Part shown: positions 1-64,000 of the stretch, one piece after another | How positions within the stretch are numbered: position 1 is the stretch's first letter | Layout of the letters: every line of letters starts with the position of its first letter | DNA from: Candidatus Woesearchaeota archaeon | GTDB lineage: Archaea > Nanobdellota > Nanobdellia > Woesearchaeales > GW2011-AR9 | Reading direction: 5' to 3' | DNA length: 64,000 nucleotides | Assembly (NCBI GenBank): GCA_016179955.1 | Contig: JACPCD010000005.1 | Location: 10,323-74,322, forward strand | The notes under the pieces: model-generated | The model's input: only the letters and a program-made list of their open reading frames with translations | Databases searched by the model: none | Told to the model about the DNA's origin: nothing | Made by a program: the position numbers and the translations under genes

Positions 1-889
1 GAACTAATATGGTGAGTATCTTCTTCAGCGAAGGGCCAATTTTATATTTGTTGACTACGGCCAGCGGTACCATCACGACCGGAAAAACATAGGCCACCAT
101 TCGCAGCACGTTGGTGATAGAGGAATGGGCAGAATAAAAGCCCAGACTCTGGAAGTCAACCTTCGCACCAATCACAATTTCGCTGATGAAACTTAGCCAG
201 TAGAAGCCCGCTTGCACCAGGAATAGGGCTAAAGATAATTTTAAAAATTCCCTGTTTGAAAATGGTTGCTCTGTCGCTATTTCTTCTTTCTTCTTGTTCC
301 ATAAGTAGAGCAAGCTGATAGGAAGGAACGAAACTGCAAATGCTAACAGCACCATTATAAAGCTCCAGGAGAGGACGAAGGCTAGCAGGATGGCGGCAAT
401 GAAAATTAGGCGTTGCCACAGGGAATACCAGGACGCAGTGGAAAATCTCTTTTCTCCCCGTAGGATAGAATAGGTGGTGTAAAACAAAGTGTAGGTCACG
501 ATGAAGAGAATGACTGTTCCGTTAAAATATTTCAAATGCGGGTTAAGGTTAAAGTATTCCGTAACGACTACAGTTAAAGCAGTAAATATAATTGAAGATG
601 CAGATATCAGGTAAATATAATTTTTAAAGCTCTTTTGCAAGGTAATTTGTTTTCTTACGATGAGTTGGGTAAGGGCATAGGGAAAACCAAACGCAGTAAA
701 GAGGAAGGTCAGGTTGGTCAAGCTGAAAAAATAAGTAAATATTCCCAACTCCTCTTGCCCATAGAGTCTGGCGATTAGCACTTTGATTATAACAACTGTT
801 ATTGCAATAAGCCCATAAATAAAGAAGGTCTTAAACAGGTGCGATTGCGTTTCTCCCGGTTTAAGGAACTTTTTGGTCAAGTTGATCAT
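1..889 (-). CDS. MOP/Wzx-type polysaccharide flippase, N-terminal ~296 codons (3' end lies beyond the left window edge)
   Basis: Absent from the ORF track because it has no in-window stop. Hand translation from the ATG at 889 (MINLTKKFLKPGETQSHLFKTFFIYGLIAITVVIIKVLIARLYGQEELGIFTYFFSLTNLTFLFTAFGFPYALTQLIVRK...) stays open to position 1 and shows serial hydrophobic helices. ATGA start/stop overlap with the upstream gene at 886-889. Track ORF 156..419 is another frame of the same strand. Confidence 0.7.
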   Translation of the reverse strand, partial: MINLTKKFLKPGETQSHLFKTFFIYGLIAITVVIIKVLIARLYGQEELGIFTYFFSLTNLTFLFTAFGFPYALTQLIVRKQITLQKSFKNYIYLISASSIIFTALTVVVTEYFNLNPHLKYFNGTVILFIVTYTLFYTTYSILRGEKRFSTASWYSLWQRLIFIAAILLAFVLSWSFIMVLLAFAVSFLPISLLYLWNKKKEEIATEQPFSNREFLKLSLALFLVQAGFYWLSFISEIVIGAKVDFQSLGFYSAHSSITNVLRMVAYVFPVVMVPLAVVNKYKIGPSLKKILTILV

Positions 890-1341
890 TTTAAGAAAGT
901 TATAATCTTTTCGGGGATGGTGCAAAGAGGAGATTTATACTGGCCAAATCGATGTTTTTTAGCTTGGTTTAAACAAGACTCTAGCAATTCTACTTTATCG
1001 CAATAGCGCAGTGCCGAGGTTTCCTTGGCCATGGCCCGGAGATATTCCACTTGATGTCGCGGATCCGTCCTATCTCGGTTGGGAATAGCAATGAGTTTCT
1101 TTTTCAGCGTCAGCACTTCAAACACCACGCCCGGACCGCCATGGCTGATGACCAGTGACGCTTTCCGGTAATAGGGGGTTAGCGGGCTTTTGAAGGTGAA
1201 CCATTCACATTGGCGGGGCTTGTATTTCCCATGCCCTAATTGGATAATTACCTTATCTCTAATCTTTCCTCCCGCGACCAATTCATCTACTTTCTGCACC
1301 AATTCTTCAAACTTGCCATTTCCTACCGTAACGAAGATCAT
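886..1341 (-). CDS. Alg13-like glycosyltransferase subunit (GT28 C-terminal domain; PssE/Cps14G type)
   Basis: MIFVTVGNGKF... and ISHGGPGVVFEVL motifs typical of the Glyco_tran_28_C / Alg13 catalytic half. ATGA overlap with the Alg14-like gene at 1338-1341. Confidence 0.8.
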   Translation of the reverse strand: MIFVTVGNGKFEELVQKVDELVAGGKIRDKVIIQLGHGKYKPRQCEWFTFKSPLTPYYRKASLVISHGGPGVVFEVLTLKKKLIAIPNRDRTDPRHQVEYLRAMAKETSALRYCDKVELLESCLNQAKKHRFGQYKSPLCTIPEKIITFLK

Positions 1342-1820
1342 GACAGCCTCCCCGCAAAAATCGCTTTAGGATATACTTTTTTCAGGCTTTCCCACTGCAC
1401 AAAAAATAAGTCAGAAACTGGGTACACTAACCGTCCGGCCCAAGATTTATGGTGTACCCTCACCCAGGATTCAATGAAGATGGTCTTGATACCAATCATT
1501 TTCGCCAGCCAGAAGAGGGGTATCGCCAGGGAAGGGCCAGCGCTGAGGATTGCGTTCGGCTGAGAGTGCCTTAAAATTCTAAACCCGTCAAGAGTTGCCG
1601 GAAACATCTTAAAAAAAACCTTAACCAGAGAGTTATCCTTCATCAATCGCGGGTTTTTCATCGTATATACTTTTCCTTTGAAGTGAATCATATTTAAGGA
1701 AGTGGTATCATCGTGCCCCAAGACATATTCATATTCGTACCTTGGGCCAAGTCTCTGGACTACCTGCAACATCTGCGAGGTATGGCCGCCCATTCCCAGG
1801 ACGATGAGGAGCTTCTGCAT
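1338..1820 (-). CDS. Alg14-like membrane-anchor subunit of a split UDP-GlcNAc transferase (PssD/Cps14F type)
   Basis: LIVLGMGGHTSQML matches the Alg14 G-x-GGHT-x-x-M signature. Size is 160 aa. Translationally coupled to the Alg13-like gene. TATA box centred 27 nt upstream of the ATG. Confidence 0.8.
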   Translation of the reverse strand: MQKLLIVLGMGGHTSQMLQVVQRLGPRYEYEYVLGHDDTTSLNMIHFKGKVYTMKNPRLMKDNSLVKVFFKMFPATLDGFRILRHSQPNAILSAGPSLAIPLFWLAKMIGIKTIFIESWVRVHHKSWAGRLVYPVSDLFFVQWESLKKVYPKAIFAGRLS

Positions 1821-1843
1821 ATCGGTTCTCAGGTTTGATAATA

Positions 1844-1851
1844 TTTATAAA
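1844..1851 (-). promoter_or_regulatory. TATA-like box TTTATAAA (palindromic), 27 nt upstream of ATG 1820; may also serve the + gene at 1893 (45 nt away)
   Basis: Position measured by hand in the 72-nt divergent intergenic region. Confidence 0.5.
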
Positions 1852-1892
1852 GGTTTGGAAAGAGTAAATTACGCTATTATAGGGCTTTTTTA

Positions 1893-3677
1893 ATGGAAAA
1901 AAAGAAAGAAGAGTTGTCCATTCAGGGACCGGTTGGCCGGCAGAGCGAATTGCATAAAGAGGGTCCTGACCGTGCTTCCACCTCTCCCGCTAACAACAGT
2001 GAGGAGGGAGCAATATCCCGTAACTACGCTCGTTGGTCGGACCACGCCGCGGCGAAGATCTCCTCGTTTCTTAAAGATAAATATAACTTGGCATTTTTAG
2101 TGGTGTTATTTTTAGCTTTTCTGATCCGCCTGAAGTACATCGGACAGGAAAGCATCTGGAATGACGCAGCCGTGCATTTATGGTATGCGATTAAAGTAAC
2201 TCACCAGCCGCTTTTTATTTTTACTCAAGAATATCTGTTAGGTGATTATGCTACGGTTCAAACCTTAACCGCTTTTTTGTATTTGTTCACTAAGAATGTG
2301 TTGCTGGCAGGGCAAATCGTCGCTATGTTTTATGCGATTATCGGAATCATATTCATGTATCTTTTAGGAACTGAAATACGCAGCCGATTTACGGGATTGA
2401 TGGCGGCAACCTTATTAGCGTTTAATCATCTTTTTTGGTTTTACAGTGCTCGTCCGTTGGGAGATTCGCCACTTCTAGTTACTACCATTGTCCTTCTGTA
2501 TTGTATGGTCAGGTTGGAAAAAGAGAAAACTCTCCGCTGGGGGATACTCAGTGGGGTTATGTTTTTAGCAGCCATGTTTACAAAGCAACAATCTGTTCTT
2601 TACATCTTCGCCTTAGTGATTTATGTGCTTTTGTTTAGACGAAAGGAAATGTTCAAAAATAAGGCCTTGCTCGCCTCTTGGCTCATTCCCGTGGTTTCCA
2701 TACTTATTGCCCATGTTGTTGGAAAAATTTTCTTTCATGCAAAAGTTTTAGATCGGATCTTCAAACTATTCTTTGATTTGCGGGGTCTGCCATTTGGATT
2801 CGAAGCAGCCGGCATGCTGCAATGGATATTTTCGTGGTACCTGATTCCTTTTGTTATTATCGGGGCTTTGCTGGTCATTTTCTACCGAGAGAAAAAGTAC
2901 TATTTTGGACTGACCCTTTTTGCATTTTATTATCTGTTCTTTGAGGTAAATGTTGATAATACCCAAGATCGCTATGTTCTCCCGTTGTTTTCCATCGCCA
3001 TACTCTTGGCAGTCTTCGCCTTGGAAGAAATAAGCACTTACATCTCCATGTTTATCCATAAGTTTGCCAAACCAATTATCGTCATTGTCGTAGTCATTTT
3101 CATTAGCTGGAATTATTATCAGGTAGGCGATGCTCTCAATTATAATAAATCTTTTAGTTATTTGGGCTATCAGGAAGCGGGGCAATGGATGAAAGAGAAT
3201 GTTCCTGCCAAAGATCCCATCTTTGTCGGTGAGTATCGCTCGATACGTGCTTTCTCCGAGAGAGAATTTGGTGGCCCTATGCTGGAAGATTACGGCGGTA
3301 ATATCATTAATCTGCGCTCACCATACCGCTACAGCACCGAAGGGGTCAAACCCAAAGAGGAAGAGCAGAGAAACTTTGAAGAAGATATTTTGGTCTTATC
3401 GCAAAGTCGTGATATCTATCTTGAAATTGACATCTGGGAATACGCCCAGCCGACCTGGTACTGGCCCTTATCGCAGGCAAGCCTGGATTATTTCGTAAGC
3501 CTCGGGTTTTATCCCGTCAAGATAATCGAACGGCCGGTGTTGACCAAGGATGGGCCAAAAACCATTCCAGTCATCTTTATTTTAAAGAAAGACCGTACCG
3601 GAACAACGGCCAATGGTTCTCTCCTACAGACAGCAGTTAATGATGAAACACAATGGCGGCAAAAGTTTCTCAATTAG
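1893..3677 (+). CDS. GT-C fold membrane glycosyltransferase (GT39/ArnT/PMT-like)
   Basis: 594 aa. Hydrophilic ~60-aa N-terminus, then more than 10 hydrophobic helices. Acidic first-loop motif (ESIWNDAAVH). Soluble C-terminal ~150 aa. Confidence 0.65.
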   Translation: MEKKKEELSIQGPVGRQSELHKEGPDRASTSPANNSEEGAISRNYARWSDHAAAKISSFLKDKYNLAFLVVLFLAFLIRLKYIGQESIWNDAAVHLWYAIKVTHQPLFIFTQEYLLGDYATVQTLTAFLYLFTKNVLLAGQIVAMFYAIIGIIFMYLLGTEIRSRFTGLMAATLLAFNHLFWFYSARPLGDSPLLVTTIVLLYCMVRLEKEKTLRWGILSGVMFLAAMFTKQQSVLYIFALVIYVLLFRRKEMFKNKALLASWLIPVVSILIAHVVGKIFFHAKVLDRIFKLFFDLRGLPFGFEAAGMLQWIFSWYLIPFVIIGALLVIFYREKKYYFGLTLFAFYYLFFEVNVDNTQDRYVLPLFSIAILLAVFALEEISTYISMFIHKFAKPIIVIVVVIFISWNYYQVGDALNYNKSFSYLGYQEAGQWMKENVPAKDPIFVGEYRSIRAFSEREFGGPMLEDYGGNIINLRSPYRYSTEGVKPKEEEQRNFEEDILVLSQSRDIYLEIDIWEYAQPTWYWPLSQASLDYFVSLGFYPVKIIERPVLTKDGPKTIPVIFILKKDRTGTTANGSLLQTAVNDETQWRQKFLN

Positions 3678-4573
3678 CCACGATCCAAGTCGATCTGGAC
3701 GGGTTATGGACCAATCTGCAGTATTATGGGCATGACGCGCCCGTAAGCCCCGATATCGTATTTACGTCGGGATTGCGCCGTTATCTGGATCTCTTTGAGG
3801 AATTAGGCATAAAAGCAACTTTTTTTGTGATCGGGAAAGATGTTGGCATTCCGGAAAAAAAAGTCTTGCTTCAGGAAGCTCATGAAAAAGGGCATGAATT
3901 GGCCAATCATACATTTACACACCCCTTTGGTTTCCGCAAATTATCAGCATCGCAACAACAGGCCGAGATTGAGCAAGGGGAAAGAGCTATAGGTTCCATT
4001 ACCGGCAAAAAGCCACGTGGATTCAAAGCGCCAGGGTATGATGTTGACACCAAAATATTATCCTTACTTGCAGAAAAAGGGTATCTTTATGATTCCTCTG
4101 TTATCCCCACCCCGGCATATCCTCTTTTAATGAAAATAAATAGTATTCTCACCCGCAGTGTCTCTCGAAACCATGGCCCGCGGTGGAGTTGGGGAATGGC
4201 TCCCAATGCACCCTATCATCCTTCGTCAAAAAAGGTCTGGAGGAAGGGAAATAATCCACTCTTGGAATTGCCGTGTACCACCTTTCCCGTACTACGAATC
4301 CCTATCCATGCCACCTTTGCCGTAAAATTAGGATACCCTTTTTTCCGAGGGGCATTAGAAGTCGTAAAGAAAAGGGCTATTCCTTTAAATTATGAATTTC
4401 ATGCTGCCGACCTGTCTGACACTATCATCGACTCACGTCTGGGGCACCTGCAAGGGATCCCAATAGAAAAAAGAATGGCTTTAGTACGAAAGATGTTAGC
4501 AGCTATCTCCACCAATTATGAGCTTCGGACTTCTATTGAGTTGGCTCAGGAGTTTATCACCCATGGCCATTGA
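3653..4573 (+). CDS. Polysaccharide deacetylase (CE4 / NodB-homology)
   Basis: KATFFVIGKDV and ELANHTFTHP motifs (NodB metal/catalytic motifs). Directly upstream of a FemAB-like gene, as in EPS loci. Confidence 0.85.
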   Translation: MAAKVSQLATIQVDLDGLWTNLQYYGHDAPVSPDIVFTSGLRRYLDLFEELGIKATFFVIGKDVGIPEKKVLLQEAHEKGHELANHTFTHPFGFRKLSASQQQAEIEQGERAIGSITGKKPRGFKAPGYDVDTKILSLLAEKGYLYDSSVIPTPAYPLLMKINSILTRSVSRNHGPRWSWGMAPNAPYHPSSKKVWRKGNNPLLELPCTTFPVLRIPIHATFAVKLGYPFFRGALEVVKKRAIPLNYEFHAADLSDTIIDSRLGHLQGIPIEKRMALVRKMLAAISTNYELRTSIELAQEFITHGH

Positions 4574-5615
4574 ACTATTAACTCCACACACTGAATCGGA
4601 ATATGCAAGGTACGTCGAGCATCATCCTCGTGGAACTATAGAATTTTTAGTAGGATGGCGAGACTTATTGCAAACAAATTTTAAGTTTAAACCAGTCTAC
4701 CTCATACGAAAAAATTCTAAAGAAGTTATTGATGGAGTTCTTCCTTTGTCTTTAGCAAAGAGTATTTTTGGTACGCGGCTTGTATCCCTGCCCTATGCAG
4801 TTTCAGCAGGTGTATTGGCTGATTCTGAAGAAGCACTCAAAGAATTAGTATCTTTTGCCGAAGAGTTGGCCCGAACTGAAAAAGTCGATTTTATAGAGAT
4901 TCGTGAATCTGAAAAAGCAACACTTTATCCGGCATCTTTTCGTTGCTCCCAAAGCGTCTTCTCTTTTTCTTTAGCCTTAAGTCCAGATGTTGATGCGGTC
5001 TGGAAAAAACTTCCTAAAGGGAGCGTCCGCTGGGGTATAAAGAAAGCGGAAAAAAGCGGATTAACCCAGAGGCATGGAAACTCCAAAGAATACCTCGATG
5101 ATTTTTATCAGCTCTTCCTGCAAACCAGGAAATATCGTGGCGTTCCAGCCTACCCCTATTCTTATTTAAAAGGGATCATGGACTTATTTAGTGATAAAGC
5201 CCGTATTTACATCGCTGATTATAACCAAAAACCGGTTGCCGGGATACTTTTATTATATTATAAACAGGAAGTGCGTTACGCTTTTGCTGGTGCGATACCC
5301 CATCCTAAAATATTGCAGTTGCAGCCGTACCATTTACTCTTATGGCCGGCAGTTAAAGATGCTTGTGAGCGCGGATATACTGTGTTTAATTTTGGGGGCG
5401 CAGCCCTTACCACCAATGACGGGGGATTATATGAATTTAAGAAGAAATGGGCTGATAAAATCACCCCTATAGAATCTTATGTTTATACTCCTAAAAAAAA
5501 ATACGTGCCCCCGTCAGAAAGCCCGTTATTTAAGATGGCTGGAAAGCTATGGCAACATCTTCCTATTCCCATAGTTAAAGCAGTTAGCCCTTATGTTATT
5601 CGTCAGTTCGTTTAA
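4563..5615 (+). CDS. FemAB-family (GNAT-fold) aminoacyl/peptidyl transferase-like protein, paralog 1
   Basis: FNFGGAALTTNDGGLYEFKKKWA and C-terminal ...SPYVIRQFV are shared with paralogs at 13753 and 59548. The track start at 4518 overlaps the deacetylase by 55 nt; ATG 4563 (MAIELL...) overlaps by only 11 nt. Confidence 0.75.
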   Translation: MAIELLTPHTESEYARYVEHHPRGTIEFLVGWRDLLQTNFKFKPVYLIRKNSKEVIDGVLPLSLAKSIFGTRLVSLPYAVSAGVLADSEEALKELVSFAEELARTEKVDFIEIRESEKATLYPASFRCSQSVFSFSLALSPDVDAVWKKLPKGSVRWGIKKAEKSGLTQRHGNSKEYLDDFYQLFLQTRKYRGVPAYPYSYLKGIMDLFSDKARIYIADYNQKPVAGILLLYYKQEVRYAFAGAIPHPKILQLQPYHLLLWPAVKDACERGYTVFNFGGAALTTNDGGLYEFKKKWADKITPIESYVYTPKKKYVPPSESPLFKMAGKLWQHLPIPIVKAVSPYVIRQFV

Positions 5616-5620
5616 ATAAA

Positions 5621-5704
5621 ATGGCAAACTACAAAATATCTTTCCTGCAAAAGGAAGAGTACCATCATTATGTTCATTTGCCAGAAGAAAACCGGTTGGA
5701 GTAA
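5621..5704 (+). pseudogene. 27-codon remnant of a FemAB-like gene 5' end (MANYKISFLQKEEYHHYVHLPEENRLE*)
   Basis: Hand alignment with the start of the 13753 gene (MENYKISFLQEQDYGKY...): 10/14 aa and 33/42 nt identical over the first 14 codons. Similarity then decays and a stop follows at 5702-5704. Confidence 0.55.
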
Positions 5705-5708
5705 TAGA

Positions 5709-6422
5709 ATGAATACTAAAATTACAGTCGATGAAAATGAATTGCGTACGAAATGCCGATGGCCGAGAAACCCAGGCATTCTAGGGGATAAAATGATGGA
5801 TGAACTAGGGGTATATCTAGCGAAGCTACTCTTACATACCGCTATTGCCCCTAACCACTTGACGATTATGGGCTTATTTTCGGGTCTTATTGGTGTGGGG
5901 TTGCTTACTTTTCCTAATTATCTAATCGTTGGAATAGGATACCTCTTGATATTCCTTTTCGGGGTTATAGATTACACTGACGGTGTCATCGCGAGATATA
6001 AAAATATAGCTTCTGAGAAAGGGAAGTATTATGATGATTTAGGGCACTTCATTCCTCCCCTCATTTTTCTGGCAGTTGGGATACACATTCTTAACACTAC
6101 CGGGAACGTAACTGCAGTTATTTTAGGCGGGCTCTCATCATTTATGTACGTGAGTATTGACTTCAATGCAAAATTAATGAATCTCATCACTGGTGAAAAA
6201 AAGCATCAGCTTTATTTAACAGGTGCATCTCCCATCAGGTCCGCGATATTAAAGATACAGAAAAACCTCACTTTTGGGGTCCATATAATCATACTCTTCG
6301 GTATAGCTACCCTTGCAGAATATTTTATTCCTGAGAGTAGTTTCTACATGTTGCTATTTTTTGCTCCGTTCCTTACTCTTACTTTTTTTGCTCAGACATT
6401 TTTCTATTCTAGAAAACTATAA
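5709..6422 (+). CDS. CDP-alcohol phosphatidyltransferase-family membrane transferase
   Basis: DYTDGVIARYKNIASEKGKYYDDLGH fits D-x2-DG-x2-AR-x8-G-x3-D, but the last Asp position is His. Multi-TM. The track start at 5670 overlaps the remnant; ATG 5709 sits just after the remnant stop. Confidence 0.75.
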   Translation: MNTKITVDENELRTKCRWPRNPGILGDKMMDELGVYLAKLLLHTAIAPNHLTIMGLFSGLIGVGLLTFPNYLIVGIGYLLIFLFGVIDYTDGVIARYKNIASEKGKYYDDLGHFIPPLIFLAVGIHILNTTGNVTAVILGGLSSFMYVSIDFNAKLMNLITGEKKHQLYLTGASPIRSAILKIQKNLTFGVHIIILFGIATLAEYFIPESSFYMLLFFAPFLTLTFFAQTFFYSRKL

Positions 6423-6469
6423 ATTTTTGAGCGATTATTCCAATTTTTCTTATTTCTGTTTATTAAAAT

Positions 6470-7627
6470 TTAACTAATGCGCCGCAGGATGGTGCGCAAA
6501 GATTTTTCTGTAAGCTCCCGTGGATTGTTCTTTACCCTTTCCTGATTAAATCCATTGGCAACAATAATGTCGTGATCTTCCGGGGTGGTTATGTTAAGCA
6601 TGGCCAGTTTTCTGGTAAGTTCGATCTGATCCATAAGCTGGTTTATCTTTTGTTGCATCTCCTCTGGTGTCTGGACCCGAAAGATCGAACACAAATCGTC
6701 CATAGTTTTTTTAACATAGGCCGGTCCTCTTGTATCCAGACAATCTTCAGCATTTATTCCTGTATTATAAAGAGAAATTTCTCCTAAAGTCAAGGCACAG
6801 GCATGACCATGAGCAATGCCAAAATAAGATGTTAGGGGATAAGAGATGGAGTGGCAGGCGGTAGTTTTGGAAACATTTATCGCCTTGCCCGCAAGATTAG
6901 CTGCTTTCATCATGGCCGCACGATGTTGCAGTGAAGGATTAGTGACTGCAGATTTTAAATTATCTAAAACAATAGTAATTGCCTGCCGAGCGTAATCTTT
7001 TGATTCTTCTGTTGACTGATTGGACCAGTAGGATTCGACCGCATGACACAAAGCATCTATCCCGGTAGAAGCAGTAATATTCTTAGGCAAATTTAAAGTA
7101 AGGGTTGGTTCCAGGAATACATATTCTGGCAGCATCCATTCCTGATGAGCCAGAGAATATTTTTTTTTATGGATATAAACCACCGCAAAATGGGTTGCTT
7201 CAGAACCAGTTCCAGCAGTGGTGGGGATAGCAATCAGTGGTTTTGGTTTTTGGCTTGGCTCAATCTCTTTTTTGATATACCTCTCTGGTTCTTCCGGTTC
7301 CGCCACCAGAAAATTAATTGATTTGGCCATGTCCATGACGCTTCCTCCACCAATTGCAATAGCCAGATCGCTTTCAGCCTGTCGGAATAAAGCTATTCCT
7401 TTCTTAATGTCTTCAAGTTGCGGGTTGAGTGAAAAATCAGAGAAAGTAGTTACTTTATAAGCAGAAAGAAGCGGCTCCATCATTTCTTGTGCCCTTGAAT
7501 GTTGGTAAGAAATTTTACCAGTTACTAGAAATATTGAGGAAGGTTTTTCCTGTTCTAATACTTTTTTGAGACCAGCCAGGCTTCCTGAACCAACATATTC
7601 TTGCTGCATTTTTTGCATTTCAAGCAT
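6470..7627 (-). CDS. Iron-containing (group III) alcohol dehydrogenase; by context, phosphonoacetaldehyde reductase (makes 2-hydroxyethylphosphonate)
   Basis: 385 aa Fe-ADH architecture (GGGSVMDMAK glycine motif, His-rich metal region HAVESY...HGHACA). Lies 4 nt downstream of ppd on the same strand. Confidence 0.7.
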   Translation of the reverse strand: MLEMQKMQQEYVGSGSLAGLKKVLEQEKPSSIFLVTGKISYQHSRAQEMMEPLLSAYKVTTFSDFSLNPQLEDIKKGIALFRQAESDLAIAIGGGSVMDMAKSINFLVAEPEEPERYIKKEIEPSQKPKPLIAIPTTAGTGSEATHFAVVYIHKKKYSLAHQEWMLPEYVFLEPTLTLNLPKNITASTGIDALCHAVESYWSNQSTEESKDYARQAITIVLDNLKSAVTNPSLQHRAAMMKAANLAGKAINVSKTTACHSISYPLTSYFGIAHGHACALTLGEISLYNTGINAEDCLDTRGPAYVKKTMDDLCSIFRVQTPEEMQQKINQLMDQIELTRKLAMLNITTPEDHDIIVANGFNQERVKNNPRELTEKSLRTILRRIS

Positions 7628-7631
7628 CTCT

Positions 7632-8765
7632 TCATCTTTGAATAAATTCCATGAATTTATTTTTATTTTCCATCGGAGATTGCGTGGGCCGTCCTAGATC
7701 CTTACGCGCGCCTTTATTGCAGCGTATCTCTAATAATGCCGGACCTTTCCCTTGCTTAATTGTTAGTAATTCCTCCCGTATCTCCGTCGCATTCTCAGCA
7801 CTACAAAATGTTTTATACCCATTAGCTTTCGCTATTCCGGGAATATCAATAGCATTAGCGGCGGTAGGCTGTCCGCCAACGGAGTCATGGGCAAAATTGT
7901 TGAAAATGATATGGTTAAAGTTTGCTGGTCGTAATTTTCCGATGGTTGAAAGAACTCCCATATGCATAATTAAAGCTCCGTCCCCATCAAAACAATATAC
8001 TCTTTGATTCGGCTTCTGGAGAGCGATGCCTAAAGCGATGGATGAAGAATGCCCCATCGATCCGACAGTTAAGAAATCTTGGTGGTGTCCATGTCCTGCT
8101 GCTTTCCGAAACTCAAATAATTCCCGTGAGGTTTTTCCCGTGGTAGAGACAATGATATCACCTTTATCAAGAAGCGAGGCTACCAATTTAATTGCTTCCT
8201 CCCGAATCAAGGGGAAATGAGTCTCCTGTTTCGTTTTCAATGAATAGGAATCAAATGTCCCCTCTCGAACTACGAAAGCATAAGGAGTTTTAGTATTGTC
8301 CAAATGTTCAGCCGCTTTTTGTACTTCTTTTTTCACTTCCTCTTCACTTTCAGGAAGGATAGCATACGGAATTTCTAACACCTCCAGCAACGGCAAAGTT
8401 ATTCTGCCCATCTTGCGATGCTGCGGCTCATCTTTTTTTCCTGCTTCGCCCCGCCATCCGATGAGCAGCAGCAGCGGTAAGGAATAAATTTCTTTATCGG
8501 TAAGCGAGGTTAGAGGATTAATACAATTGCCTAATCCCGAATTCTGTAAATAAACTACGCCCACTCTTCCTGTTGCTAAATGATAGCCTGCGGCTAAGGC
8601 AATGGCATTTCCTTCATTGGCAGCAATGATATTATTTTTTGAAGAAGTATTATCTGTAACGTACGCACAGAAATCTTTCAACAGGGAATCAGGGACGCCA
8701 GCGTAAAAAGAAAAGCCGTGTCCATGCAATAGATTAAAAAAGTATTGCGGTGAAATCATCTCCAT
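7632..8765 (-). CDS. ppd: Phosphonopyruvate decarboxylase (TPP-dependent)
   Basis: N-terminus ...FFNLLHGHGFSFYAGVPDSLLKDF and TPP motif GDGALIMHMG...x...NN. Sits in a locus with PEP mutase. TATA geometry favours Met3 (ATG 8759) as a leaderless start. Confidence 0.85.
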   Translation of the reverse strand: MEMISPQYFFNLLHGHGFSFYAGVPDSLLKDFCAYVTDNTSSKNNIIAANEGNAIALAAGYHLATGRVGVVYLQNSGLGNCINPLTSLTDKEIYSLPLLLLIGWRGEAGKKDEPQHRKMGRITLPLLEVLEIPYAILPESEEEVKKEVQKAAEHLDNTKTPYAFVVREGTFDSYSLKTKQETHFPLIREEAIKLVASLLDKGDIIVSTTGKTSRELFEFRKAAGHGHHQDFLTVGSMGHSSSIALGIALQKPNQRVYCFDGDGALIMHMGVLSTIGKLRPANFNHIIFNNFAHDSVGGQPTAANAIDIPGIAKANGYKTFCSAENATEIREELLTIKQGKGPALLEIRCNKGARKDLGRPTQSPMENKNKFMEFIQR

Positions 8766-8781
8766 TCAGAGAAATATGCCG

Positions 8782-8789
8782 TTTATAAA
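8782..8789 (-). promoter_or_regulatory. TATA-like box TTTATAAA for the ppd-adh operon
   Basis: Centre is 26.5 nt from ATG 8759 (Met3) and 20.5 nt from ATG 8765. Confidence 0.5.
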
Positions 8790-8868
8790 AGTGATGAAAC
8801 GTGTTTCCCCATTAAATCTGTTGTCTTTAGGACTTGACAAACCCCAAGTTCGCAAGAAAATCATAACC

Positions 8869-8876
8869 TTTAAATA
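8869..8876 (+). promoter_or_regulatory. TATA-like box TTTAAATA for the radical SAM gene
   Basis: Centre is 27.5 nt upstream of ATG 8900. Confidence 0.55.
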
Positions 8877-8899
8877 TTCTCAAACTTCTTCAACTTTTA

Positions 8900-10438
8900 A
8901 TGAGTAAAAGTTCGCTTCCGATAATTAATACTGGACCCGAAGAAGATTGTTTCAATTCGTCCCCACGACGACTCTCTAAAGTACCAATGACGCCTGCCCT
9001 AGAAACTTTGCTTAATCCCCATTTACATAACAAAGAAGCTATTTTTACAAGCCCCATAAGACCGCCCGCGGAGGGTGAGAAAATATACCATCTTTCAGAG
9101 GAACAGATTAAAGCACTAAGGGATTTGAGAGGAAACACTATTGATCTTCATCCCGGCATGGGCGGGATTGCCCCCCATAAACTTATTGACATGATTAAGC
9201 AAGGAAAACCGCTAACTTCTTTAGATTATATGATCACCAGAGGATGTAATTTTGAATGCACTTGGTGTTTCGCTGGGTCTGATCCTTATCAAAGAGATTA
9301 TCTTCCTTTTAACGTTCTTGAATCATTAACCACAGAAGCTGCGGATATAGGAGTAAGTTTATTTGTTCTCACTGGTGGGGAACCGTTGGTATATAAAGAC
9401 CCCGCTCTAGGAAAACAAAAGGAGCGAGGGGACCATTTTTTTAGAATTGTTCAAATGATCAGAGATACTTATAATAGAAAGGATAATCCGGCAAAGATCC
9501 TTACCTTTGATGATGTAGCCTTAATCACGCCGAAAATTGCCAAAAATTTCGCTGATTTTGAGGTTGGCTTATGTACAAAAGGCGATACTTTAAACCCGGA
9601 ATTGCAAGATTTTAAAGTCAATCAATCAGGAGCATTTAAAAAAATGCAACAGGGATACGAAAACCTGATGCATGTTGGATATGGTAAAAATCCAAAATTA
9701 CGCTTGGTTGTTAATTCAGTTCTGGACCACACCACTTTTGATGGAATAATCGATCTTCACCTGTGGGTCATGAAAAATGGATTTGATCACTCGATTGTTC
9801 CAGTACACTATTGCGGCAATGCTGAAAATGAGGATCAGGAGGCAGGAATACATTCTCCGCATGTAAAAGTCCTCTATGATTTAATCACCAGAATTGATGC
9901 TGCATATTTTGGTGTAAAATGGGAAGCTTGGTCTGCGTTTACGTACAATAAAACCTGTAACCGGAATAGATCGGGGTTGCACATCAGGGCCGATGGAGAC
10001 GTTACCGCGTGTTCAGAATCCCCAGGGAGATCTGAAACCAATAAATATACTTTTGGTAATGTTTTATCCGATAAAAATTTTTCACTTAGAACGCTAGCTA
10101 ATAGCCAACAATTAGCTGCTTACCGGGAAGAATTTGCTAAAGGACATGGCACCTATGTCTGCTCCCCAAAAGTATGTGATTTGTATGCTAATGATTTATG
10201 TCAGGGCGGTTGCGCAACTCGATCAGCGTATTCAAAAATTGATTATGAAACTGGTCTGATTGTAAAAAACGATAACCCCCATAGTTATAGTGAATTTAGG
10301 GAAGACCCTTTATGTCCTGCTTGGACCGTTCTTGCTGAACGCCAGGGCGTTCTTAAAAAAAGTTTACTGAGAGAAATTCATGATCGGCTACTTTCCAACA
10401 GTCAAAGTATAGAAGCGAGAGAATTCCCTTTTTCTTAA
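8900..10438 (+). CDS. Radical SAM enzyme with C-terminal Cys-rich SPASM/twitch-like domain; substrate unknown
   Basis: CNFECTWC (C116-x3-C120-x2-C123) plus the GGEPL glycine motif. C-terminal CSPKVCDLYANDLCQGGCATRS. About 100-aa N-terminal extension with no motif I recognise. Confidence 0.8.
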   Translation: MSKSSLPIINTGPEEDCFNSSPRRLSKVPMTPALETLLNPHLHNKEAIFTSPIRPPAEGEKIYHLSEEQIKALRDLRGNTIDLHPGMGGIAPHKLIDMIKQGKPLTSLDYMITRGCNFECTWCFAGSDPYQRDYLPFNVLESLTTEAADIGVSLFVLTGGEPLVYKDPALGKQKERGDHFFRIVQMIRDTYNRKDNPAKILTFDDVALITPKIAKNFADFEVGLCTKGDTLNPELQDFKVNQSGAFKKMQQGYENLMHVGYGKNPKLRLVVNSVLDHTTFDGIIDLHLWVMKNGFDHSIVPVHYCGNAENEDQEAGIHSPHVKVLYDLITRIDAAYFGVKWEAWSAFTYNKTCNRNRSGLHIRADGDVTACSESPGRSETNKYTFGNVLSDKNFSLRTLANSQQLAAYREEFAKGHGTYVCSPKVCDLYANDLCQGGCATRSAYSKIDYETGLIVKNDNPHSYSEFREDPLCPAWTVLAERQGVLKKSLLREIHDRLLSNSQSIEAREFPFS

Positions 10439-10515
10439 GGTTAGATCTCCATTTGTAATTCCATTGAAGCCGTAAAAATATTTTTGAAGATATATCTTTA
10501 TTAAGTTTATTATAC

Positions 10516-10555
10516 CAAAAGACATAATTATTTATACAATTTGTTATGTCTTTTG
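10516..10555. terminator. Hairpin 1 in a convergent intergenic region (12-bp perfect stem CAAAAGACATAA/TTATGTCTTTTG, 16-nt loop)
   Basis: Arms at 10516-10527 and 10544-10555, paired by hand. Confidence 0.35.
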
Positions 10556-10561
10556 TATATA

Positions 10562-10599
10562 CAAATGGCGTAAATTTGTATAACAATTTACGTCATTTG
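10562..10599. terminator. Hairpin 2 (15-bp stem with one G-U, 8-nt loop TGTATAAC)
   Basis: Arms at 10562-10576 (CAAATGGCGTAAATT) and 10585-10599 (AATTTACGTCATTTG). Confidence 0.35.
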
Positions 10600-10631
10600 G
10601 TATAGGTAGGGAATTACCACTTAGTAAAGGA

Positions 10632-11999
10632 CTAAACCTTATTTCTTCCTTCTTGGTTAAACCAGGGAATCATTTCACCAAAAGCACGGGCAGAATTCTG
10701 TTTCCCTATCAACGAAAGTTCTCGCTGAGGTTCACCCGCAACCCTTCCGCCAATTCTCAAAACTAATAATTTTCCATCCGGTCCGCGAAAATTATGTGGA
10801 ACAAACGGCTTTACATACATAGAGTCGTTTGGCATGATGGATTCGCAATACTCGTGGTCATCAGTGCGCCAGTTAATGTTCACTGGTGAATTTCCCACAT
10901 TATACACATATTGATGCAGGCCGACTTTAAGATCTAGGATGTCTCGGTTTTTATCGGACTGTTTAAGAACTTTCAACTCCAAGGCCCGGGAGTGGGATAG
11001 ATGACTTGTTCTTGCCAATTCCACCAATTTATACGCTGGATCAATACTGGGAAAATCCCATCTCCGGTTAGTTCTATAATAATTGACCAACACTTTCTTT
11101 TGTATATCGTCTGGAGGCAGTAATTCCCGCCGGTCAATATTTAATGCTTCTGCCAGCGCTTCGAGGTCATCAGGTTTTGGTAAAACCGTTCCCAATTCAT
11201 ATTTTTCTAAAAGAGATAAAGAAAGTCCAGTTCTCCGAGTTAATTCCGGATGATCAATACCGGCTGCTTCTCTATGAAACCGTAGCAGAGAAGCAGCTGC
11301 TTTTTCTCGAGTAGAAAAATCCAAGGCATAATCAGCGGCAAGTTCTGGACCTATTGCAGATAATTCTTGTTGTGTTTCTCCGGCAAGCTTATTTCCATAG
11401 GTTAAAGCAAGAATAAGTCCTTTCTCGCCAGCCCTATTCTTGCGGGTGGCAAATGTATGCGGAACAAACGGAGTAATATACATGGAGTCGCCGGTATTCA
11501 TGACCGCAACTTTTTTATCCCCCCTTTCTCCTTTGTAATAAAAATTAACCGGACCGATAAAGTATGTAAATTGATGCAGGAAGTGTCCATTGTTCCATTG
11601 CACTGCCTGATGGTTAGCACTATTGTTATCTACTATGCACAGTTCTTTGATCCATTCCGGCCGAAATTGGCCGACCGTGCTGGCAACTGTATCGCGATAT
11701 TCATAATACGGCTGGCCGGCACGTTTCATAACCCGGCTAGTTTTGGCGGATTCTTTCGCTCGCATGATTTTAACACCGATTGGACAATCATCGTTGACAC
11801 AATAGAAATCACGTTCGTTGACCGGCCATATCCCTGCTGCTCGCCTTATTAATTCCGCCGGAATCTCTTTCTCACCACTTAAATAATAATTAAGTTCGTC
11901 CACTGGGATCTTAAGGTCAGCTGCTGCATCTTCCGGTCGGCGTTTGAGATCATTCAGAATGCCTAAGAGATTCTGCGCGCTTCTTTTTTTATAGTTCAT
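10632..11999 (-). CDS. mpnS: HEPD/MPnS-family non-heme Fe(II) 2-hydroxyethylphosphonate-cleaving dioxygenase; residue pattern predicts methylphosphonate synthase
   Basis: 455 aa with two (HTH + cupin) repeats. The first cupin has H139, Q143, H181 with F153 and I175. All five sit at a constant -9 offset from the N. maritimus MPnS residues H148, Q152, H190, F162, I184 as I recall them. No Glu at the position of the HEPD Glu ligand (I175 instead). Codons verified on the DNA (CAC 11585-11583, CAA 11573-11571, TTT 11543-11541, ATT 11477-11475, CAT 11459-11457). Confidence 0.65.
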   Translation of the reverse strand: MNYKKRSAQNLLGILNDLKRRPEDAAADLKIPVDELNYYLSGEKEIPAELIRRAAGIWPVNERDFYCVNDDCPIGVKIMRAKESAKTSRVMKRAGQPYYEYRDTVASTVGQFRPEWIKELCIVDNNSANHQAVQWNNGHFLHQFTYFIGPVNFYYKGERGDKKVAVMNTGDSMYITPFVPHTFATRKNRAGEKGLILALTYGNKLAGETQQELSAIGPELAADYALDFSTREKAAASLLRFHREAAGIDHPELTRRTGLSLSLLEKYELGTVLPKPDDLEALAEALNIDRRELLPPDDIQKKVLVNYYRTNRRWDFPSIDPAYKLVELARTSHLSHSRALELKVLKQSDKNRDILDLKVGLHQYVYNVGNSPVNINWRTDDHEYCESIMPNDSMYVKPFVPHNFRGPDGKLLVLRIGGRVAGEPQRELSLIGKQNSARAFGEMIPWFNQEGRNKV

Positions 12000-12104
12000 T
12001 TTATTCCAGTTGGGGCTACTATGTCAAAAATATGCCACCTGCCTATTTGACCGGTGGACCATGTCCCTCGGTGTGGTTTTCGGCAGCATATTGGGATTGG
12101 AGTC

Positions 12105-13409
12105 TCATTCACCATTTGGTATTAGAGTAATAATTTCTTTAATGGACATGCATTGTTCATTACTTGCTTCATAACTTCGTTTATTCTTTAAAATAGATTC
12201 TGCTGTTTTTACCATAGCAGGATAAGCACTACGCAATAAATGATTAGCATATACAACCATATTAACTCCTGCCGTAATAAGTTCTTCTTCAGTGATTATA
12301 GAATAGGTGCTAGGGACCACGACTAAACTTACTTTAGTCTCAAATTTTTTGTATTCCTTGCAAAACTGTAAAATTTCTTCCGGGTTCTTTTCTTTACTAT
12401 GGATCATTATTCCATCAGCTCCAGCGGCAATGTATGCTTTTGCTCTTTCCAGGGCGTCAGCTAAACCTTTCTTTAGAATTAAACTTTCTATTCTCGCAAT
12501 AATCATAAAATCATCGGAAGCCTGAGACTTTTTCCCTTCTGAAATCTTGCGGCAAAAATTTTCTATTGTATCCTGATTTTGCTCTACTTCAGTTTCAAAA
12601 AGAGAATTTCTTTTCGAACCAATTTTATCTTCAATTACCACTGCTGAGACGCCCAATCTTTCCAAGGTTTTTACCGTAAAGCGGAAATGTTCAATTAATC
12701 CTCCGCTGTCAGCATCTACCAGCATTGGTTTAGTAGTTACCTCAAAAATTTCACTTACAGTGTTGCCTATAGAGGTAATATCCACATATTCAATATCTGG
12801 TTTACCTTTAGAAGTAGCATGGGTCAAACTGCTTAACCAAGTGGCATCAAATGTTTTGGGGACATTATCTTCATCTTTCACCATGGTTTTTTCAACAATA
12901 ATCCCGGTTAAACCATTATGGGCTTCTAAGATGCGTATCATGGATTTAGCGTCCAGCAAACGCCGCAGCATATTGCGGCGAATATCGGGGGTAATTCCTC
13001 TTTGTTTAACTTTAGTTATTAGCTGGGTTGAAGAAATCCCCTGAGTATAAAGCGGTTCAACAACTTGGCCGCCCCATTCTTTCATCACCTCTATTACCCT
13101 TTGGCGCTTTTTTGCCTGTATCCCTATTTTCCAGTCATCGCCATGAACAAAATAATCCGGCTTTAATTCTCGTATGGCGGGGATGTAATCGTCATCTTCC
13201 TGCGCATAGACCTTGCTTACCGTGCGTATATTTTCAATAACTTTTTTACGCTGCTCAAAAGTCAATATGGGGAGCCGCTTATAATTAGCAATGGCCCGAT
13301 CGGTCAGAAGCCCCACTGTCACTTCTCCAAGTTTGCTGGCTTCATTAAGAATATTCATATGGCCGTCGTGGAGTAAATCGGCAGCCATGGGAACATATAC
13401 TTTTTTCAT
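12105..13409 (-). CDS. pepM: Fusion of a cytidylyltransferase-like domain (HxGH) and phosphoenolpyruvate phosphomutase
   Basis: N-terminal MAADLLHDGHMNIL (HxGH nucleotidyltransferase motif, ~135 aa). The C-terminal ICL/PEPM fold carries the PepM-diagnostic EDKIGSKRNS (EDK-x5-NS). SD-like GTGAGGT lies 8 nt upstream of the ATG. Confidence 0.85.
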   Translation of the reverse strand: MKKVYVPMAADLLHDGHMNILNEASKLGEVTVGLLTDRAIANYKRLPILTFEQRKKVIENIRTVSKVYAQEDDDYIPAIRELKPDYFVHGDDWKIGIQAKKRQRVIEVMKEWGGQVVEPLYTQGISSTQLITKVKQRGITPDIRRNMLRRLLDAKSMIRILEAHNGLTGIIVEKTMVKDEDNVPKTFDATWLSSLTHATSKGKPDIEYVDITSIGNTVSEIFEVTTKPMLVDADSGGLIEHFRFTVKTLERLGVSAVVIEDKIGSKRNSLFETEVEQNQDTIENFCRKISEGKKSQASDDFMIIARIESLILKKGLADALERAKAYIAAGADGIMIHSKEKNPEEILQFCKEYKKFETKVSLVVVPSTYSIITEEELITAGVNMVVYANHLLRSAYPAMVKTAESILKNKRSYEASNEQCMSIKEIITLIPNGE

Positions 13410-13752
13410 CTTGGTACCTCACTTTTACCTAGTTTTCATCTTGCTTCTGGTTAAAAAATAGTATATAAACTTTCGGGAACAGCAATACCTTTTCTTCTGC
13501 ATTCAACTAAGATAAATAATCAAAGTGTTTATTAAGCGTTTTTATATTTTCATCATATACCACTACCAGCTACCGTGAGATTGTCTGCAGAAAACAATCT
13601 TTATTTCAAAATATTAATAAATACCCCTTTATGTTTGATAACTTGGCTACTCCAGAATGGAAAAAGAAGTAATTATATGTTAAAATGAAAGAAACTATTA
13701 ACATAATTATATAACCAATCTTTGTTACCAGTTCATCCCGTATATTATCAAA

Positions 13753-14802
13753 ATGGAAAATTATAAAATCTCTTTTCTGCAAGAGCAAGATTATGGTAAA
13801 TATGCTTCTTTCCTCAAAGAATGTCCCGAAGCATTATACGAACACGACCTCGCAATTAAAGACTTAGTTGCTAAACACTTTAAATTTAAACCAAGCTATT
13901 TAATTGCGAAAGAAAACGAAAAGATAGCTGGGGTTCTGCCCATCTTTGAAGCTAAAAGTATCCTGGAAGGAACCCGGTTTGTTTCCATTCCTTTTTTCCC
14001 TTTCGGCGGGGTTATTGGCAAGGATATTGACTGCAAAAGGCAGTTGCTGGATAAAGCGAAAGAGCTGGCAGCCAATGCTAAATTCCTCCAGATACGGCAG
14101 CGTGAAGAGCTTCTCCCGGAGTTAGTTCAAGAGATGGTGGTGCAGAAGCCCATCACCAATTTTTTTATTGATCTTAAAAAAGGAGAACCAGAAATGTTTG
14201 CTTCCCTGGATAAAAGCATCCGCTATGACATACGAAAAGCCCAGAAACACCATCTTCCTGTCGTTATTGGCACTACCCCTTTACTTCTGAATGATTTTTA
14301 TACCGTATACTTAAATACGCGGAAGAAGCGGGGAGTTCCTGCCTGGCCGTACGGCTTATTTCAACAGGCCTTGCAGAACTGCAACACAAAAGTCGCAGTA
14401 ACCTATCATCAACAAAAACCAATTGCGGCCAGTTTCCTGTTTATGGATAAAGAAACTATCGAATACGCCTTTGCCGGGACCGATTATCGTTACTCCTGGA
14501 TGTGTCCCTACTATCTTTTAATCTGGGAAATCATTCGTTTTGGTATTCGCAACAATTACAAGACTTTAGAGCTTGGTGGTTCTACCAGAGAGATGAATGA
14601 TGGAAATATGTACCTGTTCAAAGACCAGTGGGCCACCCGAAAAGCGGAGATTCCGTATTACTTCTATGCTGCTGATCCTCAAAATATTCCTTCCCTGCAC
14701 CGTTCCTTTGCTCTCTACCGTTGGTATGGCCGTTTTTGGCGTTTGCTTCCCACGGCAGTGATTAAAAGAATAAGCCCATTCATTATACGCCAGTTTGTGT
14801 AA
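13753..14802 (+). CDS. FemAB-family transferase-like protein, paralog 2
   Basis: Same architecture and C-terminus (...SPFIIRQFV) as the 4563 gene. LELGGSTREMNDGNMYLFKDQWA core. Confidence 0.75.
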   Translation: MENYKISFLQEQDYGKYASFLKECPEALYEHDLAIKDLVAKHFKFKPSYLIAKENEKIAGVLPIFEAKSILEGTRFVSIPFFPFGGVIGKDIDCKRQLLDKAKELAANAKFLQIRQREELLPELVQEMVVQKPITNFFIDLKKGEPEMFASLDKSIRYDIRKAQKHHLPVVIGTTPLLLNDFYTVYLNTRKKRGVPAWPYGLFQQALQNCNTKVAVTYHQQKPIAASFLFMDKETIEYAFAGTDYRYSWMCPYYLLIWEIIRFGIRNNYKTLELGGSTREMNDGNMYLFKDQWATRKAEIPYYFYAADPQNIPSLHRSFALYRWYGRFWRLLPTAVIKRISPFIIRQFV

Positions 14803-14841
14803 CCTCAAACATATAAACTAATACGAAAAAATTAAACCCCC

Positions 14842-15882
14842 ATGAACACCATCCATCGACGACTGGAACGAACCTTGGCTGCCTTTTCCGGGGTCAAGAA
14901 TGCAGTTCTTTTCAGCTCCTGCCGCAATGCTCTGTATACTTTACTTTTAAGTTTACAACTAAAGCCGGGAGATGAAGTAATCATTCAGTCATTCATTTGC
15001 GACAGCCTGACTCAGGCCATCCGTAAAGCTGGAGGGGCCGTTGTTTTTGCGGAAGTGGAACCATCCACACTCAACCTCCATCCACGAGAGATCCAACGAA
15101 AGATAACCCCTCAAACGAAAGCAGTTGTTTTTGTCCACACCTATGGAAATACATCAAATATAAATCAAGTCCAATCTTTATGCCGGAAGAAAAATATTAT
15201 CCTTATTGAAGACATCGCTCATGCTCTTGGTGCTACTTACCGAGGGAAACCCGCCGGTAGTTTTGGTGACTATGCCATTTATAGTTTTACCAAACAGATG
15301 ATCAATGTTGGCGGGGGTGCTCTGCTCAGCAATAAAGACCTTTCTCTCGTGCGTCGATTGCGTGACCAACCGAAAGCTAAAGCAAATTTTTTAGATTATG
15401 GTAAGCGGTTATTTGCCTCCCTATACGAAACCAGGGCTTTCTGGCTCTCCAAACTGATGATTGACTCGGTACGTTCCCGTCAAGATTTAAAGCTTGTTAA
15501 TGCTCTTTCCCCTCACTTCACCTGCAGTACGCTCGAAGCATATCTTGCCTTGCGACAGCTGAAATCCCTCTCACTGCTGATACGTAAGCGGCAGCGGAAT
15601 TATGAGTACCTCGCCAGATTCGTTAAAACTCAACAAGTTGTGAAAAAAGCAAGTTCCAGTTATAATTATCTTTCTTTTCTCTTTCCTAATAGCATCACCA
15701 GAGATCGTGCCTTACAAAAAAACTTTCTTTTTCTCCCCCCCTGGCCCGGAGCGGAAGTTTCCAGCACCCTGTTGTTTGTACCCAACAACCCTTTCTTTTC
15801 CAAGAAAAAGCTTCGTTTGTTAGTGCAGTCATACAATAAAGTTTATAAGCACCCGGCTGCGGGGACTATTCATGGAAAATAA
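14842..15882 (+). CDS. DegT/DnrJ/EryC1-family PLP enzyme (short, divergent), paralog A
   Basis: IEDIAHALGATYRGKPAGSFGDYAIYSFTKQMINVGGG, including the candidate Schiff-base Lys. Paralog of the 57775 gene. Confidence 0.65.
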   Translation: MNTIHRRLERTLAAFSGVKNAVLFSSCRNALYTLLLSLQLKPGDEVIIQSFICDSLTQAIRKAGGAVVFAEVEPSTLNLHPREIQRKITPQTKAVVFVHTYGNTSNINQVQSLCRKKNIILIEDIAHALGATYRGKPAGSFGDYAIYSFTKQMINVGGGALLSNKDLSLVRRLRDQPKAKANFLDYGKRLFASLYETRAFWLSKLMIDSVRSRQDLKLVNALSPHFTCSTLEAYLALRQLKSLSLLIRKRQRNYEYLARFVKTQQVVKKASSSYNYLSFLFPNSITRDRALQKNFLFLPPWPGAEVSSTLLFVPNNPFFSKKKLRLLVQSYNKVYKHPAAGTIHGK

Positions 15883-16225
15883 TACCAAAGCGATTCTGCT
15901 GGCGTTGATCTGCACCGCCATCGTGTCCGTGGCGCAGATATTCCTCAAACAAGGCAGCGACGCATTTTCTCTTTCTTTGGACCAGATCTATAATTACCCG
16001 TTGCTGGCGGGAGTTGTTCTCTATTTTGCCGGGGCGGTCGTTTTAATCTATGCCTTTCGCCTGGGAGAACTTTCAGTTGTCTACCCTGTTATGGCATCAA
16101 GTTACGTGATTGTAACCATTTTATCCAGCATCTATCTGCAGGAGCCCATCATCCCCCAGAAATGGATTGGCATCAGTTTAATCACTTTGGGCGTCATTAT
16201 CATCGGCCGGGGAGGGAAATCATGA
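15872..16225 (+). CDS. Small 4-TM EamA/SMR-like protein (ArnE/ArnF-like flippase subunit candidate)
   Basis: 117 aa with four hydrophobic helices. Paired with a second small subunit via an ATGA overlap. Confidence 0.6.
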   Translation: MENNTKAILLALICTAIVSVAQIFLKQGSDAFSLSLDQIYNYPLLAGVVLYFAGAVVLIYAFRLGELSVVYPVMASSYVIVTILSSIYLQEPIIPQKWIGISLITLGVIIIGRGGKS

Positions 16226-16557
16226 ATCTTCCGTTGGCCGTAACTTTTATTTTTGTGTCTTCCATCTTTGGCGCCTTTAGTACGCTGCTGTTCAAGATGG
16301 GCTCTCTTTTACGCATTAATCTCAAAAATAAAAAAATGATAGGGGCAGTGCTCCTGGCGGGGGTTTCTTTCTTTTTTTATCTCCGTGCCCTGCAGCAAGC
16401 TCCCCTGACATTCATTTACCTTACTGCGTCCATTAGTTATATTTGGGCTATCGTCCTTGCCCGGCTGGTACTTCACGAACGTATAACTAAGTATAAAATT
16501 ATAGGTATAAGTTTGATTTGCCTCGGTATTATCTCACTTTATGTACCCTGGTCGTAG
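16222..16557 (+). CDS. Small 4-TM EamA/SMR-like protein, second subunit
   Basis: Start moved to ATG 16222 (MNLPLAVTF...): ATGA overlap with the upstream stop, and GGGAGGG 5 nt upstream. The track start at 16162 adds a non-hydrophobic His-rich leader in the overlap. Confidence 0.6.
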   Translation: MNLPLAVTFIFVSSIFGAFSTLLFKMGSLLRINLKNKKMIGAVLLAGVSFFFYLRALQQAPLTFIYLTASISYIWAIVLARLVLHERITKYKIIGISLICLGIISLYVPWS

Positions 16558-16584
16558 AATTTAAAGAACGACATACTTATCACT

Positions 16585-17322
16585 ATGGCAGCCAGCACCA
16601 AACTATCCCTCATTGTTCCCTGTTATAACGAAGAGCGTGGCATTCAGAATCTCTATCATCAGCTTGCGCCCGTACTCGATAAATTAGAAAAGGAATATTC
16701 CCTTGAAGTTATTTTCGTAGACGATGGGAGCAAGGATCAGACCGTTGCGCTTCTCCAGCAATTCTTTAGCGGGAAAAAGTATGTTCAAATTGTCCGCCAT
16801 GAGGTAAACAAAAACTTGGGCGCTGCCGTCCGCACCGGTTTTGCTCATGCAACCGGTGACATCATCATCACCATGGATAGCGATTGCACCTACGATCCGC
16901 AGGGCATTTTTCCCATGCTCCAGCTTTTGGACCGTGGTACTTCGATCGTGACTGCTTCTCCTTACCATCCTTTAGGCGGCATCCGAAATGTGCCGAAGTA
17001 CCGCCTATTTTTAAGCAAGTCTATTACGGGCATCTATCGTTTCCTGACTGGGGCAAAAATCTACACTTTTACCGCCCTGTTCCGGGCGCAGCGGAAAGAA
17101 GTGGTGCAGAACATCCTTTTTAAGTCTAATGATTTTCTGGCCACCGCCGAAATTCTAGTTTCCGCTCTAAACCAAGGCCATCATGTAAAAGAATACCCCA
17201 TGGTCCTCAGCGTACGGGAGTTTGGTGAGTCCAAGATGAAACTATTGAATGTCATTTGGAGCCATCTTAAATTTGCGACGAGTTTAGTTCCCCAAAGAAT
17301 AAAAAGGGGTTTAAAGCCATAG
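16585..17322 (+). CDS. GT2 polyprenyl-phosphate glycosyltransferase (DPM1/ArnC-like)
   Basis: LSLIVPCYNEE...FVDDGSKDQT...MDSDCTYDP (GT-A DxD region). 245 aa, soluble type. Confidence 0.75.
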   Translation: MAASTKLSLIVPCYNEERGIQNLYHQLAPVLDKLEKEYSLEVIFVDDGSKDQTVALLQQFFSGKKYVQIVRHEVNKNLGAAVRTGFAHATGDIIITMDSDCTYDPQGIFPMLQLLDRGTSIVTASPYHPLGGIRNVPKYRLFLSKSITGIYRFLTGAKIYTFTALFRAQRKEVVQNILFKSNDFLATAEILVSALNQGHHVKEYPMVLSVREFGESKMKLLNVIWSHLKFATSLVPQRIKRGLKP

Positions 17323-17328
17323 TTTCTA

Positions 17329-18438
17329 ATGAATTCACTGAAGATATGCACTGTTCTGGGCACCCGGCCGGAAATTACCAAATTGTCTCCCTTACTCCCG
17401 CTGCTCGATCAGGAATTTAACCATTGTATCATTCATACCGGCCAGCATTATGATTATGCCCTGGATGGTGTTTTCTTCAAAGAATTACATCTGCCAGCTC
17501 CCCAATACCAACTAAACATCGGTTCTCATTCCCAGGGAAAGCAAACCGGACGAATGCTTGAAAAGATAGAAGAAGTATTAGTGCAAGAGCAGCCAGGATT
17601 AGTCATCGTTGAAGGCGATACAAATACTACTATGGCCGGCGCGTTAGCCGCTGCTAAATTACATATTCCCGTCATGCACGTGGAATCCGGCTGCCGTTCC
17701 TTTAACCGAAAAATGCCGGAAGAGATTAATCGCATCGTGGCTGATCATAGCGCGGAGTATCTCATTGCTCCGGATGAGGATAGTGTCAAAAATCTGCAGC
17801 AGGAAGGGATTCCTTCTCAAAAAGTTTTTTTGTTGGGCAGTACCGTTTTTGATGCCGTGGAACGAACCAAGACCTTCATTCAGCCGGAACACGTTTTGAG
17901 CCAATGGGGATTGTCGAAAAATGGATTTATTCTGGTGACCCTGCATCGTGCCGAGACGACTGACAATATGGAAGTTATTACAAATATTGTCCAGGCATTA
18001 AATACCCTCGCCTTGAATATTCCCATTGTCTTTCCCATCCATCCGCGGACCCGAAAGACCATTACGGAAAATGCCATTACTTTCAATAACAATATTCTTT
18101 CCATTGATCCCCAACCCTATTTGTCATTCCTGGCCTTGCTTTCTGCCTGCCGATTTTGCATAACTGATAGTGGGGGTATCCAAGAAGAAGCATTGGCTTT
18201 CAATGTTCCTTGCTTAATCCCCAGAACCGAGACTGAATGGGTGCGCTTAGTTCGTGCCGGTAAGAACTTGTTGGTTGGTGTTAAAACTGAGGGCATACTC
18301 TCAGCCGCCAGAAAAATTATTGAGGATGAAACTGAACTACGGAAAATTAAAGAAACACGCTATCCTTACGATATCGGCACCAGTAAAAAAATAATAGAGC
18401 TTATACAAACCATTGACCATGATCCATCCCACCGCTGA
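17329..18438 (+). CDS. wecB: UDP-N-acetylglucosamine 2-epimerase (non-hydrolysing family)
   Basis: [42 protein letters not shown] motifs. Confidence 0.85.
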
Positions 18439-18964
18439 CGTTTCTCCTGCTGCCATTATAGGGCTGAATGTGCGTATTTGGCACCAGGCGCAGGTACGGG
18501 AAGGCGCCGTTATCGGAGATAACTGTATTGTAGCCAAAGGCGCCTATATCGATAAGAACGTGATGATGGGGGATAACTGCAAGATTCAGAATTATTCTTC
18601 TTTGTATCATGGTGTGGTGCTCGAGCGGGGCGTTTTTATCGGTCCGCATTGCGTTTTAACCAATGATAAGCATCCCCGAGCTATAACGTCAGATGGTTCT
18701 TTAAAACAAGAAACGGATTGGAAAGAAGGAAAGATTCTGGTTCGGGAAGGGGCATCTCTTGGCGCGAGAGTAGTCGTGCTCCCGGGCATCACCATCGGGA
18801 GATTCGCTATGGTGGGCGCTGGTTCTGTCGTTACCAAATACGTTCCTGATTTTGGGCTAGTGTATGGCAATCCAGCGAGGTTGCAAGGGTATGTATGCAA
18901 ATGCGGCCAGAAGTTAGACGCTGGAAAAAATGCCGGAGAAGCATGTATTCAATGCTCCCGTTAA
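18413..18964 (+). CDS. Left-handed beta-helix (hexapeptide) N-acetyltransferase, WbpD/WlbB-like, with a C-terminal Cys4 ribbon
   Basis: Hexapeptide repeats throughout. C-terminal CKCGQKL...CIQC. Confidence 0.7.
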
Positions 18965-18980
18965 CCTTAGGGACAATGAG

Positions 18981-19988
18981 TCATGGCATCCGGAGGGCAT
19001 TATAAAAAAATTCTGCTTCCTTCTTCAGTTTCTCGCTGCTTTCCTTGTTGTTCTCCAATATTAATGCTTTTACCCCTGCATTTACCAATTGTTGCATTGA
19101 TTTCTGAGGATCAAGCACTGTATACATCTCATCCTCACCATCGGTTATAAACGTGTGAGATTTAAACCACTGGGCAACTTTCTTTTTCCCATTTATCATT
19201 ATCGGAAGTGCATAAGAAAATTTTTCATAACCTGGTTGATTACCCTGCCAGTCCGCTAAGGTTAATGCTTTCTCATCAAATGCTTTAATTATTCTTCCAT
19301 CCGGAAGGCTTACGCGTTGGTCCATGCCTTGGGTTTCTGGTTTTTTCTGCTCGGCTACAAATACGTGCCCGTTGGTGTGGACAACTGGAGCCAAGTAACC
19401 AGAATCAATTATTTCCTGTACTGCTCCATAATACCACGTTGCAGATTCCGGTGGTATTTTGGTAGAGTATGTTCCATCCGCTAGACAGGTAACGTCCAGC
19501 GGTTTTTGAAGTGATTGCAGATAAACTCCGGTCTGAAACAAGTGGCATATATCAATAAGAACTTTCGACTCCGCAGATTGCGCCAATGTTATCAAGTCTT
19601 TTGGAAAAGCAGTATTTGCCTCCAATGCTGCCGGTGACGTTGCCGGAAGTGCTTCAATAGCTTTGTGTTCGTATCGTAATCGTTGAAGTCGTTCAATCTT
19701 CTCCTTAAATCCATCAACGGCAACATATATTGCTCCAAAAGGCGAATTTTTACCTAGGTCCGACAGGAAATTCAATCGATCCAAAAGTTCAATCCAGCGC
19801 TGTTCTTCTTCCTTACCCTTAAGGTCAATGCTGGTGGGGAATAAACCTGCCCGTGCTTCTTCCTCTAGAGCATTCCAATCCTCTCGACGAGCGATCACTG
19901 CCTCATAAACTGAAAAGCCCGCTTTCTTTAAATTCTCGGTTTGCTTCCCGGGTCTTGCTTTTCCACCTATTGTAAAATCAAGGGGCAT
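18981..19988 (-). CDS. Hypothetical protein (335 aa), no family recognised
   Basis: Long ORF with its own TATA plus decamer promoter, and the only minus-strand gene inside a plus-strand run. The DICH and ILEN motifs faintly recall TIM-barrel sugar isomerases but occur in the wrong order. Confidence 0.5.
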   Translation of the reverse strand: MPLDFTIGGKARPGKQTENLKKAGFSVYEAVIARREDWNALEEEARAGLFPTSIDLKGKEEEQRWIELLDRLNFLSDLGKNSPFGAIYVAVDGFKEKIERLQRLRYEHKAIEALPATSPAALEANTAFPKDLITLAQSAESKVLIDICHLFQTGVYLQSLQKPLDVTCLADGTYSTKIPPESATWYYGAVQEIIDSGYLAPVVHTNGHVFVAEQKKPETQGMDQRVSLPDGRIIKAFDEKALTLADWQGNQPGYEKFSYALPIMINGKKKVAQWFKSHTFITDGEDEMYTVLDPQKSMQQLVNAGVKALILENNKESSEKLKKEAEFFYNALRMP

Positions 19989-20010
19989 CGTATTCTGCCA
20001 ACGGGGCTAT

Positions 20011-20030
20011 TTTTTAATGTTTCTGGAACA
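20011..20030 (-). promoter_or_regulatory. TATA-like box (20011-20018) + 2 nt + conserved decamer TTCTGGAACA (20021-20030; reads TGTTCCAGAA on the transcribed orientation)
   Basis: TATA centre is 26.5 nt from ATG 19988. Same architecture at 32283, 50317 and 55442. Confidence 0.55.
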
Positions 20031-20074
20031 AAAATCGGGCCCTGTAAACGCCCCTATACCTTAGTTACCCAACC

Positions 20075-20082
20075 TTTATAAA
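20075..20082 (+). promoter_or_regulatory. TATA-like box TTTATAAA for the aminotransferase operon
   Basis: Centre is 28.5 nt upstream of ATG 20107. Confidence 0.55.
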
Positions 20083-20106
20083 TCAATTTTATGCTTTTTG
20101 TCCTGC

Positions 20107-21186
20107 ATGATTCCTATTGCCAAACCTCTTCTGGGGGCGGAAGAACAGGCGGCAGTGCTCCACGTGTTAAACTCAGGCATGCTGGCTCAAGGCCAAAAAG
20201 TCGCGGAATTCGAGCAGGCCTTTGCTCAATTCATTGGCGTACGCCATGCTATCGCCACGTCCAATGGCACTACGGCGTTGCATGCTGCTGTACTGGCTCA
20301 CGGCATCGGTCCGGGAGATGAAGTCATAACCACCCCTTTTACTTTTATTGCTACTGCCAATGCCATTAAAATGGCTGGCGCTACTCCGGTCTTTGTGGAT
20401 ATTGATGAGGATACTTTCAACCTCAACGCTTCTCTTATTGAAGCGGCCATTACTTCCAAAACTAAAGCCATTCTTCCCGTCCACTTGTTTGGACTGCCAG
20501 CGGAGATGGACAAGCTCCAGTCGATAGCTCGAAAGCATAACATAGTCATAATTGAAGATGCCGCTCAGGCGCATGGCGCAGAATTTCAAGGAAAAAAAGT
20601 GGGTTCGTTTGCAACTGGCTGTTTTTCATTCTATCCTACCAAGAACATGACCACCGGAGAAGGGGGCATGATTACAACTAACGATAATCAATTGGCGGAA
20701 AGATTACGCAAAATAATTAACCACGGCTCAACCCAAAAATATGTTCATGATTCTGTTGGCTATAATTATCGTATGACTGATATTGCGGCCGCTATTGGGA
20801 TAGAACAATTAAAGAAACTAGAATCATTCAACCAAAAACGACGGGCGAACGTGCGCTATCTCCACCAGAAACTTGCTTCCATACCTGGAATAATCTTCCC
20901 TAGTCTTACTGAGGGGCATGTTTTCCACCAATACACCATTAGAGTAACGCCAAAATTCAGAGTGTCACGAGATATCTTTCTCAAATCTTTGGTGGAGAAA
21001 GGCATTGGCTGTTCTATTTTTTATCCCATACCAATCCATAAGCAGAAAGCATATGTCCCGTACGGGTCTTCTACGTACCCCGTCGCGGAAAGAATGGCGC
21101 AGGAAGTACTCTCGCTCCCTATCCACCCCACCGTTTCGGAAACGGATTTGGATACCATTGCTGCTGCTATCCGGGGGCTGGCATGA
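20107..21186 (+). CDS. DegT-family sugar aminotransferase (WbpE-like)
   Basis: MIPIAKPLLGAEE..., SNGTTALH, and FSFYPTKNMTTGEGG with the Lys. The track start at 20098 is a TTG; ATG 20107 fits the leaderless geometry. Confidence 0.85.
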   Translation: MIPIAKPLLGAEEQAAVLHVLNSGMLAQGQKVAEFEQAFAQFIGVRHAIATSNGTTALHAAVLAHGIGPGDEVITTPFTFIATANAIKMAGATPVFVDIDEDTFNLNASLIEAAITSKTKAILPVHLFGLPAEMDKLQSIARKHNIVIIEDAAQAHGAEFQGKKVGSFATGCFSFYPTKNMTTGEGGMITTNDNQLAERLRKIINHGSTQKYVHDSVGYNYRMTDIAAAIGIEQLKKLESFNQKRRANVRYLHQKLASIPGIIFPSLTEGHVFHQYTIRVTPKFRVSRDIFLKSLVEKGIGCSIFYPIPIHKQKAYVPYGSSTYPVAERMAQEVLSLPIHPTVSETDLDTIAAAIRGLA

Positions 21187-22163
21187 CCAGAGTGGCAGTC
21201 ATCGGCTTGGGAAATATGGGCAAGCATCATGCCCGGAATTATTTTGAGATGGAAACAGCAGAATTGATTGCCGTCTGCGACGTAAACCAGGAGCTGGCCA
21301 ATACCGCTGCTAAGAGATTTTCATGCAAGGCGTACCATGACTATAAAGATCTGCTGAAGAATGAGCAGATTGACGCCGTAAGTATCGCTGTTCCCACCCA
21401 TCTTCACCAGGAAGTAGCTTTATATTTTCTGGGGCAAAAGATTGATGTGCTTATTGAAAAACCGATTGCCGCCACCATTCAGGATGCCGAAGCGATAATC
21501 CGTGCCGCTCAAGAAAACAACTGCATCCTGCAAGTGGGCCATGTGGAACGGTTTAATCCTGCCGTCAAAAAGTTAAAAGAAATAATTCAGCAGGGAAAAT
21601 TGGGAGAGGTAACTTCTATCATTGCCCGCCGGGTAGGAACGGTTCCAGTTCAAGTCCGGGACGCCAACGTTCTTATCGATCTGGCAGTCCACGATATTGA
21701 CATCATTAATTATCTCTACGGCTCCAGCGCAGAGAAAATCATGGGGAATATTGGAAAGGCCATGATCGAGAAACGGGAAGATTATGCCGAAATTTTCCTC
21801 AAATATGGCAATCGTTCCGGCTTTATTCAAGTCAACTGGATTACACCTATAAAGATTCGTAATCTTAGCGTCACGGGCAGCAAAGGCTATGCGGAACTGA
21901 ATTATATTACGCAGGAATTAGTCATTTATGAAAGCAATTACACCCGGGAGATGGTTGATGAGTATGGCGATTATGTGGTGAAGTTTGGCCTTCCGAACAA
22001 AACTCAGGTGGGAGTTGAGACTGTTGAGCCCCTTTTAATCGAGCTACAGGACTTTGTGCGCTGCGTGAAAAAGAGAGAACAGCCTTTAGTAAACGGGGAG
22101 ATGGGGTTACAGGCCCTCTCTGTTGCCTTGCAGGTGATGCGTCAGGATTCTGTTATTCAATAA
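21183..22163 (+). CDS. Gfo/Idh/MocA NAD-dependent sugar oxidoreductase (WbpB-like)
   Basis: VAVIGLGNMGKHH Rossmann motif and the EKP motif. ATGA overlap with the aminotransferase gene. Confidence 0.8.
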   Translation: MTRVAVIGLGNMGKHHARNYFEMETAELIAVCDVNQELANTAAKRFSCKAYHDYKDLLKNEQIDAVSIAVPTHLHQEVALYFLGQKIDVLIEKPIAATIQDAEAIIRAAQENNCILQVGHVERFNPAVKKLKEIIQQGKLGEVTSIIARRVGTVPVQVRDANVLIDLAVHDIDIINYLYGSSAEKIMGNIGKAMIEKREDYAEIFLKYGNRSGFIQVNWITPIKIRNLSVTGSKGYAELNYITQELVIYESNYTREMVDEYGDYVVKFGLPNKTQVGVETVEPLLIELQDFVRCVKKREQPLVNGEMGLQALSVALQVMRQDSVIQ

Positions 22164-22171
22164 GGTACGCC

Positions 22172-23869
22172 ATGGAAAAGAAAACTATATTCTTGATTAT
22201 CTTTGCCATTTTCATCTTTGGGATCCGCCTGGCAAATATCAACGAGGCTCTTTATGATGATGAAGCTAATTTTGCGTATTCACTGACGGTGATGGATAAA
22301 TGGGGTTTCAATCATGATTACCCGTCCCCACAGCCACTTAACTTGATTTATAAGCCATTTATTGCTGTATTTGGGCTGGAAACGTGGGTTTTTCGTATAG
22401 TTCCCTGGCTGTTTGGGATAATCAATACGCTCTTAGTCTATTTTTTTGCGCGAAGGCATTGGGACGAAAAAGTTGCTTTTTGGGCAACTCTTCTGATGTT
22501 AGTCTCATTTTATCCCACGCTGGCATCGCTGCAGTTTGATGTAGAGGGTAATTTAGTCATGTTTTCGATTATCCTATTCATTTTTTCGTACTTGGAATAT
22601 AAAAAGAATATCGAGAATAAGAAACGCCTTTTTTGGCAGATAATTTCTGGAATTGGGTTGGGGCTGGCTGTCGCAACAAAGTACAATTCTTTTTTTCTGG
22701 CCGCCGTTCCCGCTTTATATTCCTTTTTTATGGATAGTGACAGGTTTCTCCTGCGACTAAAAAAAGCCATAAAAGATATCTATTTTATCTATTTTATTGG
22801 TTTAATCATTTTTATAGGAATTACATTTATGGGCTTCATCGCCTCCCCGGAAAAGTGGCTTTACTTTGTACCAATTATTTCTTGGGCAGATGGATTTGGG
22901 ACCGACTATCGGCCGCAATCCATTGGTCTTTTAGGCCCCATGTTATTTTTTTTATGGTCAACGCCATTGCTCTTTGGTTTTTATATTTTATCCTTCTTTC
23001 AGGAGCGGAAGAAAATTCTACTCCCACTTATTTGGGTTACTCTCACCCTCTTATTTTATACTTTTGGCATGACCTATGGTTCGATGGATCGTTATTTTAT
23101 GCATACCATTCCGGCTCTGGTGATTCTTGGTGGATACTTTTTATCAAAAATTTCTTTTCAGCGCAAAGAGATTGCTGTTTGGTCGTTCCTTATAATAATC
23201 TGGACCACCTTTCTCTTTCTGGTCAATTCTTTACCTTCAAAATCACTTGCCCGTTTTCCCTCCATTTATTTTGAAGAGATTAAACATAGGAATATAAACT
23301 TCTTGTTCTCCTATACTTCTGCCTCCGGCCCTACTTTCGGAGTCAATTTTGCAACTGTCTTTGTAACTTCAGTAATTGCTCTTCTGTGTATTTTTTTCTA
23401 TATTTTAGCAGTTGAAAAAATGACTTCCCGGGCTTTCATTTTAATATTCTTCCTGGCCACCTTGTCTTTTAATATTTTCCTGGTCTCCGAATACCTATTC
23501 CACCCTACCGGCGCTGATATTAGCGGAGTGAAGTTAGAAATGGTTCAATATGTCAAAGAGCAGGAATTAAAAAAACCAATTTATACTAATGATGAAGGAA
23601 TCCAATGGTATTTTGATCATTGGTATAAAAATAAAAATAATCTCACCCTCGGTTTTGGGGATAATGAGCTTGAGGATGTGCCAATCGTACTTAAAGATAG
23701 CATTGCCAACCAAGGAGGTACGATTATTTTAGTTCGTTGGCCACCCCTTCCATCCGGAAGTACAGCTTTAAAAGTGATCAAGCTCTGTACGTTGCAGAAA
23801 CAGTTTTATTCAAATAGGGAAACTTTTGGAGAAATTTACCTATGTCAGCCGGATTATCGGATAATTTAA
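22172..23869 (+). CDS. GT-C fold membrane glycosyltransferase (ArnT/GT39/GT83-like), second copy
   Basis: 565 aa, polytopic. First-loop acidic motif EALYDDEANFAY. Soluble C-terminal domain. Confidence 0.65.
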   Translation: MEKKTIFLIIFAIFIFGIRLANINEALYDDEANFAYSLTVMDKWGFNHDYPSPQPLNLIYKPFIAVFGLETWVFRIVPWLFGIINTLLVYFFARRHWDEKVAFWATLLMLVSFYPTLASLQFDVEGNLVMFSIILFIFSYLEYKKNIENKKRLFWQIISGIGLGLAVATKYNSFFLAAVPALYSFFMDSDRFLLRLKKAIKDIYFIYFIGLIIFIGITFMGFIASPEKWLYFVPIISWADGFGTDYRPQSIGLLGPMLFFLWSTPLLFGFYILSFFQERKKILLPLIWVTLTLLFYTFGMTYGSMDRYFMHTIPALVILGGYFLSKISFQRKEIAVWSFLIIIWTTFLFLVNSLPSKSLARFPSIYFEEIKHRNINFLFSYTSASGPTFGVNFATVFVTSVIALLCIFFYILAVEKMTSRAFILIFFLATLSFNIFLVSEYLFHPTGADISGVKLEMVQYVKEQELKKPIYTNDEGIQWYFDHWYKNKNNLTLGFGDNELEDVPIVLKDSIANQGGTIILVRWPPLPSGSTALKVIKLCTLQKQFYSNRETFGEIYLCQPDYRII

Positions 23870-23918
23870 ACTAGATATTCCCTATAGCTTGCTGGGTGGT
23901 AGTTCAATTATGGTTAAT

Positions 23919-23938
23919 TGTTTCGAAAGGTTTAAATG
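23919..23938 (+). promoter_or_regulatory. Degenerate decamer TGTTTCGAAA + 2 nt + TATA-like TTTAAATG
   Basis: TATA centre is 25.5 nt upstream of ATG 23960. The decamer matches TGTTCCAGAA at 7/10 positions. Confidence 0.4.
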
Positions 23939-23959
23939 CGCACCTGCTCCCTCAAAAAT

Positions 23960-25042
23960 ATGCCCGAATTTACTATAAGAACGCCTTCCGGAGAAAGAAT
24001 AATCGGTTCTGGACATCCCGCATTTATAATCGCAGAGATGTCATCCAATCACGGTCAGAATTTTGATACCGCTGTTGAGATAATTAAAGCGGCTGCCAAA
24101 GCAGGAGCCGACGCAATTAAACTGCAGACCTATACTCCGGACACGATGACTATCAACTGCAATACTGAGCATTTTATTGTTGGCGGAAAGGAAACGCCGG
24201 AAGGCTGGAAAGGACAAACACTCTATGAATTATACCAGAAAGCATATACTCCTTGGGAATGGCATGTTCCATTACAGAAGATTGCTGAAGAGTTGGGATT
24301 AGTTTTTTTTTCCACGCCATTTGATGAAACTGCAGTTGATTTTTTGGAGAGTTTAAATGTTCCAATCTATAAAATAGCTTCCTACGAAGTAACGCACCTG
24401 CCCTTGCTCAAGAAAGTGGCTCACACAGGAAAGCCAGTTATTATGTCTGTTGGCTTTGCTACGCTTGATGAAATAGGCCTTGCCGTGAGGATTTTACGGG
24501 AGAATGGTACAAAAGATATTGCCCTTTTGCATTGTGTAACTGCTTATTCTAATGAACCAAACCCTGAAAATATAAACTTGATAACTATGCCCGATATCCA
24601 GTCTCGGTTCAATGTTGTGGTTGGTTTTTCAGACAATAATCACGGGATCGAAATTCCTCTCCAGGCAGTATTAATGGGTGGCAGCATTATAGAAAAGCAT
24701 ATGGTGTTAGACACTTCCAAGAAAACGCTGGATGCTGATTTTTCAATTAATCCTTATGAATTCAAAAATCTTGTTGCTGCGGTTAGAAAATCAGAGAAAA
24801 TACAGGGGGTAGTAAAGTATGGAACCCAATCTTCAACTGAGGAGCATAATAAGCAGTATCGGCGTTCCATTTTTGCAGTTTGCGATATCGCTAAAGGCGA
24901 ATATTTTACGGAAGATAATGTAAAAGTAATTCGACCTGCTGCCGGGTTGGAGCCAAAATACTATGAAATTATTTTGAGCAAAAAGTCCAACCAGGCCATT
25001 AGCCAGGGAACCCCATTGGGGTGGGATTTACTTGCCGACTAG
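23960..25042 (+). CDS. pseI: NeuB-family nonulosonic acid synthase (pseudaminic acid synthase-like) with a C-terminal SAF domain
   Basis: HPAFIIAEMSSNHGQNFDTAVEIIKAAAKAGADAIKLQTYTPDTMT. The track ATG 23936 lies inside the TATA box; ATG 23960 (MPEFTIRT...) is preferred. Confidence 0.75.
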   Translation: MPEFTIRTPSGERIIGSGHPAFIIAEMSSNHGQNFDTAVEIIKAAAKAGADAIKLQTYTPDTMTINCNTEHFIVGGKETPEGWKGQTLYELYQKAYTPWEWHVPLQKIAEELGLVFFSTPFDETAVDFLESLNVPIYKIASYEVTHLPLLKKVAHTGKPVIMSVGFATLDEIGLAVRILRENGTKDIALLHCVTAYSNEPNPENINLITMPDIQSRFNVVVGFSDNNHGIEIPLQAVLMGGSIIEKHMVLDTSKKTLDADFSINPYEFKNLVAAVRKSEKIQGVVKYGTQSSTEEHNKQYRRSIFAVCDIAKGEYFTEDNVKVIRPAAGLEPKYYEIILSKKSNQAISQGTPLGWDLLAD

Positions 25043-25070
25043 AAAATCAGGGGAGTGTTTAAAGAAATAT

Positions 25071-25100
25071 GGGAGAAATAAGAATATTTATTCCTCTCCC
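25071..25100. terminator. Hairpin downstream of the synthase gene (GGGAGA/TCTCCC plus AATAA/TTATT stems, CC bulge)
   Basis: Paired by hand. Lies 29 nt after the stop at 25042. Confidence 0.3.
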
Positions 25101-25133
25101 TGGACGTTACTTTCACTAATGGTTGTTTAGAAA

Positions 25134-26333
25134 ATGGAAAATTTTTTTATTTCAGAAGAAGCACAGGTTGGGTCTGGGGTCAGGGAAAGACTGGAACTTT
25201 TGCATAGAAGAAATAACGCCACAATTGTTATAGAAAAGAACGTTAAAATTTCTGATGATGTTATATTTTCTGATGTTTTGCAGTCTTTGTTCATAGGTCA
25301 ATACACCTTTATCGGTAAAAGAACATTTTTTGCTTTTAAACGAATAAATATAGGGGCTCATTGCAGTATCTTGGCCGGGATGTATTTCGGGAAAAGACAG
25401 ATGGAGACTTTTATTCCCGGCATACAAAAAGGTAGGATGGGCACATTTGATCAATTAACTATTGGGGTTGGTGCCCATATCTACGGGGATAGTGAAATTT
25501 ACGCTTTAAATGTAATTTTTGGAAACTTCCTGAGAATGAATAGCCGTGTCAAGATAGATGGGTATAAAGACTTCAAGGCCGGCCACAATGTTTGGGTTGG
25601 TAGCGATACTACCCTTAATGCTACTGGTGGTCTGGAGATAGGAAACAATACTGGCATTGGTGAAAAATGCTTAATCTGGAGCCATGGGTACTGGTCTGAT
25701 TTATTAGAAGGGTCAAATATATTTACCATTAAAAAAACCACCATTGGGGATGAATGCTGGGTAGCTGCGGGGACTTCCATCACTCCTGGAGTAAAAGTTG
25801 CTAACCGTGTATTGATGTTGCCTGAATCAAACGTGGTCAAGTCCATCGAAGAAGAAAACGTTGTTGTAGGTGGAAATCCAGCTAAAAAGATACAAAAAAT
25901 TGTCGGTGGACAGACAATAGACCTGGCCCATTTTTCCCCCAAGAGCCGGGAGGAGAAGTATGGTTATTTAAAGCAAGTTCTTAATGATTTCTGCAGGCGA
26001 TTCCAAAAAGTAGACCTAAAAGATGGCCAAAATTATACTACCTGGGATGTTTTGCAAGGGGGTTATTCTGGACAATTGTTTTTATTGTTAAATGAAAATA
26101 AAGATGATGACGTGGTTGACCTTTTATCTCACTCCACTGAAAATAAAGAGATATTGGTTTTCTCACCCCACGATGTTGGAAGTAATATCTCTACAAATTT
26201 TAATTATATGACCAGAACGCATTCTTCTTTGCTTAAAAATGATGGCTCTTATAATTTACTGGCTTTGGAATTCATTAAGGATTCCAATACTTATATCGCA
26301 AAATTTATCCCCCAGGATGGTTTTTATAAATAA
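25134..26333 (+). CDS. Left-handed beta-helix acyltransferase with a ~130-aa C-terminal domain of unknown function
   Basis: Hexapeptide-type repeats across residues ~40-250 (IGAHCSI, IGVGAHI, VGSDTTL, IGNNTGIG, IGDECWV, VVGGNPAK). Confidence 0.6.
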   Translation: MENFFISEEAQVGSGVRERLELLHRRNNATIVIEKNVKISDDVIFSDVLQSLFIGQYTFIGKRTFFAFKRINIGAHCSILAGMYFGKRQMETFIPGIQKGRMGTFDQLTIGVGAHIYGDSEIYALNVIFGNFLRMNSRVKIDGYKDFKAGHNVWVGSDTTLNATGGLEIGNNTGIGEKCLIWSHGYWSDLLEGSNIFTIKKTTIGDECWVAAGTSITPGVKVANRVLMLPESNVVKSIEEENVVVGGNPAKKIQKIVGGQTIDLAHFSPKSREEKYGYLKQVLNDFCRRFQKVDLKDGQNYTTWDVLQGGYSGQLFLLLNENKDDDVVDLLSHSTENKEILVFSPHDVGSNISTNFNYMTRTHSSLLKNDGSYNLLALEFIKDSNTYIAKFIPQDGFYK

Positions 26334-26839
26334 TGGCCATCAACATTAATGATTCAATGAATGGAGACGGAGCGGTCAATAAAGAAAATATAATGAAGAT
26401 AATGCCCTATCATGAAAAATTTTTAATGCTGGACCACGTAGAATTTTTAGATCATAAAAAAATAATTGCCATTAAAGATGTGCCTCTGGATGATTTTTGG
26501 GTTGGCTATCATTTTGTCAACTTTCCCATTATGCCTGGCGTCTTAATAATAGAATTTTTAGCCCAGGCAGGCAGTTTATTAGCTCGATATAATATTCCCC
26601 ATCATGAGGGAAAAGATATCCTGGCCCACACCATTAGCAATAGTCGTTTTATTCATCCGGTTTTCCCCGGGGATAGATTAAAATGCGAGGTCCTAATGTC
26701 TGAATTTAATGGGAACAAAGCGCTATTCCACGGAAAAGCCTGGGCAAATAATCAACTTTGCTCCGAGGCAGAGTTTACTTTAGCCGCAGTGGATAAAGAG
26801 AGATTTAGAAATAAATTTATGAACGTCAACAAAAGGTAA
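26333..26839 (+). CDS. FabZ/FabA-like hot-dog 3-hydroxyacyl thioester dehydratase
   Basis: MPYHEKFLMLDHV...GYHFVNFPIMPGVLIIEFLAQAG includes the catalytic His and Glu positions of FabZ. Confidence 0.75.
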   Translation: MAININDSMNGDGAVNKENIMKIMPYHEKFLMLDHVEFLDHKKIIAIKDVPLDDFWVGYHFVNFPIMPGVLIIEFLAQAGSLLARYNIPHHEGKDILAHTISNSRFIHPVFPGDRLKCEVLMSEFNGNKALFHGKAWANNQLCSEAEFTLAAVDKERFRNKFMNVNKR

Positions 26840-26842
26840 TTT

Positions 26843-28174
26843 ATGGATAAAGAAAAAGTTTTCATATTTGATATGGACGGGGTAATAACCGACACGAAAA
26901 ATGGGTTGTATGCTCTTTATCAAGAGTTTATAGAATCTTTTGGCAAGAAAATAGGTCCCGGTGAATGCAGCCGGCTTGATGGCCCAAAAATAGAAGAAAT
27001 AATTACATACGCAAAGAAAGAACACGATCTTCCCGGAAGCCATCAGGAATTGTTGGAAAAATACAATCAAAAAATTGAAACAATATATCAATCAGTAAAA
27101 TTAGTTGCAAATGTTCGAGGAGTTATCGAAACTCTTCATAAAAATAAATTTAAAATTGCTTTAGCTAGTTCTTCTAAAAGAAAGAACATCAATGTAGTAC
27201 TGCAAAAATTTAAAATTGGAAGTTATTTTGATTTCATTGTTTCTGGCGACGAGGTCTCTGCCGCCAAACCTTCCCCAGAAATATATAACCGTGTGCGAGA
27301 TCATTTTGGAGATAAAGAATATTATGTCATTGAAGATTCCCTCCACGGCGTTACCTCGGCAATAAACGCCGGAATGAACGTCATCTTCTTCAACCCTTAC
27401 CGGCAAACAAAACCTAACGGCATTACTTACACTATTTCTCGGATGGAGGAGATGAAGAGAATAATCTCTGAGATTAAAGCGGATTGTAAAATTATCGCTC
27501 TTGCCCGGGACATAAAAGTTAATATCAAACAACCGGAATTGTCATTTTCTTCAAATGATTTAGGGATTATTGATGCTCTCTGGAATCAAGAAAAAACAAA
27601 AAATTCATTTTTATTCAATGGGAAAATGGTCAGTTATCATTCTCACTATTTTGAATCAAACCAATTAATTATTAATTGTTTTATAACCGAATATAAATAT
27701 TTTGTTGCTAAACTTAAACTACCCTCTTTAAATATCCCCATCTGTCCTTTGGCAGTAAGTGGCGTAATCATTGACAGCGAAGGTAAAGTCCTTCTCGGCC
27801 AAAGAAAAAAAGTTACCGAATACGAAAACTTCTATGAGTTTGTTCCTTCCGGGGGGCTTAATGCTAATAATATGGTTGGTGACACCATCTCTTTTGAAAA
27901 GCAAATTAAAGCAGAATTTAGGGAAGAGACCGGAATGGGCCCGGATTATATTAAAGAAATAACCCCTTTTTGCGTTATTTTAGACAAAAAACACTGGGTC
28001 TACGATATTTGCTCTAAAATATTCTTAAAGACAGCTTTTCCCGCTCTTTTTGAAACTGAAGAATATAACCACCTTCATCCCCTGCGTCTCCAAGATATTT
28101 TGGGATTTATTAATAATCAAAATATTGTACCAACTTCTTCCCTTCTTCTTGGAATTATGAATGAAGGTGAATAG
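26843..28174 (+). CDS. Fusion of a HAD-superfamily phosphatase with a C-terminal Nudix-like domain
   Basis: N-terminal FIFDMDGVITDT (HAD motif I), ALASSS (motif II), IEDSLHG (motif IV region). C-terminal ...PSGGLNANNMVGDTISFEKQIKAEFREETGM resembles a Nudix box (REUxEExGU with Arg replaced by Ala and unusual spacing). Confidence 0.6.
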   Translation: MDKEKVFIFDMDGVITDTKNGLYALYQEFIESFGKKIGPGECSRLDGPKIEEIITYAKKEHDLPGSHQELLEKYNQKIETIYQSVKLVANVRGVIETLHKNKFKIALASSSKRKNINVVLQKFKIGSYFDFIVSGDEVSAAKPSPEIYNRVRDHFGDKEYYVIEDSLHGVTSAINAGMNVIFFNPYRQTKPNGITYTISRMEEMKRIISEIKADCKIIALARDIKVNIKQPELSFSSNDLGIIDALWNQEKTKNSFLFNGKMVSYHSHYFESNQLIINCFITEYKYFVAKLKLPSLNIPICPLAVSGVIIDSEGKVLLGQRKKVTEYENFYEFVPSGGLNANNMVGDTISFEKQIKAEFREETGMGPDYIKEITPFCVILDKKHWVYDICSKIFLKTAFPALFETEEYNHLHPLRLQDILGFINNQNIVPTSSLLLGIMNEGE

Positions 28175-28225
28175 GTCAGCAAAATAATCGGGATGTAGTC
28201 TAGGGGCAGGTTTGGTGGCTCACGT

Positions 28226-29257
28226 TTATCTATCAACGTGATTGATACTAATTGTCCTTTTATCCCGAGCTGACTGCTTAGCTGCTTCTACTAGTTTCAA
28301 GGTAGAAATACTATTGGCAATATCATTCATGGTTGGAGAATATTTTTCAACGCAGGATAAGAAATAATCTAATTCTTGGGTATACATGTAATTAGGATCA
28401 ATTATCAGCTCTTTCTCTTTTAGTGGATCTGCTGGTAATCCAAATATCCTAATCGTGGTTTTTTCCGGCGCATTGCCTATGCTTTCCCAGGTAATTGTTT
28501 TTTTCTCCCCCACTACTTCGTATCCCCGGCGCTTTGTCTTCTGCAGGCAATCAAAATGAAGCTGGGCAAGTATACCTGTTTTGAATTTCAGAGTAATTTC
28601 TGCCAGATCTTCAGCATCTATTTCTAAATCACTCACCTTGGCAATGGTGGCAGAAACCCCCTCTACTTTGCCAAAGAGCCAACACAGATAATCAAATTCA
28701 TGAATCCCCTCTAAAAGCATTCCTCCCCCTTCTGCTGCTTTGGCAGAGTACGTTTGACGATAATCAATTGTACGCCAAAACGGCAAATACTGGCCAACAT
28801 AAACATGGACAGAATAAATTTTTCCCAATTCTTCAGAGGAAAGCACCCGGCGCAATTCTTGAATGGCGGGGTGAAACCGCATATTGCAGCCAATTAATGT
28901 TATATTTTCCTTTTCTTCTGCAATAATTCTAATTTCTTCTAGTTCAGGAGAAGTATTTACTGCTATTGGTTTTTCAATAAAAACATCGCAGCCGGCAGAC
29001 AGCGCTGCCTTAGCCGGAGCTATATGGTAATTAGTAGGAGTACAAATAAAGACCGCCTTTTGTCTTTTAAGTTCTTCTGGCGTAATTCCTTCAACGAAAG
29101 TGAACCCATATCTCCCAGCAGCATTCCTTGCTTTTTCTGCATCAACATCAAATAAAAAGACGTTCATATTTTTAGCCTTCAGATTTTGTGCATGCCGAAG
29201 TCCGATGGAACCTACGCCAATTACTAAAGCATTATTCTGAGGTAGATTTTCTTTCAT
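28226..29257 (-). CDS. Gfo/Idh/MocA-family oxidoreductase
   Basis: ALVIGVGSIGLRH Rossmann motif and EKPIA. Last gene of the pseB-pseC-cytidylyltransferase run. Confidence 0.75.
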   Translation of the reverse strand: MKENLPQNNALVIGVGSIGLRHAQNLKAKNMNVFLFDVDAEKARNAAGRYGFTFVEGITPEELKRQKAVFICTPTNYHIAPAKAALSAGCDVFIEKPIAVNTSPELEEIRIIAEEKENITLIGCNMRFHPAIQELRRVLSSEELGKIYSVHVYVGQYLPFWRTIDYRQTYSAKAAEGGGMLLEGIHEFDYLCWLFGKVEGVSATIAKVSDLEIDAEDLAEITLKFKTGILAQLHFDCLQKTKRRGYEVVGEKKTITWESIGNAPEKTTIRIFGLPADPLKEKELIIDPNYMYTQELDYFLSCVEKYSPTMNDIANSISTLKLVEAAKQSARDKRTISINHVDR

Positions 29258-29363
29258 TTTTTGCTGAGTTGATACCCTGCCCCTTGGGGCGACTTCATTG
29301 TTTAATGCCTGCTGTTTCCAGCAAACATTAAAAATACCCCGCCGCTTGCGGTGATTTGGATTT

Positions 29364-30104
29364 TTATTTTGTGGTTTTATCTATTATATTTTTTTCAATA
29401 ATATTTTTACATAGTCCAAATTCAAATCCATCTGCTATGTGTATAGACCTTTCTTTAGGCATTTTGTAGATGGCCATTTTTTCACCAAAGAAATGCCTTA
29501 CATTGAAAAGTTGGTTTATTTTCATTATTTTAATTGCGCCATTAGGCGAATAAACTGGAGGAAGCTCTGTCCGTGATTTCAGAAATTTTTCTCCAAAATA
29601 TAATTTGCCGTATCCTGGTTCATATTCATCAACCACCCAGTGGAAAAAATGGGGATCAACTTCAGAAACGGAAACCAAGGAATTGGCACCAGTTTCCTTA
29701 AATTGAAGATAACTTTTAACGATGTCTTCCGCGGTACGCAGAGGAGAGGTCGGCTGCAGGCAGATCAAGTCATCAAACTCTAATTCCTTGGTCTCTTTCA
29801 ATATTTTAAGCGCATACAAAGATGGCTTGACGACTTCGGTGGTGTCCCTGGCCAATTCCAGCGGAAGTTTAAAAGGAATTGCCCCATAGCTGTGAGCATG
29901 CTGGAGAATTTCATCATCATCCGAAAGGACATAAATATGCGGGGTAATTAAAGAATTTCTTGCTGCCGCAACTGAATAATAAAATAATGGTTTATCAGCA
30001 ATGGGCAAACAGTTCTTTCGGGGCAATCTTTTTGATCCGCCACGGGCAGGAATAACTATAATGGTCCTTTCTGATAGATATTTTTGGAAAGAATCAGGCA
30101 TCAT
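29364..30104 (-). CDS. CMP-nonulosonate synthetase (acylneuraminate cytidylyltransferase family; PseF-like)
   Basis: IIVIPARGGSKRLPRKN, and QPTSPLR. Confidence 0.75.
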   Translation of the reverse strand: MMPDSFQKYLSERTIIVIPARGGSKRLPRKNCLPIADKPLFYYSVAAARNSLITPHIYVLSDDDEILQHAHSYGAIPFKLPLELARDTTEVVKPSLYALKILKETKELEFDDLICLQPTSPLRTAEDIVKSYLQFKETGANSLVSVSEVDPHFFHWVVDEYEPGYGKLYFGEKFLKSRTELPPVYSPNGAIKIMKINQLFNVRHFFGEKMAIYKMPKERSIHIADGFEFGLCKNIIEKNIIDKTTK

Positions 30105-31233
30105 GTAATATTCTCTTGACCGTTTGAATAATGAACTCTTGTTGTTTGGTACTCAAGGAAGGGTATATGGGCAGCGAAATTATACTTTTGAACGTGCGGT
30201 GAGTTATCGGGTAATCTTCTGCCTTCCAGCCAAATCTTTTGTGGTAAGTGAATTCATATGCCGGGATGTGGTGAACATTAACGCCAATCCCATTCTCTCT
30301 CATCTTCTTAAAAAATAAGTCCCGCTCATAATTTCCAATTAAAATTGGATATAAATGCCAGGCATGCCGAACTTTCTCTCTTACGATGGGCACCCGGAGG
30401 TGGGGATGTCCTTGCAGGGCTGCGGTATAACGCCAGGCAATAGTCTCCCGCTGTTGGATAAACCCATCTAATTTTGCCAATTGTGATAATCCCAAAGCAG
30501 ACTGGAAATCTGTAAGACGATAGTTTCGTGCTAGATGGAGAACATCGTAAGACCATTCCGCCTGCGGTCCAAATCGTTCCTGAACTTCTTTATTGATGCC
30601 ATGGTTGCGCAAAAGACGCAATGTATGGTCAAATTCTTTATTATTGGTGAGCACCATCCCCCCCTCACCAGTCGTGATATGTTTTACGGGATGGAAACTC
30701 AAAACGGTCATGTCAGCAAAAGAGCCGATTTTCTGGTCGTTATATTCAGCGCCTAAAGCCTGGGCCGAATCCTCTATCAAAAAGAGCCGGTGCTCTTGGG
30801 CTATCTTCTGCAGTTCTTCAATATTACACGGTTGTCCGGCATAATTAACATACAGGAGGGCCTTGGTCTTGGGGGTTATCTTCTTCCGGACTGAAGCAGG
30901 ATTAATATTATAAGTTTCAGAATCAATATCGGCTAAGACGGGGATACAGTTGTTGAAGAGTATGCTGTTGATGGTGGCAATGAAAGTGAAGGGGGTGGTA
31001 ATTATCTCTGATCCTGGCGCGAGTCCCAATGCCTGAATGGCCATATCCAACGCAGCGGTCCCGCTACTTACTGCTATCCCGTACGTTGCATTACAATATC
31101 TGGCAACTGCCTCTTCAAACTCTTTTACCTTTGGCCCGGTCGTTATCCAATCACTTTCTAAAACAGTGGCTACTGCCCTAATATCGTCAGCAGCAATGGC
31201 CTGTTTTCCATAAGGGATATATTCAGTATCCAT
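30094..31233 (-). CDS. pseC: UDP-4-amino-4,6-dideoxy-hexose aminotransferase (PseC-like, DegT family)
   Basis: IPYGKQAIAADDIRAVATVLESDWITTGPKV and LSFHPVKHITTGEGG. Confidence 0.75.
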   Translation of the reverse strand: MDTEYIPYGKQAIAADDIRAVATVLESDWITTGPKVKEFEEAVARYCNATYGIAVSSGTAALDMAIQALGLAPGSEIITTPFTFIATINSILFNNCIPVLADIDSETYNINPASVRKKITPKTKALLYVNYAGQPCNIEELQKIAQEHRLFLIEDSAQALGAEYNDQKIGSFADMTVLSFHPVKHITTGEGGMVLTNNKEFDHTLRLLRNHGINKEVQERFGPQAEWSYDVLHLARNYRLTDFQSALGLSQLAKLDGFIQQRETIAWRYTAALQGHPHLRVPIVREKVRHAWHLYPILIGNYERDLFFKKMRENGIGVNVHHIPAYEFTYHKRFGWKAEDYPITHRTFKSIISLPIYPSLSTKQQEFIIQTVKRILHDA

Positions 31234-32260
31234 GGTACGGGCCTATACTTTCTAGGATTTTGTTTTCCATGAGGGCCTCAAATAACTTTTCCTCACTGAT
31301 TAAGAAATCTTTTGAATTTAATTCTGTAGAATTAATAAGCGGGGCACTTTCCAGATGCTGAAAATGTGTTCCCTGCTGATATTTGTCAATATCTGACCGG
31401 ACCACATAAAAATTCTCCAATTGGTGCGTTCTCCTTGATTCTGTTTCATTGATAAGCACTTCATGAATTTTCTCCCCTGGCCGTATCCCGATTACTTTTG
31501 TTTTTATCTCTTTATGGTAATATTTGGTGAGAACCGTAATAAGATCTACAATCTTAAAAGAATTAAGTTTTGGGATAAAAATCTCACCGCCTCGGCTATG
31601 TATTATCGAATTAAAAATCAAATCGACGGCTTGGTTGGGGGTGATTAGAAATCTGGTCATACGTTCATCCGTTAGCGTTATTTCCTCCTGGTGAAGGATG
31701 CTGTGGATAAATGAAGGGATTACGGAGCCGGTACTGTCTAATACGTTCCCATAACGGACGGATAAGAAAATTGTATCTGCCGAACCTTTGCTGTAGTTTG
31801 ATTCAGTGAATATCCGCTCCCCGATAAATTTACAGGCTCCATACGTGTTGACCGGCGAGCACGCCTTATCGGTCGACACAAACACAGCTTTTTTGACGTT
31901 TTCATCCCAGCAGGCCTTAGCCACATTAAGTGTTCCCAAGACATTCGTTTGTATTGCTTCCTCCACATTATATTCGATTATATCAATGCGCTTTAAAGCT
32001 GCCGCATGAATGACAATATCCACGCCTTTCAGTGCCTTACGAAGCCGGCTGTAATCACGAACATCGCCAATGAGATGTCGTAGCTGGGGGTGGTTATTAA
32101 ACTTGGTTTGGGTATGAAAATGCTTTACCTCATCCCGGCTAAATAATCTGATGCTTTTGGGATTATACGGAAGAATTCTCTGCACCAGCTTATTTCCCAA
32201 AAAACCGGTGCCGCCAGTAATAAGAATAACTTTATCTCTAAATAAGTCCCCATAAAGCAT
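31223..32260 (-). CDS. pseB: UDP-GlcNAc 4,6-dehydratase (PseB/CapD-like SDR)
   Basis: VILITGGTGFLGNKL, FSRDE, GDVRD, HAAALK, STDKA...YGACK. Start set at ATG 32260 (MLYGD...), which lies 26.5 nt from the TATA centre. The track start at 32335 adds 25 poorly conserved-looking residues. Confidence 0.75.
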   Translation of the reverse strand: MLYGDLFRDKVILITGGTGFLGNKLVQRILPYNPKSIRLFSRDEVKHFHTQTKFNNHPQLRHLIGDVRDYSRLRKALKGVDIVIHAAALKRIDIIEYNVEEAIQTNVLGTLNVAKACWDENVKKAVFVSTDKACSPVNTYGACKFIGERIFTESNYSKGSADTIFLSVRYGNVLDSTGSVIPSFIHSILHQEEITLTDERMTRFLITPNQAVDLIFNSIIHSRGGEIFIPKLNSFKIVDLITVLTKYYHKEIKTKVIGIRPGEKIHEVLINETESRRTHQLENFYVVRSDIDKYQQGTHFQHLESAPLINSTELNSKDFLISEEKLFEALMENKILESIGPYHGY

Positions 32261-32282
32261 ACTTTGTTTCGCTTTTTTCTCA

Positions 32283-32302
32283 TTTAAAAATGTTCCGGAA
32301 CA
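32283..32302 (-). promoter_or_regulatory. TATA-like TTTAAAAA + 2 nt + decamer TTCCGGAACA (part of the perfect palindrome TGTTCCGGAACA) for the pseB operon
   Basis: Measured by hand. Same 2-nt spacing as the three other sites. Confidence 0.55.
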
Positions 32303-32363
32303 ATGATTAGATACCAAAATCCAACCTGCCACCACTAGGTCAAGTGAAGCAATCGAGAACCAT

Positions 32364-32384
32364 TGTTCCTAAACGCTTTTAAAT
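32364..32384 (+). promoter_or_regulatory. Decamer variant TGTTCCTAAA + 3 nt + TATA-like TTTTAAAT for the second cytidylyltransferase
   Basis: TATA centre is 27.5 nt upstream of ATG 32408. The decamer matches at 8/10 positions. Confidence 0.45.
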
Positions 32385-32407
32385 CATTTTCTGCCCCTCA
32401 CCATCTA

Positions 32408-33115
32408 ATGATTCAGCACCAACGTGTTTTAGCATATATCCCTATCCGCAGCGGCTCCAAGAGCATTCCCGATAAGAATATTATCGACGTAGGGGGAAAA
32501 CCGCTGGTAGCACACTCGATCGAGGCCGCCAAAAAGAGCCGGTATGTTGATAAGATTATTGTTTCTACCGATTCTCCGCGATATGCTGAAATCGTTAAAG
32601 AATATGGGGCCGAAGCACCCTTTCTTCGGCCAGCGGAACTTGCTGATGACACTGCCATCGAGATGGATGCCTGCCAGCACATGATGGGGTGGGTGGAGAA
32701 AAATTGGGCTGATAAATTCGATATCCTTGTCAAACTAGAAGCGACTTCCCCTCTGCGGACGGTAGAGGACATAGATAAAGCCATTGAAGAATTAGTGGAA
32801 AAAAGTGCCGATACTGTGGTTACGGTCACGGAAGCGTTTACTCATCCATTTTGGATGAATATCCTTCCCGCAGACCATTCCCTGAAGAATTTCATTGCCC
32901 CAGACATCGCCAGAAAAAATCGCCAGCAATTACCTACTTACTATCAACTGGACGGCGTGGTGTATGTTGCCCGCTGGAATTTCCTGAAACAACATAAAAC
33001 CTGGTTCGCTGACAATAGTTATGCTACTATCACCCCTAATAGCCGGGCGGTTGATATTGATACCATCTCTCAATTGGAGTTAGTGAGGATACTTATAAAA
33101 AATAGCCAACCCTAG
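32408..33115 (+). CDS. Second CMP-nonulosonate synthetase paralog (NeuA/LegF/PseF family)
   Basis: VLAYIPIRSGSKSIPDKN and EATSPLR. The track start at 32363 is a TTG; ATG 32408 fits the leaderless geometry. Confidence 0.75.
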   Translation: MIQHQRVLAYIPIRSGSKSIPDKNIIDVGGKPLVAHSIEAAKKSRYVDKIIVSTDSPRYAEIVKEYGAEAPFLRPAELADDTAIEMDACQHMMGWVEKNWADKFDILVKLEATSPLRTVEDIDKAIEELVEKSADTVVTVTEAFTHPFWMNILPADHSLKNFIAPDIARKNRQQLPTYYQLDGVVYVARWNFLKQHKTWFADNSYATITPNSRAVDIDTISQLELVRILIKNSQP

Positions 33116-33133
33116 TAAATCACAATTAAATGT

Positions 33134-34132
33134 TTACGACATGAATAATCCCCCATTAATATTAAATGTTTGCCCAGTAATATAATTTGATTTATCTGAG
33201 ATTAAAAAATGCACTAATTTTGCAACCTCTTCCGGCTCTCCGAACCTCTGCAGGGGAATCTGGCGCATTATGTCCTGTATGGTTCCTGGCGGTATTGTTT
33301 CGGTCATCTTGGTGTTGATAAATCCCGGGGCAACAGCATTAACTAATATCTTATCTTTAGCATATTCCTTGGCGATAGTTTTAGTGAACGCTATAATCCC
33401 TCCTTTTGTTGCCGCATAATTGGCCTGCCCAATATTGCCGGTTTCGCCAACGATGGACGAGATGTTCACTATCTTCCCCCCACCCTGTTTTTGCATTTGT
33501 TTGATAACCGCTTTGGTGCAGTTAAAAGTCCCCGTTAAATTGGTGGAGATAACTTGATCCCACATTTCTACCCCCATATTCTCTAATTTTTTATCCCGAG
33601 TAATCCCTGCATTATTGATGAGAATATTTATTTTCCCGTATTCTTCTATAATTTGTTTAACCATCTCCTCTACTTTTTGGTAATTAGAAATGTCGGTAGG
33701 GATATATGTTGATTTTCGTCCAATTTTTCTAATCTCATTTGCCAGTTCTTCCCCTTCGGGAAGGAACTTGCTATTGTTAACAACAATATCTGCTCCGTTC
33801 TTTGCTAATTCCAACGCAATTGCGCGGCCAATTCCTCTCAGGCTTCCGGTAACCAAGGCAACTTCTGCGGTTTCTTCTTTTGTTTCTTCTACCATCACCG
33901 GTATAAAAAAGTTTATCTCCCCATACATATTCTCAATGGGCCGGATTTTCCCCTGTAAGCCAATGGACAGCACCTTGCGGTATTTTTTATCTATTTGGGT
34001 AATTAATCGTTCTCTCTGTTCGTTTTCAACCATTCCCACCAAGTATCCTGCTTCATATGGTGGGAGGGGCGTCGCTGTTTCAGAGTAAGTTATTAAAGTC
34101 CACGATTGATCTCTGCTTTTTATTATCCCCAT
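33134..34132 (-). CDS. Fusion of an N-terminal DUF35-like OB-fold domain with a FabG-type 3-oxoacyl reductase (SDR)
   Basis: The C-terminal ~245 aa carry VALVTGSLRGIGRAIA, NNAGITRD, YAATKGG (SDR TGxxxGxG, NNAG, YxxxK). The N-terminal ~85 aa resemble the OB-fold partner of archaeal-type thiolases. Confidence 0.7.
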   Translation of the reverse strand: MGIIKSRDQSWTLITYSETATPLPPYEAGYLVGMVENEQRERLITQIDKKYRKVLSIGLQGKIRPIENMYGEINFFIPVMVEETKEETAEVALVTGSLRGIGRAIALELAKNGADIVVNNSKFLPEGEELANEIRKIGRKSTYIPTDISNYQKVEEMVKQIIEEYGKINILINNAGITRDKKLENMGVEMWDQVISTNLTGTFNCTKAVIKQMQKQGGGKIVNISSIVGETGNIGQANYAATKGGIIAFTKTIAKEYAKDKILVNAVAPGFINTKMTETIPPGTIQDIMRQIPLQRFGEPEEVAKLVHFLISDKSNYITGQTFNINGGLFMS

Positions 34133-34141
34133 ATCTTTTTA

Positions 34142-35308
34142 TTATTCATTTATTTTCTTTAAAATATGAATGGCAGCAGTGCCGCCAACACCTCCAACGT
34201 TGTGAGTTAACCCTATTTCTGCAGCTTTTACCTGTCTGCTACCGGCCTCGCCCCGTAGCTGTGTTACTATCTCATAAATCTGTGATATACCAGTAGCGCC
34301 AATGGGGTGTCCGTTTGCTTTAAGTCCACCATCCGTGTTGATGGGCAAGCTGCCTTGCAGGGCGGTTCTGCCCATTTTAATCCATTCTTTGCTCTCTCCG
34401 GGTGCACAGAAGCCAAGATCTTCCATGGCCACCATTTCGGCAATGGTAAAACAATCATGGACTTCGGCTAGATTAATATCCGAAGGAGAAACCTTTGCTT
34501 GTTGGTAGGCTTCCGCAGCGGCCAATTTTGCTGCTGGAAAACAAGTGAAATCCTCTCTTTGAGTAAGAGAGATAAAGTCCGTCTTCAGGCTCGAGGCAAT
34601 TATTTCTACATCCCGTTTCGAATGCCTTTTCTTTGAAATAATAATGGCAGCCGCCCCATCTGAAACCGGTGAGCAGTCAAATAACCGTAACGGTGAGCTG
34701 ACCATCACCGAGTTTTTAATAGTGTTTAAGTCAATTTTTTTATGTTGAAAATGGGCCGAAGGGTTTAAAGTAGCATTGTAATGGGCTTTTAATGAAATCA
34801 AATCTAAATCATCGCTCGTTGCCCCATATTTTTCCATATACTTTTGGGCAATGAAAGCATAGCTGGCTGGAAAACTGAGGCCCGGGAGTTGATCCCGTTC
34901 TACATCCCCAGCGGAGGCAATCGCTTTTGAAATAACCCCTGAATCATAGCCGGTCATTTTTTCCACCCCTAATACAAGAATATTCTCAAATTTATTCATA
35001 GCAATTAACGCTTGATGCACAGCTGCGCCACCAGAGGCGCAGGCAGTTTCAACTCTGATTATGGGAAGATGGCGATGAGGAAATAATCCCGAAATAACTG
35101 AATTAAGATGCAGCTGGTTTTGTAGAATTCCTCCCAAGAAATTACTGACATATATCGCCTGAATATTTTCACTAGGAAAAGAACTATCCACCATTGCTTT
35201 ATTTATGGCTTCTTCCGCTAATTGGATTAAATTTTGAGTAGTCACTCCAAACTTCGTCTTGCCTATTCCAATGACATACATTTTAGCAGATTCAAGGAGG
35301 TAGGACAT
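34142..35308 (-). CDS. Thiolase-fold condensing enzyme (archaeal/SCP-x type acetyl-CoA C-acetyltransferase-like)
   Basis: MYVIGIGKTKFG, active-site region ETACASGG, and C-terminal NVGGVGGTA. Possible true start at Met10 (ATG 35281). Confidence 0.75.
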   Translation of the reverse strand: MSYLLESAKMYVIGIGKTKFGVTTQNLIQLAEEAINKAMVDSSFPSENIQAIYVSNFLGGILQNQLHLNSVISGLFPHRHLPIIRVETACASGGAAVHQALIAMNKFENILVLGVEKMTGYDSGVISKAIASAGDVERDQLPGLSFPASYAFIAQKYMEKYGATSDDLDLISLKAHYNATLNPSAHFQHKKIDLNTIKNSVMVSSPLRLFDCSPVSDGAAAIIISKKRHSKRDVEIIASSLKTDFISLTQREDFTCFPAAKLAAAEAYQQAKVSPSDINLAEVHDCFTIAEMVAMEDLGFCAPGESKEWIKMGRTALQGSLPINTDGGLKANGHPIGATGISQIYEIVTQLRGEAGSRQVKAAEIGLTHNVGGVGGTAAIHILKKINE

Positions 35309-35397
35309 TTATAAACCATTTGTTTTTTGGAGAGCGTCTTTAGTACCACAACCTTTATTAATGCCTATCGTAAAAATTAATATCCCATTTAAATAAA

Positions 35398-35409
35398 TTT
35401 AAATATAAA
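35398..35409 (+). promoter_or_regulatory. TATA-like TTTAAATATAAA for the 35432 operon
   Basis: Centre is 27-30 nt upstream of ATG 35432. Confidence 0.45.
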
Positions 35410-35431
35410 CCCAAATTAAGATTGTACATCT

Positions 35432-36694
35432 ATGCAATCAAAAGGAAGCGGCATGGACCCCCGACACCCCCATCGAGTTTCTCCAAAAGCATTAGAATAC
35501 CTTAAAGAGGTTGTAGATTATGGTTTTGGCAATTCTTCCGGGCCGGGGATGACTACGCGTTTTGAAAAGGCCTTTGCCTGTAGATTAGGTATGGGTTTTG
35601 GAATTTCCCATTGCAATGGCACTGCCACCATGCATTCCTGTTTAGCTGCTGCTGGGGTGAAGCCTGGAGATGAGGTCATAGTTCCACCGTTGACAGCAGC
35701 AGCAACGGCTATTTGCGTCCTGCATCAAGGGGCAATTCCGGTCTTTGCTGATATTGATGAATTAACGTTTAATATAAGCCCTCAAAGTGTTGAAGAGCAT
35801 ATCACCCCCCTCACCAAAGCGATTATTCCTGTCCATTTGTACGGCCTGATGGCTGACATGGATAGCTTAATGGAAATTGCTAAAAAGCATAATTTAACAG
35901 TAATTGAAGATAGTGCCGAATGTTTTCTCGCCTCATGTAACGGCAAGCTGGCTGGAACGATTGGACATGCTGCCAGTTTCAGCTTCCAGGCTTCAAAACA
36001 TCTTACCTGCGGTGATGGTGGTATTGTCGTAACCAATGATGAGAATTATGCTACCATGATCCGCCGGTTTTCCGTTTTTGGCTATCATACGCTGACGGGG
36101 AGAAGTGGCGGTGTGATGCCCAAACGAGAGCGGGGTGATCCCACCTCCATTCGCCACGATTTTTTGGGGTGGAATTATAGGATGTCAGAATTACAGGCCG
36201 CAGTTGCCTTAGAACAGACTGAACGGATGGATGAGTTGGTAGACCAGAGAAAGAAGATAGGAGCCATGTTTTTAGAGGCGGTGAAAGGTTGTTCGTGGCT
36301 TGTTCCCCAATATACTCCTCCCGGCTATGACCATTCTTATTGGACCTTTGTGTGCCGTTTCGAATCAGAACCGGCCGGATGTATCTGGCAGGAATTCCGA
36401 CAGAAATTTTATGATTTTGGGGGAGATTTTTTTTATGGAGCTTGGCGTCTTATTTATAATGAACCAGTTTTCCAAGAGCGCAGTTTCTTGGGTGGTTTTT
36501 TCCCGGTAGATTCCGATCTCTACAAAGGAAAGTACAAAGATTATCGGCCAGGATTATGCCCCGTTGCCGAAAAATTACAGCCAAAATTAATGCAGTTCAA
36601 AACCAACTATGTTGATCTCAACGAAGCAGCACGCCAGGTGGGCATTCTTAGAGAAACGATCAATTATTTTGAGGAAAAGCGAGAGGTTAAGTGA
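35432..36694 (+). CDS. DegT/DnrJ/EryC1-family PLP enzyme (420 aa, long form)
   Basis: CNGTATMHSCL, and VIEDSAECF...FSFQASKHLTCGDGG with the Lys. Confidence 0.75.
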   Translation: MQSKGSGMDPRHPHRVSPKALEYLKEVVDYGFGNSSGPGMTTRFEKAFACRLGMGFGISHCNGTATMHSCLAAAGVKPGDEVIVPPLTAAATAICVLHQGAIPVFADIDELTFNISPQSVEEHITPLTKAIIPVHLYGLMADMDSLMEIAKKHNLTVIEDSAECFLASCNGKLAGTIGHAASFSFQASKHLTCGDGGIVVTNDENYATMIRRFSVFGYHTLTGRSGGVMPKRERGDPTSIRHDFLGWNYRMSELQAAVALEQTERMDELVDQRKKIGAMFLEAVKGCSWLVPQYTPPGYDHSYWTFVCRFESEPAGCIWQEFRQKFYDFGGDFFYGAWRLIYNEPVFQERSFLGGFFPVDSDLYKGKYKDYRPGLCPVAEKLQPKLMQFKTNYVDLNEAARQVGILRETINYFEEKREVK

Positions 36695-37308
36695 TGCGCA
36701 CTTCAAGGATCCTGCGGATGAAAGACATTGCCCAACACTTGGTCCCCTCTGATATTGTGTTGGATATTGGGGCTTACGATTGTGAACTGCAGAACCATAT
36801 CACTGTAAAAGAATACAAAGGGGTTGATCTTACCCCATTCAAAGACGGGGTTCTTAAAGTAAATGTATCGTATGAAAAACTACCATTTAAAGACAAGACG
36901 TTTGACAAAGTAGTTATGAGTATGCTTTTAAGTCACATTGATAACCCTCTTTTTGCACTGCAGGAAGCTCGCCGGGTAATGAAAGACAATGGGGAAGTTA
37001 TTTTAGTGTTTAGTAATATTGAAAATATTAATAAACTGTTTCAAGGACTGTTTTTAGCAAAAAAATTAATTCAAAGACCGAATTATTCTTACATTTCTGT
37101 ATTTGGTACCCAAGAGATAGCGAACATCTTAGCTCGATCTTCATTTAAAGTATGTGGCCTCAAAAAAAGATGTGCCGAATTATTCGGTTATCGTCTGCCC
37201 TTCCTTGATTGGACCGGACTATTTTCAGAGTATGTATTGGTTGTAGCTGAGAAGTCAAGAGAAGTAGTCCCCGCTTGGAGTTATGGTAAGAAATTTTCGA
37301 ATTTATGA
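36691..37308 (+). CDS. Class I SAM-dependent methyltransferase
   Basis: VLDIGAYDC (motif I-like), FDKVVMSMLLSHI. ATGA-type overlap with the upstream gene, and a GAGAGGT SD. Confidence 0.65.
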   Translation: MMRTSRILRMKDIAQHLVPSDIVLDIGAYDCELQNHITVKEYKGVDLTPFKDGVLKVNVSYEKLPFKDKTFDKVVMSMLLSHIDNPLFALQEARRVMKDNGEVILVFSNIENINKLFQGLFLAKKLIQRPNYSYISVFGTQEIANILARSSFKVCGLKKRCAELFGYRLPFLDWTGLFSEYVLVVAEKSREVVPAWSYGKKFSNL

Positions 37309-37375
37309 GGCTCAATAGGGTTCCTGAATCTTATTTTCTACCCTGTTTTTATTAATTGTTCGATTTTCTCCAATA

Positions 37376-38773
37376 TTAATTTTTTTCTTTTTTTAACATA
37401 TAATCACTAATTCCCTGCACTAAACGCTTAATGTTGTCTTTATCTAGGGAATGATTATTACAATCACTAGGAAGTCTTGCCAGTCCGGAATAGCTGCAGC
37501 GAAACATCGCCGCCACAAAATTAATTAGGTTGTCCCTATTTATTTTTCTGTCAACACTGTTTTTAATTATTTCCGGGAGAAATTCTATATTTTTAACTTT
37601 AATTGTTTCTTCACAGACATTATAAAAAATATTGCCAAAGGTAACTGCCGGGATTTCAAAGAGCAATGCCTCCCATCCTGATGTTCCCGTTATGGTTAAG
37701 AGCAGCGAAGATTTTTTTATCAATTCAAAATTATTTTGGTGAGGCGATATAAGTCTAACATTTGGTATTTTCTTAATCCTCTTATAAAAACTGAGATTTC
37801 TATTCCCATAACCAAAGGGGTGTTCTTTCACGTAAAGAAGATGTGTAAGGGGCATCGATTTGGAAATATTCTCTATTAAGCTTAACTGATCCACGTACCA
37901 CTTCCCATATATTAAAGTTGTCGATTCTGGTTGATAATGGAGCGGAAAAAGAACATATTTTTCTCCAGGGCGGGGGGTCTCAAAAATACCGGCATGATCA
38001 TATACTTTTTGGATAAGGGGCCAAAACACAAATCGTAAATCAGGGGGTAATTTTCTGTATTTTAATACTTGGTAAGCATATGATGATGCCCGCTCTGCTT
38101 TTTTACGCAGCGGTTCTTTAAATTCTTTGGCACAATCCTGAATTTTTGGCTTATTTTGGAAGTCTTTTACGAATTGTTCGGATTTAATTCTTTCTTCCGA
38201 GGATAAGCCATTCCTTTTGATATCTTTATAGGCATAATCTAAGGAGGGCCATATGTTGGAAAGATCTTCTGCGAATGTAAACCGATTTGGCACTATGGAA
38301 GAAACTAATTCAATAATCCGTACTTTATTCTTCTGCAGTACTGAATAAAGAACTATTGCATGGTACCCTGATGGCCCGTAACAAATACAATAATCTGGCT
38401 TTATTTCTTCAACAATTCTTTCCATCCCTTCGAATGCACTTTGAAAATAACTTAAAATCTCCTCTGTTGAAAGCTTTCCTCTACTCCTTTTTCTAACGGC
38501 AGAGACAGACCAGGCATCCCAAATATTTATATTATATCTTTGTTCGCATTTACTAAGATAGCCCCTATCTGCGGTTGAACCATTATGGAAAGGAAACAGG
38601 GTTGTAATCTCATTTTTAGGAACTCCCTGAGCCACCAAATAATCTAAATTTTTTTCCCTGGTAGCTATGAAATGCGGCTTTATTGCTTGTGTTTTGGCCA
38701 TCTCTTGGTATATCTTCCACATCCAAATCTCTCTATCGCAAGAGCCAGTTAGGAAAAGTATCGTTTTTACCAT
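37376..38773 (-). CDS. Capsule-synthesis (KpsS/KpsC-like, PF05159-type) glycosyltransferase; candidate nonulosonate transferase
   Basis: LFPLHYQPESTT...LYVKEHPFGYG pattern resembles KpsS-type capsule proteins. Neighbours the CMP-sugar genes. Confidence 0.5.
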   Translation of the reverse strand: MVKTILFLTGSCDREIWMWKIYQEMAKTQAIKPHFIATREKNLDYLVAQGVPKNEITTLFPFHNGSTADRGYLSKCEQRYNINIWDAWSVSAVRKRSRGKLSTEEILSYFQSAFEGMERIVEEIKPDYCICYGPSGYHAIVLYSVLQKNKVRIIELVSSIVPNRFTFAEDLSNIWPSLDYAYKDIKRNGLSSEERIKSEQFVKDFQNKPKIQDCAKEFKEPLRKKAERASSYAYQVLKYRKLPPDLRFVFWPLIQKVYDHAGIFETPRPGEKYVLFPLHYQPESTTLIYGKWYVDQLSLIENISKSMPLTHLLYVKEHPFGYGNRNLSFYKRIKKIPNVRLISPHQNNFELIKKSSLLLTITGTSGWEALLFEIPAVTFGNIFYNVCEETIKVKNIEFLPEIIKNSVDRKINRDNLINFVAAMFRCSYSGLARLPSDCNNHSLDKDNIKRLVQGISDYMLKKEKN

Positions 38774-38848
38774 AAGTTATCGGAATTACTTATTCTTTTT
38801 TTTAAACTTTATGTAAAACTAGCTTCCAAAACCTCTTTTTAATAAACT

Positions 38849-38856
38849 ATTTAAAT
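38849..38856 (+). promoter_or_regulatory. TATA-like ATTTAAAT for the GNAT/deacetylase operon
   Basis: Centre is 25.5 nt upstream of ATG 38878. Confidence 0.5.
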
Positions 38857-38877
38857 TGGGGACGGTTGGGGGCTATA

Positions 38878-39909
38878 ATGGAAGTAAAGCTTTTAACAAA
38901 CGATGAATATGGTGCTTTCTTTAAATTTAATGCTGATTGCTATCCAAACCGGCCCAATATATTAGAACGGTTTAAATTCCAATCGTTAGCTAACCCTTTT
39001 CTGAAACCGGAGGATGGCCCCTTAGTACTCCTCGCCTATATTGATGAAGGCCAGATTGTTGGCCAGTTAGGACTTAATCCCGAAGTATGTTTTCTAAGAG
39101 GAAAAGAGTTTCGTTGCTTTTTTGGCTATGATCTTTTTGTCTCTGAAAAGCACCGCGGACAGGGAATTGGGTCTTTATTAGTTAAAAAAGCAATTGAAAA
39201 ATACAGCCCCTTCTTTGCTGTTGGCGTTTCTCAATCAGCAAGTAAGTTATATTCTGACTTTAATTTGGTGGGTAGTATGCACACTTTTTTATGGTTTAGA
39301 AAAGTAAGTAGCTTGCCGAAGTTGTGGTTTAATAATACTTTCTCTACCCCTGGTTCTTCCCCTACATCAAAAAATTCTAGCTATATTTTTCCAAAAAATG
39401 TTTCATCTCCAACCCATGATTTCAAATTAGTAAGCTCTTTACGTAACTGGCCCAACCATAATTGGAATGGAGAAGTAATGGAATTATCCCGCTCTTTGAA
39501 GTTTTTACAATGGCGGTTCTTTAGTCGGAAGGGTCACCAATTTTATGTATGGAGATCTCGCGGCAGTCAAGCTTATTTTGTGGTTAATATTGTAGCCCTA
39601 AAAGGCCTGCGGTTTCTTGCTCTTGTTGATTACCGCATTTCTATTGGGAAAGATGACTTTTTTAGGGATATCTTAAGCATCTGTAAAAAATTAGCCAAGG
39701 AAGCCGGTTGTGAGGGGGTCGTCCTTCTTAGTTCCCACACAGTATTCGATAGGGCTTTGAGGAAGAGTTTTTTTATAAAAGCCCCCCATGAACAGAAAGT
39801 ATTAATCAATTCTCCTCTGCCCCTGTCTTTAGACCAGATTAACAAAAGGGAATCGCTGTTTCTCACCATGGCTGATGCAGATTTTGAATTTTCATATGGG
39901 TTAGTCTGA
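38878..39909 (+). CDS. GNAT-family N-acetyltransferase with an extended C-terminal domain
   Basis: DLFVSEKHRGQGIGSLLVKKAIE (GNAT motif A). The track start at 38866 is a TTG. Confidence 0.7.
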   Translation: MEVKLLTNDEYGAFFKFNADCYPNRPNILERFKFQSLANPFLKPEDGPLVLLAYIDEGQIVGQLGLNPEVCFLRGKEFRCFFGYDLFVSEKHRGQGIGSLLVKKAIEKYSPFFAVGVSQSASKLYSDFNLVGSMHTFLWFRKVSSLPKLWFNNTFSTPGSSPTSKNSSYIFPKNVSSPTHDFKLVSSLRNWPNHNWNGEVMELSRSLKFLQWRFFSRKGHQFYVWRSRGSQAYFVVNIVALKGLRFLALVDYRISIGKDDFFRDILSICKKLAKEAGCEGVVLLSSHTVFDRALRKSFFIKAPHEQKVLINSPLPLSLDQINKRESLFLTMADADFEFSYGLV

Positions 39910-39911
39910 AT

Positions 39912-40832
39912 ATGGCAATAATTAAACGGAGTAAAATAAAGAAAATCTTGGCTGGAATATTAGGTATATTTCTAATCCTCTCTCGCTCATTTTATAAGTC
40001 AAAGAAAGAGATGTTCTCTGGTCAAAAAGTAACTGGCATTTTTTTTCATAATCCTTCTCCTGAAGTATTTGGGCGCTCCATCCGGTGGTTAATAAAGAAC
40101 AACTGCATTTTTATTACTACGGATCAGCTTGTTGCCATTCTCCTTCATAAAGCTGCTCTGCCACCACGGGCCGTTTGGATAACTTTTGATGATGGGTGGA
40201 AAGATAACATGAAGAATGTCCTTCCCACCCTGCAGAAATATAAGATCCCAGTAACCTTTTTTATTTCTACTGCTCCCGTAGAAGAAGGTTTTTTTTGGTT
40301 CAGCGTGGTACGAAAATATAATCAACAGCTCCCCCCCCCATTTAAAGAGGATGTTAAAAAATTATGGTTCATCGAGGAAACCAAAAGGAAAAAGATAGTT
40401 GCTGAATTGTTAAGAAATATAAATGGTGGTATAGAAAGGGAGGCCATGACGGTTGAAGACATCAAATCCATTTCCATTTTGCCGCAGGTAACCATCGGGG
40501 CCCATACTGTAAACCACGCCATTACCACCAATTGTACTCTTCCGGAGCTTATGTATGAAATAAAGGAATCTCAGCAGAAATTAATGGAATGGACTGGAAA
40601 AAAAGTGAAATTCTTTGCTTATCCGAATGGGAACGTTGGGGATAAAGAAAAGGCGATCCTCCAGCAAAATGGATTTACTTTAGCTACCACTATTGAAAAA
40701 AGCCGTATTTCTCCTGTTCAGGACCTATACGTGGTACCAAGATATGGGGTTAATGATGATGCCTTCTTCTCAGAATATCTCTGTCAGATGACAGGGGCTT
40801 GGTGGAATTTTCTGGATAAATTTAAGATTTAA
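39912..40832 (+). CDS. Membrane-anchored polysaccharide deacetylase (CE4)
   Basis: N-terminal TM helix, WITFDDGWKDN, IGAHTVNH. Confidence 0.8.
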   Translation: MAIIKRSKIKKILAGILGIFLILSRSFYKSKKEMFSGQKVTGIFFHNPSPEVFGRSIRWLIKNNCIFITTDQLVAILLHKAALPPRAVWITFDDGWKDNMKNVLPTLQKYKIPVTFFISTAPVEEGFFWFSVVRKYNQQLPPPFKEDVKKLWFIEETKRKKIVAELLRNINGGIEREAMTVEDIKSISILPQVTIGAHTVNHAITTNCTLPELMYEIKESQQKLMEWTGKKVKFFAYPNGNVGDKEKAILQQNGFTLATTIEKSRISPVQDLYVVPRYGVNDDAFFSEYLCQMTGAWWNFLDKFKI

Positions 40833-40876
40833 TGGGTTGGAAACTGAAACTAGTGCCACCGCCGGTTTCCAGCCCA
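40833..40876 (+). terminator. Hairpin starting immediately after the stop codon (14-bp stem with two G-U pairs, 16-nt loop)
   Basis: Arms at 40833-40846 (TGGGTTGGAAACTG) and 40863-40876 (CGGTTTCCAGCCCA), paired by hand. Confidence 0.35.
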
Positions 40877-40950
40877 TATTCGACAAATTTATAGACTGAA
40901 CATACATAATCATTATAAAGCCAATAATAGTAACTTATGTTCATCTTAAA

Positions 40951-42036
40951 ATGGCCTTTGCCGGAATTTTACACGGAATTAATGATATAAGATATCAGGA
41001 ACATACCCCGCGAGCTATTACTGGAGAAGAAGTCCAGGTAGCTGTAAAATGTGCCGCTATCTGCGGATCCGATATCCCCAGAGTAAAGAGCAAAGGCACG
41101 TATAAATTCCCCACTATTCCCGGCCATGAAATATCCGGTATCGTGGTGGAAAAAGGGGAAAATATTAAATCTATAAATGCCGGGGATAGAGTTACTGTTT
41201 ATCCTTTAATGCCTTGTGGTATTTGCCCCCCTTGCCAGTCCCATTGTCCAAATTTGTGTGAGAATTACAATTACCTCGGTTCTCGCTGCGATGGCGGGTT
41301 TGCGGAATATGTTGTTTGTCCGGCCAAAAATGTTATAAAAATAGCTCCCACGGTGTCTTTTGAAGCGGCCGCTTTGGTCGAACCAATGGCGGTGGCTCTT
41401 CGGGGGATCAAAAAAAGTAATATCTCTTCTGGAGATAAAGTGGTTGTTTTAGGCTTGGGTTCCGTAGGATTATTTGCAGTTCAATGGGCCAAGATCTTCG
41501 GGGCGTCGGTGGTGATAGGAGTCGACCGGAATCCTCATAAATTAAAAATAGCTGCTGCCGTGGGGGCCAATTACACAATTAATTCTTTAGATTATAATTA
41601 TAATGCAGAATTTCAAAAGATATTTGGTGCCCAAGGTGCGGACGTCGTTATAGAATGCAGTGGAGCGAATAGTTTTCAAGAATTGGCTATTACTATTGTT
41701 AAAAAAGGTGGAACTATCTCTTTAATCGGGAATCCCCAGGGCGATGTAACAGTTAAAGAAAAAATATTTCAGCAGATAGTGCGAAAGGAAATTACCCTTA
41801 AGGGAAGTTGGAACTCTGTCATTCTTCCTGAAGAAGATGAATGGGGTTTGGTGTTGGATTATCTCTCTGCCGGAAGAATTGATCCGGTATCGATAATTAC
41901 TCACTACTTTAATCTAAGTGATATCAAACGGGTGTTTGATGATCTTTATGAGCGAAAAATAGCTGGATATTGCAAAGGTGTTTTTGTAATAAATAAACAT
42001 TTGGATCCGGCGACATTGAACCAGGTGATACTATGA
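40951..42036 (+). CDS. Zn-dependent MDR alcohol/polyol dehydrogenase
   Basis: CAAICGSDIPR, GHEISGIVVEKG, and structural-Zn cysteines CGICPPCQSHCPNLC. Confidence 0.8.
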   Translation: MAFAGILHGINDIRYQEHTPRAITGEEVQVAVKCAAICGSDIPRVKSKGTYKFPTIPGHEISGIVVEKGENIKSINAGDRVTVYPLMPCGICPPCQSHCPNLCENYNYLGSRCDGGFAEYVVCPAKNVIKIAPTVSFEAAALVEPMAVALRGIKKSNISSGDKVVVLGLGSVGLFAVQWAKIFGASVVIGVDRNPHKLKIAAAVGANYTINSLDYNYNAEFQKIFGAQGADVVIECSGANSFQELAITIVKKGGTISLIGNPQGDVTVKEKIFQQIVRKEITLKGSWNSVILPEEDEWGLVLDYLSAGRIDPVSIITHYFNLSDIKRVFDDLYERKIAGYCKGVFVINKHLDPATLNQVIL

Positions 42037-43100
42037 TTTCGCAGATGAGGGCAGCAGTTTTACAGGGAATCAACGATCTAAAATTAGGCTCTGTTCCTGT
42101 GCCGCAATTAAAGCCCGGCAGTTTGCTTTTAAAGATTCATGCCTGCGCCATCTGTGGTTCCGATATACGTATTCTTAAATCTGGAAATAATCGGGTAAAG
42201 TATCCCGCTATCATTGGGCACGAATCATCTGGAGAAGTTGTCATGGTTGGCGAAGGCATTACAAATTTTAGAGTTGGTGATCGCCTTGCTTTGGGTGCAG
42301 ATATACCATGTGGCAGGTGCATTTATTGTACTAATGGTTTAGGCAATTGCTGTGATGAGAATTATGCCTTGGGGTATAAATTCCCGGGAGCATTTGCCGA
42401 ATATTGTTTGCTGGAACCAATAATGGTCAATTATGGCCCCCTTATCAAAATTCCAGATTCTGTAAGCTATGATGAGGCTGCACTCATGGAGCCATTGGCT
42501 TGCGTGTTAAACGGGTTCGAGTTAGCGCAGATGAAGGTTGGGAAAAGTGTGTTAATCATTGGGGCGGGCCCTATTGGCTGCATGGGGATTATGGTCGCAA
42601 AGGCGTTGGGGGCATCTGCGGTTATATTGGCCGAAGTAGATGAAAAAAGATTAGAAGAAGCAAAACAATTTGGCGCCGACATATATATTAATTCCCGGAA
42701 AGACAACCTCATAGAGGAGGTAAAAAAGATGACGTTGGGAAGAGGGGTTGACGGTGTATTTACTATGTGTCCTTCAGTCGAAGCCCACGAACAGGCAATT
42801 GAGCTCGTGGCTAAAAGGGGTTATGTCAATCTTTTTGGAGGATTGCCGATTGGGTCCCGAAAAGCCCAAATTACATCTAATTTAATCCATTATAAAGAAT
42901 GTTTTGTGATGGGCTCTCATGGTTCAACTCCTCGTCATAATAAGCTGGCGATGGATCTTATTGCCACTAAGAAAGTTGACGTGGGAAGACTTATTACTCA
43001 TCGCTTTGGCCTTGAAGAGATAAAAATGGGAATCAAGGTAATGGAGAATTTAGAAGGAATGAAAATTATTATCAAGCCGGGAGGTATACCTACGTCATGA
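42033..43100 (+). CDS. Zn-dependent MDR alcohol/polyol dehydrogenase, second copy
   Basis: CAICGSDIR, GHESSGEVVMVGEG, CGRCIYCTNGLGNCC. ATGA overlap and an AGGTGAT SD. Confidence 0.8.
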   Translation: MISQMRAAVLQGINDLKLGSVPVPQLKPGSLLLKIHACAICGSDIRILKSGNNRVKYPAIIGHESSGEVVMVGEGITNFRVGDRLALGADIPCGRCIYCTNGLGNCCDENYALGYKFPGAFAEYCLLEPIMVNYGPLIKIPDSVSYDEAALMEPLACVLNGFELAQMKVGKSVLIIGAGPIGCMGIMVAKALGASAVILAEVDEKRLEEAKQFGADIYINSRKDNLIEEVKKMTLGRGVDGVFTMCPSVEAHEQAIELVAKRGYVNLFGGLPIGSRKAQITSNLIHYKECFVMGSHGSTPRHNKLAMDLIATKKVDVGRLITHRFGLEEIKMGIKVMENLEGMKIIIKPGGIPTS

Positions 43101-44002
43101 ACCTTAAATTAGGGATTAATACTGGCTTTGCGCTCAATCGTTTCCCCCTTCCGGAGGAATGGATGAAGATTGTCGGGGAAGATTTGGGCTTACGGTATGT
43201 TCAACTTACTGCCGATATGCTTAACCCCGCTTTGGGTGATGTCATTGTGTCTGATTATATCGCCAGAATTAATAGACTTAAGATAAAATACAATGTAACT
43301 ATTGATAGTATTATGACGGGTGCTTTTACCAGAGTAAATCACTTTTCTCATCCCGATGCAGGGCAACGATTATACTGGATTGATTGGTTCAAGAGGCTGG
43401 TAGATATTGGGGTTGCTGTTGGTGCCACTAATCTTTCGAGCCATTTTGGCATTATGTCCTATTATGATCTGAAAGACCAATTGAGGAGAAAGCAAGTCCT
43501 GGAGCAGACCATTGCCGCTTGGAAAGAGATTGCCATATACGCAAAGTTAAAAGGGATGCAATATTTGAGCTGGGAACCGATGTCTATCGCCCGGGAGTAT
43601 GGCGAGACCATCCAGGAAACAAGAAAAATACAACGCATGTTAAATGATAGTGCTCTGCCCATCAAATTGTGTTTAGATGTCGATCATGGTGATGTTTCTT
43701 CCCCGAATCCCGATGATACTAACCCTTATGCCTGGCTGCGGGAGTTTGGGAAAGATGCCCCCCTTATCCATCTTAAGCAGAGTTTAAAAGACAAAAGTGG
43801 CCATTGGCCGTTTACGCCAGAAACCAATAGGGAAGGAAAAATTATTGCAGAGAAAGTGATTAAAACATTAGAGGAAAGTGGATGTAAAGACTCCCTGCTT
43901 CTCTTGGAGTTTTCGTTTCGGGAACGAGAACCGTTTGAAAGCAGGGCCCTAGGGGATTTAAAATCATCGGTTGAGTACTGGCGGGATTTCGTTTCAAATT
44001 AA
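43097..44002 (+). CDS. Xylose-isomerase-like TIM-barrel sugar(-phosphate) isomerase/epimerase
   Basis: LSWEPM and LCLDVDHGD metal-ligand motifs in the expected order. GGGAGGT SD. Confidence 0.65.
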   Translation: MNLKLGINTGFALNRFPLPEEWMKIVGEDLGLRYVQLTADMLNPALGDVIVSDYIARINRLKIKYNVTIDSIMTGAFTRVNHFSHPDAGQRLYWIDWFKRLVDIGVAVGATNLSSHFGIMSYYDLKDQLRRKQVLEQTIAAWKEIAIYAKLKGMQYLSWEPMSIAREYGETIQETRKIQRMLNDSALPIKLCLDVDHGDVSSPNPDDTNPYAWLREFGKDAPLIHLKQSLKDKSGHWPFTPETNREGKIIAEKVIKTLEESGCKDSLLLLEFSFREREPFESRALGDLKSSVEYWRDFVSN

Positions 44003-44824
44003 TTTTTCTTGCTTCTCAAGGACTATTCTTCGTTGTAAAGCAAATACCATTGGGGCAGCAAAAATTAAAAATGAATCTATTGTATCAATTACTTTAAGTA
44101 TATTCCATGGGAGGTTAATGGTCTTTGCTTTGGCAGTCACTCCTCCCGATAAAGGGAAGATGCAGAATTCAGAAAATTTATGGTATTTTATAGAAAAAGC
44201 AGGAATATTCTTCTCAAAAGAAACCCGGTCATCAAAGAGGAGGTTGGGTACCGCATTGTTTCCTGACCATGGGTCGTCTTTATCATTACAAGGCTGATTA
44301 ATATTATAAGGGTCACGGTGAAATGACCACCCTTCATGTTTAAGTATCTTCAACATTAGTCTAGTCATTAGTGAACAGTTCATCTCTTGGATCAGCAGCC
44401 TTCCTCCCGGTTTCAGTATTCTCTCCATTTCTCTGAAGAAATTTATTGGATATGCAACATGGTGGATAGTATTACTGCAAAAAACAACATCCACGGAATT
44501 ACTTTTTATTTTGGTGTTAAGTGCATCGACTACCTGATCAACCCAGGGATGTTTTTCTATGTCAGATAATATCAATTGGGCATCTTTTCTAATGAAATCT
44601 CTGGAAAATCCTGCCCCACAGCCAACCTCTAATACTTTATCTCCGGGATTAATGTGTTTGTTCATCCAGGAATATCTTTTTTCAAGCAGGAACGTAAGAT
44701 TAGTCGGTTTATTCTTATAAAAATCTTCCCGGGCTGAGACCACATCGCCTTCTCTTTTTAGGCGGTTCTCGGCATGGGGGGGGAGATACTCTTTCCAAAA
44801 CCAGGGCTGTTTCATCTTTTTCAA
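43994..44824 (-). CDS. Class I SAM-dependent methyltransferase
   Basis: VLEVGCGAGFS (motif I), PGGRLLIQE. Confidence 0.7.
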   Translation of the reverse strand: MKKMKQPWFWKEYLPPHAENRLKREGDVVSAREDFYKNKPTNLTFLLEKRYSWMNKHINPGDKVLEVGCGAGFSRDFIRKDAQLILSDIEKHPWVDQVVDALNTKIKSNSVDVVFCSNTIHHVAYPINFFREMERILKPGGRLLIQEMNCSLMTRLMLKILKHEGWSFHRDPYNINQPCNDKDDPWSGNNAVPNLLFDDRVSFEKNIPAFSIKYHKFSEFCIFPLSGGVTAKAKTINLPWNILKVIDTIDSFLIFAAPMVFALQRRIVLEKQEKLI

Positions 44825-44832
44825 GTTTAATT

Positions 44833-45096
44833 TTATTTCACTAAATTCTCTCCAGTATCCAACTTTATTACTTTGATTGCAGCCACCGGGCAGACTCCTG
44901 CTGATTCCAAGGCTTTGGGAAGCAATTCTTCATCGATAATAACCTCTTGGAATTTTTCATTCTTATTTGCTGCAGGGAGTTTTAAGTCTGCTTTGTTGTT
45001 CTCTACATCAAATTGCCATATCTCTTCTCCGACAGCTACGCAGGAATAAGCACCAATGCAAGCTTCTCGGTCCAGTATGATCTTGTATTTTACCAT
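44833..45096 (-). CDS. Small ferredoxin-like Fe-S protein (divergent mono-cluster type)
   Basis: 87 aa. REACIGAYSC...GVCPVAAI cysteine pattern. Confidence 0.55.
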   Translation of the reverse strand: MVKYKIILDREACIGAYSCVAVGEEIWQFDVENNKADLKLPAANKNEKFQEVIIDEELLPKALESAGVCPVAAIKVIKLDTGENLVK

Positions 45097-45112
45097 GCGC
45101 GTCTTCTCTCCC

Positions 45113-45880
45113 CTATCTGTTTTTTACAGTCATTGAAGAGGCTTTTTTTTCTCCATACCTCTTTAATAAAACCATATAATTTATAAACTTATTAATGGTC
45201 TTTAATTTTGATAAATGGCTGAACGCCCACTTGGATTCCCCGTATTGCCGGTCGCGGTAATCAACCGGGATGTTTATAATATTAATCTTTTCTTTTTTTG
45301 CTTTATACAATACGTAAAAATCTAAATTAAAATCGTGGGGAAGATAAACCAATTTATTCAAGAATTCCCGGTGAAATACTTTTGGCTGACCATTTATGTC
45401 TGGATATATTTTCCAGAAAATGGCGGTGGCCAGGATATGGAAGCAAGTTGTCAGTATTTTTGGGATTACCTTCCTCTCTCTTCTCCTTCCTTTTACTAAA
45501 TGGCTTTGTGGACTGCTTTGGGTGGCTAGTTTATGGTACCCGTCTATTACATCCAGGGGGTCACACTGCATATCGGCATGCGAGTACGCAATTATATCCG
45601 CTGAACTTTCTTTCAAACCACTAATTATTCCGAACCCATATCCAACATTTCTCTGCACTTTAATTGATTTAGCAAATGAATATTCTGGCTTTTGTAGTTC
45701 TTCCAGTAAAATATCGGCAGTATCATCTGTAGAACCATTATCGACCATGATTAATTCTAACTTCAAATCCCCTTTGACTTGCCTAAATCTCTCTAAAGTT
45801 AACTGAACATTTGGCCCTTCATTGTAACAGGGAATAACTACTGAAAGTTGTGCTTTTTCTTTAATATTTTTTTTAATCAT
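45113..45880 (-). CDS. GT2 glycosyltransferase
   Basis: LSVVIPCYNEGPN...MVDNGSTDDT...SHADMQCDP. Confidence 0.8.
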   Translation of the reverse strand: MIKKNIKEKAQLSVVIPCYNEGPNVQLTLERFRQVKGDLKLELIMVDNGSTDDTADILLEELQKPEYSFAKSIKVQRNVGYGFGIISGLKESSADIIAYSHADMQCDPLDVIDGYHKLATQSSPQSHLVKGRRRERKVIPKILTTCFHILATAIFWKIYPDINGQPKVFHREFLNKLVYLPHDFNLDFYVLYKAKKEKINIINIPVDYRDRQYGESKWAFSHLSKLKTINKFINYMVLLKRYGEKKASSMTVKNR

Positions 45881-45946
45881 TTTCCCTTTACTAATAATTT
45901 CACCTAAAACTTTTTTTATATTTTCTTTTTAATTTAGTCTATCTAC

Positions 45947-46705
45947 TCATTTTCTCCGTGAAGTTTCCTCCAATTCAAATTCTTTTAATTCATCCGGGGT
46001 TCCCCAGCAGATCCATCGTTCAACATCAAAGATAACGGAACGCTTGTTCAACTTGCGCAGGAAAATGGGCACGGCATCAACATAAAACTCATTTTTAATG
46101 CGATGATTTTCTGTAATCATCAGGTTAACGGCATCAAAGAAATCTTTCGCCTTTTTGAAATAAAATGTGGCCACCACGGCATGGTCATAATAGGGGTCTT
46201 TTGAGATGGGGATCTTTACTGACATATCTTTAATTGTCATTCCGTCTTCATCTAACCTGGCCCATCCATAGGCGTGTGGGTTTCGCCGCATCTTTTCCAT
46301 CTGGGTGAAGGTCCACAATACGCAATCAATAGAAGGGTCCGTCATCAGTTTCTCATATTTTTTCTTGTCATAAACATACCCATTGTCACAGGCAGCAATA
46401 AACAAAGGCTCGTCAGGAAGCACATATCCCTGAGCGAGAAGGCAGGTATTAGCCTGTCCTAATGTGGTGGTGTTTACGGCGATGATTATGGCCGGTGGTA
46501 TTTCGTTTTTAATGACTTCATCCAGATGGTGCTGCTGGATATGCTCTTGTCGGACAATAAAAATCCATTTGTCGCTTTGGGGCATGCTCCGAATGGCCCG
46601 GATGATCATTGGTACGCCCAAGACCGGGATTAATGGTTTGGGGGTCGAGTAGCCTTGCTCTGAGAATCGTGAGCCTAGTCCGGCCATGGGAATAATATTT
46701 GCCAT
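45947..46705 (-). CDS. Sugar-phosphate nucleotidyltransferase-fold protein
   Basis: MANIIPMAGLGSRF...PKPLIPV (G-x-G-x-R signature) and C-terminal WGTPDEL. Confidence 0.65.
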   Translation of the reverse strand: MANIIPMAGLGSRFSEQGYSTPKPLIPVLGVPMIIRAIRSMPQSDKWIFIVRQEHIQQHHLDEVIKNEIPPAIIIAVNTTTLGQANTCLLAQGYVLPDEPLFIAACDNGYVYDKKKYEKLMTDPSIDCVLWTFTQMEKMRRNPHAYGWARLDEDGMTIKDMSVKIPISKDPYYDHAVVATFYFKKAKDFFDAVNLMITENHRIKNEFYVDAVPIFLRKLNKRSVIFDVERWICWGTPDELKEFELEETSRRK

Positions 46706-46745
46706 TTTTAATTAAGTGCTTTATTTATTTCTATTTTTTGTTCGT

Positions 46746-48332
46746 TCAATGCACCATCTTGCTATAGGGATGATACGGCAGCTTGTCAAAATAATCCTGC
46801 CAGTAGATGAACTCCTGATAATCTGTGGTGGAATTAAGAGACACAAACTTGTCCACCTCGAATGGGACCACTTTCTTGCCTTCCTGAATAAGGCGGTTAA
46901 TAGCCGTGGTAAAATAGCTCTGCTTATGGGGGTCCAGCGAAATCAGCTGCTGTATAGAATCAAAAAGATCATTTGCTTTTCTATAAATTACTGTTCCCAC
47001 GACCGCATGATCTTTATAAGGATTTTCAGAGATAACTTCTTTTTCTGAAATAAATTCTGCTTTCCCATCGTGGAGTTTTACATACCCATACTTAGGATTC
47101 CGAAGAATATATTCGTGGTGGGTAAGAGTAAAGACAATAACATCCACTGAAATGTCATCAAAGAGGTGTGATAATCTCCTCTCATCGTATCGAAGAATGT
47201 AATTATTTCCCGATACACATACTGGCGAATCCTGGTTAATGCTGTCCCTGCATTTTAAGATTGTTTCTGCGTTACCGCCAGTTTTTTCTGGAAGATAAAT
47301 AATCTCGGTGTTTTGAAAAATGCTTTTTATCATAGGGTCAATATTGTACTGTGTTTTATGGTCTTCCAGACAGAGAAATATGTTCTTAATGCCCCGGGGG
47401 TGCGAATTAACCGTAGAAAAAAGCAAAGGCTTGTTAAGGAGAGGAATGAGATAATTCGGCTTTTCTATACCTAGGGAACCAAAAGACTTCTCTCCACCAG
47501 CTAAAGGAAAAATATTGGTCGTCTTTATGTTCACATTGTTGAACCCCACGATTGATCCGGAACAGGAAAAGAAAAATTCAGACCAAAACTTATAAATTTC
47601 ATAATCTCTGGGGGTGCCCCAACAAATAAATTTCTCGACTTCGTAATTCAATACTTTTCTTCCTTCTTGCATCATCAATATATACGGCAAAGTAGCATAG
47701 GCTTCCCCCCTGACACTTATTTTCTGTTCTATGATCCTCTGGCAGTAATGCTTAAAAAGTAGACCGGTCTTGAAATAATAGGTGCCGGTCGACGCATAAT
47801 CCTGTTTTCTATCTTCCGAGAAAGATTCTTTTTCCCGAAGACCGGTTACATACCCTGCCCCGCTAACCTCCATATATGCATAATAAGTATTTCCAAGAGA
47901 CGCGGGGTGAAATCCTTTAAATGACGGTATGGCCCCATCACAGGGAATTGATTGTACTTTATGGAGAAAGTCTCTATAATCCCATTTCATCGTAAAATCA
48001 CAATAATTAACGATCACTCCCTCATCATCTTTGATATCATCGAATGCGAAAAAACAGGTGTAGACCGGCCCCCCTTCGATTTGGTCATAATTGACCGGTA
48101 TTATTTTGAATTTAGGGGTTAAATTACCCAGTATTTGTCTTAGATTTGTTGTTTGGAGATGTTCTTCATTACAAATGAATAGGAATTCATCCTGGGGCGA
48201 GAATAAATTCACCACATGTTCAATCATCGGCTTGCCGTCAATCTCCAGCAGAGGTTTCGGTCCATGAAATGAAACTTCATTGTACCTTTTTCCCTTTCCA
48301 CCCATAGGGATGATTATTTTCATGGTAACCAC
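46746..48332 (-). CDS. Tandem (duplicated) nucleotidyltransferase-fold protein
   Basis: First half IIIPMGGKGKRY...PKPLLEI...CWGTPRDYE. Second half IFPLAGGEKSFGS...KPNYLIPL. Both halves resemble the 45947 gene product. Confidence 0.6.
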   Translation of the reverse strand: MVTMKIIIPMGGKGKRYNEVSFHGPKPLLEIDGKPMIEHVVNLFSPQDEFLFICNEEHLQTTNLRQILGNLTPKFKIIPVNYDQIEGGPVYTCFFAFDDIKDDEGVIVNYCDFTMKWDYRDFLHKVQSIPCDGAIPSFKGFHPASLGNTYYAYMEVSGAGYVTGLREKESFSEDRKQDYASTGTYYFKTGLLFKHYCQRIIEQKISVRGEAYATLPYILMMQEGRKVLNYEVEKFICWGTPRDYEIYKFWSEFFFSCSGSIVGFNNVNIKTTNIFPLAGGEKSFGSLGIEKPNYLIPLLNKPLLFSTVNSHPRGIKNIFLCLEDHKTQYNIDPMIKSIFQNTEIIYLPEKTGGNAETILKCRDSINQDSPVCVSGNNYILRYDERRLSHLFDDISVDVIVFTLTHHEYILRNPKYGYVKLHDGKAEFISEKEVISENPYKDHAVVGTVIYRKANDLFDSIQQLISLDPHKQSYFTTAINRLIQEGKKVVPFEVDKFVSLNSTTDYQEFIYWQDYFDKLPYHPYSKMVH

Positions 48333-48934
48333 GCTTCCGGTCTTTTGGTTAAGACGGCATCCAGGATAATTTCTCGTCGCTTTAAAGTATTTTGATAGGC
48401 TTTTATTTTATCTTCTCTTCCGAGCAACTCTGGAGAAACCAGGCAAAGCTTATATCCTTGTGATTTTAAAAATGAGTAGGTTCTTTTATCTAAAGGAAGT
48501 TCCGTTATTTCTTTCTTCTTCCCCATCACATCAATGAATATCCAGGGGATTTGTCCCGGGAAAGCTCGGCCATATTTTATACCTGTTTTAATAGATTCAA
48601 AAGTAGAAAAGCGAGCAGAAAGGTTCTGCACCCCTTCTTTAGCTAATTTGGTCAAAAAAGGGGGAGTAACGTCTAACAGAAAATAATCCGTAAAGTGGTG
48701 CTTTTTCATCAATTCTATCACATATTTTTCAATTCCTTCGCTTTTAATATCCAGAATGAGAAAAGCATGATGATAATGTTTCAGCCATTCTTCAAAATCG
48801 GTTCCTGGGACAAAGGGGTCATGGTGAAGTATGATTCGATTGCCTTCCGGCCGGAGGTCAATTTCGACTCCGAACTCAGGCGGGGTCTGTTTGAGTTCTT
48901 CTACCGTATTAACGCGGTGTTTAATGATGAGCAT
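48320..48934 (-). CDS. GDPD-like (glycerophosphodiester phosphodiesterase fold) protein, tentative
   Basis: MLIIKHRVNT...GVEIDLR...IILHHDPF resembles the GDPD N-terminal His/Glu/Asp motifs. The track start at 49003 is a TTG, so ATG 48934 is used. Confidence 0.4.
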   Translation of the reverse strand: MLIIKHRVNTVEELKQTPPEFGVEIDLRPEGNRIILHHDPFVPGTDFEEWLKHYHHAFLILDIKSEGIEKYVIELMKKHHFTDYFLLDVTPPFLTKLAKEGVQNLSARFSTFESIKTGIKYGRAFPGQIPWIFIDVMGKKKEITELPLDKRTYSFLKSQGYKLCLVSPELLGREDKIKAYQNTLKRREIILDAVLTKRPEAWLP

Positions 48935-49021
48935 TCTTATCCCCTCTTTTTCTGCCCTCTCCTTTCTGCTAATTCTTCTCTGGGGAGAAGTTGAATAAAC
49001 CAATTGGTCATTTTTGTCATT

Positions 49022-49702
49022 TTATTTTTTCTCCAATGATGTAACCATCAAATCCCTCTGTTTCAGGATCTCTAGGTTGTTGTTGAACCCTTCCTGATTA
49101 AAGAGCCCGGCGCTGCCGCCAACGAAAACATGGACACCTCGCTCTGCAAGTTGTGGCAAGGTCTTTTCATTGATTGCCCCGTCAGCAACCAGCTTTAAAG
49201 AATCATTTTTTCCGCAGCGGAATTCCCGTAACTGGTCAATCTTATGAAGCACGGCATGCTCAAATTTTTGTCCAGCAAACCCTGGCTGTACAGTCATAAA
49301 CATCAAGTAATCAATCTGTCCGATATAAGGATAGATTCTTTCGAGTGAAGTCTCCGGATTGATAACCAAACCGGCTTCTAATCCTTCCCGTTTGATCAGC
49401 TCAATGACATAGTGGGGGTCTTCTGCCGCCTCGATATGGAAATAAATAATATTCACCCCGGCATCCTTAAGGCGAGAAATAAACTTTGATGGCCGCCGCA
49501 CCATCAGGTGGGCATCAAATTTCTTATGGGTAACACTTCGCAATTCTTTAATAAGATCTATATTTAATGCGATATTTTCAACAAAATCACCGTCCATGAT
49601 ATCAAAATGGAACATATCTATCCCCGCGTTGAGCAGGGAACGGACATCCCGATAAAGATAAAGCTGGCTTGCGCACATCAAGGAAGCAGTAATGATAATC
49701 AT
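49022..49702 (-). CDS. rpe: Ribulose-phosphate 3-epimerase family
   Basis: FHFDIMDGDFVENI, HLMV, and MTVQPGFAGQKF motifs. Confidence 0.8.
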   Translation of the reverse strand: MIIITASLMCASQLYLYRDVRSLLNAGIDMFHFDIMDGDFVENIALNIDLIKELRSVTHKKFDAHLMVRRPSKFISRLKDAGVNIIYFHIEAAEDPHYVIELIKREGLEAGLVINPETSLERIYPYIGQIDYLMFMTVQPGFAGQKFEHAVLHKIDQLREFRCGKNDSLKLVADGAINEKTLPQLAERGVHVFVGGSAGLFNQEGFNNNLEILKQRDLMVTSLEKK

Positions 49703-49724
49703 ATTCCTATTTGCTGATATACAG

Positions 49725-49732
49725 TATAAATA
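49725..49732 (-). promoter_or_regulatory. TATA-like TATAAATA for the rpe-led minus-strand operon
   Basis: Centre is 26.5 nt from ATG 49702. A degenerate decamer-like TTATGGAATT follows at 49735-49744. Confidence 0.5.
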
Positions 49733-49791
49733 CCTTATGGAATTATAAAGAATTTGCTTATGTGCTGCCTAAGATGGGTTTGGGTTCTGTA

Positions 49792-49956
49792 GGCTCTGTC
49801 CTAAATCTCGCTGACGCTCGGGTTAGTGGATTCAAAGCTTTGTTGTTGCTTCTTTAAGGCTGACGTTCCCCGGATGGGACAACCCCCTTGTCAGCAGGAT
49901 ATTCTGGTTGGATAAGCTTTGACCTGATGCCACTAACCTACATTTAGGACAGAGCC
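49792..49956. repeat. 165-bp GC-richer nested inverted repeat (rod-like); candidate MITE or structured RNA
   Basis: Perfect 15-nt terminal arms GGCTCTGTCCTAAAT (49792-49806) / ATTTAGGACAGAGCC (49942-49956). Inner stems at 49821-49829/49930-49938 (GGTTAGTGG/CCACTAACC), 49832-49840/49914-49922 and 49859-49864/49890-49895. Confidence 0.55.
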
Positions 49957-50294
49957 GTTTCTGCACTTAATTCTGAGTCCTGGCAGTATTTAAAGTTATA
50001 GTGTAAAGCAATAGATGCCTTTTGAAGTTCTTTTCCAAGATAAGCAGCATGATCCAATAATGACACCCACCCTTCATCAATAATTTTATACATAATCTCT
50101 TCAGGGGTCTTTCCTTTTATGATTCTGATTAACTTGTGCTCATTAGTACAATGTCCTACTTCTATCATCTGCTGCTCCGGGTTAATGCGTATTAAGAAAT
50201 AACCGGCCGGGTCCAGAACCCATTTCTGCCGAAACCCGTCAGCATCTATCGCTTCTTTGATCTCTTCTTTGATTTCCCACCATTTTCCTTTCAT
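49944..50294 (-). CDS. Small protein, DUF4346-like (tentative)
   Basis: LDPAGYFLIRI...IEVGH...LLDHAAYLGKELQKA resembles DUF4346 as I recall it. Start moved to Met7 (ATG 50294), 26.5 nt from the TATA centre. The last 4 codons and the stop lie inside the right arm of the inverted repeat. Confidence 0.4.
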   Translation of the reverse strand: MKGKWWEIKEEIKEAIDADGFRQKWVLDPAGYFLIRINPEQQMIEVGHCTNEHKLIRIIKGKTPEEIMYKIIDEGWVSLLDHAAYLGKELQKASIALHYNFKYCQDSELSAETALS

Positions 50295-50316
50295 TCCATA
50301 AATTTGGGTCATAATA

Positions 50317-50336
50317 TTTATAAATATTCTGGAACA
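50317..50336. promoter_or_regulatory. Palindromic TATA box TTTATAAA (within ATATTTATAAATAT) serving both directions, + 2 nt + decamer TTCTGGAACA
   Basis: TATA centre is 28.5 nt from ATG 50349 (+) and 26.5 nt from ATG 50294 (-). Confidence 0.55.
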
Positions 50337-50348
50337 TTTAACACTTAT

Positions 50349-51902
50349 ATGGCAGATATTATACTTTTACAGCCAAAGTGTGGCGTATGGGATATTATGG
50401 GGGTTCGGGCCCCCACCGGCTTGCTGGCTGTTGGCGCAGTTCCAGTTAACGATGGGTATGCCGTCGTTCTTATTGACCAAAGGGTCAATTTTAATTGGGA
50501 AAATGAAGTAAAGAAGCAGATCCTGGCCGGAGCCAAAATTGTTTGCTTAACCACCATGGTTGGAGAGCAGATTATTCTGATGATGCATGCGTCAAAATTC
50601 GTGAAGTCACTAAATCCCGGCATTATCACGGTCCTTGGAGGAAGCTGGGCGCAAATACAGCCAGAAATGTGCATGCAGGATGATAATATTGATATTGTTT
50701 GTTATGGGGAAGGAGACCATCTTCTTTCCGATATTATGGCTTACTGCGCAGGGGAGAAAAAAATTGAACAAGTGCCGGGCATATTCTATAGAACGCCCGA
50801 TGGCGAAATAAGAAAGACAACACCTCGTCCATCCATTAAGAACCTTGATGAGCTCCCCCCTATACCTTATCATCTTATTAACCTCAAAAATTATGCTGCA
50901 GTCGGTTTTCGCCCCCATTATCCCTCAATGGCTCTGGTGACCAGCCGTGGATGCCAGTTCCGATGTACTTTTTGCAATATCGTTACACTCTCCAAGTCCA
51001 CAAATGAATTCGGAGAGATGCTCTCTAACCAGTGGCGGGGATATTCTGTCAAGCGTTTAATGGCTGATTTAGAGCATTTAGAAAAAACCTATGGGATTAA
51101 AGACTTTTACTTCCAGGATGATTTAATTAGCGGTAGCCATAACCGTTTTGTAGAATTTGTCAAAACCATCGCAGAATCAGGGAAAGATTACAATTGGGGA
51201 ACCGCTGGCATTCGGGGGGACCATATCCTCAGGTTAGATGACCAAACAATGGAAAATTTAGTAAAAAGTGGCTGCAGAAACTTAGACGTGGGGGTCGAAT
51301 CGGGAAATCCCCGTATGCTTAAATTAATGAAGAAGGACACCACTTTAGAGGTAATCCGGAAAGTCAACCAAAAGATGAGCAAGTACCCCATCATTATTAA
51401 ATATACTTTTATGGGGGGGTTTCCAACGGAAACGGAGGAGGAGTTTTTGGACACTATGAAATTTAGAAGAATCCTTCAAGAGGAGAATGAATATGCGGTG
51501 GCGCCTATCTTTTTCTATACCCCTTATCCAGGAACAGAAATGTTTCAGTTGGCGATAGATCAAGGATTTGTTCCTCCCCAAACCTTGCAGGAATGGGCTG
51601 ACTTTAATTATAACACCTGGTATTTAAAATACCCTTGTTGGTTAACCGCCCAAAAAATCCGCTTAGTTGAGAATGCCGTATTTTTATCCTATTTCTCTGA
51701 TAAAAAGATGGGATACAAATATCCTAACCCTTTGCTCCGGAGGCTGTTCCTGATGTATTATCCTTTTGCCAGATTTCGCTACCGCCATGATTTTTATAGG
51801 TTTATGGCGGAAAAGTACCTGGCAAAAGCCTTATCTCATTTAAATTCAAAGACAGATTTATTTAATCGTATACAGAAAAGATCCACTAACACTGCTCCCT
51901 AA
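50349..51902 (+). CDS. B12-binding-domain radical SAM enzyme (class B type)
   Basis: N-terminal Rossmann-like B12-binding region (ILLQPK..., VCLTTMVGEQ, VLGGSW). Radical SAM CQFRCTFC (C-x3-C-x2-C). The track start at 50304 would overlap the divergent gene; ATG 50349 (MADIILLQ...) fits the TATA spacing. Confidence 0.8.
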   Translation: MADIILLQPKCGVWDIMGVRAPTGLLAVGAVPVNDGYAVVLIDQRVNFNWENEVKKQILAGAKIVCLTTMVGEQIILMMHASKFVKSLNPGIITVLGGSWAQIQPEMCMQDDNIDIVCYGEGDHLLSDIMAYCAGEKKIEQVPGIFYRTPDGEIRKTTPRPSIKNLDELPPIPYHLINLKNYAAVGFRPHYPSMALVTSRGCQFRCTFCNIVTLSKSTNEFGEMLSNQWRGYSVKRLMADLEHLEKTYGIKDFYFQDDLISGSHNRFVEFVKTIAESGKDYNWGTAGIRGDHILRLDDQTMENLVKSGCRNLDVGVESGNPRMLKLMKKDTTLEVIRKVNQKMSKYPIIIKYTFMGGFPTETEEEFLDTMKFRRILQEENEYAVAPIFFYTPYPGTEMFQLAIDQGFVPPQTLQEWADFNYNTWYLKYPCWLTAQKIRLVENAVFLSYFSDKKMGYKYPNPLLRRLFLMYYPFARFRYRHDFYRFMAEKYLAKALSHLNSKTDLFNRIQKRSTNTAP

Positions 51903-51913
51903 AAGGCAGCTCT

Positions 51914-53446
51914 TCACTTAATCATCAGCTTTCTTAACCACCACAAATTTATCGTAAGTCTTTTTTCTAACATTTCTATTATTTTTACATCATCTTCCGT
52001 GAAAGAAGAGAAAGAGATAAGAAGAACTAAGTACAGAATGAGATAAATTACTATGCTGGTTAAAAGCAACCAAGAAGATTCAGGGCGGATAAATCTTAAA
52101 AAATAAATCATTATTAAAGGGATTAGGCCGCTACCAATATATTTAAGATATTCTTTCCATCGGATGACCAGATTGATGCGTTTCCAGATTATGATGAAAA
52201 TAGTCCCTTCTTTTATGAGAATTGATATGGTGGTCGCCACAGCAGCCCCGACAATGCCCCACCGGGGGATAAATAAGAAATTTAAGAGGATATTGGAAAT
52301 GACCGCCACGGAGTTTATATAAAATAAAGTTTTAGTCTTGTGAAAGACCATCATGGTTTCCGTTGCCGGGCCGATAACTATTTTTAGGAAATAGGCCACC
52401 ATTAGTACTTGCAAGACCAGAAATCCGGATTCATATGCCGGGCCAAAAATTATACCTAATATTTCCTTAGAAAAGAATAGCACTATAAAAAGCATTGGGA
52501 GACTTAATAAAAATATCCACCGGGCGATGGAATCATACATCTGGGCTATCTTTTTGTATTCTTTCCTGGCATAAGATTCAGAGGCTAAGGGGAAAAAAAT
52601 ACTTCCAAAGGAAGCGAGGACAATAGTGAGGGTATTTACAAATGGCAAGGCGACATTATAAACTCCCACTTCTTCAGAAGTCCTTAAAGCCCCCAGGAAT
52701 AGCGTGTCTATCCAGCCCATTATACTTACAAAAAGGCCAGAGAAGAACAATGGGAGAGAAAAAGAAACCAACTTTTTAAGTTCAAATACTGCTTTTATTT
52801 TGGTTCTGATAATGGAGAACGTTTTTGTTTCTAAGAGATAAAATCCCCAGGCAGCACTTAAAACATATGAAACTAAAAAAGCTATGGCTATTAAATAAAC
52901 ATTTCCTTTCAAAATGATGATTAAAATAACTATTAATATGGATGAAACCGGGCGGATGAACGCATTCAACTGGTTTCGGTAATGTATCTTCTTAAATGCA
53001 ATAAATATATTGGTCAACAGATTGGAATATCCGAAAAACGGGACTGCCAAAGCAAAGATAACTAAAAGCGGTGCCAATTCTTCCTTGTTGAATATTCCAA
53101 TGGCTATGTAATTTGAAAATATGATCATTAATGCCGAAATTACTATGCTGGTGGGGAGTATAAATTTTAAAGAAGCTATAATCACTCCCTTGATTTTTTC
53201 TGGCTTATTTTTTGCCAGATAATGGGAAATAAATTTAATTACTCCGGAAGATATCCCTAATGTTGCCAGGAGGATGGCGATATTGAATACCCCCTCTCCC
53301 AAAGAAAGTAAACCATAATCGGATGGCCCTAAATAACGGGAGACGATTATTCTGTAAATGAATTTCATCAAATATATGAATAATGTTCCCAGAAAAAATA
53401 AACCAGCACCTTTTATGAGTTGTTGCAGACTATTCTCTTCGGACAT
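51914..53446 (-). CDS. MOP/Wzx-type oligosaccharide flippase
   Basis: 510 aa, roughly 12-14 TM helices, with N-terminal ...RYLGPSDYGLLSLGEG typical of polysaccharide biosynthesis (Wzx) proteins. Confidence 0.75.
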   Translation of the reverse strand: MSEENSLQQLIKGAGLFFLGTLFIYLMKFIYRIIVSRYLGPSDYGLLSLGEGVFNIAILLATLGISSGVIKFISHYLAKNKPEKIKGVIIASLKFILPTSIVISALMIIFSNYIAIGIFNKEELAPLLVIFALAVPFFGYSNLLTNIFIAFKKIHYRNQLNAFIRPVSSILIVILIIILKGNVYLIAIAFLVSYVLSAAWGFYLLETKTFSIIRTKIKAVFELKKLVSFSLPLFFSGLFVSIMGWIDTLFLGALRTSEEVGVYNVALPFVNTLTIVLASFGSIFFPLASESYARKEYKKIAQMYDSIARWIFLLSLPMLFIVLFFSKEILGIIFGPAYESGFLVLQVLMVAYFLKIVIGPATETMMVFHKTKTLFYINSVAVISNILLNFLFIPRWGIVGAAVATTISILIKEGTIFIIIWKRINLVIRWKEYLKYIGSGLIPLIMIYFLRFIRPESSWLLLTSIVIYLILYLVLLISFSSFTEDDVKIIEMLEKRLTINLWWLRKLMIK

Positions 53447-53470
53447 GGCTATTTTAAAGTTAATGCCTGG

Positions 53471-53478
53471 TTTTTAAA
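53471..53478 (-). promoter_or_regulatory. TATA-like TTTTAAAT upstream of the flippase gene
   Basis: Centre is 28.5 nt from ATG 53446. Confidence 0.4.
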
Positions 53479-53531
53479 TATTATCAAACTGTAGCGTCAT
53501 TGAAAAGTTCACGTCAGCTGCCACCATAAGA

Positions 53532-55367
53532 TTAACGTTCATCTCTGGTCAAGGGCACTTTATAAACGATATACTTCTCGTTTTCATAAAATAAACTAAG
53601 GTTCAATTCTTTTGGTTTCTTGAAGAGGGCATAGCTAATATTGTACTTGCGGTTTAATCTTTCCAAATCGTTTTCCTGAAGCGAATCGTAACCCTGAAGT
53701 ATCAGATAATACTCTTTGAGTTGCGAGAATGTTGTAATTTGGTGATTGCTGATATCTCTAATCCGGAGGAACCATCGGGCCATACCTTTGTCAGTAAAAG
53801 GATGTAAATGGTCTACTACAATTGACCTATTGGCAGTTGTCCTGAACCCCGATAGGTCAAAGGGGGTTAAAAAGACGGCATCAGGGGGAGAGTTAATCTT
53901 AAGATAATCCAACATTTCATTTGTTTCAGGGTCGTGAGTAGGGATATGTAAATGGGGGTTGAAAGGGCCAATTATTGCCGTTGCTAAAGAAATAATTATT
54001 ACAATAATAGCAATTATCCTTTCCTTTGCTGTCAGTGTGTACATTAATATGAAATAAAACATAATTGGGATTATGACAAAAGGGAGCACGGCATTGAGAG
54101 CCATGCGTTCTCTGGGGAGCAGAAATAATAAATAGTTATATACTAAAAATATTCCTGCACCGGTTAGTAATATTGTTATAGGGATTATGGTGTTTTTTTT
54201 CCTAAGGAAAAGATCAAATACATCCATTTCTTTTTTTTCTTGATAATATTCAATTAATAAGAATAAAGGTATCGCCAAAATAGCCAGCAGCGGATAGATA
54301 AAAAAAATCGGAACCATTATCAAATACTTCTTTTCTAACCAATTTCTTGATTTTTCTAAACGGTCAAAGAGATATGCCCCTAACGTTAAATATCCCAAGA
54401 GGGCAATTATCTTTGTGGCCCTAAATATTACCATCTTAGTTATCGTTGCAATGGGGTATATCTCCACAAAGACAACCCCTATAATGATATACAATAAAAT
54501 TATCCACGAAAAATTTCTGATGATCCGTTTATGTTTATACTCATAATTCGTCCTTTTTAATATAAAGATAAACAATATAACAAAAAGTATAAAAGGCAAG
54601 ATGATTGTCATCCCCCATGACGATGGCAGGGTATGGGTTACATGAAAGTTAGCATAAATTTTGGCAGCAGCTATCGCCAGAGTAGGGGTACTATCAATAT
54701 TACTCAAATACAGCGGTATAATCAACAGCAAGGAAATTATAAAATAGGGGGCACTTTGCAACAAAGAGATGGCTTTCTCTTTGGAGAAGAGGGGTTTAGA
54801 AAGGAGGAGGCCTCCAATAAACAATCCAGCAATAGGGATTCCTTCTCCAACATCTATAAGTGTAACTAATCCCAATATTGTAAAAGAATAAATATATTTC
54901 TCCCTAAAATAGAAATATATTGCAATGACTAAGAGAGCTGAGGCCAGACCATTAGCCGAAAGAGAAGATTTAAAAAAAGAAATCCCTCCGAGAACAATAG
55001 GGTAGCCCACAAAAAAGATTGCGGTTGTGAAAAAAGTCTTATTCTTTTCCTTTAAAATTGTTTTTATTAAATAGTATAATCCACCAATGAACAGGGCAAA
55101 AGAGAGACTATGCAGAAATAAGACTGTCCACTCTAAGTTCCTAAAAATATAATTTATAATTATAATTAATTGGTTATAGAAATATCGAGCATCAAAACCA
55201 GAAGTCTCTTTAATGTACCAATCATTAGAGAGATAGTCTGGGTTCATTATGTGAAAAACAGTAGGGATATTTTGAGCCTGGCTTGCGGTGCCTAATTCGG
55301 TGCTCGTGAGAAAACCGTAGCTGATGGCTAAGGTGATTAAAGCAAGAAGATGATAGTTGATTTTCAT
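53532..55367 (-). CDS. Large polytopic membrane protein with a C-terminal soluble domain; possible GT-C glycosyltransferase or polymerase
   Basis: 611 aa with more than 12 hydrophobic helices followed by a ~130-aa hydrophilic tail. I recognise no diagnostic motif. Confidence 0.4.
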   Translation of the reverse strand: MKINYHLLALITLAISYGFLTSTELGTASQAQNIPTVFHIMNPDYLSNDWYIKETSGFDARYFYNQLIIIINYIFRNLEWTVLFLHSLSFALFIGGLYYLIKTILKEKNKTFFTTAIFFVGYPIVLGGISFFKSSLSANGLASALLVIAIYFYFREKYIYSFTILGLVTLIDVGEGIPIAGLFIGGLLLSKPLFSKEKAISLLQSAPYFIISLLLIIPLYLSNIDSTPTLAIAAAKIYANFHVTHTLPSSWGMTIILPFILFVILFIFILKRTNYEYKHKRIIRNFSWIILLYIIIGVVFVEIYPIATITKMVIFRATKIIALLGYLTLGAYLFDRLEKSRNWLEKKYLIMVPIFFIYPLLAILAIPLFLLIEYYQEKKEMDVFDLFLRKKNTIIPITILLTGAGIFLVYNYLLFLLPRERMALNAVLPFVIIPIMFYFILMYTLTAKERIIAIIVIIISLATAIIGPFNPHLHIPTHDPETNEMLDYLKINSPPDAVFLTPFDLSGFRTTANRSIVVDHLHPFTDKGMARWFLRIRDISNHQITTFSQLKEYYLILQGYDSLQENDLERLNRKYNISYALFKKPKELNLSLFYENEKYIVYKVPLTRDER

Positions 55368-55441
55368 AATTAAAGCACTATATTATGACGGAAAACTTCT
55401 CGCCACCCCTAAACTTCCTTCTGTTTTACAGCTTAAAAATA

Positions 55442-55461
55442 TTTATAAATCTTCTGGAACA
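55442..55461 (-). promoter_or_regulatory. TATA TTTATAAA + 2 nt + decamer TTCTGGAACA; near-identical copy of the 50313-50338 block
   Basis: 26-nt block 55438-55463 versus 50313-50338 with one mismatch (hand alignment). About 78 nt upstream of ATG 55367. Confidence 0.5.
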
Positions 55462-55478
55462 TTAATTTTCAGATGAGC

Positions 55479-56561
55479 TTATTGATTAACCTTATCACTT
55501 TCTTTAAAAATCGAATGGTGAAATGATCTCAAATTATCTTCCTCTCTAAATTTTCTCTGGATTAAAGTTCTTGATTTTCTGCCCATACAGGCCATAACCT
55601 TACTCTCCTTAATGCATCGGCTTATAGTGTGTGCAATGTGCTTGGTGCTTTTTGGTTGAATTAAAAATCCATTCCCACCATTATTGATGATTTCCGGTAT
55701 CCCATAAACCCTGGCCGCAATCACCGGCTTCCCGCACGCCATCGCCTCCAAGATGACATTGGGAAAAGATTCTACAAAGGTAGGGAGCACCAAAACATCA
55801 TGCTGATTGATGATATAGGGCAACTCTTTCTGCTCTACCCTCCCATAATACTGGACAAAGGGATACGTTTTCTTATATTGAGCGAGCAATTTCCCATCCC
55901 CCACAATGCTCAAGTGCACGCTTTCCTGAAGCGGCTTAATTGCCCGGAAGAGATATTCCAACCCTTTTTCGGGGTTGAGATTGCCAACGAAAATGAGATT
56001 TAATTTTGGGCTTATTCTAGGAACTTTCATCGGCCGGAAAAGTGTTGTATCCACGCCATTGTATATCACTTCATAATTGTGTTGGTACTGGTGCTGGACC
56101 AATGCTTTCGAGTTGTAGATCACTTTATCACAGCTTTTAATAACCAGTGGTTTCGTCATCTGTAAGATCATTGTTTTAAGAACTGATGACAGCGAACTTA
56201 ATTCGTAAACCCAAGGGCTGGCCGCACGCAAAAACAATTTTGATTTCTTCTTTCTCTTCAGTAAAACGCCAAAAAGCCCCCCGACGAAAAAATCATTGAT
56301 GTAGATGGGGGTTCGTGGTGGAACTTTTCGTTGATATCTCCACCAGTCTCTAAACCCCCCGCTGCAATACCGTCTATTTCCCTTTTGGATGGAATATTTC
56401 TTCCCCCGGCAGAAAACAATGACCTTTTCAAAATGCTTTCCTAGCATCTCCAAAATGGATGAATGAATGGAATTTTCCAGGGTTTTTTGTGTCGCCAGGC
56501 TAATAAAAATGATAGTTCTGGGGTTGTTTTTTGTAATGGGATTCATTTTATCTTTGCTCAT
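55479..56561 (-). CDS. GT4 (group 1) glycosyltransferase
   Basis: VLVLPTFVESFPNVILEAMACGKPVIA (E-x7-E motif). Confidence 0.8.
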   Translation of the reverse strand: MSKDKMNPITKNNPRTIIFISLATQKTLENSIHSSILEMLGKHFEKVIVFCRGKKYSIQKGNRRYCSGGFRDWWRYQRKVPPRTPIYINDFFVGGLFGVLLKRKKKSKLFLRAASPWVYELSSLSSVLKTMILQMTKPLVIKSCDKVIYNSKALVQHQYQHNYEVIYNGVDTTLFRPMKVPRISPKLNLIFVGNLNPEKGLEYLFRAIKPLQESVHLSIVGDGKLLAQYKKTYPFVQYYGRVEQKELPYIINQHDVLVLPTFVESFPNVILEAMACGKPVIAARVYGIPEIINNGGNGFLIQPKSTKHIAHTISRCIKESKVMACMGRKSRTLIQRKFREEDNLRSFHHSIFKESDKVNQ

Positions 56562-57711
56562 ACAATTTCAGGTATCTTTTGCTTATAACTGACCAATAAA
56601 ATTTTTTAATCTTTTCTTTCCCCCCCGTAGATACTCTTCGAGCCAATCCCTCCTGGGCAAGAATTCTTTTAATGGCGGAAGAATATCCTTTCGGATTATT
56701 AATGTTAACCAACAATCCTTCTTTTCCATTCTCAATTAAATCCGGCGTACACCCTTCGTTCGTCGCCACTACCGGTAATCCTGACGCCATCGCCTCCATC
56801 ACCACGCCCGGGAGGCCTTCCCCTTCCGAGGGCAGCAGCAAGACATCAGCCAAATGCATCAACTCCGGGATATCTTTCCGCCCCCCCGTAAATAGTACCT
56901 GTTGCCGGAATTCCGGCCTGACTTTCTCTTTAAATATATTTTTTCCATGGGCATCACCCACTATCAGCGTTTTAATCTTGAATCCTTCGCGGAGCAGTTC
57001 TTGGCTGACTTTTATGACTTTTCCTACCCCTTTCCGTTCCGTAAGCATGCCCACAAAAAGAATAACCTTTTCATCTTTAATCCTGAATTCCTTCCGAAGC
57101 AGGTTTACTTTTTTCCGATCCACCTTCTGAAATCTTTCGAGATGAATGCCGGTGGGAATGACCCGCAGTTTTTTCATCGGCACTCCCGCTTGCCGTGCAA
57201 AGGGCACCATCGCCTTGCCATAGGTCGTTATAGTTTTGGGGATGGTAAACAGAAAGCGGCCCAGGAATCGCGTGTACAGTCGAAATGCCGGCACTAACCA
57301 CCAGGGCTGTTTTGGTTGGTAAGAGTATCCTACAAAACCGTCCGTGGTGAGAATCGTCTTTCGTTCTTTGCGATGCAGCCATGCATACAGCAGCGGAACA
57401 ATAGAGAGAGGGTAATAATATTCCCAAATATGAATCTTATCGTTTTTCTGAAAGGCGTTTCGGGTCGCTTTCCATAAGGCAACGGGGTTGGGAAAAGAGT
57501 ATCGCAGCGGGGCAAAATACCAGGCGGGGATGGGAATGGCTTTTATAGAACCCTGCAGTATAACTCTGTTTGCAACCCAATTTTCTGTAGGGCAGTTCTT
57601 GCTTACAGGGTACATAATAGCGACCGTATGGCCCATTTTAGCCATAATTTCGGTCAGTTCAGCAATGGGCCGGCGGATGTTGTTGGTGGGGTTAATATAG
57701 TAGATATTCAT
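56548..57711 (-). CDS. GT4 (group 1) glycosyltransferase
   Basis: LLLPSEGEGLPGVVMEAMASGLPVVAT (E-x7-E motif). Confidence 0.8.
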   Translation of the reverse strand: MNIYYINPTNNIRRPIAELTEIMAKMGHTVAIMYPVSKNCPTENWVANRVILQGSIKAIPIPAWYFAPLRYSFPNPVALWKATRNAFQKNDKIHIWEYYYPLSIVPLLYAWLHRKERKTILTTDGFVGYSYQPKQPWWLVPAFRLYTRFLGRFLFTIPKTITTYGKAMVPFARQAGVPMKKLRVIPTGIHLERFQKVDRKKVNLLRKEFRIKDEKVILFVGMLTERKGVGKVIKVSQELLREGFKIKTLIVGDAHGKNIFKEKVRPEFRQQVLFTGGRKDIPELMHLADVLLLPSEGEGLPGVVMEAMASGLPVVATNEGCTPDLIENGKEGLLVNINNPKGYSSAIKRILAQEGLARRVSTGGKEKIKKFYWSVISKRYLKLYEQR

Positions 57712-57745
57712 GGTTTTTCTCTCTTGAGCCTCTTTTTAACAAGTT

Positions 57746-57753
57746 ATTTAAAT
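57746..57753 (+). promoter_or_regulatory. TATA-like ATTTAAAT (palindromic) in a divergent intergenic region
   Basis: Centre is 25.5 nt from ATG 57775 (+) and 38.5 nt from ATG 57711 (-). Confidence 0.5.
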
Positions 57754-57774
57754 AGATTTATGGAAGAAAAAATC

Positions 57775-58842
57775 ATGTTATTGAGCCAGCAACGGATAAC
57801 TGCTCGTGTCAGTGATTTATTTCCTCGTCCGCTGGACCGAAGAACCATCCATAAGTACATCCCTCAACCATACAAATATTGGGTTGGCTCTGCCCGGGAA
57901 GGAATCCGGCAGGTTTTGTCGCAGCTTCGTGTCGAAAAGAACGTTAAAAAAGTCGGCGTTCCTGCCTACACCTGCCAGGTTGTTTTAGAGGCGGTCTACC
58001 GTGCTGGCTGCCAGCCCATGTTCTATGATTCTGGGGTCGTTGCCGAAACCTCTGAAATTCAAAAAATAATTACAAAGGTTGATGTTCTCATCGTAACACA
58101 TAATTTTGGCTTTCTGCCGGATATTGCTTCTATCTCTACGCTTTGCAAGAAGCATAAAGTTATTCTCATTGAAGATTGCGCCCAGGCGCTCGGCGCAACA
58201 TATCAACATCAGTTAGTGGGCAGTTTTGGCGATTATGCAGTGTATTCGTTTGGAATAAGCAAGAATGTGGGGTTTTGCGGAGGGATAATCTCCAGCAAAC
58301 ATCCGCTTCGCCTTTCAGGGCTGAAGAAATATCCTCTTGGAACATTGTGGAAAACAGTAGCTTCAGTGCTGGTTTCACCTTTTTTCTTTCATAAATATTT
58401 TTATCCTTTCTTTTATCCCCGACTTTCTCGTCATTTGGGGCGCCAGCCTCCATTTCCCCCGGGGCCTTACTCCTGTCCTCCGCTGGCGAAAAGAGTTGTT
58501 CTGCACCAATTGAAACGATATGATAAAATACAAAGCATTCGGCGAAGAAATGGAGAATACTGTCTTCGGGGATTGCGGGGAGTCGTTCCATTTGTCGAAC
58601 CAAAAAATGGTGCTCCTGCGTGGTTATACTTTGTGCTTCTCAGCATTAAAGCATCAGCATTACAAAAAAGATTGCTCCATCATGGCGTTGATATTGGCCT
58701 GATGCGCACCTTTCGCTGCCTGGATAAGAATAAACCAAAAGCTGCTGCGGCCGAGAAGAACGTTCTTGCGTTTGCTTTATATAGGTCCCCTCAGGAAATT
58801 GCAATCATGGTTAAAGCCATACGGCAAATCGCTCATGAATAA
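57775..58842 (+). CDS. DegT/DnrJ/EryC1-family PLP enzyme (short, divergent), paralog B
   Basis: IEDCAQALGATYQHQLVGSFGDYAVYSFGISKNVGFCGG parallels the 14842 gene. The track start at 57628 runs antisense through the neighbouring GT4 gene start; ATG 57775 (MLLSQQ...) fits the TATA spacing. Confidence 0.65.
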   Translation: MLLSQQRITARVSDLFPRPLDRRTIHKYIPQPYKYWVGSAREGIRQVLSQLRVEKNVKKVGVPAYTCQVVLEAVYRAGCQPMFYDSGVVAETSEIQKIITKVDVLIVTHNFGFLPDIASISTLCKKHKVILIEDCAQALGATYQHQLVGSFGDYAVYSFGISKNVGFCGGIISSKHPLRLSGLKKYPLGTLWKTVASVLVSPFFFHKYFYPFFYPRLSRHLGRQPPFPPGPYSCPPLAKRVVLHQLKRYDKIQSIRRRNGEYCLRGLRGVVPFVEPKNGAPAWLYFVLLSIKASALQKRLLHHGVDIGLMRTFRCLDKNKPKAAAAEKNVLAFALYRSPQEIAIMVKAIRQIAHE

Positions 58843-59200
58843 TCCCCACTCCACCAAAACCGGAATAATCTTAATTATTTTATGTACTTTATTTACCGCC
58901 TCCGGCCAAATATTATTCAAGTACGGCTCCGAAGATTTTTCTTTCGAAATCATACGATTGCTAACCAATTACCACCTCCTCTTGGGATTTGTCTTGTATG
59001 GTATGGGAGCAGCCCTATTGGTGCTGGCATTGAAATTTGGCAATCTCTCTGTCATATATCCTTTTGTGTCGCTCACGTTTATCTGGGTCATGTTCATCTC
59101 TGCGTTCATATTCGGCGAGGTTATCAATAGCTTTAAGATCAACGCTGTCATTTTAGTTATCTTTGGCATCGTCCTTATTGCGGGAGGAAGTAATGGTTAA
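58835..59200 (+). CDS. Small 4-TM EamA/SMR-like protein (ArnE/F-like), module B subunit 1
   Basis: MNNPHSTKTGIILIILCTLF... with four helices. 8-nt overlap with the upstream gene. Confidence 0.6.
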   Translation: MNNPHSTKTGIILIILCTLFTASGQILFKYGSEDFSFEIIRLLTNYHLLLGFVLYGMGAALLVLALKFGNLSVIYPFVSLTFIWVMFISAFIFGEVINSFKINAVILVIFGIVLIAGGSNG

Positions 59201-59546
59201 AGAGATTATTATCGGAATGGGGCTGGTTGGCATATCCACGCTCCTGGGGGCCATTGGCGCGCTGCTGTTTAAGATTTCTTCCACCAGAATTACTTTCAAT
59301 TTTGTTAGCCTCTTCCGCAATGTGCCCATTTATTTTGGGATATTTTTGTATGGGATCTCGGCGCTTCTTTTTGTCTATGCCCTGAGATTTGGCGATCTTT
59401 CTTCATTATATCCTATTGCCGGCTTAAGTTATGTCTGGGTATCGTTATTGTCAGTATTCTTTTTAGGCGAACGGATGAATGGTTATAAATGGGCTGGCAT
59501 AGCGTCGATAATGACTGCGGTAGTTTTTATCGGGATTGGAGCTTAA
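59193..59546 (+). CDS. Small 4-TM EamA/SMR-like protein, module B subunit 2
   Basis: MVKEIIIGMGLVGISTLL... with four helices. GGGAGGA SD and an 8-nt overlap with the upstream gene. Confidence 0.6.
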   Translation: MVKEIIIGMGLVGISTLLGAIGALLFKISSTRITFNFVSLFRNVPIYFGIFLYGISALLFVYALRFGDLSSLYPIAGLSYVWVSLLSVFFLGERMNGYKWAGIASIMTAVVFIGIGA

Positions 59547-59547
59547 A

Positions 59548-60588
59548 ATGCAGGTGGTGGAACTCTATGGGCGGGAGAGTTATCTTGGTTCTTTTTTAGA
59601 GAAGAATGACCATCTCATTTTCCACACTTTCCCCTATAAGCAATTTATTGAAGAAGCCTTTAGCTGTCGCTACCAATTACTTTCGGCAGTTGATAATGGA
59701 GGGATCAAAACAATTTTTCCCTTCGTTGACGTGCGCAGCAAAATCTTCGGCAACCGAATAATTTCTTCCGCGTATATTGAATATGGGGGATTTGCCGGGG
59801 ATGAGAAGTATGTGGGCCCCCTGCTGGATTTTCTCTCTGAACAATATAAAAGAAGCCATGACGTCTTAGAAATTAGAGGGGGGATTGCCCAATTCGATTC
59901 TCTGCTGGCAAAGCACCTGATTCAAAAGAACTTTTACCAACGGTTTGTCCTCCCTCTAGCAGACGAACAGACCATCTGGAAAAACATCCAGCATGCCAAG
60001 CGCAAAGCCATCAATAAGGCTCTGAAAGAAGTGGACGTTGAGGATGTACCCGTTGCGGAAATACCCCAATTATATTCGTTGTATTGTCGAAATATGCGTG
60101 CCTTTGGCAGCCCCCCCTATAGCAAAAGATATTTTGAAAGTTTTTATAAACATTTGGTGGCAAAGGGCATGGCGAAAGTGTATGGCGCATATATCCACAA
60201 AAAAGGGGAGCAGAAATTAGTTGCCGCCTTATTGGGGTTCTGTTACGGCGATCGGGTGCATATCCTTATTGCGGTTTCTGATCCACGATACCAGCAGCAT
60301 CGCCCCAATGATGCGATGCATTGGACTTTTATCCGCTGGGCCTGCCAGAATAATTATAGGTGGTTTGACTTTGGCCGTGTACGTGAAGGTTCAGGACAGT
60401 TTGAGTATAAGCAGAAGTGGGGGCCGACTGTAATGGATTTACCGTCCTATTTTATGCTGTGGAAAAGTAAAGAAGTCCCGATGGTGGATCCAGAAAAACA
60501 TAAATTAGTGGTGAACCTCTGGAAAAAGATGCCGCTCCCAGTTACTAAATTAGTGGGTATGCCGTTGCGCAAGGGGCTGGGGATTTAA
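59548..60588 (+). CDS. FemAB-family transferase-like protein, paralog 3
   Basis: FDFGRVREGSGQFEYKQKWG core. The track start at 59536 is a TTG; ATG 59548 follows the upstream stop by 1 nt. Confidence 0.75.
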   Translation: MQVVELYGRESYLGSFLEKNDHLIFHTFPYKQFIEEAFSCRYQLLSAVDNGGIKTIFPFVDVRSKIFGNRIISSAYIEYGGFAGDEKYVGPLLDFLSEQYKRSHDVLEIRGGIAQFDSLLAKHLIQKNFYQRFVLPLADEQTIWKNIQHAKRKAINKALKEVDVEDVPVAEIPQLYSLYCRNMRAFGSPPYSKRYFESFYKHLVAKGMAKVYGAYIHKKGEQKLVAALLGFCYGDRVHILIAVSDPRYQQHRPNDAMHWTFIRWACQNNYRWFDFGRVREGSGQFEYKQKWGPTVMDLPSYFMLWKSKEVPMVDPEKHKLVVNLWKKMPLPVTKLVGMPLRKGLGI

Positions 60589-61320
60589 TTTCATCCATTC
60601 CCGGCAGCTAATCCATTTGCTTTCCGCTTTCTCCACGTGCTTCTGTAAGATTTCCCACGCCTTTTTTCCGCTGTGGCGGAGCAAGAGGCTATTGACCAAT
60701 GACTTCGGTGCCGATAATTCTTTTTTCTCCAGCAGTTCCCAGGGGTGCAGGTAGAACATATATGGTTTAGGAAATACCTTAGAAAAGGGATGCAATAATT
60801 TCAGGTACGATAATCCGCTGTTAACGGCCGGATAGATCATCGTCGGCATGGGAAATATCGTCATTCCTTCCCGCTGGAACGGTTTTCCGGGGAGAGTGAG
60901 ATTTTGGTAACGTCCCGGAAAAAATCGGGCAAAAGAGGAATCGTAGGTATAGCCATACTTCTGCAGGAGTTCCAGATGGTCTTTCGTCGTTATGAATCCA
61001 GGCGCCCGAAATCCTGTACATTCAATACCGTACTCGGCAAGAACTTCTTTCGATTTTTTAATTTCCCATTCGGCATTTACTGGATTCAGCCAGTGATGGG
61101 TATGGGAATGTGCCGCAACTTCATGTTTCCGGGAAATTTCTTTGATTTCTGGTGCATACTTTTCAAGCAATGACGTCACGGTAAAAAAAGTCGCTTTGAT
61201 GTTATGCTGGTCAAAGAACTCTAACAACCTCGGGATAACTACGTGCATGCTTTTGCACTCCCGTGAGCCTAAGTCTGGTTCTAAATCCACAGTCATGATG
61301 CGAGGAGTTGCAGTAACCAT
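60550..61320 (-). CDS. Polysaccharide deacetylase (CE4)
   Basis: KATFFTVTSLL and AAHSHTHHW motifs. Its 3' end overlaps the convergent FemAB-like gene by 39 nt. Confidence 0.8.
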   Translation of the reverse strand: MVTATPRIMTVDLEPDLGSRECKSMHVVIPRLLEFFDQHNIKATFFTVTSLLEKYAPEIKEISRKHEVAAHSHTHHWLNPVNAEWEIKKSKEVLAEYGIECTGFRAPGFITTKDHLELLQKYGYTYDSSFARFFPGRYQNLTLPGKPFQREGMTIFPMPTMIYPAVNSGLSYLKLLHPFSKVFPKPYMFYLHPWELLEKKELSAPKSLVNSLLLRHSGKKAWEILQKHVEKAESKWISCREWMKLNPQPLAQRHTH

Positions 61321-61323
61321 TTT

Positions 61324-63234
61324 TTAGAGCAACGATTTTAAGGCCACTTTATTATCCAACGGTATCTTCTCACTATCAATAAACATCCGCTGCCACAATT
61401 CAAAGTTGATTAGCGTAAACAGCTGTTTCCCATAAATCAGTTTTGAGGAATTATATTTCTCCCAGATGTTTTTGACGTATTCATAATTAAAATATCCTCG
61501 GTGGCGGACGTTTGCCGGCGTAAAAATCTGCTCTGCCAGTGACCGCAGCTCCTCCTTATACCACTTATCGAGCGGCATGAAAAAAGCATGTTTCTTAGCA
61601 GAGGTTATGGTTCGCGGCAAGATGTCTTTCATCGCCCGGCGTAGTACCCATTTATCAGTCCGACCCCTCATTTTCAACCGTGGATGCAAAGAAGCAGCAT
61701 ATTCAACTAAGCCGTGGTCCAGGAAGGGAACGCGTCCTTCAATGGAATGGGCCATGGTCATGCGGTCGTTGATGAAGAGCACGTAATTTGGAAGCCAGGT
61801 TTTCGTATCATAATAAAGCAGCCGGTCCAGCAGCGGTTCTCGCTGCTGTTGATAATAAATTTCTTTTGCAGGATGTATGCTGGTGCGAAAATTCTCGCTG
61901 AAGAGCAGCTGCTTATCTTTGGTGGTGGTGATGGAAGTCAAATCGTGATATGCTTTTCGTTCCTGCGAAAGATCGTGAATAAAATCGACGACTTTCTCTT
62001 TTCCTTTAGTGCCCAGTGATGCCGGATAGTCAAAAAATGCATTGAGGATAGGCGTGGGGATACTTCTCACCACACTTTTAGTAATGAAGCGGGGAAATTT
62101 CCGAAGGTGTTGCGCTTTCAGAAAAGTCTTATACTGCACATAACCAGCAAAAAGTTCGTCCGCACCTTCACCAGAGAGCACCACTTTCACTCTCTTGGTC
62201 GCTAGTTGAGACAATTTAAATTGGGGAATAATGACTGGATCGCCATGTGGTACGTCCAGATGCCATAGAATTGAGGGCAGCATCTCAGAAATTGCCTGGT
62301 CAACGACAATCTCATGATGGTCCGTTTGAAAATGTTCTGCCACTCTTCTGGCCTGCTGCAATTCGTCCACCTTCTGGCTGTGGTCAAATCCGACGGAAAA
62401 TGTCTTAACTGGCTCGGTGGTACTCTGTGATGCTAAACCAACGATTGCTGCCGAATCAATTCCTCCGGAAAGATACACCCCTACGGGAACGTCCGCCATT
62501 AACCGCTGCTGCACTGATTCCTGCAGTTCTTCTTTTACTCGGGAGACCGCGTTGTTGTCCCTCAGCGTCCTGGGCATGGGCACATCCCAAAATTGATGCA
62601 ACTGTAATTCTTTCCCTTTCACCGTGAGTGTATATCCCGGCAGCATTTTTTTGATGCCCTGAAAGAGCGTCTCTTCTCCCGGAACATACCGCCAGTTGAG
62701 GTAGTGATATGCTGCCGAGAGGTTAACTTCGCGTTTAAGCGATGGTTCCAGCAGCAGCGCTTTTATTTCCGAGGCAAACAGAAACTTACTGCCATCCCAG
62801 TAATAGTATAATGGCTTTATCCCTAATCTATCCCGGGCCAGAAATAGCTTTTTATTCTTTTGATCCCAGATGGCAAACGCAAATTCCCCGTCAAATTTCT
62901 CCACTATGCTCTCGCCCCATTCTTCATAGCCGTGGACGATGACTTCCGTGTCGGTGTTGGATTCAAAGCGATGGCCTTTCTCCTCCAGCATCGTGCGTAA
63001 CTCTTTGAAATTGTAAATCTCCCCGTTAAACGTCACCCAGACTGTTCCTTCCTCGTTGGTCATGGGTTGTCGTCCAGCGTCCGATAAGTCGATGATGGAC
63101 AAGCGGCGGTGGCCTAAGCTGATGCCCCGGCTCCTATAAACGGCACCGCCATCCGGACCGCGATGCGTAAGAATGGCAGTCATTCTTTTCACTAATTCTT
63201 TATCGTCCCAGTTAAATCCGCAGATGCCGCACAT
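61324..63234 (-). CDS. asnB: Asparagine synthase (glutamine-hydrolysing) family amidotransferase
   Basis: MCGICGF N-terminal nucleophile Cys2. SGGIDS PP-loop motif (VYLSGGIDSAAI). Confidence 0.85.
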   Translation of the reverse strand: MCGICGFNWDDKELVKRMTAILTHRGPDGGAVYRSRGISLGHRRLSIIDLSDAGRQPMTNEEGTVWVTFNGEIYNFKELRTMLEEKGHRFESNTDTEVIVHGYEEWGESIVEKFDGEFAFAIWDQKNKKLFLARDRLGIKPLYYYWDGSKFLFASEIKALLLEPSLKREVNLSAAYHYLNWRYVPGEETLFQGIKKMLPGYTLTVKGKELQLHQFWDVPMPRTLRDNNAVSRVKEELQESVQQRLMADVPVGVYLSGGIDSAAIVGLASQSTTEPVKTFSVGFDHSQKVDELQQARRVAEHFQTDHHEIVVDQAISEMLPSILWHLDVPHGDPVIIPQFKLSQLATKRVKVVLSGEGADELFAGYVQYKTFLKAQHLRKFPRFITKSVVRSIPTPILNAFFDYPASLGTKGKEKVVDFIHDLSQERKAYHDLTSITTTKDKQLLFSENFRTSIHPAKEIYYQQQREPLLDRLLYYDTKTWLPNYVLFINDRMTMAHSIEGRVPFLDHGLVEYAASLHPRLKMRGRTDKWVLRRAMKDILPRTITSAKKHAFFMPLDKWYKEELRSLAEQIFTPANVRHRGYFNYEYVKNIWEKYNSSKLIYGKQLFTLINFELWQRMFIDSEKIPLDNKVALKSLL

Positions 63235-63236
63235 GG

Positions 63237-64000
63237 TTATCGCTTCCGGTATTCCTGTTTTTTGAGTTTATACAAAATATCTTCCTGCAACTGCCGATTG
63301 CGGTCCATCATGTCCGCAATCAAGCCCAGAATGATGAATAAAACCCCGATAATGATAAGGAATACATTGGCGTAGATGACGATAAGATATGGATCAACCC
63401 TACTGATGAGCAGCCAGCGGACGAATAACACTAAACTGCTTAATAGTCCCAGGAGCGTCAGGTAAAACCCCGTCAACCCAAAAAATTTCAGTGGTTCATA
63501 ATCCCTCATGCTCCGCAACAGGATTAACGCTACTTTTAACCCATAGGAAAAAACATTCTTGACCACCCTGGATTTTCCGTTTCTCTCGCCGATAACCTTG
63601 CAGGGCACTTCCTGGATGCGGAATCCCTTTTTGACCAGATCAATGAATACTTCCTGGGTGTAGGTATATCTGCTGAATAACACTAGATGGAGTGCTGCTT
63701 CCTGGGAATAGGCTCGGAAACCGCATTGCGTATCATGGTAATGGGTATGCAGAAAGGCATTTAATACTTTGGTAAAGAGCTTGTTGCCAAAGATCTTGAT
63801 GGCAGGCATCCTCGGCATTAATGCCGGGTCTTTGAAGCGAGAGCAGGTCACCATATCCGCTTTATCATCGAGGATGGGCTGAAGAAGTTTGGGGATGTCG
63901 TGAGGGTTGAATTGTCCATCGGCATCAATGTTGACGATGATATCTGCCCCCATCTTTAACGCTTCATGGATGCCATCGCGGAAGGTAATGCCCAGCCCTA
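63237..64000 (-). CDS. GT2 polyprenyl-phosphate glycosyltransferase with C-terminal TM helices, 5'-truncated by the window edge
   Basis: The frame stays open to position 64000. ...IVNIDADGQFNP (DxD region). The C-terminal ~90 aa form two hydrophobic helices, as in DPM1/GtrB-type enzymes. Confidence 0.7.
   Translation of the reverse strand, partial: GLGITFRDGIHEALKMGADIIVNIDADGQFNPHDIPKLLQPILDDKADMVTCSRFKDPALMPRMPAIKIFGNKLFTKVLNAFLHTHYHDTQCGFRAYSQEAALHLVLFSRYTYTQEVFIDLVKKGFRIQEVPCKVIGERNGKSRVVKNVFSYGLKVALILLRSMRDYEPLKFFGLTGFYLTLLGLLSSLVLFVRWLLISRVDPYLIVIYANVFLIIIGVLFIILGLIADMMDRNRQLQEDILYKLKKQEYRKR

What the first reader, a model, noticed from the sequence alone, without database searches (positions are those of the whole stretch)
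10632..11999. Active-site residues predict methylphosphonate synthase rather than HEPD
Seen in sequence: cupin 1 contains H139-x3-Q143, F153, I175 and H181. I checked all five codons on the DNA.

From memory of the published MPnS and HEPD structures, N. maritimus MPnS uses a 2-His-1-Gln triad (H148, Q152, H190). The Gln is held in place by F162 and I184. HEPDs instead have either a Glu ligand or Tyr/Gly at the two gatekeeper positions.

All five residues here match the MPnS identities at one constant offset of -9. The position that is Glu in the Glu-type HEPD is Ile here. This alignment was done by hand from remembered residue numbers, so it needs confirmation.
Basis: partly seen in the sequence, partly recalled or inferred. 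Interest (0 to 1): 0.85.

Follow-up and report, generated by a model that had tools for sequence, protein, structure and literature searches.

The report
Methylphosphonate synthase in a Woesearchaeota genome
The gene is very probably a genuine methylphosphonate synthase, sitting next to the enzymes that make its substrate. It lies in a tiny DPANN archaeon (Woesearchaeota) where databases call it a "helix-turn-helix protein". It is an ordinary member of a known enzyme family found in an unreported host.

Summary
Window 10632-11999 on the minus strand encodes a 455-aa protein with H139, Q143, F153, I175 and H181.

These align at a constant +9 offset with H148, Q152, F162, I184 and H190 of N. maritimus MPnS (E 2e-158). 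S. albus HEPD has Tyr/Gly at the two gatekeeper positions. PhpD places its Glu176 ligand in the column of I175. An AlphaFold model (pLDDT 96) superposes on MPnS with 2-HEP and Fe(II) at TM 0.96-0.98.

The three enzymes that make 2-HEP lie beside it: a Fom1-type cytidylyltransferase::PEP mutase fusion, phosphonopyruvate decarboxylase and an Fe-alcohol dehydrogenase. A CDP-alcohol phosphotransferase follows, all inside a 64-kb surface-glycan island.

The residue rule is published and routinely used. F/I is the majority state among homologues (57 of 86 representatives). Sister sequences are already listed as MPnS in the supplement of a 2025 groundwater paper.

What is new is the host. The protein is MBI2145790.1 from a Candidatus Woesearchaeota MAG, inside a well-supported clade of about 19 DPANN sequences. 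No searchable paper links MPnS to DPANN.

Verdict: new member of a known kind, with moderate interest.

The parts
10632..11999 (-). Methylphosphonate synthase (MPnS) orthologue, 455 aa. The fold is a two-fold repeat of an HTH-like helical domain plus a cupin. The Fe(II) site is in cupin 1.
   Evidence: establish the ORF; 531 bits, E 2e-158 to PDB 6b9s MPnS. AF2 pLDDT 96.3. Foldseek top hit 6b9t, TM 0.96-0.98; 100% identical to MBI2145790.1 (accession).
11457..11585 (-). Cupin-1 active-site segment. It holds the Fe ligands H139 (11583-11585), Q143 (11571-11573) and H181 (11457-11459). It also holds the gatekeepers F153 (11541-11543) and I175 (11475-11477).
   Evidence: One search gives the codons. 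Searches give alignments to MPnS, S. albus HEPD and PhpD.
12105..13409 (-). Bifunctional protein of 434 aa. It has an N-terminal Fom1-type cytidylyltransferase domain (aa ~1-140) fused to PEP mutase (aa ~145-434, with the motif EDKIGSKRNS at aa 260). It lies 105 bp upstream of mpnS on the same strand.
   Evidence: Pfam CTP_transf_like + PEP_mutase. TIGR02320, 386 bits, above the cutoff of 319.55; aa 4-136 match PDB 5x3d (Fom1 CyTase domain), 167 bits, E 2e-48; motif.
7632..8765 (-). Phosphonopyruvate decarboxylase (Ppd), 377 aa, TPP-dependent.
   Evidence: TIGR03297, 500.8 bits, above the cutoff of 312.5. TPP_enzyme_N/C.
6470..7627 (-). Iron-containing alcohol dehydrogenase, 385 aa. It is the presumed phosphonoacetaldehyde reductase that makes 2-HEP. 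It starts 4 bp after ppd.
   Evidence: Fe-ADH + ADH_Fe_C; the best NCBIfam hit is TIGR03405 Phn_Fe-ADH, but at 194 bits it is below the 423.7 cutoff; syntenic in DPANN loci L004-L010 (except L005 and L009, where the fetched contig ends first), at 59-71% identity.
5670..6422 (+). CDP-alcohol phosphotransferase family membrane protein, 250 aa. It is a candidate for transferring the CMP-activated phosphonate to a lipid or glycan acceptor (inferred).
   Evidence: PF01066, 33.8 bits. A counterpart follows the ADH in four DPANN loci (L004/L008, which are the same contig, and L006 and L007), at 29-30% identity.
8900..10438 (+). Radical SAM/SPASM protein, 512 aa. It is inserted on the opposite strand between mpnS and ppd. 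Its role is unknown and probably not part of the core pathway.
   Evidence: Searches show only weak, generic rSAM/SPASM matches. One search shows no homologue in any of the other related loci.

Best explanation
The gene encodes a functional methylphosphonate synthase, a non-heme Fe(II), O2-dependent enzyme that converts 2-hydroxyethylphosphonate (2-HEP) to methylphosphonate (MPn) plus CO2.

Shown here:
- Fe(II) would be held by H139, Q143 and H181.
- F153 and I175 occupy the two positions that, in the crystallised enzyme, pack against the Gln ligand.
- Adjacent genes supply the substrate: PEP -> phosphonopyruvate (PepM domain) -> phosphonoacetaldehyde (Ppd) -> 2-HEP (Fe-ADH).

From established knowledge (Born et al. 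2017, recalled from memory; the paper could not be opened here): fixing the Gln keeps the formate intermediate bound. The methylphosphonate radical then takes its H atom, giving MPn + CO2. In HEPD the radical is hydroxylated instead, giving hydroxymethylphosphonate + formate.

Inferred:
- The Fom1-type cytidylyltransferase domain fused to PepM activates the phosphonate (MPn, possibly also 2-HEP) as a CMP ester.
- The neighbouring CDP-alcohol phosphotransferase-family protein then installs it on a lipid or glycan of the cell surface. This fits the 64-kb surface-glycan island around the cluster.
- The host is a Woesearchaeota (DPANN) archaeon.
For: - Residues and alignment.
- PhpD Glu176 aligns with I175.
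- Columns invariant across 72 diverse homologues include K19, R93, Y101, N136, H139, Q143, H181 and W446. These correspond to Nm K28, R102, Y110, N145, H148, Q152, H190 and W449.
- AF2 model pLDDT 96.3, pTM 0.92. The best structural match is MPnS+2-HEP+Fe(II), 6b9t, TM 0.96-0.98, rmsd 1.2 A. S. albus HEPD follows at TM 0.92-0.95 and PhpD at 0.72-0.79.
- PepM and Ppd pass NCBIfam equivalog cutoffs. The PepM motif EDKIGSKRNS is present.
- The order CTPt::PepM - MPnS - Ppd - Fe-ADH - CDP-OH transferase is conserved in other DPANN MAGs.
- The five-residue criterion is the one used in the literature to call MPnS (PMC11978286).
- Fom1 CyTase homology. Its CMP-HEP activity and the frequency of PF01467-Ppm fusions are described in PMC6697681 and PMC8942020.
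- Host: MBI2145790.1 is labelled 'Candidatus Woesearchaeota archaeon'. All named relatives of an AsnB gene 50 kb away are Woesearchaeota or Nanoarchaeota. The closest MPnS relatives are Nanoarchaeota or Woesearchaeota MAGs. The NJ clade of 19 has 99% bootstrap support.
Against: - There is no biochemical evidence for this protein.
- As I recall, the F/I rule rests on few tested enzymes: N. maritimus and Pelagibacter MPnS, and the S. albus HEPD Y163F/G184I switch.
- MPnS needs O2, whereas Woesearchaeota are usually described as anaerobic or fermentative. Expression and activity in vivo are therefore not guaranteed.
- The Fe-ADH scores below the curated cutoff of the phosphonate-specific model.
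- The substrate of the cytidylyltransferase domain is unknown. Its characterised homologue, Fom1, acts on 2-HEP, not MPn.
- The host assignment rests on MAG binning. The window has no rRNA, tRNA or other marker. Three related MAGs carry a conflicting 'Methanosarcinales' label.
Confidence: 0.88

Rival explanations
1. It is a 2-hydroxyethylphosphonate dioxygenase (HEPD) that makes hydroxymethylphosphonate + formate. The cluster would then decorate the surface with HMP or a derivative.
For: HEPD and MPnS share fold, substrate and the first catalytic steps. S. albus HEPD is a clear homologue (282 bits; TM 0.92-0.95). Y/G variants occur even inside the MPnS-like clade (P0075, P0106, P0120, L018), so overall similarity alone does not decide the product.
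Against: Both gatekeepers are F/I, not Y/G. The Glu-ligand position of PhpD is Ile. The protein is about 52% identical to MPnS and 37% identical to S. albus HEPD.
Confidence: 0.04
2. It has the MPnS fold but acts on a different or modified substrate, for example CMP-2-HEP made by the fused Fom1-type cytidylyltransferase, or another hydroxyalkylphosphonate. The product would then not be free MPn.
For: The adjacent PepM carries a close homologue of the Fom1 CyTase domain (167 bits), whose known substrate is 2-HEP (PMC6697681). The relative HppE acts on 2-hydroxypropylphosphonate.
Against: All residues invariant in the family, which include the positions I recall as phosphonate-binding in MPnS, are conserved. 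Pelagibacteraceae loci have the same CTPt::PepM fusion next to their mpnS. As I recall, Pelagibacter MPnS converts free 2-HEP to MPn in vitro. In the fosfomycin pathway the cupin enzyme acts after the CMP has been removed.
Confidence: 0.06
3. It is an XRE-family helix-turn-helix transcriptional regulator, as the public annotation says.
For: Pfam HTH_31 (47 bits) and HTH_3 (32 bits) match aa 236-293 above their thresholds. NCBI names it 'helix-turn-helix domain-containing protein'.
Against: The same HTH-like domains are structural parts of crystallised MPnS and HEPD. The full length aligns with these enzymes. The name arises because NCBIfam holds no MPnS model.
Confidence: 0.01
4. The enzyme call is right, but the contig is not from a DPANN archaeon. 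It would be mis-binned, or a recently transferred island from a bacterium or thaumarchaeon.
For: No phylogenetic marker lies in the window. The cluster is mosaic: PepM and Ppd are nearest to the gammaproteobacterial/myxococcal type (about 62% and about 50%), while MPnS is nearest to the thaumarchaeal type (52-57%). Some related MAGs are labelled Methanosarcinales.
Against: The same cluster, at 64-92% identity for PepM and Ppd, occurs in at least five independently assembled MAGs, three of them labelled Nanoarchaeota (the other two carry the 'Methanosarcinales' label). AsnB at the far end of the window has only Woesearchaeota or Nanoarchaeota among its named relatives. The GC content of the cluster genes (0.39-0.43) matches the window (0.41).
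Confidence: 0.1

Closest known systems
Nitrosopumilus maritimus methylphosphonate synthase (PDB 6b9s/6b9t)
   Same: It aligns over the full length (E 2e-158). It has the same 2-His-1-Gln triad and F/I gatekeepers, and an identical VMNTGDSMYITPF.PHTF motif. The invariant K/R/Y/N/W positions are conserved. The predicted structure superposes at TM 0.96-0.98. It is linked to pepM, ppd and an Fe-ADH.
   Different: Identity is only about 52-57%. The DPANN sequences form their own clade (99% bootstrap). The accompanying PepM is of the cytidylyltransferase-fused type and is only about 34% identical to the unfused thaumarchaeal PepM. The host is a DPANN archaeon rather than an ammonia oxidiser.
Pelagibacter (SAR11) MPnS clusters
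   Same: The gatekeepers are F/I. PepM carries the same N-terminal PF01467 cytidylyltransferase domain (45-53% identity). Ppd and Fe-ADH are adjacent.
   Different: MPnS identity is only 43-45%. These are bacterial hosts in marine surface water.
Streptomyces albus HEPD (PDB 6b9r; Gln-type HEPD)
   Same: It has the same fold, the same H/Q/H ligands and the same substrate.
   Different: It has Y163/G184 where the query has F153/I175. Identity is 37%. Its product is hydroxymethylphosphonate + formate.
Streptomyces viridochromogenes PhpD (PDB 3g7d; Glu-type HEPD)
   Same: It has the bi-cupin/HTH-like architecture (TM 0.72-0.79).
   Different: It uses a 2-His-1-Glu triad, with E176 in the column of query I175. 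Identity is about 20%. It was found only with a profile, not by phmmer.
Fom1 (fosfomycin pathway) cytidylyltransferase::PEP mutase
   Same: The neighbouring 434-aa protein has the same two-domain architecture. Its N-terminal domain matches the Fom1 CyTase structure 5x3d at E 2e-48.
   Different: The pathway context differs. There is no Fom3/FomD/HppE set. The only B12-rSAM in the window, at 50304-51902, is 38 kb away and resembles AprD4 best. The substrate of the CyTase domain here is untested.

Membership tests
Methylphosphonate synthase (MPnS) | Full-length homology to the crystallised enzyme, with a two-fold repeat of HTH-like domain plus cupin | tested here: met
   query 3-453 aligns with chain 12-456, 531 bits. 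TM 0.96-0.98 to 6b9t.
Methylphosphonate synthase (MPnS) | 2-His-1-Gln Fe(II) triad (Nm H148, Q152, H190) | tested here: met
   H139, Q143 and H181. These columns are invariant in 72 homologues.
Methylphosphonate synthase (MPnS) | Phe and Ile at the two Gln-adjacent gatekeeper positions (Nm F162, I184). This criterion is cited from Born et al. 2017 in PMC11978286. | tested here: met
   F153 and I175. S. albus HEPD has Y/G in the same columns.
Methylphosphonate synthase (MPnS) | Conserved 2-HEP phosphonate-binding residues (Nm K28, R102, Y110, N145, W449). Their role is recalled from memory. | tested here: met
   K19, R93, Y101, N136 and W446 are present and invariant in the family alignment.
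Methylphosphonate synthase (MPnS) | Genomic linkage to the 2-HEP pathway (PepM, Ppd, phosphonoacetaldehyde reductase) | tested here: met
   The synteny is conserved in DPANN relatives. The ADH scores below the curated cutoff of the Phn_Fe-ADH model.
Methylphosphonate synthase (MPnS) | Catalysis: 2-HEP + O2 -> methylphosphonate + CO2/HCO3- | not testable with these tools
   This needs an enzyme assay.
HEPD, Gln type (S. albus class) | Tyr and Gly at the gatekeeper positions (Y163, G184) | tested here: not met
   the query has F and I.
HEPD, Glu type (PhpD class) | 2-His-1-Glu triad with the Glu six residues before the second His (E176, H182) | tested here: not met
   E176 aligns with query I175. 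The third ligand is Q143 instead.
HppE (hydroxypropylphosphonate epoxidase) | Protein of about 198 aa with a single HTH-like domain plus cupin, and close sequence similarity | tested here: not met
   The query is a 455-aa double module. HppE matches only weakly (E 1e-9 to 1e-4).
XRE-family HTH transcriptional regulator (current database name) | An HTH domain acting as a DNA-binding module of a regulator | tested here: inconclusive
   The Pfam HTH_31 and HTH_3 matches are real. However, they cover a structural domain shared with crystallised MPnS and HEPD. DNA binding was not tested and is not expected.

The most novel reading that the evidence does not exclude
Woesearchaeales-type DPANN archaea may be unrecognised producers of methylphosphonate in groundwater and other non-marine waters. 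Their mpnS clade is the one found in the same Alberta groundwater sample (C4) where methane formation from methylphosphonate by Methylotenera was proposed.

They would use an O2-dependent enzyme despite their reputed anaerobic lifestyle. They would attach MPn to their cell surface by a Fom1-like CMP activation followed by a CDP-alcohol-type transfer. This would supply the missing MPn source for aerobic methane production in those habitats.
Probability: 0.4. Interest if true: 0.55.

Novelty: new member of a known kind. Interest (0 to 1): 0.35.

Why it matters
Methylphosphonate is the substrate from which C-P lyase releases methane in oxic water. Its known producers are marine Thaumarchaeota, SAR11 and a few other bacteria (PMC9381506).

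A complete MPn pathway in DPANN archaea would extend the producers to an abundant but little-understood group. That group is common in groundwater and stratified lakes, where the source of MPn is an open question. [quoted passage not shown]

It would also imply oxygen use and an unusual surface chemistry in organisms with minimal genomes.

In practical terms, this clade is annotated as 'helix-turn-helix domain-containing protein' because NCBIfam has no MPnS model. Annotation-based surveys therefore miss it.

Tried and rejected
- Papers: Born et al. 2017 (by DOI and as PMC5901744) and Metcalf et al. 2012 (PMC3466329) could not be opened. The mechanistic detail and the role of the K/R/Y/N/W residues therefore rest on memory, on PMC11978286's restatement of the rule, and on residue numbers checked against the PDB sequences.
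- PhpD: phmmer with the single protein did not find PhpD even at E<=10. A 72-sequence profile was needed.
- Markers: Rfam and tRNA scans of the window found nothing, so there is no in-window phylogenetic marker.
- Fom3 test: I asked whether the B12-binding radical SAM at 50304-51902 could be a Fom3-like phosphonate methyltransferase. Its best solved relative is AprD4 (67 bits), and no solved Fom3-like phosphonate methyltransferase appears among its PDB matches (TokK and CysS only at about 25-27 bits). It is 38 kb away, so I rejected it as part of the pathway.
- Sample origin: SRR12113431, SRR12113383 and SRR12113430, which hold identical contigs, were not found in the supplements of the groundwater DPANN paper PMC7906910. 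The sample origin stays unverified.
- Literature: eight of the ten searches looked for any link between MPnS or methylphosphonate and DPANN, Woesearchaeota or Nanoarchaeota. The only co-occurrences were unrelated.
- Phylogeny: the neighbour-joining tree resolves the DPANN clade (99%). It does not resolve its sister group (27-57% support), so I make no claim about the donor lineage.

Full report
**Observation**

The coordinates 10632-11999 hold one ORF on the minus strand, running from ATG to stop and encoding 455 aa. The plus-strand reading is full of stops.

- H139, CAC
- Q143, CAA
- F153, TTT
- I175, ATT
- H181, CAT

**Comparison with solved structures**

A phmmer search of all PDB sequences gave these matches:

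| Match | PDB | Score |
|---|---|---|
| N. maritimus methylphosphonate synthase | 6b9s/6b9t | 531 bits, E 2e-158 |
| S. albus HEPD | 6b9r | 282 bits |
| HppE | several | E 1e-9 to 1e-4 |

The MPnS alignment pairs query 3-453 with chain 12-456 and has no gap through cupin 1. The constant offset of 9 is therefore real: H148, Q152, F162, I184, H190.

Counting along the same output, S. albus HEPD carries H149, Q153, Y163, G184, H190. That is Tyr/Gly at the two gatekeeper positions.

PhpD, the Glu-type HEPD, was invisible to phmmer even at E<=10. A profile built from 72 diverse homologues (alignment A1) found it at E 2e-22. That alignment sets 'ITGDSYVEPSYCPH' against the profile's 'ntGDSvyitpfvpH'. 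PhpD E176 therefore falls in the column of query I175, and H182 in the column of H181.

**Wider family**

I aligned 208 full-length homologues with MAFFT: the 119 closest hits, 86 representatives at 50% clustering, the query, and two reference sequences rebuilt from the PDB alignments.
- The five columns read HQFIH in 175 sequences and HQYGH in 22, with scattered other combinations.
- Among the 86 representatives alone, 57 are HQFIH and 18 are HQYGH.

F/I is therefore the majority state in the Gln-type family and is not a rarity.

Columns invariant across A1 include K19, R89, R93, Y101, D103, N136, G138, H139, Q143, H181 and W446. By the offsets these correspond to Nm K28, R102, Y110, N145 and W449. 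I recall these as the phosphonate-contacting residues. The numbers do land on K, R, Y, N and W in the PDB sequence.

**Structure**

AlphaFold2 run with A1 gave pLDDT 96.3 and pTM 0.92. Foldseek against the PDB ranked the matches as follows:

| Structure | TM-score | Other |
|---|---|---|
| MPnS with 2-HEP and Fe(II), 6b9t | 0.96-0.98 | rmsd 1.2 A, 52% identity |
| S. albus HEPD | 0.92-0.95 | 37% identity |
| PhpD | 0.72-0.79 | |

**Genomic context**

- Directly upstream on the same strand, after a 105-bp gap, lies a 434-aa protein. It has a PF01467 cytidylyltransferase-like domain fused to PEP mutase. It scores 386 bits on TIGR02320, above the cutoff, and has the diagnostic EDKIGSKRNS motif.
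- Its first 136 residues match PDB 5x3d, the cytidylyltransferase domain of Fom1, at 167 bits. Fom1 makes CMP-2-HEP, and PF01467-Ppm fusions make up about a quarter of all Ppm proteins (PMC6697681; PMC8942020).
- Downstream lie phosphonopyruvate decarboxylase (TIGR03297, 501 bits) and an Fe-alcohol dehydrogenase. The dehydrogenase's best NCBIfam match is the phosphonate-cluster ADH model, though below its cutoff.
- A CDP-alcohol phosphotransferase-family protein follows.
- A radical SAM/SPASM gene on the opposite strand interrupts the cluster. It has no counterpart in any related locus.
- The rest of the 64-kb window consists of glycosyltransferases, aminosugar enzymes, FemAB-like ligases, deacetylases and a flippase. 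It is a surface-glycan island.

**Host and relatives**

The protein is identical to MBI2145790.1, named 'helix-turn-helix domain-containing protein [Candidatus Woesearchaeota archaeon]'. NCBIfam contains no MPnS model, and the best hit is an irrelevant phage repressor at 24 bits. That explains the name.

The 20 closest clusters (60-73% identity) include Nanoarchaeota MAG proteins, also named HTH proteins. Thaumarchaeal MPnS follow at 54-58%.

A scan of GTDB species representatives found the same protein type at 64-71% identity in five MAGs. Three are labelled Nanoarchaeota, and two are doubtfully labelled 'Methanosarcinales'. More distant copies occur in two Woesearchaeota MAGs and in Nitrosopumilaceae, Dehalococcoidia/Chloroflexota, a Patescibacteria MAG, Myxococcota, Acidobacteriota, Gammaproteobacteria and Pelagibacteraceae. 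All but one of those loci read HQFIH.

In a bootstrapped NJ tree the query lies in a clade of 19 sequences with 99% support. Deeper nodes are unresolved.

Synteny of CTPt::PepM - MPnS - Ppd - Fe-ADH - CDP-OH transferase is conserved in the DPANN loci.

An asparagine synthase 50 kb away in the window has only Woesearchaeota or Nanoarchaeota among its named relatives. The cluster's GC content matches that of the window. The DPANN assignment is therefore reasonable, although it rests on binning.

**Literature**

- The five-residue rule is published and in routine use. [quoted passage not shown]
- Its alignment supplement contains, as HQ_C4_g0077 and HQ_C4_g0074, sequences matching my P0009 and P0019 wherever compared; these are the two Nanoarchaeota MAG proteins from sample C4. 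The paper names no organism for them.
- Surveys of marine MPnS list Thaumarchaeota, a 'Crenarchaeota archaeon' and several bacterial orders, but no DPANN (PMC9381506).
- No paper in the searchable library links MPnS or methylphosphonate synthesis with DPANN, Woesearchaeota or Nanoarchaeota (the co-occurrences were checked).

**Mechanism**

Shown by sequence and model:
- an MPnS-type Fe site with both gatekeepers;
- a complete neighbouring route from PEP to 2-HEP.

From established knowledge: Fe(II) and O2 cleave C1-C2 of 2-HEP. The immobilised Gln keeps formate bound, so the methylphosphonate radical abstracts its hydrogen. This yields MPn + CO2 rather than the HEPD products.

Inferred: CMP activation by the Fom1-type domain, then transfer by the CDP-alcohol-type enzyme onto a surface lipid or glycan. 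Whether the cytidylyltransferase takes MPn or 2-HEP is open.

**Verdict**

The enzyme is an ordinary member of a known family. The new element is its presence, with a conserved cluster, in DPANN archaea that are mis-annotated in public databases. I rate this as a new member of a known kind, with interest about 0.35.

Noticed in passing
Proteins P0075, P0106 and P0120; locus L018 2949-4295 (Marine Group I thaumarchaeote SAG AC-665-F20): Tyr/Gly (HEPD-type) gatekeepers occur inside the MPnS-like, thaumarchaeal-type clade. These proteins are 56-58% identical to the query and 56% to N. maritimus MPnS, but only about 37% to S. albus HEPD. The F/I to Y/G switch has apparently happened more than once. 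Overall similarity to MPnS therefore does not predict the product.
   Followed up: partly
window 12105-13409 (-), aa 1-140: The domain fused to PEP mutase is a close homologue of the Fom1 cytidylyltransferase domain (PDB 5x3d, 167 bits). Fom1 cytidylylates 2-HEP in fosfomycin biosynthesis. The same fusion accompanies mpnS in Pelagibacteraceae, Agarilytica, Marinicella and Myxococcota loci, but not in Thaumarchaeota.
   Followed up: partly
window 6470-13409 compared with loci L004-L048: The cluster is mosaic. The DPANN PepM and Ppd are nearest to gammaproteobacterial and myxococcal versions (about 62% and about 50%), and only about 34% and about 40% identical to thaumarchaeal ones. The MPnS, in contrast, is nearest to the thaumarchaeal type (52-57%) and only 43-48% identical to the proteobacterial ones.
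   Followed up: partly
window 8900-10438 (+): A 512-aa radical SAM/SPASM protein sits on the opposite strand between mpnS and ppd in this genome only. In the related MAG locus L004 that slot holds an unrelated 298-aa protein with no Pfam hit. This is an O2-sensitive enzyme type next to an O2-dependent one.
   Followed up: partly
window 1-64000: The whole window is one surface-glycan biosynthesis island. It holds Alg13/Alg14-like genes, PMT_2/Agl23-like genes, GT1/GT2/GT4 glycosyltransferases, four or more DegT aminotransferases, three FemAB-like/GNAT proteins, two polysaccharide deacetylases, a flippase, nucleotidyltransferases and AsnB. No rRNA, tRNA or Rfam hit was found.
   Followed up: partly
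window 50304-51902 (+): This is a B12-binding radical SAM protein of 532 aa. Its best solved relative is AprD4, the apramycin 3'-deoxygenation enzyme (67 bits), rather than a phosphonate methyltransferase. It is probably a sugar-modifying enzyme.
   Followed up: partly
loci L006, L007 and L034 (CAYIEF01, CAYJQD01, CAYFJX01): MAGs labelled 'uncultured Methanosarcinales archaeon' carry an mpnS. L006 and L007 carry the DPANN-type cluster, with 70-71% identity in MPnS and 91-92% in the cytidylyltransferase domain. L034 has only a more distant mpnS (47%) with no detected cluster neighbours. The taxonomic label looks unreliable.
   Followed up: no
loci L015 and L045 (JANWIZ01, Patescibacteria group bacterium CRAIB_MAG54): A CPR/Patescibacteria MAG also carries an F/I-type mpnS (51-56% identity), with thaumarchaeal-type PepM and Ppd. 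This is either another ultra-small-cell lineage with the pathway or a mis-binned thaumarchaeal contig.
   Followed up: no
window 3653-4573 (+) and 4518-5615 (+): The listed polysaccharide deacetylase and FemAB-like ORFs overlap by 56 nt. The gene caller used for locus L001 starts the FemAB-like gene later (350 aa versus 365 aa listed). Several other gene pairs in the island overlap by a few bases, indicating tight operons.
   Followed up: no

Follow-up and report, generated by a model that had tools for sequence, protein, structure and literature searches.

A cytidylyltransferase-PEP mutase fusion and a His-variant CDP-alcohol phosphotransferase as candidate parts of a methylphosphonate attachment route in Woesearchaeota

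What could an archaeon do with the methylphosphonate (MPn) that its genes equip it to make? To our knowledge, the way in which MPn becomes attached to macromolecules is not established for any organism. The question is raised by a MAG contig of Candidatus Woesearchaeota (DPANN), assigned to this taxon by exact protein matches, of which we analysed a stretch of 64,000 nucleotides, here called the window. It holds an MPn biosynthetic cassette headed by a gene for a cytidylyltransferase (CyTase) fused to PEP mutase (PepM), and the setting of this cassette is a 64-kb surface-glycan island (Table 1). A first-pass annotation had proposed that the fused CyTase and a neighbouring CDP-alcohol phosphotransferase activate the end product of the pathway as a CMP conjugate and install it on a lipid or glycan acceptor. 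Such a pairing is not a new idea, as both parts have already been described (PMC6697681, PMC5987646, bioRxiv 10.1101/2024.11.05.622173). We consider that the whole explanation, activation to a CMP-phosphonate followed by transfer to a surface glycan, has a probability of roughly 0.5 for this cassette, and that it is a plausible and partly supported new variant of a phosphonate-activation logic already known. Domains were searched in 60 ORFs of the window. Rfam and tRNA scans of the same 64 kb gave no matches and hence no taxonomic marker, and a scan for bacterial promoters and terminators gave the counts expected from shuffled sequence, these bacterial models not being applicable to an archaeon.

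Table 1. Features of the MPn cassette and its neighbourhood (positions in the window).
Feature	Position	Strand	Basis
PMT_2 (GT-C) glycosyltransferase, polysaccharide deacetylase and FemAB-family genes	1893..5615	+	Pfam, NCBIfam
CDP-alcohol phosphotransferase-fold membrane protein, His-variant; candidate phosphonyl transferase	5709..6422	+	PF01066
Fe-dependent alcohol dehydrogenase (Fe-ADH), phosphonoacetaldehyde reductase giving 2-HEP	6470..7627	-	Fe-ADH and ADH_Fe_C (Pfam)
Phosphonopyruvate decarboxylase (Ppd), single-chain TPP enzyme	7632..8765	-	TPP_enzyme_N and TPP_enzyme_C (Pfam)
Radical SAM/SPASM protein, CxxxCxxC at aa 116-123	8900..10438	+	PF04055, PF13186
Methylphosphonate synthase (MPnS), 2-HEP to methylphosphonate, O2-requiring	10632..11999	-	PDB 6b9s match
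CyTase-PEP mutase fusion	12105-13409	-	single ORF, 434 aa
PEP mutase domain, aa about 146-434	12105..12974	-	PF13714, TIGR02320, PDB 5unc and 1m1b
N-terminal CyTase domain, Fom1 type, aa 1-135	13005..13409	-	PF01467, PDB 5x3d

The core reactions of the cassette are shown at the level of enzyme families: PEP is turned into phosphonopyruvate by PepM, from which Ppd makes phosphonoacetaldehyde, Fe-ADH reduces the latter to 2-HEP, and MPnS turns 2-HEP into MPn in a step that needs O2. The window Ppd and Fe-ADH are 76-85% and 69-72% identical, respectively, to those of sister cassettes. The MPnS gene product is much closer to the Nitrosopumilus maritimus MPnS (PDB 6b9s, E 2e-158) than to HEPD (PDB 6b9r, E 6e-83), and its residues H139, Q143, H181, F153 and I175 align to H148, Q152, H190, F162 and I184 of the N. 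maritimus enzyme, in which we take the H148/Q152/H190 iron site together with F162 and I184 to be the positions diagnostic for MPnS. The roles of these five residues were reportedly described by Born et al. in 2017. HEPD has Y and G among these positions, the diagnostic residues are invariant in 16 relatives, and both the proximity to MPnS and the 2-His-1-Gln iron site place the window protein among the MPnS enzymes. Its sequence is the same as that of NCBI MBI2145790, whose sole annotation is as an HTH protein. The radical SAM/SPASM gene, whose place in the MPn pathway is uncertain, is located between the MPnS and Ppd genes and runs in the other direction. Its product has no NCBIfam equivalog and no specific family or structure match, although an 85% identical copy occupies the equivalent place in one sister locus (L018); the other DPANN-type cassettes have at this place an unrelated 298-aa ORF with no Pfam, NCBIfam or PDB match.

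The first-pass annotation read the architecture of the fusion protein correctly as a PEP mutase with an N-terminal cytidylyltransferase-like domain carrying an HxGH (HDGH) motif. We found a CTP_transf_like domain (PF01467; E 7.9e-17, 62 bits, cut-off 21) spanning aa 11-132, with the HxGH motif as H14-D-G-H17, followed by PEP_mutase (PF13714) at aa 148-407 (E 4.1e-55), a score of 386 bits against the cut-off of 319.6 of the NCBIfam PEP mutase equivalog TIGR02320, which makes the protein a member of that family, and the PepM-specific motif EDKxxxxxNS as EDKIGSKRNS at about aa 260-269. The CyTase motifs HGDDW (89-93) and YTQGISST (121-128) are intact, so that PF01467, HxGH and [R/Y]TxGIS[ST]T, the hallmarks of a Fom1-type fusion, are all present on the PepM polypeptide. 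The closest solved relative is the CyTase domain of Fom1 (PDB 5x3d; E 3.8e-47 and 57% identity over aa 4-136), and every residue that is invariant across 13 PepM-fused CyTases is kept in the window. Cytidylyltransferase-PepM fusions are a catalogued class that accounts for about 24% of PEP mutases (Rice 2019, PMC6697681), and the fusion itself, being of the Fom1 type, is not new. From these motifs we infer a putative CTP-dependent formation of CMP-phosphonate by the fused domain, which is the only PF01467 (GCT/ECT/CCT-type) enzyme in the 64 kb. The other nucleotidyltransferases of the window were considered as a source of CDP-alcohol and rejected, as they resemble sugar-1-phosphate or CMP-nonulosonate enzymes. 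Fourteen positions (including P7, A9, D15, which lies within HxGH, Y68 and D73) are fixed differently from Fom1 in all eight MPnS-linked CyTases; we rejected them as evidence for MPn over HEP as substrate, since the eight sequences form one clade and the residues may reflect lineage instead of specificity. Speaking against CMP-MPn is the observation that the closest characterised CyTase, that of Fom1, acts on HEP and not on MPn, its product being CMP-2-HEP (PMC6697681, PMC9088020).

The likeness to Fom1 of Streptomyces wedmorensis (CyTase structure PDB 5X3D) extends from the shared architecture, PF01467 with HxGH and a C-terminal PepM, and the motifs HGDDW and YTxGISST to the cassette, as 2-HEP is made via Ppd and Fe-ADH in both systems. 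Fom1 is the closest characterised homologue, and CMP-HEP in its pathway serves only temporarily, as a handle by which Fom3, a B12 radical SAM methylase, recognises its substrate, and is later hydrolysed by FomD (PMC9088020, PMC6697681). By the same logic, CMP-HEP in the window could be a handle for a tailoring enzyme such as the radical SAM/SPASM protein, encoded inside the cassette both here and in L018, and be hydrolysed afterwards with no transfer to a macromolecule. We regard this as improbable: the radical SAM protein is of the SPASM type, lacks a B12-binding domain and is not a Fom3-type methyltransferase, the sole B12 radical SAM gene of the window lies 37 kb away, and the 60 scanned ORFs include no FomD/DUF402 hydrolase. 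The adjacent Fom3-type B12 radical SAM enzyme and the FomD (DUF402) hydrolase that define a fosfomycin-like pathway are both missing here, and their place is taken by MPnS and a CDP-alcohol phosphotransferase in a glycan context. Moreover, eight DPANN-type cassettes that extend beyond MPnS (L001, L002, L013, L015, L016, L017, L019 and L096) have no radical SAM gene and nevertheless retain the fused CyTase. The N. maritimus MPnS acts on free HEP and the window MPnS is strongly conserved with it, which also counts against a transient handle, while the cytidylate kinase, CDP-alcohol transferase, GT2 and PMT_2 genes of the sister loci argue for transfer.

The second partner, recognised in the first pass as a membrane enzyme of the CDP-alcohol phosphotransferase family, indeed belongs there, with a match to CDP-OH_P_transf (PF01066) above the gathering cut-off (E 5.5e-8, 33.8 bits against 22) and a multi-helix membrane fold. 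Of the two starts considered, 5670 and 5709, the ATG at 5709, which the first pass had used, agrees with a homologue (P0001) and with the 237-aa gene call of the protein collection. The AlphaFold model (pLDDT 91.4) superposes on AF2299 and IPCT-DIPPS with TM 0.66-0.68, the top Foldseek matches are AF2299, DIPPS and PIPS (TM 0.62-0.68), and the profile comparison with AF2299 gives E 4e-29; the PF01467, PF13714 and PF01066 matches are all far beyond chance. The full signature D1xxD2GxxAR...GxxxD3xxxD4 is incomplete in this protein, a detail that the first pass had missed. The protein keeps D1, D2, G, A, R, G and D3, and the fourth Asp is a His, the motif being DxxDGxxAR-x8-G-xxx-D-xxx-H (DYTDGVIARYKNIASEKGKYYDDLGH), read as DYTDGVIAR-x8-G-KYY-D-DLG-H. 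This His aligns with D4 of AF2299 in the profile alignment and is likewise found in 102 of the 150 best relatives. The fourth Asp of the signature is the proposed catalytic base of CDP-alcohol phosphotransferases, and with its replacement by His a conventional catalytic mechanism becomes an assumption. The two Archaeoglobus fulgidus proteins AF2299 and IPCT-DIPPS (PDB 4O6M, 4MND) share with the window transferase the membrane fold and the conserved D1xxD2GxxAR...G...D3; in IPCT-DIPPS the CDP-alcohol transferase is fused to a cytidylyltransferase, and its donor is a soluble CDP-alcohol. In contrast to both, the window transferase has His for D4, lacks an N-terminal cytosolic domain and stands in a glycan and phosphonate context, theirs being compatible solute or lipid. 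The His-variant proteins form a large uncharacterised subfamily, of roughly 500-3600 sequences, found in glycan loci and recurring beside pepM; a library search at E < 1e-10 gave 499 cluster representatives. Some members are fused to an FkbM methyltransferase or to a GINT1-like domain, and neighbours elsewhere are glycan loci with nucleotidyltransferases. The gene stands in line with pepM in two unrelated kinds of cassette, one of the HEP type (L097) and one of the AEP type (L099). Of the 12 subfamily contexts that could be resolved, 4 have no pepM nearby.

The best NCBIfam and PDB relatives of the transferase include AIP, PIP and DIPP synthases, which take phosphorylated alcohols as acceptors, and HEP resembles such an acceptor. 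The enzyme could hence be a lipid head-group synthase in which CDP-archaeol (or CDP-DAG) is the donor and the hydroxyl of 2-HEP the acceptor, the product being an archaetidyl-hydroxyethylphosphonate phosphonolipid. As both reaction types release CMP, a cytidylate kinase fits either of them, and pepM clusters with CDP-alcohol phosphatidyltransferase genes in Nostoc and Burkholderia have been interpreted as phosphonolipid genes (PMC5987646). This reading is nevertheless very improbable, as it would make the fused CyTase unnecessary for the step, leaving this conserved domain with no role, and would bypass MPnS; furthermore, the window showed no gene for a CDP-archaeol synthase, and the subfamily occurs in polysaccharide loci (Wzy, Wzz, flippase, GT, PMT_2) and in the FkbM and GINT1-like fusions. 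The protein also scores far under every head-group-synthase cut-off, with 46 bits against 180 for its best NCBIfam match, archaetidylinositol-phosphate synthase (archin_ph_syn), 25 against 170 for PIPSynth and 20.5 against 109 for pgsA. It does not, then, group with ordinary archaetidyl or phosphatidyl head-group synthases; the first-pass annotation had named such a grouping as damaging to its own proposal. A role as an ordinary phospholipid synthase was rejected on the NCBIfam scores, the genomic contexts and the domain fusions.

Among the 80+ MPnS loci that we surveyed, two architectures can be distinguished. All six DPANN-type cassettes whose contigs continue for 5 kb or more downstream have the fused CyTase, with the His-variant CDP-alcohol gene in or beside the cassette, and none of the six has a PF12804 nucleotidyltransferase or a sulfatase. 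In contrast, the marine-type loci flanked on each side by 5 kb or more (n=16) have a PF12804 nucleotidyltransferase in 16/16 cases and sulfatases in 15/16, and no CDP-alcohol gene in any of them. The first-pass proposal would have been weakened by a transferase not conserved beside pepM, and its conservation in 6/6 DPANN-type cassettes is joined by the HEP-type and AEP-type cassettes mentioned above. In 5/6 DPANN-type cassettes a cytidylate kinase gene is followed by the CDP-alcohol gene and then by those for a Dol-P-hexose-synthase-like GT2 and a PMT_2 protein. The four to five sister loci are closely related to each other and thus represent about one evolutionary event. The order in the sister operons is CyT-PepM, MpnS, unknown ORF, Ppd, Fe-ADH, cytidylate kinase, CDP-alcohol transferase, GT2, PMT_2. 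The PMT_2 gene follows the CDP-alcohol gene in L001, L002, L013 and L096, and the GT2 beside it in L001 resembles AglJ, Dol-P-hexose transferase, PpgS and ArnC. The clusters of N. maritimus and other marine organisms (Lockwood 2022, PMC9381506) have the core of PepM, Ppd, Fe-ADH and MPnS in common with the window, their MPnS being 55-58% identical with the same active-site residues; both kinds of cassette lie in surface-glycan regions and both are presumed to yield MPn esters. In marine clusters, however, PepM and the PF12804 nucleotidyltransferase are stand-alone proteins, Ppd is split, and sulfatase-family genes are present, whereas the DPANN type combines the PF01467 fusion and a fused Ppd with the CDP-alcohol phosphotransferase and, in the sister loci, the cytidylate kinase. 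The DPANN route would be an alternative to the PF12804 nucleotidyltransferase and sulfatase-family set of Nitrosopumilus and other marine clusters.

The claim that this particular pair activates and installs the phosphonate is partly supported, by the Fom1-type CyTase and by the presence of the subfamily near pepM. The window transferase gene itself is the sole CDP-alcohol gene in the 64 kb and comes directly after Fe-ADH, a position like that in the sister cassettes, but it lies on the strand opposite pepM, as the last gene of a plus-strand operon (1893-6422). The PMT_2, deacetylase and FemAB genes directly upstream in the same orientation are probably a glycan-acceptor and delivery module, and the location of the CDP-alcohol gene in this separate transcription unit is an observation against the proposed route. 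The window also lacks a cytidylate kinase gene, unlike the sister loci. As an alternative, the CyTase may activate the phosphonate while the CDP-alcohol enzyme serves the adjacent glycan module, using an ordinary CDP-alcohol or serving another phospho-substituent, and some other transferase uses the CMP-phosphonate. The operon position would fit this reading, as would the identity of only 29% to the in-operon copy of a sister locus and the context of the nearest homologue with readable surroundings (P0003, 44% identity), a deacetylase-FemAB-DegT-GT4 glycan locus with no pepM found within 10 kb; subfamily members in three further contexts (L095, P0291 and L098) lack pepM and have nucleotidyltransferases of their own. 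We nonetheless consider it rather unlikely, given the sister-like position after Fe-ADH, the recurrence of the subfamily beside pepM in three cassette types, and the finding in the 64 kb scanned of no other PF01467-type CDP-alcohol-forming enzyme and no LicD or sulfatase-type transferase.

In the proposed route of CMP activation and surface attachment, the N-terminal CyTase domain would convert CTP and the pathway phosphonate to a CMP-phosphonate. Since the cassette ends in MPn, the activated donor would most probably be CMP-MPn, with CMP-HEP as a possible donor because the Fom1 reaction yields it. The His-variant transferase would then move the phosphonyl group to a hydroxyl of a membrane-anchored glycan precursor, probably a dolichyl-phosphate-linked sugar, and release CMP, which in the sister loci could be recycled by the operon-encoded cytidylate kinase; a CMP-releasing step fits the presence of this gene. 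Finally, the decorated sugar could be delivered to the cell surface by the PMT_2 (GT-C) enzyme. As to the acceptor, left in the first pass as a lipid or a glycan, the gene neighbourhood favours a glycan or a lipid-linked sugar over bulk membrane lipid, so that the glycan half of that claim is favoured and the membrane-lipid half is not.

The route proposed here works like the Pnt pathway but with different enzyme families. In the Pnt logic, AEP is first activated to CMP-AEP by PntC and then attached to glycans by a LicD-like phosphotransferase (Rice 2019). Both begin with CTP activation of a small phosphonate by a nucleotidyltransferase fused to or adjoining Ppm and would end with transfer to the cell surface, and they differ in the nucleotidyltransferase (PF12804 in Pnt, PF01467 here), the transferase (LicD as against the CDP-alcohol phosphotransferase fold) and the phosphonate (AEP as against MPn or HEP). 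The locus is not a Pnt system sensu Rice 2019, defined by a PF12804 PntC and LicD near pepM, as the region up to 30 kb from pepM has no PF12804 gene and the 60 scanned ORFs of the window include neither a LicD nor a sulfatase-family transferase. A CDP-alcohol phosphatidyltransferase has also been found in a pepM cluster of the Cobalt Borg (genes 308-320; bioRxiv 10.1101/2024.11.05.622173). Like the window, the Nostoc, Burkholderia and Borg loci have pepM, a nucleotidyltransferase and a CDP-alcohol phosphotransferase together, a likeness at the level of annotation; these clusters are of the AEP or HAEP type, have been interpreted as carrying phospholipid or phosphonolipid genes and, unlike the window, none has MPnS. 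It is possible, and we suggest it tentatively from the sequence comparisons, that the His-variant subfamily consists of dedicated and so far unrecognised transferases of phosphonyl or other small phospho-substituents for prokaryotic surface glycans, whose DPANN members would install MPn from CMP-MPn.

MPn esters from marine archaea and SAR11 are a proposed source of methane in oxygenated water. The window locus and its sisters offer a compact candidate route for MPn attachment, made up of a fused cytidylyltransferase, a CDP-alcohol-type transferase, a cytidylate kinase, a Dol-P-sugar-synthase-like GT2 and a GT-C enzyme, which is different from the gene set of the marine producers. They also place MPnS in DPANN archaea, extending potential MPn production to habitats such as groundwater; DPANN archaea are usually regarded as anaerobes, and the presence of MPnS implies access to O2. 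In addition, our analysis draws attention to a large uncharacterised subfamily of CDP-alcohol phosphotransferases in glycan loci, in which His stands for the fourth Asp. If the proposal is true, dedicated His-variant transferases would be the first identified MPn attachment enzyme, and the Woesearchaeota of groundwater and other non-marine habitats would be so far unrecognised producers of MPn, the methane precursor, by an O2-dependent pathway.

The fusion protein, a single ORF, combines a CTP_transf_like domain (Pfam PF01467, aa 11-132, E 7.9e-17) with a C-terminal PEP mutase (PepM, or Ppm) domain (Pfam PF13714, aa 148-407, E 4.1e-55). With the NCBIfam PEP mutase equivalog, its C-terminal part scores 386 bits, above the cut-off of 319.6; the Ppm-specific motif EDKxxxxxNS is present as EDKIGSKRNS, and the N-terminal part carries the motifs H14-D-G-H17, HGDDW and YTQGISST. 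These matches bear out the first-pass annotation, which had described an HDGH cytidylyltransferase-like (CyTase) domain on a PEP mutase. The top PDB match for aa 4-136 is 5x3d (E 3.8e-47, 57% identity), the cytidylyltransferase domain of Fom1, which is likewise a CyTase-PepM fusion and the closest solved relative of this domain, and which yields CMP-2-HEP (HEP, 2-hydroxyethylphosphonate) during fosfomycin biosynthesis (PMC6697681, PMC9088020). The fusion is therefore already known: PF01467-Ppm fusions make up 23.6% of the non-redundant Ppm proteins in RefSeq as counted by Rice et al. (PMC6697681), and Clostridium, Treponema and MAGs of other archaea have similar fusions (52-64% identity) without methylphosphonate synthase (MPnS).

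Judged by protein families, the genes that had been called a cassette constitute a complete methylphosphonate (MPn) pathway, running from PEP through PnPy, PnAA and HEP to MPn. In the alignment, the window MPnS retains the residues corresponding to MPnS H148, Q152, H190, F162 and I184, while HEPD carries Y and G at the positions of F162 and I184; the significance of these residues was reportedly shown by Born et al. 2017. Window proteins are identical to MBI2145786, MBI2145790 and MBI2145791 of a Candidatus Woesearchaeota MAG at NCBI, where the MPnS (MBI2145790) is merely labelled 'helix-turn-helix domain-containing protein'. MPnS requires O2, which is surprising in DPANN archaea, commonly viewed as anaerobes. 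The radical SAM/SPASM protein (512 aa, CNFECTWC) is encoded on the strand opposite to its neighbours and is kept at 85% identity in one other locus (L018), and an unrelated 298-aa ORF replaces it in the other DPANN-type cassettes; no specific family or PDB match was found for either protein. Given the similarity to Fom1, the CyTase domain could instead cytidylylate its substrate transiently in the service of the radical SAM enzyme, but we consider this improbable.

Features of the window and of the comparison loci (L numbers)
Feature	Locus	Position	Strand	Remark
PMT_2 GT-C enzymes	window	1893-3677; 22172-23869
CDP-alcohol phosphotransferase	window	5709-6422	+	Pfam PF01066
Fe-ADH	window	6470-7627	-	Pfam
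Phosphonopyruvate decarboxylase (Ppd)	window	7632-8765	-	single-chain; Pfam
Radical SAM/SPASM gene	window	8900-10438	+	between MPnS and Ppd
MPnS	window	10632-11999	-	PDB 6b9s (N. maritimus MPnS) E 2e-158 vs HEPD 6e-83
CyTase-PepM fusion	window	12105-13409	-	434 aa
Arn-like modules	window	13753-17322; 57628-61320
Nonulosonic-acid gene set	window	23936-33115		pseudaminic or legionaminic-like
FabA-like dehydratase, HAD protein, thiolase, SDR	window	26333-35308
PterinBD-DUF4346 protein	window	49944-50312
B12-binding radical SAM protein	window	50349-51902
Radical SAM/SPASM homologue	L018	2913-4082
298-aa ORF	L001	12753-13649
Cytidylate kinase	L001	16015-16752
Cytidylate kinase	L013	12706-13410
Cytidylate kinase	L096	6504-7247
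Cytidylate kinase	L017	about 14669-15364
CDP-alcohol/PHP/Phosphodiest genes	L095	10001-12351
CDP-alcohol/PHP/Phosphodiest genes	L013	1103-6299
Intermediate MPnS cluster	L023	6871-12871

MPnS loci, pooled from genome contigs, metagenome contigs (80 loci) and exact-protein look-ups and screened with tblastn and a motif regex, split cleanly into two architectures. Type A, with an MPnS at least 68% identical to that of the window, has its named members in Nanoarchaeota and Woesearchaeota MAGs, and several of the about ten related DPANN-type loci come from groundwater assemblies (Hain-H51 contigs). Type B comprises Nitrosopumilus, Dehalococcoidia and other marine contigs (MPnS 53-58% identical to the window's), in which PepM is stand-alone and Ppd is split, whereas all type A members have the PF01467-PepM fusion. 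All six type A loci that extend 5 kb or more downstream (window, L001, L002, L013, L017 and L096) have a CDP-alcohol phosphotransferase, and none of them has a PF12804 nucleotidyltransferase or a sulfatase; among the 16 type B loci that extend 5 kb or more on both sides, a PF12804 nucleotidyltransferase is found in 16, sulfatases in 15 and a CDP-alcohol gene in none. Five of the six type A loci share one order: CyT-PepM, MpnS, the 298-aa ORF, Ppd, Fe-ADH, cytidylate kinase, CDP-OH_P_transf, GT2 (opposite strand), PMT_2 and GFO oxidoreductase. The GT2 resembles AglJ, Dol-P-hexose transferase, PpgS and ArnC, each a polyprenyl-phosphate sugar synthase, with scores below cut-off. The cytidylate kinase, directly upstream of the transferase in all sister cassettes and absent from the window, is expected beside a CMP-releasing step and suggests dedicated CMP recycling in these genome-reduced DPANN cells. 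In an intermediate cluster (L023), a PF12804-PepM fusion and the 298-aa ORF are accompanied by a PF01467-like cytidylyltransferase that stands alone and shares 34% identity with the domain of the window, so that two nucleotidyltransferase families occur in one MPn cassette.

The window transferase is, as had been annotated, a CDP-alcohol phosphatidyltransferase-family membrane enzyme: it matches PF01066 (33.8 bits vs a cut-off of 22), and its AlphaFold model (pLDDT 91.4) is an all-helical membrane protein with AF2299 and IPCT-DIPPS as closest structural matches (TM 0.66-0.68). No curated NCBIfam model identifies it as a phospholipid head-group synthase, the best being archaetidylinositol-phosphate synthase (46 bits vs a cut-off of 180). 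That CDP-archaeol and HEP are joined into a phosphonolipid is the least probable of the alternatives. The signature of the transferase is DxxDGxxAR-x8-G-xxx-D-xxx-H, and its His aligns with Asp number four in AF2299. When 1.84 billion cluster representatives were searched with a profile, there were 3640 relatives at E <=1e-3, 499 at E <=1e-10 and only 8 at E <=1e-30, and His occupies this position in 102 of the best 150, which argues for a sizeable uncharacterised subfamily rather than a degenerate copy. Fusions to an FkbM methyltransferase and to a GINT1-like domain occur among the members.

Within a small sample of twelve contexts of this subfamily, picked for contig size, eight have pepM no more than 10 kb away, and six of these are type A loci. 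The other two are L097 (PF01467-PepM, Ppd and Fe-ADH without MPnS, then Wzz and the transferase) and L099 (PF12804-PepM, Ppd, nucleotidyltransferase, AEP-type aminotransferase and sulfatase, then two tandem CDP-alcohol genes). Because pepM is rare (1485 non-redundant Ppm proteins across 113,086 genomes; PMC6697681), finding it independently in two of the six non-seed contexts far exceeds chance, small as the sample is. The four contexts in which pepM was absent (L095, L098 and those of the homologues P0003 and P0291) are polysaccharide loci with nucleotidyltransferases, B12 radical SAM genes, PHP and Phosphodiest proteins and flippases. His-variant genes repeatedly adjoin PHP-domain phosphoesterases and PF01663 Phosphodiest proteins (L095, L013 and the P0003 context; in L095 two CDP-alcohol genes flank a PHP gene), a grouping that could represent a conserved module of several enzymes. 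B12 radical SAM genes are plentiful around them in L095, L098 and the P0291 context, and the window's own B12-binding radical SAM gene adjoins that of a PterinBD-DUF4346 protein.

The first-pass annotation had also proposed the CyTase and the transferase as an attachment pair. The two genes occur together in all six type A loci with enough downstream sequence, and in the window, too, the transferase gene is the next one after Fe-ADH, but it is on the opposite strand, convergent with Fe-ADH, and its product shares only 29% identity with the copy in the type A operon. It closes a PMT_2-deacetylase-FemAB unit, and the nearest homologue whose context could be read (P0003, 44%) belongs to a deacetylase-FemAB-DegT-GT4 locus without pepM. 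Moreover, two FemAB paralogues (33% identical) flank the phosphonate cassette and GC content is 0.37 at its pepM end (window 12001-14000) vs 0.40-0.46 around, so that the cassette looks inserted into an older glycan (FemAB-type) module. These caveats fit either a phospho-substituent transferase that was already there and was recruited to a new donor, or genes that are simply neighbours. Coupling is favoured by the position after Fe-ADH that the gene shares with the sister loci, by the PepM-fused domain being the only PF01467 (GCT/ECT/CCT-type) enzyme in the 64 kb, the remaining nucleotidyltransferases resembling RmlA/GlmU or CMP-nonulosonate synthetases, and by the finding of no LicD or sulfatase-family transferase among the window ORFs scanned. 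On balance, a transferase unconnected to phosphonates seems rather unlikely, although it is the strongest of the alternatives.

The entire window is a surface-glycan island, with NeuB, CMP-nonulosonate synthetases, many glycosyltransferases, two PMT_2 enzymes, a flippase and Arn-like DegT/EamA-pair/GT2/deacetylase modules. Both Arn-like modules combine a DegT aminotransferase and a FemAB-family protein with two small, ArnE-like EamA proteins, and in addition one contains an ArnC-like GT2 and the other a polysaccharide deacetylase; with the PMT_2 enzymes, they point to surface decoration via lipid-linked amino sugars. The nonulosonic-acid set comprises NeuB, a PseB-like dehydratase, DegT aminotransferases and two CTP_transf_3 CMP-sugar synthetases, and the FabA-like dehydratase group close to it hints at acylated sugars.

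Regarding the phosphonate that is activated, the nearest characterised CyTase uses HEP. The window cassette proceeds to MPn, and its MPnS is strongly conserved with that of N. maritimus, an enzyme that acts on free HEP, so that MPn should be the final product and, as donor, the most economical choice. The eight MPnS-linked CyTases have 14 positions in common (P7, A9, L13, D15 inside HxGH, M18, N42, F51, R62, Y68, D73, A78, which is T in L096, E81, F87 and K101) that differ from Fom1 and from HEP-type and AEP-type fusions; as all eight form one clade, this is a lead rather than evidence on substrate. We propose, with a probability of about 0.5, that the CyTase domain would convert CTP and MPn (and/or HEP) into a CMP-phosphonate, from which the His-variant transferase would move the phosphonyl group to a hydroxyl of a membrane-bound sugar, probably dolichyl-phosphate-linked, releasing CMP; the product would then be flipped and delivered by PMT_2.

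The same logic of CTP activation and subsequent transfer operates in eukaryotic CMP-AEP phosphonolipid synthesis. The Pnt pathway follows it as well (PMC6697681). Published maps of pepM clusters from Nostoc and Burkholderia include CDP-alcohol phosphatidyltransferase genes (PMC5987646), and such genes have been reported beside a PepM-CyTase fusion in Borgs (bioRxiv 10.1101/2024.11.05.622173). For MPnS neighbourhoods, Lockwood et al. listed LicD, choline kinase, adenylyltransferase and arylsulfatase, and neither DPANN among the taxa nor CDP-alcohol enzymes among the neighbours (PMC9381506), and our literature search found no paper connecting mpnS or methylphosphonate with DPANN. What is new is a distinct, conserved DPANN-type MPn cassette, in which the activation and transfer families differ, together with the recognition of the His-variant transferase subfamily.

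What the first reader, a model, noticed from the sequence alone, without database searches (positions are those of the whole stretch)
13753..17322. Duplicated Arn-like lipid-carrier amino-sugar module coupled to FemAB-like transferases
Seen in sequence: two modules share the same parts.
- Module A (13753-17322): FemAB-like, short DegT-like PLP enzyme, two translationally coupled ~115-aa 4-TM EamA/SMR-like proteins, then a GT2 polyprenyl-P glycosyltransferase.
- Module B (57775-60588): DegT-like paralog, two small 4-TM proteins, FemAB-like. A deacetylase, AsnB and a GT2 follow on the opposite strand.

Established knowledge: ArnB (DegT-type), ArnC (GT2), ArnD (CE4-type), ArnE/F (paired small SMR-like flippase subunits) and ArnT (GT-C) together build, flip and transfer an undecaprenyl-P-linked amino sugar. 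Three GT-C enzymes are also present in this window.

Inference: each module makes a polyprenyl-P-linked amino sugar, flips it, and transfers it outside the cell. The FemAB-like enzyme may acylate or aminoacylate the free amine, since Fem enzymes use aminoacyl-tRNA. I do not know of a characterised Arn-like pathway coupled to a FemAB-type step.
Basis: inference. Interest (0 to 1): 0.7.

Follow-up and report, generated by a model that had tools for sequence, protein, structure and literature searches.

The report
Archaeal aminoacyl-sugar modules with lipid-carrier delivery
A tiny symbiotic archaeon (Woesearchaeota) carries two old copies of a conserved gene set that probably attaches an amino acid to an amino sugar and passes it across the membrane on a lipid carrier, combining two bacterial-type pathways in a way not yet described or tested.

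Summary
Both modules are at the stated coordinates with the stated parts, and the small membrane genes overlap their neighbours.

Four points change the picture:
- **Organism.** The window comes from a DPANN archaeon (Candidatus Woesearchaeota), so the carrier would be dolichyl phosphate.
- **Extent of module A.** In relatives the unit reads GT-C, CE4, Fem, Fem, short DegT, EamA, EamA, GT2, then archaeal UDP-GlcNAc3NAc genes and a second GT-C. Here a methylphosphonate-synthesis block splits the Fem pair.
- **Linkage.** The short DegT-like enzymes form two DPANN-centred families.
  - DegA sits next to an EamA pair in 11 of 11 informative loci and upstream of GT2 in 10 of 10.
  - DegB has a Fem gene nearby in 20 of 20 loci, but an EamA pair in only 8 of 20.
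  - DegT–EamA fusion proteins occur in both families.
- **Precedent.** Fem, CE4 and AsnB best match the families containing VimA, VimE and WbpS. These act in the bacterial Wbp/Vim pathway, which makes N-seryl or N-glycyl diamino sugars.

The Fem fold and its catalytic lysine are confirmed. No Arn-specific model reaches its cut-off.

My verdict is a new variant of known kinds: Wbp/Vim-type chemistry joined to Arn/Gtr-type carrier delivery. The substrate of the DegT-like enzyme is unresolved.

The parts
1893..3677 (+). GT-C glycosyltransferase (PMT_2 type), left end of the full module A
   Evidence: Pfam PF13231 scores 50.2 bits. A GT-C sits at the same position in L001, L003, L005, L092, L093, L095 and L096.
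3653..4573 (+). CE4 de-N-acetylase (VimE/ArnD-like role) of module A
   Evidence: Pfam PF01522 scores 76.8 bits. Best NCBIfam hit is TIGR03006 at 67.8 bits, below its cut-off. A CE4 lies within 6 kb in 8 of 12 DegA loci.
4518..5615 (+). Fem-like transferase, orthologue of the first gene of the conserved Fem-Fem pair (likely start 4563)
   Evidence: PF02388 scores 65.5 bits and TIGR03019 scores 199.8 bits. It is 46-58% identical to the first Fem of L001, L003, L093 and L095 (36% in L005), against 32-37% to the second in all five.
13753..14802 (+). Fem-like transferase, orthologue of the second gene of the Fem-Fem pair
   Evidence: PF13480 and PF02388 both hit. TIGR03019 scores 149.9 bits. The AF2 model has pLDDT 94 and its top Foldseek hits are FemX_Wv at TM 0.70-0.76. 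Invariant K290 aligns with FemX K305.
14842..15882 (+). Short divergent DegT-like PLP enzyme (DegA family)
   Evidence: PF01041 scores 168 bits over profile positions 27-259 of 360. K151 and the E123-D124 motif are invariant. The model has a sugar-aminotransferase fold at TM 0.69-0.77. It lacks the N-terminal segment and the GxNYR motif and carries an insertion.
15872..16225 (+). Small 4-TM EamA/DMT protein E1 (flippase-subunit candidate)
   Evidence: PF00892 scores 33.8 bits. ArnE scores 35.6 bits against a cut-off of 92. It has 4 TM helices and an 11-nt overlap with DegA. The E1 type is fused to the PLP domain in P0024, P0031 and P0034.
16222..16557 (+). Small 4-TM EamA/DMT protein E2
   Evidence: PF00892 scores 40.7 bits. 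It shares an ATGA overlap with E1. Loops 1 and 3 are rich in K/R.
16585..17322 (+). GT2, candidate dolichyl-phosphate sugar synthase (ArnC/DPM/PpgS-like)
   Evidence: PF00535 scores 116.8 bits. Best NCBIfam hit is ArnC at 88 bits; the Dol-P hexose transferase, PpgS and AglJ models also hit. All are below their cut-offs. A GT2 lies downstream of DegA-EamA-EamA in 10 of 10 informative loci.
17329..18438 (+). UDP-GlcNAc 2-epimerase (WbpI-like)
   Evidence: PF02350 scores 349 bits. It is syntenic in 9 of 12 DegA loci.
18413..18964 (+). Hexapeptide N-acetyltransferase (WbpD-like)
   Evidence: PF00132 scores 88 bits. It is syntenic in relatives.
20098..21186 (+). Canonical full-length DegT aminotransferase (WbpE-like)
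   Evidence: PF01041 scores 448 bits over profile positions 3-360. It has the GYNYRM motif.
21183..22163 (+). GFO/IDH/MocA oxidoreductase, UDP-GlcNAc 3-dehydrogenase-like (WbpB-like)
   Evidence: NCBIfam NF040723 scores 359.9 bits against a cut-off of 450.
22172..23869 (+). Second GT-C (PMT/PMT_2), right end of module A
   Evidence: PF02366 scores 45.5 bits and PF13231 scores 45.3 bits. The position is the same in L003/L096 and L093.
53532..55367 (-). Polytopic membrane protein with a DUF6798 domain, GT-C-like candidate near module B
   Evidence: PF20604 scores 45.2 bits. It has 11 or more hydrophobic segments. It is found near DegB in only 2 of 20 loci.
57775..58842 (+). Divergent DegT-like PLP enzyme (DegB family)
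   Evidence: PF01041 scores 83 bits over profile positions 33-184 of 360. The family has about 115 clusters, mostly DPANN. The S-K lysine and the EDCAQALG motif are invariant. hhalign against the DegA family gives 99.9% probability through the insertion.
58835..59200 (+). Small 4-TM EamA protein E1 of module B
   Evidence: ArnE scores 37.2 bits and is the only NCBIfam hit. It has 4 TM helices and an 8-nt overlap with DegB. A fused form exists, P0185.
59193..59546 (+). Small 4-TM EamA protein E2 of module B
   Evidence: PF00892 scores 38.8 bits. ArnE scores 30.2 bits and ArnF 28.8 bits. It overlaps E1 by 8 nt.
59548..60588 (+). Fem-like transferase of module B (VimA-family-like)
   Evidence: PF13480 scores 80.4 bits and PF02388 scores 36.6 bits. 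TIGR03019 scores 187.6 bits. A Fem gene lies within 6 kb of DegB in 20 of 20 loci.
60550..61320 (-). CE4 de-N-acetylase of module B (VimE-like)
   Evidence: PF01522 scores 57 bits. Best NCBIfam hit is TIGR03006 at 74.1 bits. It is convergent with Fem in 12 of 20 loci.
61324..63234 (-). AsnB-type amidotransferase (WbpS-like)
   Evidence: PF00733 scores 343 bits. Best NCBIfam hit is TIGR03108 at 555 bits, against a cut-off of 817.
63237..64000 (-). GT2 with a C-terminal TM hairpin (runs off the window; full length 319 aa), candidate Dol-P sugar synthase
   Evidence: The full gene is in L124. Best NCBIfam hits are AglJ at 150.6 bits, PpgS at 88.1, Dol-P hexose transferase at 79.5 and ArnC at 52.8. 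It has two C-terminal TM segments. The next gene is a PF00953 transferase.

Best explanation
Each module is an archaeal (DPANN) pathway that makes an N-aminoacylated amino sugar and delivers it to the cell surface on dolichyl phosphate.

**Proposed steps**
1. Cytoplasmic enzymes make a UDP-diamino or acetamido sugar. In module A these are WbpB/E/D/I-like enzymes, equivalent to the archaeal UDP-GlcNAc3NAc route.
2. The GT2 (AglJ/ArnC/PpgS-like) loads the sugar on dolichyl phosphate.
3. The CE4 enzyme (VimE/ArnD-like) removes an N-acetyl group and frees an amine.
4. The Fem-like enzyme(s) (VimA/FemX-like) acylate a sugar amine with an amino acid, most likely taken from aminoacyl-tRNA. Module A has two in series.
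5. In module B, the AsnB/WbpS-like enzyme amidates a carboxylate.
6. The two 4-TM EamA proteins form an antiparallel heterodimer that flips the lipid-linked sugar.
7. A GT-C enzyme transfers the sugar to an acceptor outside the cell.

**The divergent DegT-like enzyme**
It is a PLP-dependent aminotransferase that supplies an extra amine for the Fem step. It works bound to the flippase subunit E1, and possibly acts on a substrate that is not nucleotide-linked.

**Shown versus inferred**
- Shown: homology, fold, conserved active-site residues, gene order, gene fusions, and distribution across loci.
- Inferred: every chemical step, the order of steps, the acyl donor, the flipping, and the acceptor.
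For: **Organism**
- The DegA and DegB proteins are 100% identical to entries from Candidatus Woesearchaeota.

**Fem proteins**
- Pfam FemAB is above its gathering score in all three.
- The full-length best NCBIfam match is TIGR03019, the family that includes VimA (PMC7468200).
- The model has pLDDT 94. The 18 best PDB fold matches are all aminoacyl-tRNA-dependent tandem-GNAT enzymes: FemX, Sbb17/Sba18 bound to an amino-sugar acceptor, FemA and MprF.
- The invariant F-K aligns with F304-K305 of FemX.

**Partner enzymes**
- The CE4 proteins best match TIGR03006, and AsnB best matches TIGR03108, the WbpS family.
- The GT2s best match polyprenyl-P or Dol-P sugar synthases.
- PMT_2-type GT-C enzymes flank module A.

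**Linkage**
- DegA is next to an EamA pair in 11 of 11 informative loci.
- DegA has a GT2 downstream in 10 of 10 informative loci.
- DegA has Fem-Fem upstream in 9 of 11 informative loci.
- DegB has a Fem nearby in 20 of 20 loci.
- An EamA gene is adjacent to only 1 of 100 other DegT genes in the same set of loci.

**Fusions and topology**
- Fusions of the form PLP domain, linker, E1 occur in both families. There are at least three separate cases (L094/L095).
- E2 has K/R-rich loops 1 and 3. E1 shows no charge bias and is fused by its N-terminus. This fits opposite orientations.

**DegA and DegB**
- Both keep the PLP lysine and the aspartate motif and the sugar-aminotransferase fold.
- Both lack the GxNYR motif present in all three canonical DegT paralogues of the window, and both share an insertion.
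- Members of this superfamily that use non-nucleotide sugars exist, namely NtdA and KdnA (10.1101/2021.09.04.459008).
Against: - There is no biochemical or glycan-structure evidence.
- All matches to ArnB, ArnC, ArnD, ArnE and ArnF, and to TIGR03019, TIGR03006 and TIGR03108, are below the curated cut-offs.
- The EamA pair is absent from 12 of 20 DegB loci. Some of those loci have a DUF2304 protein next to the GT2 instead.
- In two or three distinct loci (L097, L099/L100), DegA-EamA-EamA-GT2 occurs with no Fem gene within 10 kb.
- No enzyme can be assigned that makes the keto substrate for DegA or DegB.
- In module B a PF00953 (MraY/WecA-family) transferase always follows the GT2 (10 distinct loci plus this genome). 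GT4 enzymes and a Wzx-like flippase are also close by. The sugar could therefore enter an ordinary lipid-linked oligosaccharide.
- A GT-C is near module B in only 2 of 20 loci.
- Use of aminoacyl-tRNA by VimA-family proteins has not been demonstrated in the papers I could find.
Confidence: 0.5

Rival explanations
1. This is a purely cytoplasmic Wbp/Vim-type nucleotide-sugar pathway. DegT, Fem, CE4 and AsnB tailor a UDP-sugar. The sugar is then built into an ordinary lipid-linked oligosaccharide. That oligosaccharide is started by the PF00953 enzyme or by an AglJ/AglK-type GT2, extended by GT4 enzymes, flipped by the Wzx-like protein, and transferred by AglB. The EamA pair is an accessory with another role, and the GT-C enzymes serve other glycans.
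For: - PF00953 follows the GT2 in all DegB loci that extend far enough, and in this genome.
- STT3/AglB is in the same cluster in the complete genome CP066683.1.
- GT4 enzymes and a Wzx-like flippase adjoin module B.
- The EamA pair is missing in 12 of 20 DegB loci.
- FemX and VimA act, or are thought to act, on UDP-linked precursors.
- GT2B's best hit is AglJ, an enzyme that initiates N-glycan assembly.
Against: - DegA, the EamA pair and GT2 are invariably linked, and DegT-EamA fusions exist.
- PMT_2-type GT-C enzymes, which use polyprenyl-P-monosaccharide donors (established knowledge), bracket module A in relatives.
- Module A has no PF00953 gene.
Confidence: 0.25
2. The Fem-like enzymes are ordinary N-acyltransferases that use acyl-CoA or acyl-ACP rather than aminoacyl-tRNA. 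They would stand in for WbpD or PglD and add a simple acyl group to the amine made by the neighbouring DegT.
For: - PF13480 is annotated as a GNAT acetyltransferase domain.
- VimA was long annotated as an acetyl-CoA transferase.
- In bacterial loci, Fem sits where WbpD would be, beside GFO and DegT (L051, L057, L074, L080).
- The window also has thiolase, SDR and FabA-like genes.
Against: - The fold and sequence are closest to aminoacyl-tRNA-dependent enzymes. The first CoA-dependent tandem GNAT (VipF) ranks 19th with TM about 0.4.
- The FemX catalytic F-K motif is invariant.
- Swapping VimA between species changes the sugar substituent from Ser to Gly.
Confidence: 0.12
3. This is a phosphonate-peptide route. 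The DegT-like enzyme transaminates phosphonoacetaldehyde to an aminophosphonate. The Fem-like enzyme aminoacylates it, as DhpH-C and DhpK do in dehydrophos biosynthesis. The EamA pair exports or handles the phosphonate.
For: - A PEP-mutase block lies inside module A here.
- PEP mutase lies within 10 kb of DegB in L008/L024, L009, L014, L018 and the P0166 locus. In two of these it directly follows an extra EamA pair.
- E1A's top NCBIfam hit is a phosphonate-utilisation-associated EamA protein at 37 bits.
- DhpH/DhpK provide the precedent.
Against: - 11 of 12 DegA loci, and most DegB loci, have no PEP mutase within 6-10 kb.
- The phosphonate route in this window leads to methylphosphonate through an alcohol dehydrogenase and MPnS. 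That product has no amine.
- The steady partners are CE4, GT2, AsnB, GT-C and PF00953, all of which are glycan enzymes.
Confidence: 0.06
4. The genes are neighbours by chance within a large glycan locus and have no specific functional coupling.
For: The window is packed with glycan genes, so such families could easily lie side by side.
Against: - The same order recurs in 12 and 20 distinct loci at 33-63% protein identity.
- The genes overlap one another.
- Fusion proteins exist.
Confidence: 0.02

Closest known systems
Wbp/Vim pathway of Porphyromonas gingivalis and Tannerella forsythia (WbpA/B/E/D, VimE, VimA, WbpS), and the PEP-CTERM-associated triad TIGR03019/TIGR03006/TIGR03108
   Same: - It combines a Fem-family transferase, a CE4 deacetylase and an AsnB-type amidotransferase with WbpB/E/D/I-type genes for 2,3-diamino sugars.
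- All three window Fem proteins, both module CE4 proteins and the AsnB best match these three NCBIfam families.
- VimA sets which amino acid (Ser or Gly) is N-linked to the sugar.
   Different: - The host here is an archaeon.
- Scores are below the equivalog cut-offs.
- Extra components are present: a dedicated divergent DegT-like enzyme, a pair of 4-TM EamA proteins, a Dol-P-type GT2 and GT-C enzymes.
- Module A has two Fem genes in tandem.
- No T9SS or exosortase was seen in the window.
Arn (L-Ara4N lipid A modification) pathway, ArnB/C/A/D/T/E/F
   Same: The logic and the fold classes match part for part:
- DegT-type aminotransferase;
- N-acylation of the new amine;
- GT2 transfer to a polyprenyl phosphate;
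- CE4-type de-acylation on the lipid;
- paired small DMT/SMR-like flippase subunits;
- GT-C transfer outside the cell.

ArnE and ArnF are the best or near-best named hits for all four small proteins.
   Different: - None of the ArnB, ArnC, ArnD, ArnE or ArnF models reaches its cut-off.
- There is no ArnA.
- The N-acylating enzyme is Fem-type rather than a formyltransferase.
- The carrier would be dolichyl phosphate, and the acceptor cannot be lipid A.
Three-component polyprenyl-P-sugar glycosylation systems (GtrB/GtrA/GtrX; CsbB/GtcA/YfhO; mycobacterial PpgS/Rv3632/Rv3779)
   Same: - Each has a GT2 polyprenyl-P sugar synthase, a small membrane protein and a GT-C.
- PpgS is among the hits for both GT2s.
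- Some module-B relatives pair the GT2 with a DUF2304 protein. From my recollection, not checked here, PpgS is paired with Rv3632 in the same way.
   Different: - The small proteins here are an EamA pair, not GtrA or DUF2304.
- The sugar is further tailored by CE4, Fem and DegT enzymes.
FemX of Weissella viridescens and the natural-product Fem-like enzymes (Orf11, Sbb17/Sba18, DhpH-C, DhpK)
   Same: - They share the tandem-GNAT fold and the catalytic Lys.
- Orf11, Sbb17 and Sba18 aminoacylate an amino sugar.
- DhpH joins a PLP domain to a Fem-like domain.
   Different: - Sequence identity is only 14-17%.
- The context is cell-surface glycan genes rather than peptidoglycan or antibiotic synthesis.
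- The coiled-coil arm of FemA/FemB is absent.

Membership tests
Arn pathway (L-Ara4N) | ArnB equivalog (NF008658, cut-off 631 bits) | tested here: not met
   DegA scores 107.2 bits and DegB 45.7 bits.
Arn pathway (L-Ara4N) | ArnC equivalog (NF007986, cut-off 529 bits) | tested here: not met
   GT2A scores 88 bits, which is its best hit. GT2B scores 52.8 bits.
Arn pathway (L-Ara4N) | ArnD deformylase equivalog (NF011923, cut-off 382 bits) | tested here: not met
   The two CE4 proteins score 15.6 and 19 bits.
Arn pathway (L-Ara4N) | ArnE/ArnF equivalogs (cut-offs 92 and 99 bits) | tested here: not met
   Scores are 23-37 bits. These are still the best or near-best named families for all four small proteins.
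Arn pathway (L-Ara4N) | ArnA (UDP-GlcA decarboxylase fused to a formyltransferase) | tested here: not met
   No such domain appears in either module or anywhere in the window in the Pfam scans.
FemABX aminoacyl-tRNA-dependent transferases | Pfam PF02388 above its gathering score (24 bits) | tested here: met
   Scores are 49.6, 36.6 and 65.5 bits.
FemABX aminoacyl-tRNA-dependent transferases | Tandem-GNAT fold | tested here: met
   The model has pLDDT 94. FemX_Wv matches at TM 0.70-0.76 with E about 1e-16.
FemABX aminoacyl-tRNA-dependent transferases | Catalytic Lys (K305 of FemX_Wv) preceded by Phe | tested here: met
   K290 is invariant in 41 sequences and aligns with K305. F289 aligns with F304.
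FemABX aminoacyl-tRNA-dependent transferases | Uses aminoacyl-tRNA as donor | not testable with these tools
   This needs an enzyme assay.
Wbp/Vim pathway | VimA-type protein (TIGR03019, cut-off 260 bits) | tested here: inconclusive
   The three Fem proteins give full-length best hits of 149.9, 187.6 and 199.8 bits, all below the cut-off.
Wbp/Vim pathway | A CE4 deacetylase (VimE) linked to the Fem gene | tested here: met
   A CE4 is adjacent or convergent in both modules. A CE4 lies within 6 kb in 8 of 12 DegA loci and 12 of 20 DegB loci.
Wbp/Vim pathway | WbpS-type amidotransferase (TIGR03108, cut-off 817 bits) | tested here: inconclusive
   The best hit is 555 bits, below the cut-off. It is present in 7 of 20 DegB loci and in no DegA locus.
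Wbp/Vim pathway | WbpB/E/D(/I) genes for a 2,3-diacetamido sugar | tested here: met
   Module A has a GFO enzyme (NF040723, 360 bits), a full DegT, a hexapeptide acetyltransferase and Epimerase_2. No WbpA-type 6-dehydrogenase was seen in the window.
Three-component polyprenyl-P-sugar glycosylation | GT2 of the polyprenyl-P sugar synthase type, a small membrane protein and a GT-C in one locus | tested here: met
   The GT2 best hits are AglJ, ArnC, PpgS and Dol-P hexose transferase. An EamA pair is present. PMT_2 is above its gathering score. The match is at family level only.
DegT/DnrJ/EryC1/StrS sugar aminotransferases | PLP-binding Lys, Asp motif and overall fold | tested here: met
   K151 (DegA) and K163 (DegB) are invariant, as is the E-D motif. 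Fold matches have TM 0.69-0.77.
DegT/DnrJ/EryC1/StrS sugar aminotransferases | Full-length match including the N-terminal segment and the GxNYR(M/L) motif | tested here: not met
   The Pfam match covers only positions 27-259 or 33-184 of 360. The motif and the N-terminal segment are absent, and an insertion of about 30 aa is present.

The most novel reading that the evidence does not exclude
DegA and DegB are membrane-tethered PLP enzymes that act on a dolichyl-phosphate-linked sugar, or on its aminoacyl group. They work in a complex with an antiparallel E1/E2 heterodimer, forming a 'modify-and-flip' machine. This would also be the first identified Dol-P-sugar flippase type in archaea. E1A has a weak match to the eukaryotic TMEM234 family.

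The exported N-aminoacyl sugar would display a free alpha-amine on the cell surface. That amine could serve as the attachment or cross-linking point for surface proteins or glycan strands, as the VimA-made sugar does for T9SS cargo. Together with the MraY-family, split MurG-like (Alg13/14), Fem-like and MurJ/Wzx-like genes of the locus, this would amount to a lipid-II-like glycopeptide pathway in a DPANN archaeon.
Probability: 0.12. Interest if true: 0.85.

Novelty: new variant of a known kind. Interest (0 to 1): 0.55.

Why it matters
- **Surface chemistry of DPANN archaea.** These organisms live attached to hosts, and their surface chemistry is almost unknown. A conserved, twice-encoded route to amino-acid-bearing amino sugars would be a defining feature of that surface. 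It would also carry the VimA-type 'linking sugar' chemistry from bacteria into archaea.
- **A flippase candidate.** The tight linkage and the repeated fusion of a PLP enzyme to a small DMT protein give a concrete, testable candidate for a dolichyl-phosphate-sugar flippase. That activity has not been assigned to a protein in archaea or eukaryotes, as far as I know.
- **Fem-family function.** The result also offers a test of whether VimA-family proteins use aminoacyl-tRNA.

Tried and rejected
- **Recent duplication.** Rejected. Paralogue identity is only 21-34%, and each copy has its own orthologous family.
- **Short DegT as a truncated pseudogene.** Rejected. Family members are consistently 334-368 aa apart from the EamA fusions, the active-site residues are invariant, and the model has pLDDT 94.
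- **Generic exporters.** Rejected for the DegA family: 11 of 11 loci are linked and fusions exist. For the DegB family it is only partly rejected (8 of 20).
- **tRNA genes nearby.** None in the window. This is uninformative.
- **Literature linking Woesearchaeota and FemAB.** No papers found. A search for VimA together with tRNA found no biochemical study.
- **Hydropathy of the DegA/DegB insertion.** It is neither a TM segment nor strongly amphipathic, so I do not claim it anchors the enzyme in the membrane.
- **Context of the bacterial DegB homologue L026.** ORF calling in this high-GC DNA was too noisy to use.
- **Background from the two collection scans.** They also returned many generic DegT loci. 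I used these only as a rough background. They were selected by similarity to the queries, so they are not an unbiased control.
- **Role of the GxNYR motif.** I could not confirm from the papers available what this motif does in nucleotide binding. I report its loss as an observation only.

Full report
**1. What is in the sequence**

Module A, all on the + strand:
- Fem-like, 13753-14802.
- DegT-like, 14842-15882. It is 346 aa and matches only the first two thirds of the DegT profile.
- Two EamA proteins, 15872-16225 and 16222-16557, each with four hydrophobic segments.
- GT2, 16585-17322.

Module B:
- DegT-like, 57775-58842.
- EamA, 58835-59200 and 59193-59546.
- Fem-like, 59548-60588.
- On the minus strand, convergent with these: CE4 (60550-61320), AsnB (61324-63234) and a GT2 that runs off the window end.

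The overlaps were read from the DNA. In module A they are 11 nt and ATGA. In module B they are 8 nt and 8 nt, followed by a 1-nt gap. An independent gene call on another assembly gives the same starts. The copies are old paralogues at 21-34% identity.

**2. Organism**

DegA, DegB, FemA and FemB are each 100% identical to NCBI proteins of a Candidatus Woesearchaeota archaeon. All come from a contig of 105,057 bases. The system is therefore archaeal (DPANN). By established knowledge the lipid carrier in archaea is dolichyl phosphate, not undecaprenyl phosphate.

**3. True extent of module A**

Relatives carrying a DegA orthologue (46-59% identity) show a fixed order:

Alg13/Alg14 (opposite strand) | GT-C - CE4 - Fem - Fem - DegA - EamA - EamA - GT2 - UDP-GlcNAc 2-epimerase - (SDR) - hexapeptide acetyltransferase - full DegT - GFO oxidoreductase - GT-C

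The window has all of these, at 1893-5615 and 13753-23869. Six genes at 5670-13409 are inserted between the two Fem genes. BLAST shows that the Fem at 4518-5615 is the orthologue of the first Fem of the pair, and the Fem at 13753 is the orthologue of the second.

The inserted block encodes:
- a cytidylyltransferase-PEP mutase fusion;
- a phosphonopyruvate-decarboxylase-like TPP enzyme;
- an iron alcohol dehydrogenase;
- a radical SAM/SPASM protein;
- a CDP-alcohol phosphatidyltransferase;
- a close homologue of methylphosphonate synthase (531 bits to PDB 6b9s, against 282 bits to HEPD).

The right half of module A matches the archaeal and bacterial route to UDP-2,3-diacetamido sugars. The GFO enzyme scores 360 bits on the archaeal UDP-GlcNAc 3-dehydrogenase model.

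**4. Linkage statistics**

I annotated 123 fetched loci with HMMs built from the window proteins.

*DegA family, 12 distinct loci:*

| Neighbour | Informative loci with it |
|---|---|
| EamA directly downstream | 11 of 11 |
| GT2 after the EamA pair | 10 of 10 |
| Fem-Fem upstream | 9 of 11 |
| CE4 | 8 of 12 (all loci) |
| GT-C | 7 of 12 (all loci) |

*DegB family, 20 distinct loci:*

| Neighbour | Loci with it |
|---|---|
| Fem within 6 kb | 20 of 20 (18 adjacent, or separated only by the EamA pair) |
| EamA pair | 8 of 20 |
| CE4 | 12 of 20 |
| GT2 | 13 of 20 |
| AsnB | 7 of 20 |

- Among 100 other DegT genes in the same loci, an EamA gene is adjacent once.
- In every DegB locus that extends far enough (10 distinct loci), and in this genome just beyond the window, the GT2 is followed by a PF00953 (MraY/WecA-family) transferase.
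- In the complete genome CP066683.1, STT3/AglB is next in line.
- Both families are nearly confined to Woese-/Nanoarchaeota. Scores then drop sharply to generic DegT proteins.
- Two bacterial DegB members were found, in a Collierbacteria and a Vicinamibacterales genome.

**5. Fusions**

P0024, P0031 and P0034 (DegA family) and P0185 (DegB family) each consist of the PLP domain, a low-complexity linker and an E1-type 4-TM protein. In L094/L095 the fused gene is followed by a single E2 gene and then the GT2. The PLP enzyme and the small membrane protein therefore work together physically.

E2 proteins carry most of their K/R residues in loops 1 and 3. E1 shows no charge bias and is tethered at its N-terminus. 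This fits an antiparallel heterodimer, as in paired SMR/DMT proteins (this is an inference).

**6. The Fem-like proteins**

- All three pass the Pfam FemAB gathering score.
- Their full-length best NCBIfam match is TIGR03019, at 150-200 bits against a cut-off of 260.
- A profile of 41 homologues finds FemX in the PDB at E = 1e-15. The invariant F-K aligns with F304-K305 of FemX.
- The AlphaFold model has pLDDT 94. It matches FemX_Wv (TM 0.70-0.76), then Sbb17/Sba18 (aminoacyl-tRNA-dependent enzymes solved with the amino sugar streptothrisamine), then FemA, FemX_Sa and MprF.

**7. The DegT-like proteins**

- Both families keep the Schiff-base lysine and the E-D motif.
- The DegA model has the sugar-aminotransferase fold.
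- Compared with the three canonical DegT paralogues in the same window, DegA lacks the first 40 or so residues.
- Both families lack the GxNYR(M/L) motif. Both share an insertion of about 30 residues just before that position.
- The superfamily does include enzymes for sugars that are not nucleotide-linked, namely NtdA and KdnA. KdnA is among the best sequence hits for DegA.
- I could not identify the substrate.

**8. Relation to known systems**

The key comparison is the Wbp/Vim pathway (PMC7468200).
- In P. gingivalis and T. forsythia, WbpA/B/E/D make a 2,3-diacetamido uronic acid.
- VimE (CE4) is proposed to remove the 2-N-acetyl group.
- VimA, which matches TIGR03019, adds Ser or Gly. Swapping VimA between the species swaps the amino acid.
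- WbpS (AsnB-type, TIGR03108 family) makes the uronamide.

The window's Fem, CE4 and AsnB proteins best match exactly these three families, and module A carries the Wbp-type genes. In bacterial loci fetched here, Fem-like genes again sit beside GFO + DegT + epimerase, with or without AsnB and CE4.

The Fem step on an amino sugar therefore has precedent. The additions are:
- the dedicated divergent DegT;
- the EamA pair;
- the Dol-P-type GT2 (best hits AglJ, ArnC, PpgS and Dol-P hexose transferase);
- the GT-C enzymes.

Together these follow the logic of Arn and of the Gtr/PpgS-type three-component systems. No Arn-specific model reaches its cut-off, and ArnA is absent.

**9. Mechanism and rivals**

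The best-supported reading is the Dol-P-linked, N-aminoacylated amino-sugar route given under Best explanation (confidence about 0.5).

The rivals are:
- The main rival (0.25) is that the tailored sugar stays on UDP and enters an ordinary lipid-linked oligosaccharide through PF00953, GT4, Wzx and AglB.
- The Fem donor could be acyl-CoA (0.12).
- A phosphonate-peptide route is suggested by the recurrent PEP-mutase neighbourhood and the DhpH/DhpK precedent. Most loci lack PEP mutase nearby, and the local phosphonate route ends in methylphosphonate, which has no amine (0.06).

**10. Verdict**

- This is a new variant that joins two known kinds of system, in a lineage whose surface glycans are unstudied.
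- The DegT-EamA coupling is its most unusual feature.

Noticed in passing
window 5670-13409 (MPnS homologue at 10632-11999, minus strand): This is a methylphosphonate-synthesis block in a Woesearchaeote. It contains a CT-PEP mutase fusion, a Ppd-like TPP enzyme, an Fe-ADH, a radical SAM/SPASM protein, a CDP-alcohol phosphatidyltransferase, and a 455-aa protein. That protein scores 531 bits to methylphosphonate synthase (6b9s) against 282 bits to HEPD. It keeps H148, Q152, H190, F162 and I184 in 6b9s numbering. The roles I attach to these residues are from my recollection, not checked here. The block is inserted between the two Fem genes of module A.
   Followed up: partly
L008/L024, L009, L014, L018, and the P0166 locus: PEP mutase recurs within 10 kb of DegB-Fem modules in other DPANN genomes. 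In two cases it lies directly after an extra pair of small EamA genes. This hints at a link between these small membrane proteins and phosphonate decoration.
   Followed up: partly
L101-L121 (metagenome contigs): A third DegT-like family, 31-36% identical to the N-terminal half of DegA, has a Fem-like gene directly downstream in about 14 of 21 loci. The DegT-Fem gene pair is therefore more widespread than the two families in this window.
   Followed up: no
L020 (Collierbacteria) and L026 (Vicinamibacterales chromosome OZ251506.1): Full-length DegB-family members (37-41% identity) with a Fem gene nearby occur in a CPR bacterium and in an acidobacterium. This suggests transfer between domains.
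   Followed up: no
L009, L011, L013, L014, L018, L019, L023, L028: Several contigs with DPANN-type DegB modules carry record titles naming an 'uncultured Methanosarcinales archaeon'. The labels look doubtful, given that their closest relatives are Woese-/Nanoarchaeota.
   Followed up: no
window 15872-16225: E1A has a sub-threshold Pfam match to TMEM234 (26.8 bits against a cut-off of 30.1). TMEM234 is a eukaryotic 4-TM family.
   Followed up: no
window 18981-19988 (minus strand): A 335-aa hydrophilic protein with no Pfam or NCBIfam match lies inside module A, between the hexapeptide acetyltransferase and the canonical DegT. Unannotated minus-strand genes occupy similar positions in L005.
   Followed up: no
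window 23936-36694: A second sugar-tailoring region contains NeuB, two CMP-type cytidylyltransferases, a 4,6-dehydratase with a DegT (nonulosonic-acid-like set), and thiolase, SDR, FabA-like and hexapeptide genes. The latter group could supply an unusual N-acyl group.
   Followed up: no
window 49944-51902: A B12-binding radical SAM enzyme lies beside a small PterinBD-DUF4346 protein. The same radical SAM gene flanks the Wzx-like flippase in L001 and L124.
   Followed up: no
window 886-1820, and L124 2-1177 (just beyond the window end): The locus contains split MurG-like Alg13/Alg14 genes, an MraY/WecA-family PF00953 transferase, Fem-like transferases and a MurJ/Wzx-like flippase. This set resembles the lipid II enzyme set, although no Mur-type peptide ligase was seen.
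   Followed up: no
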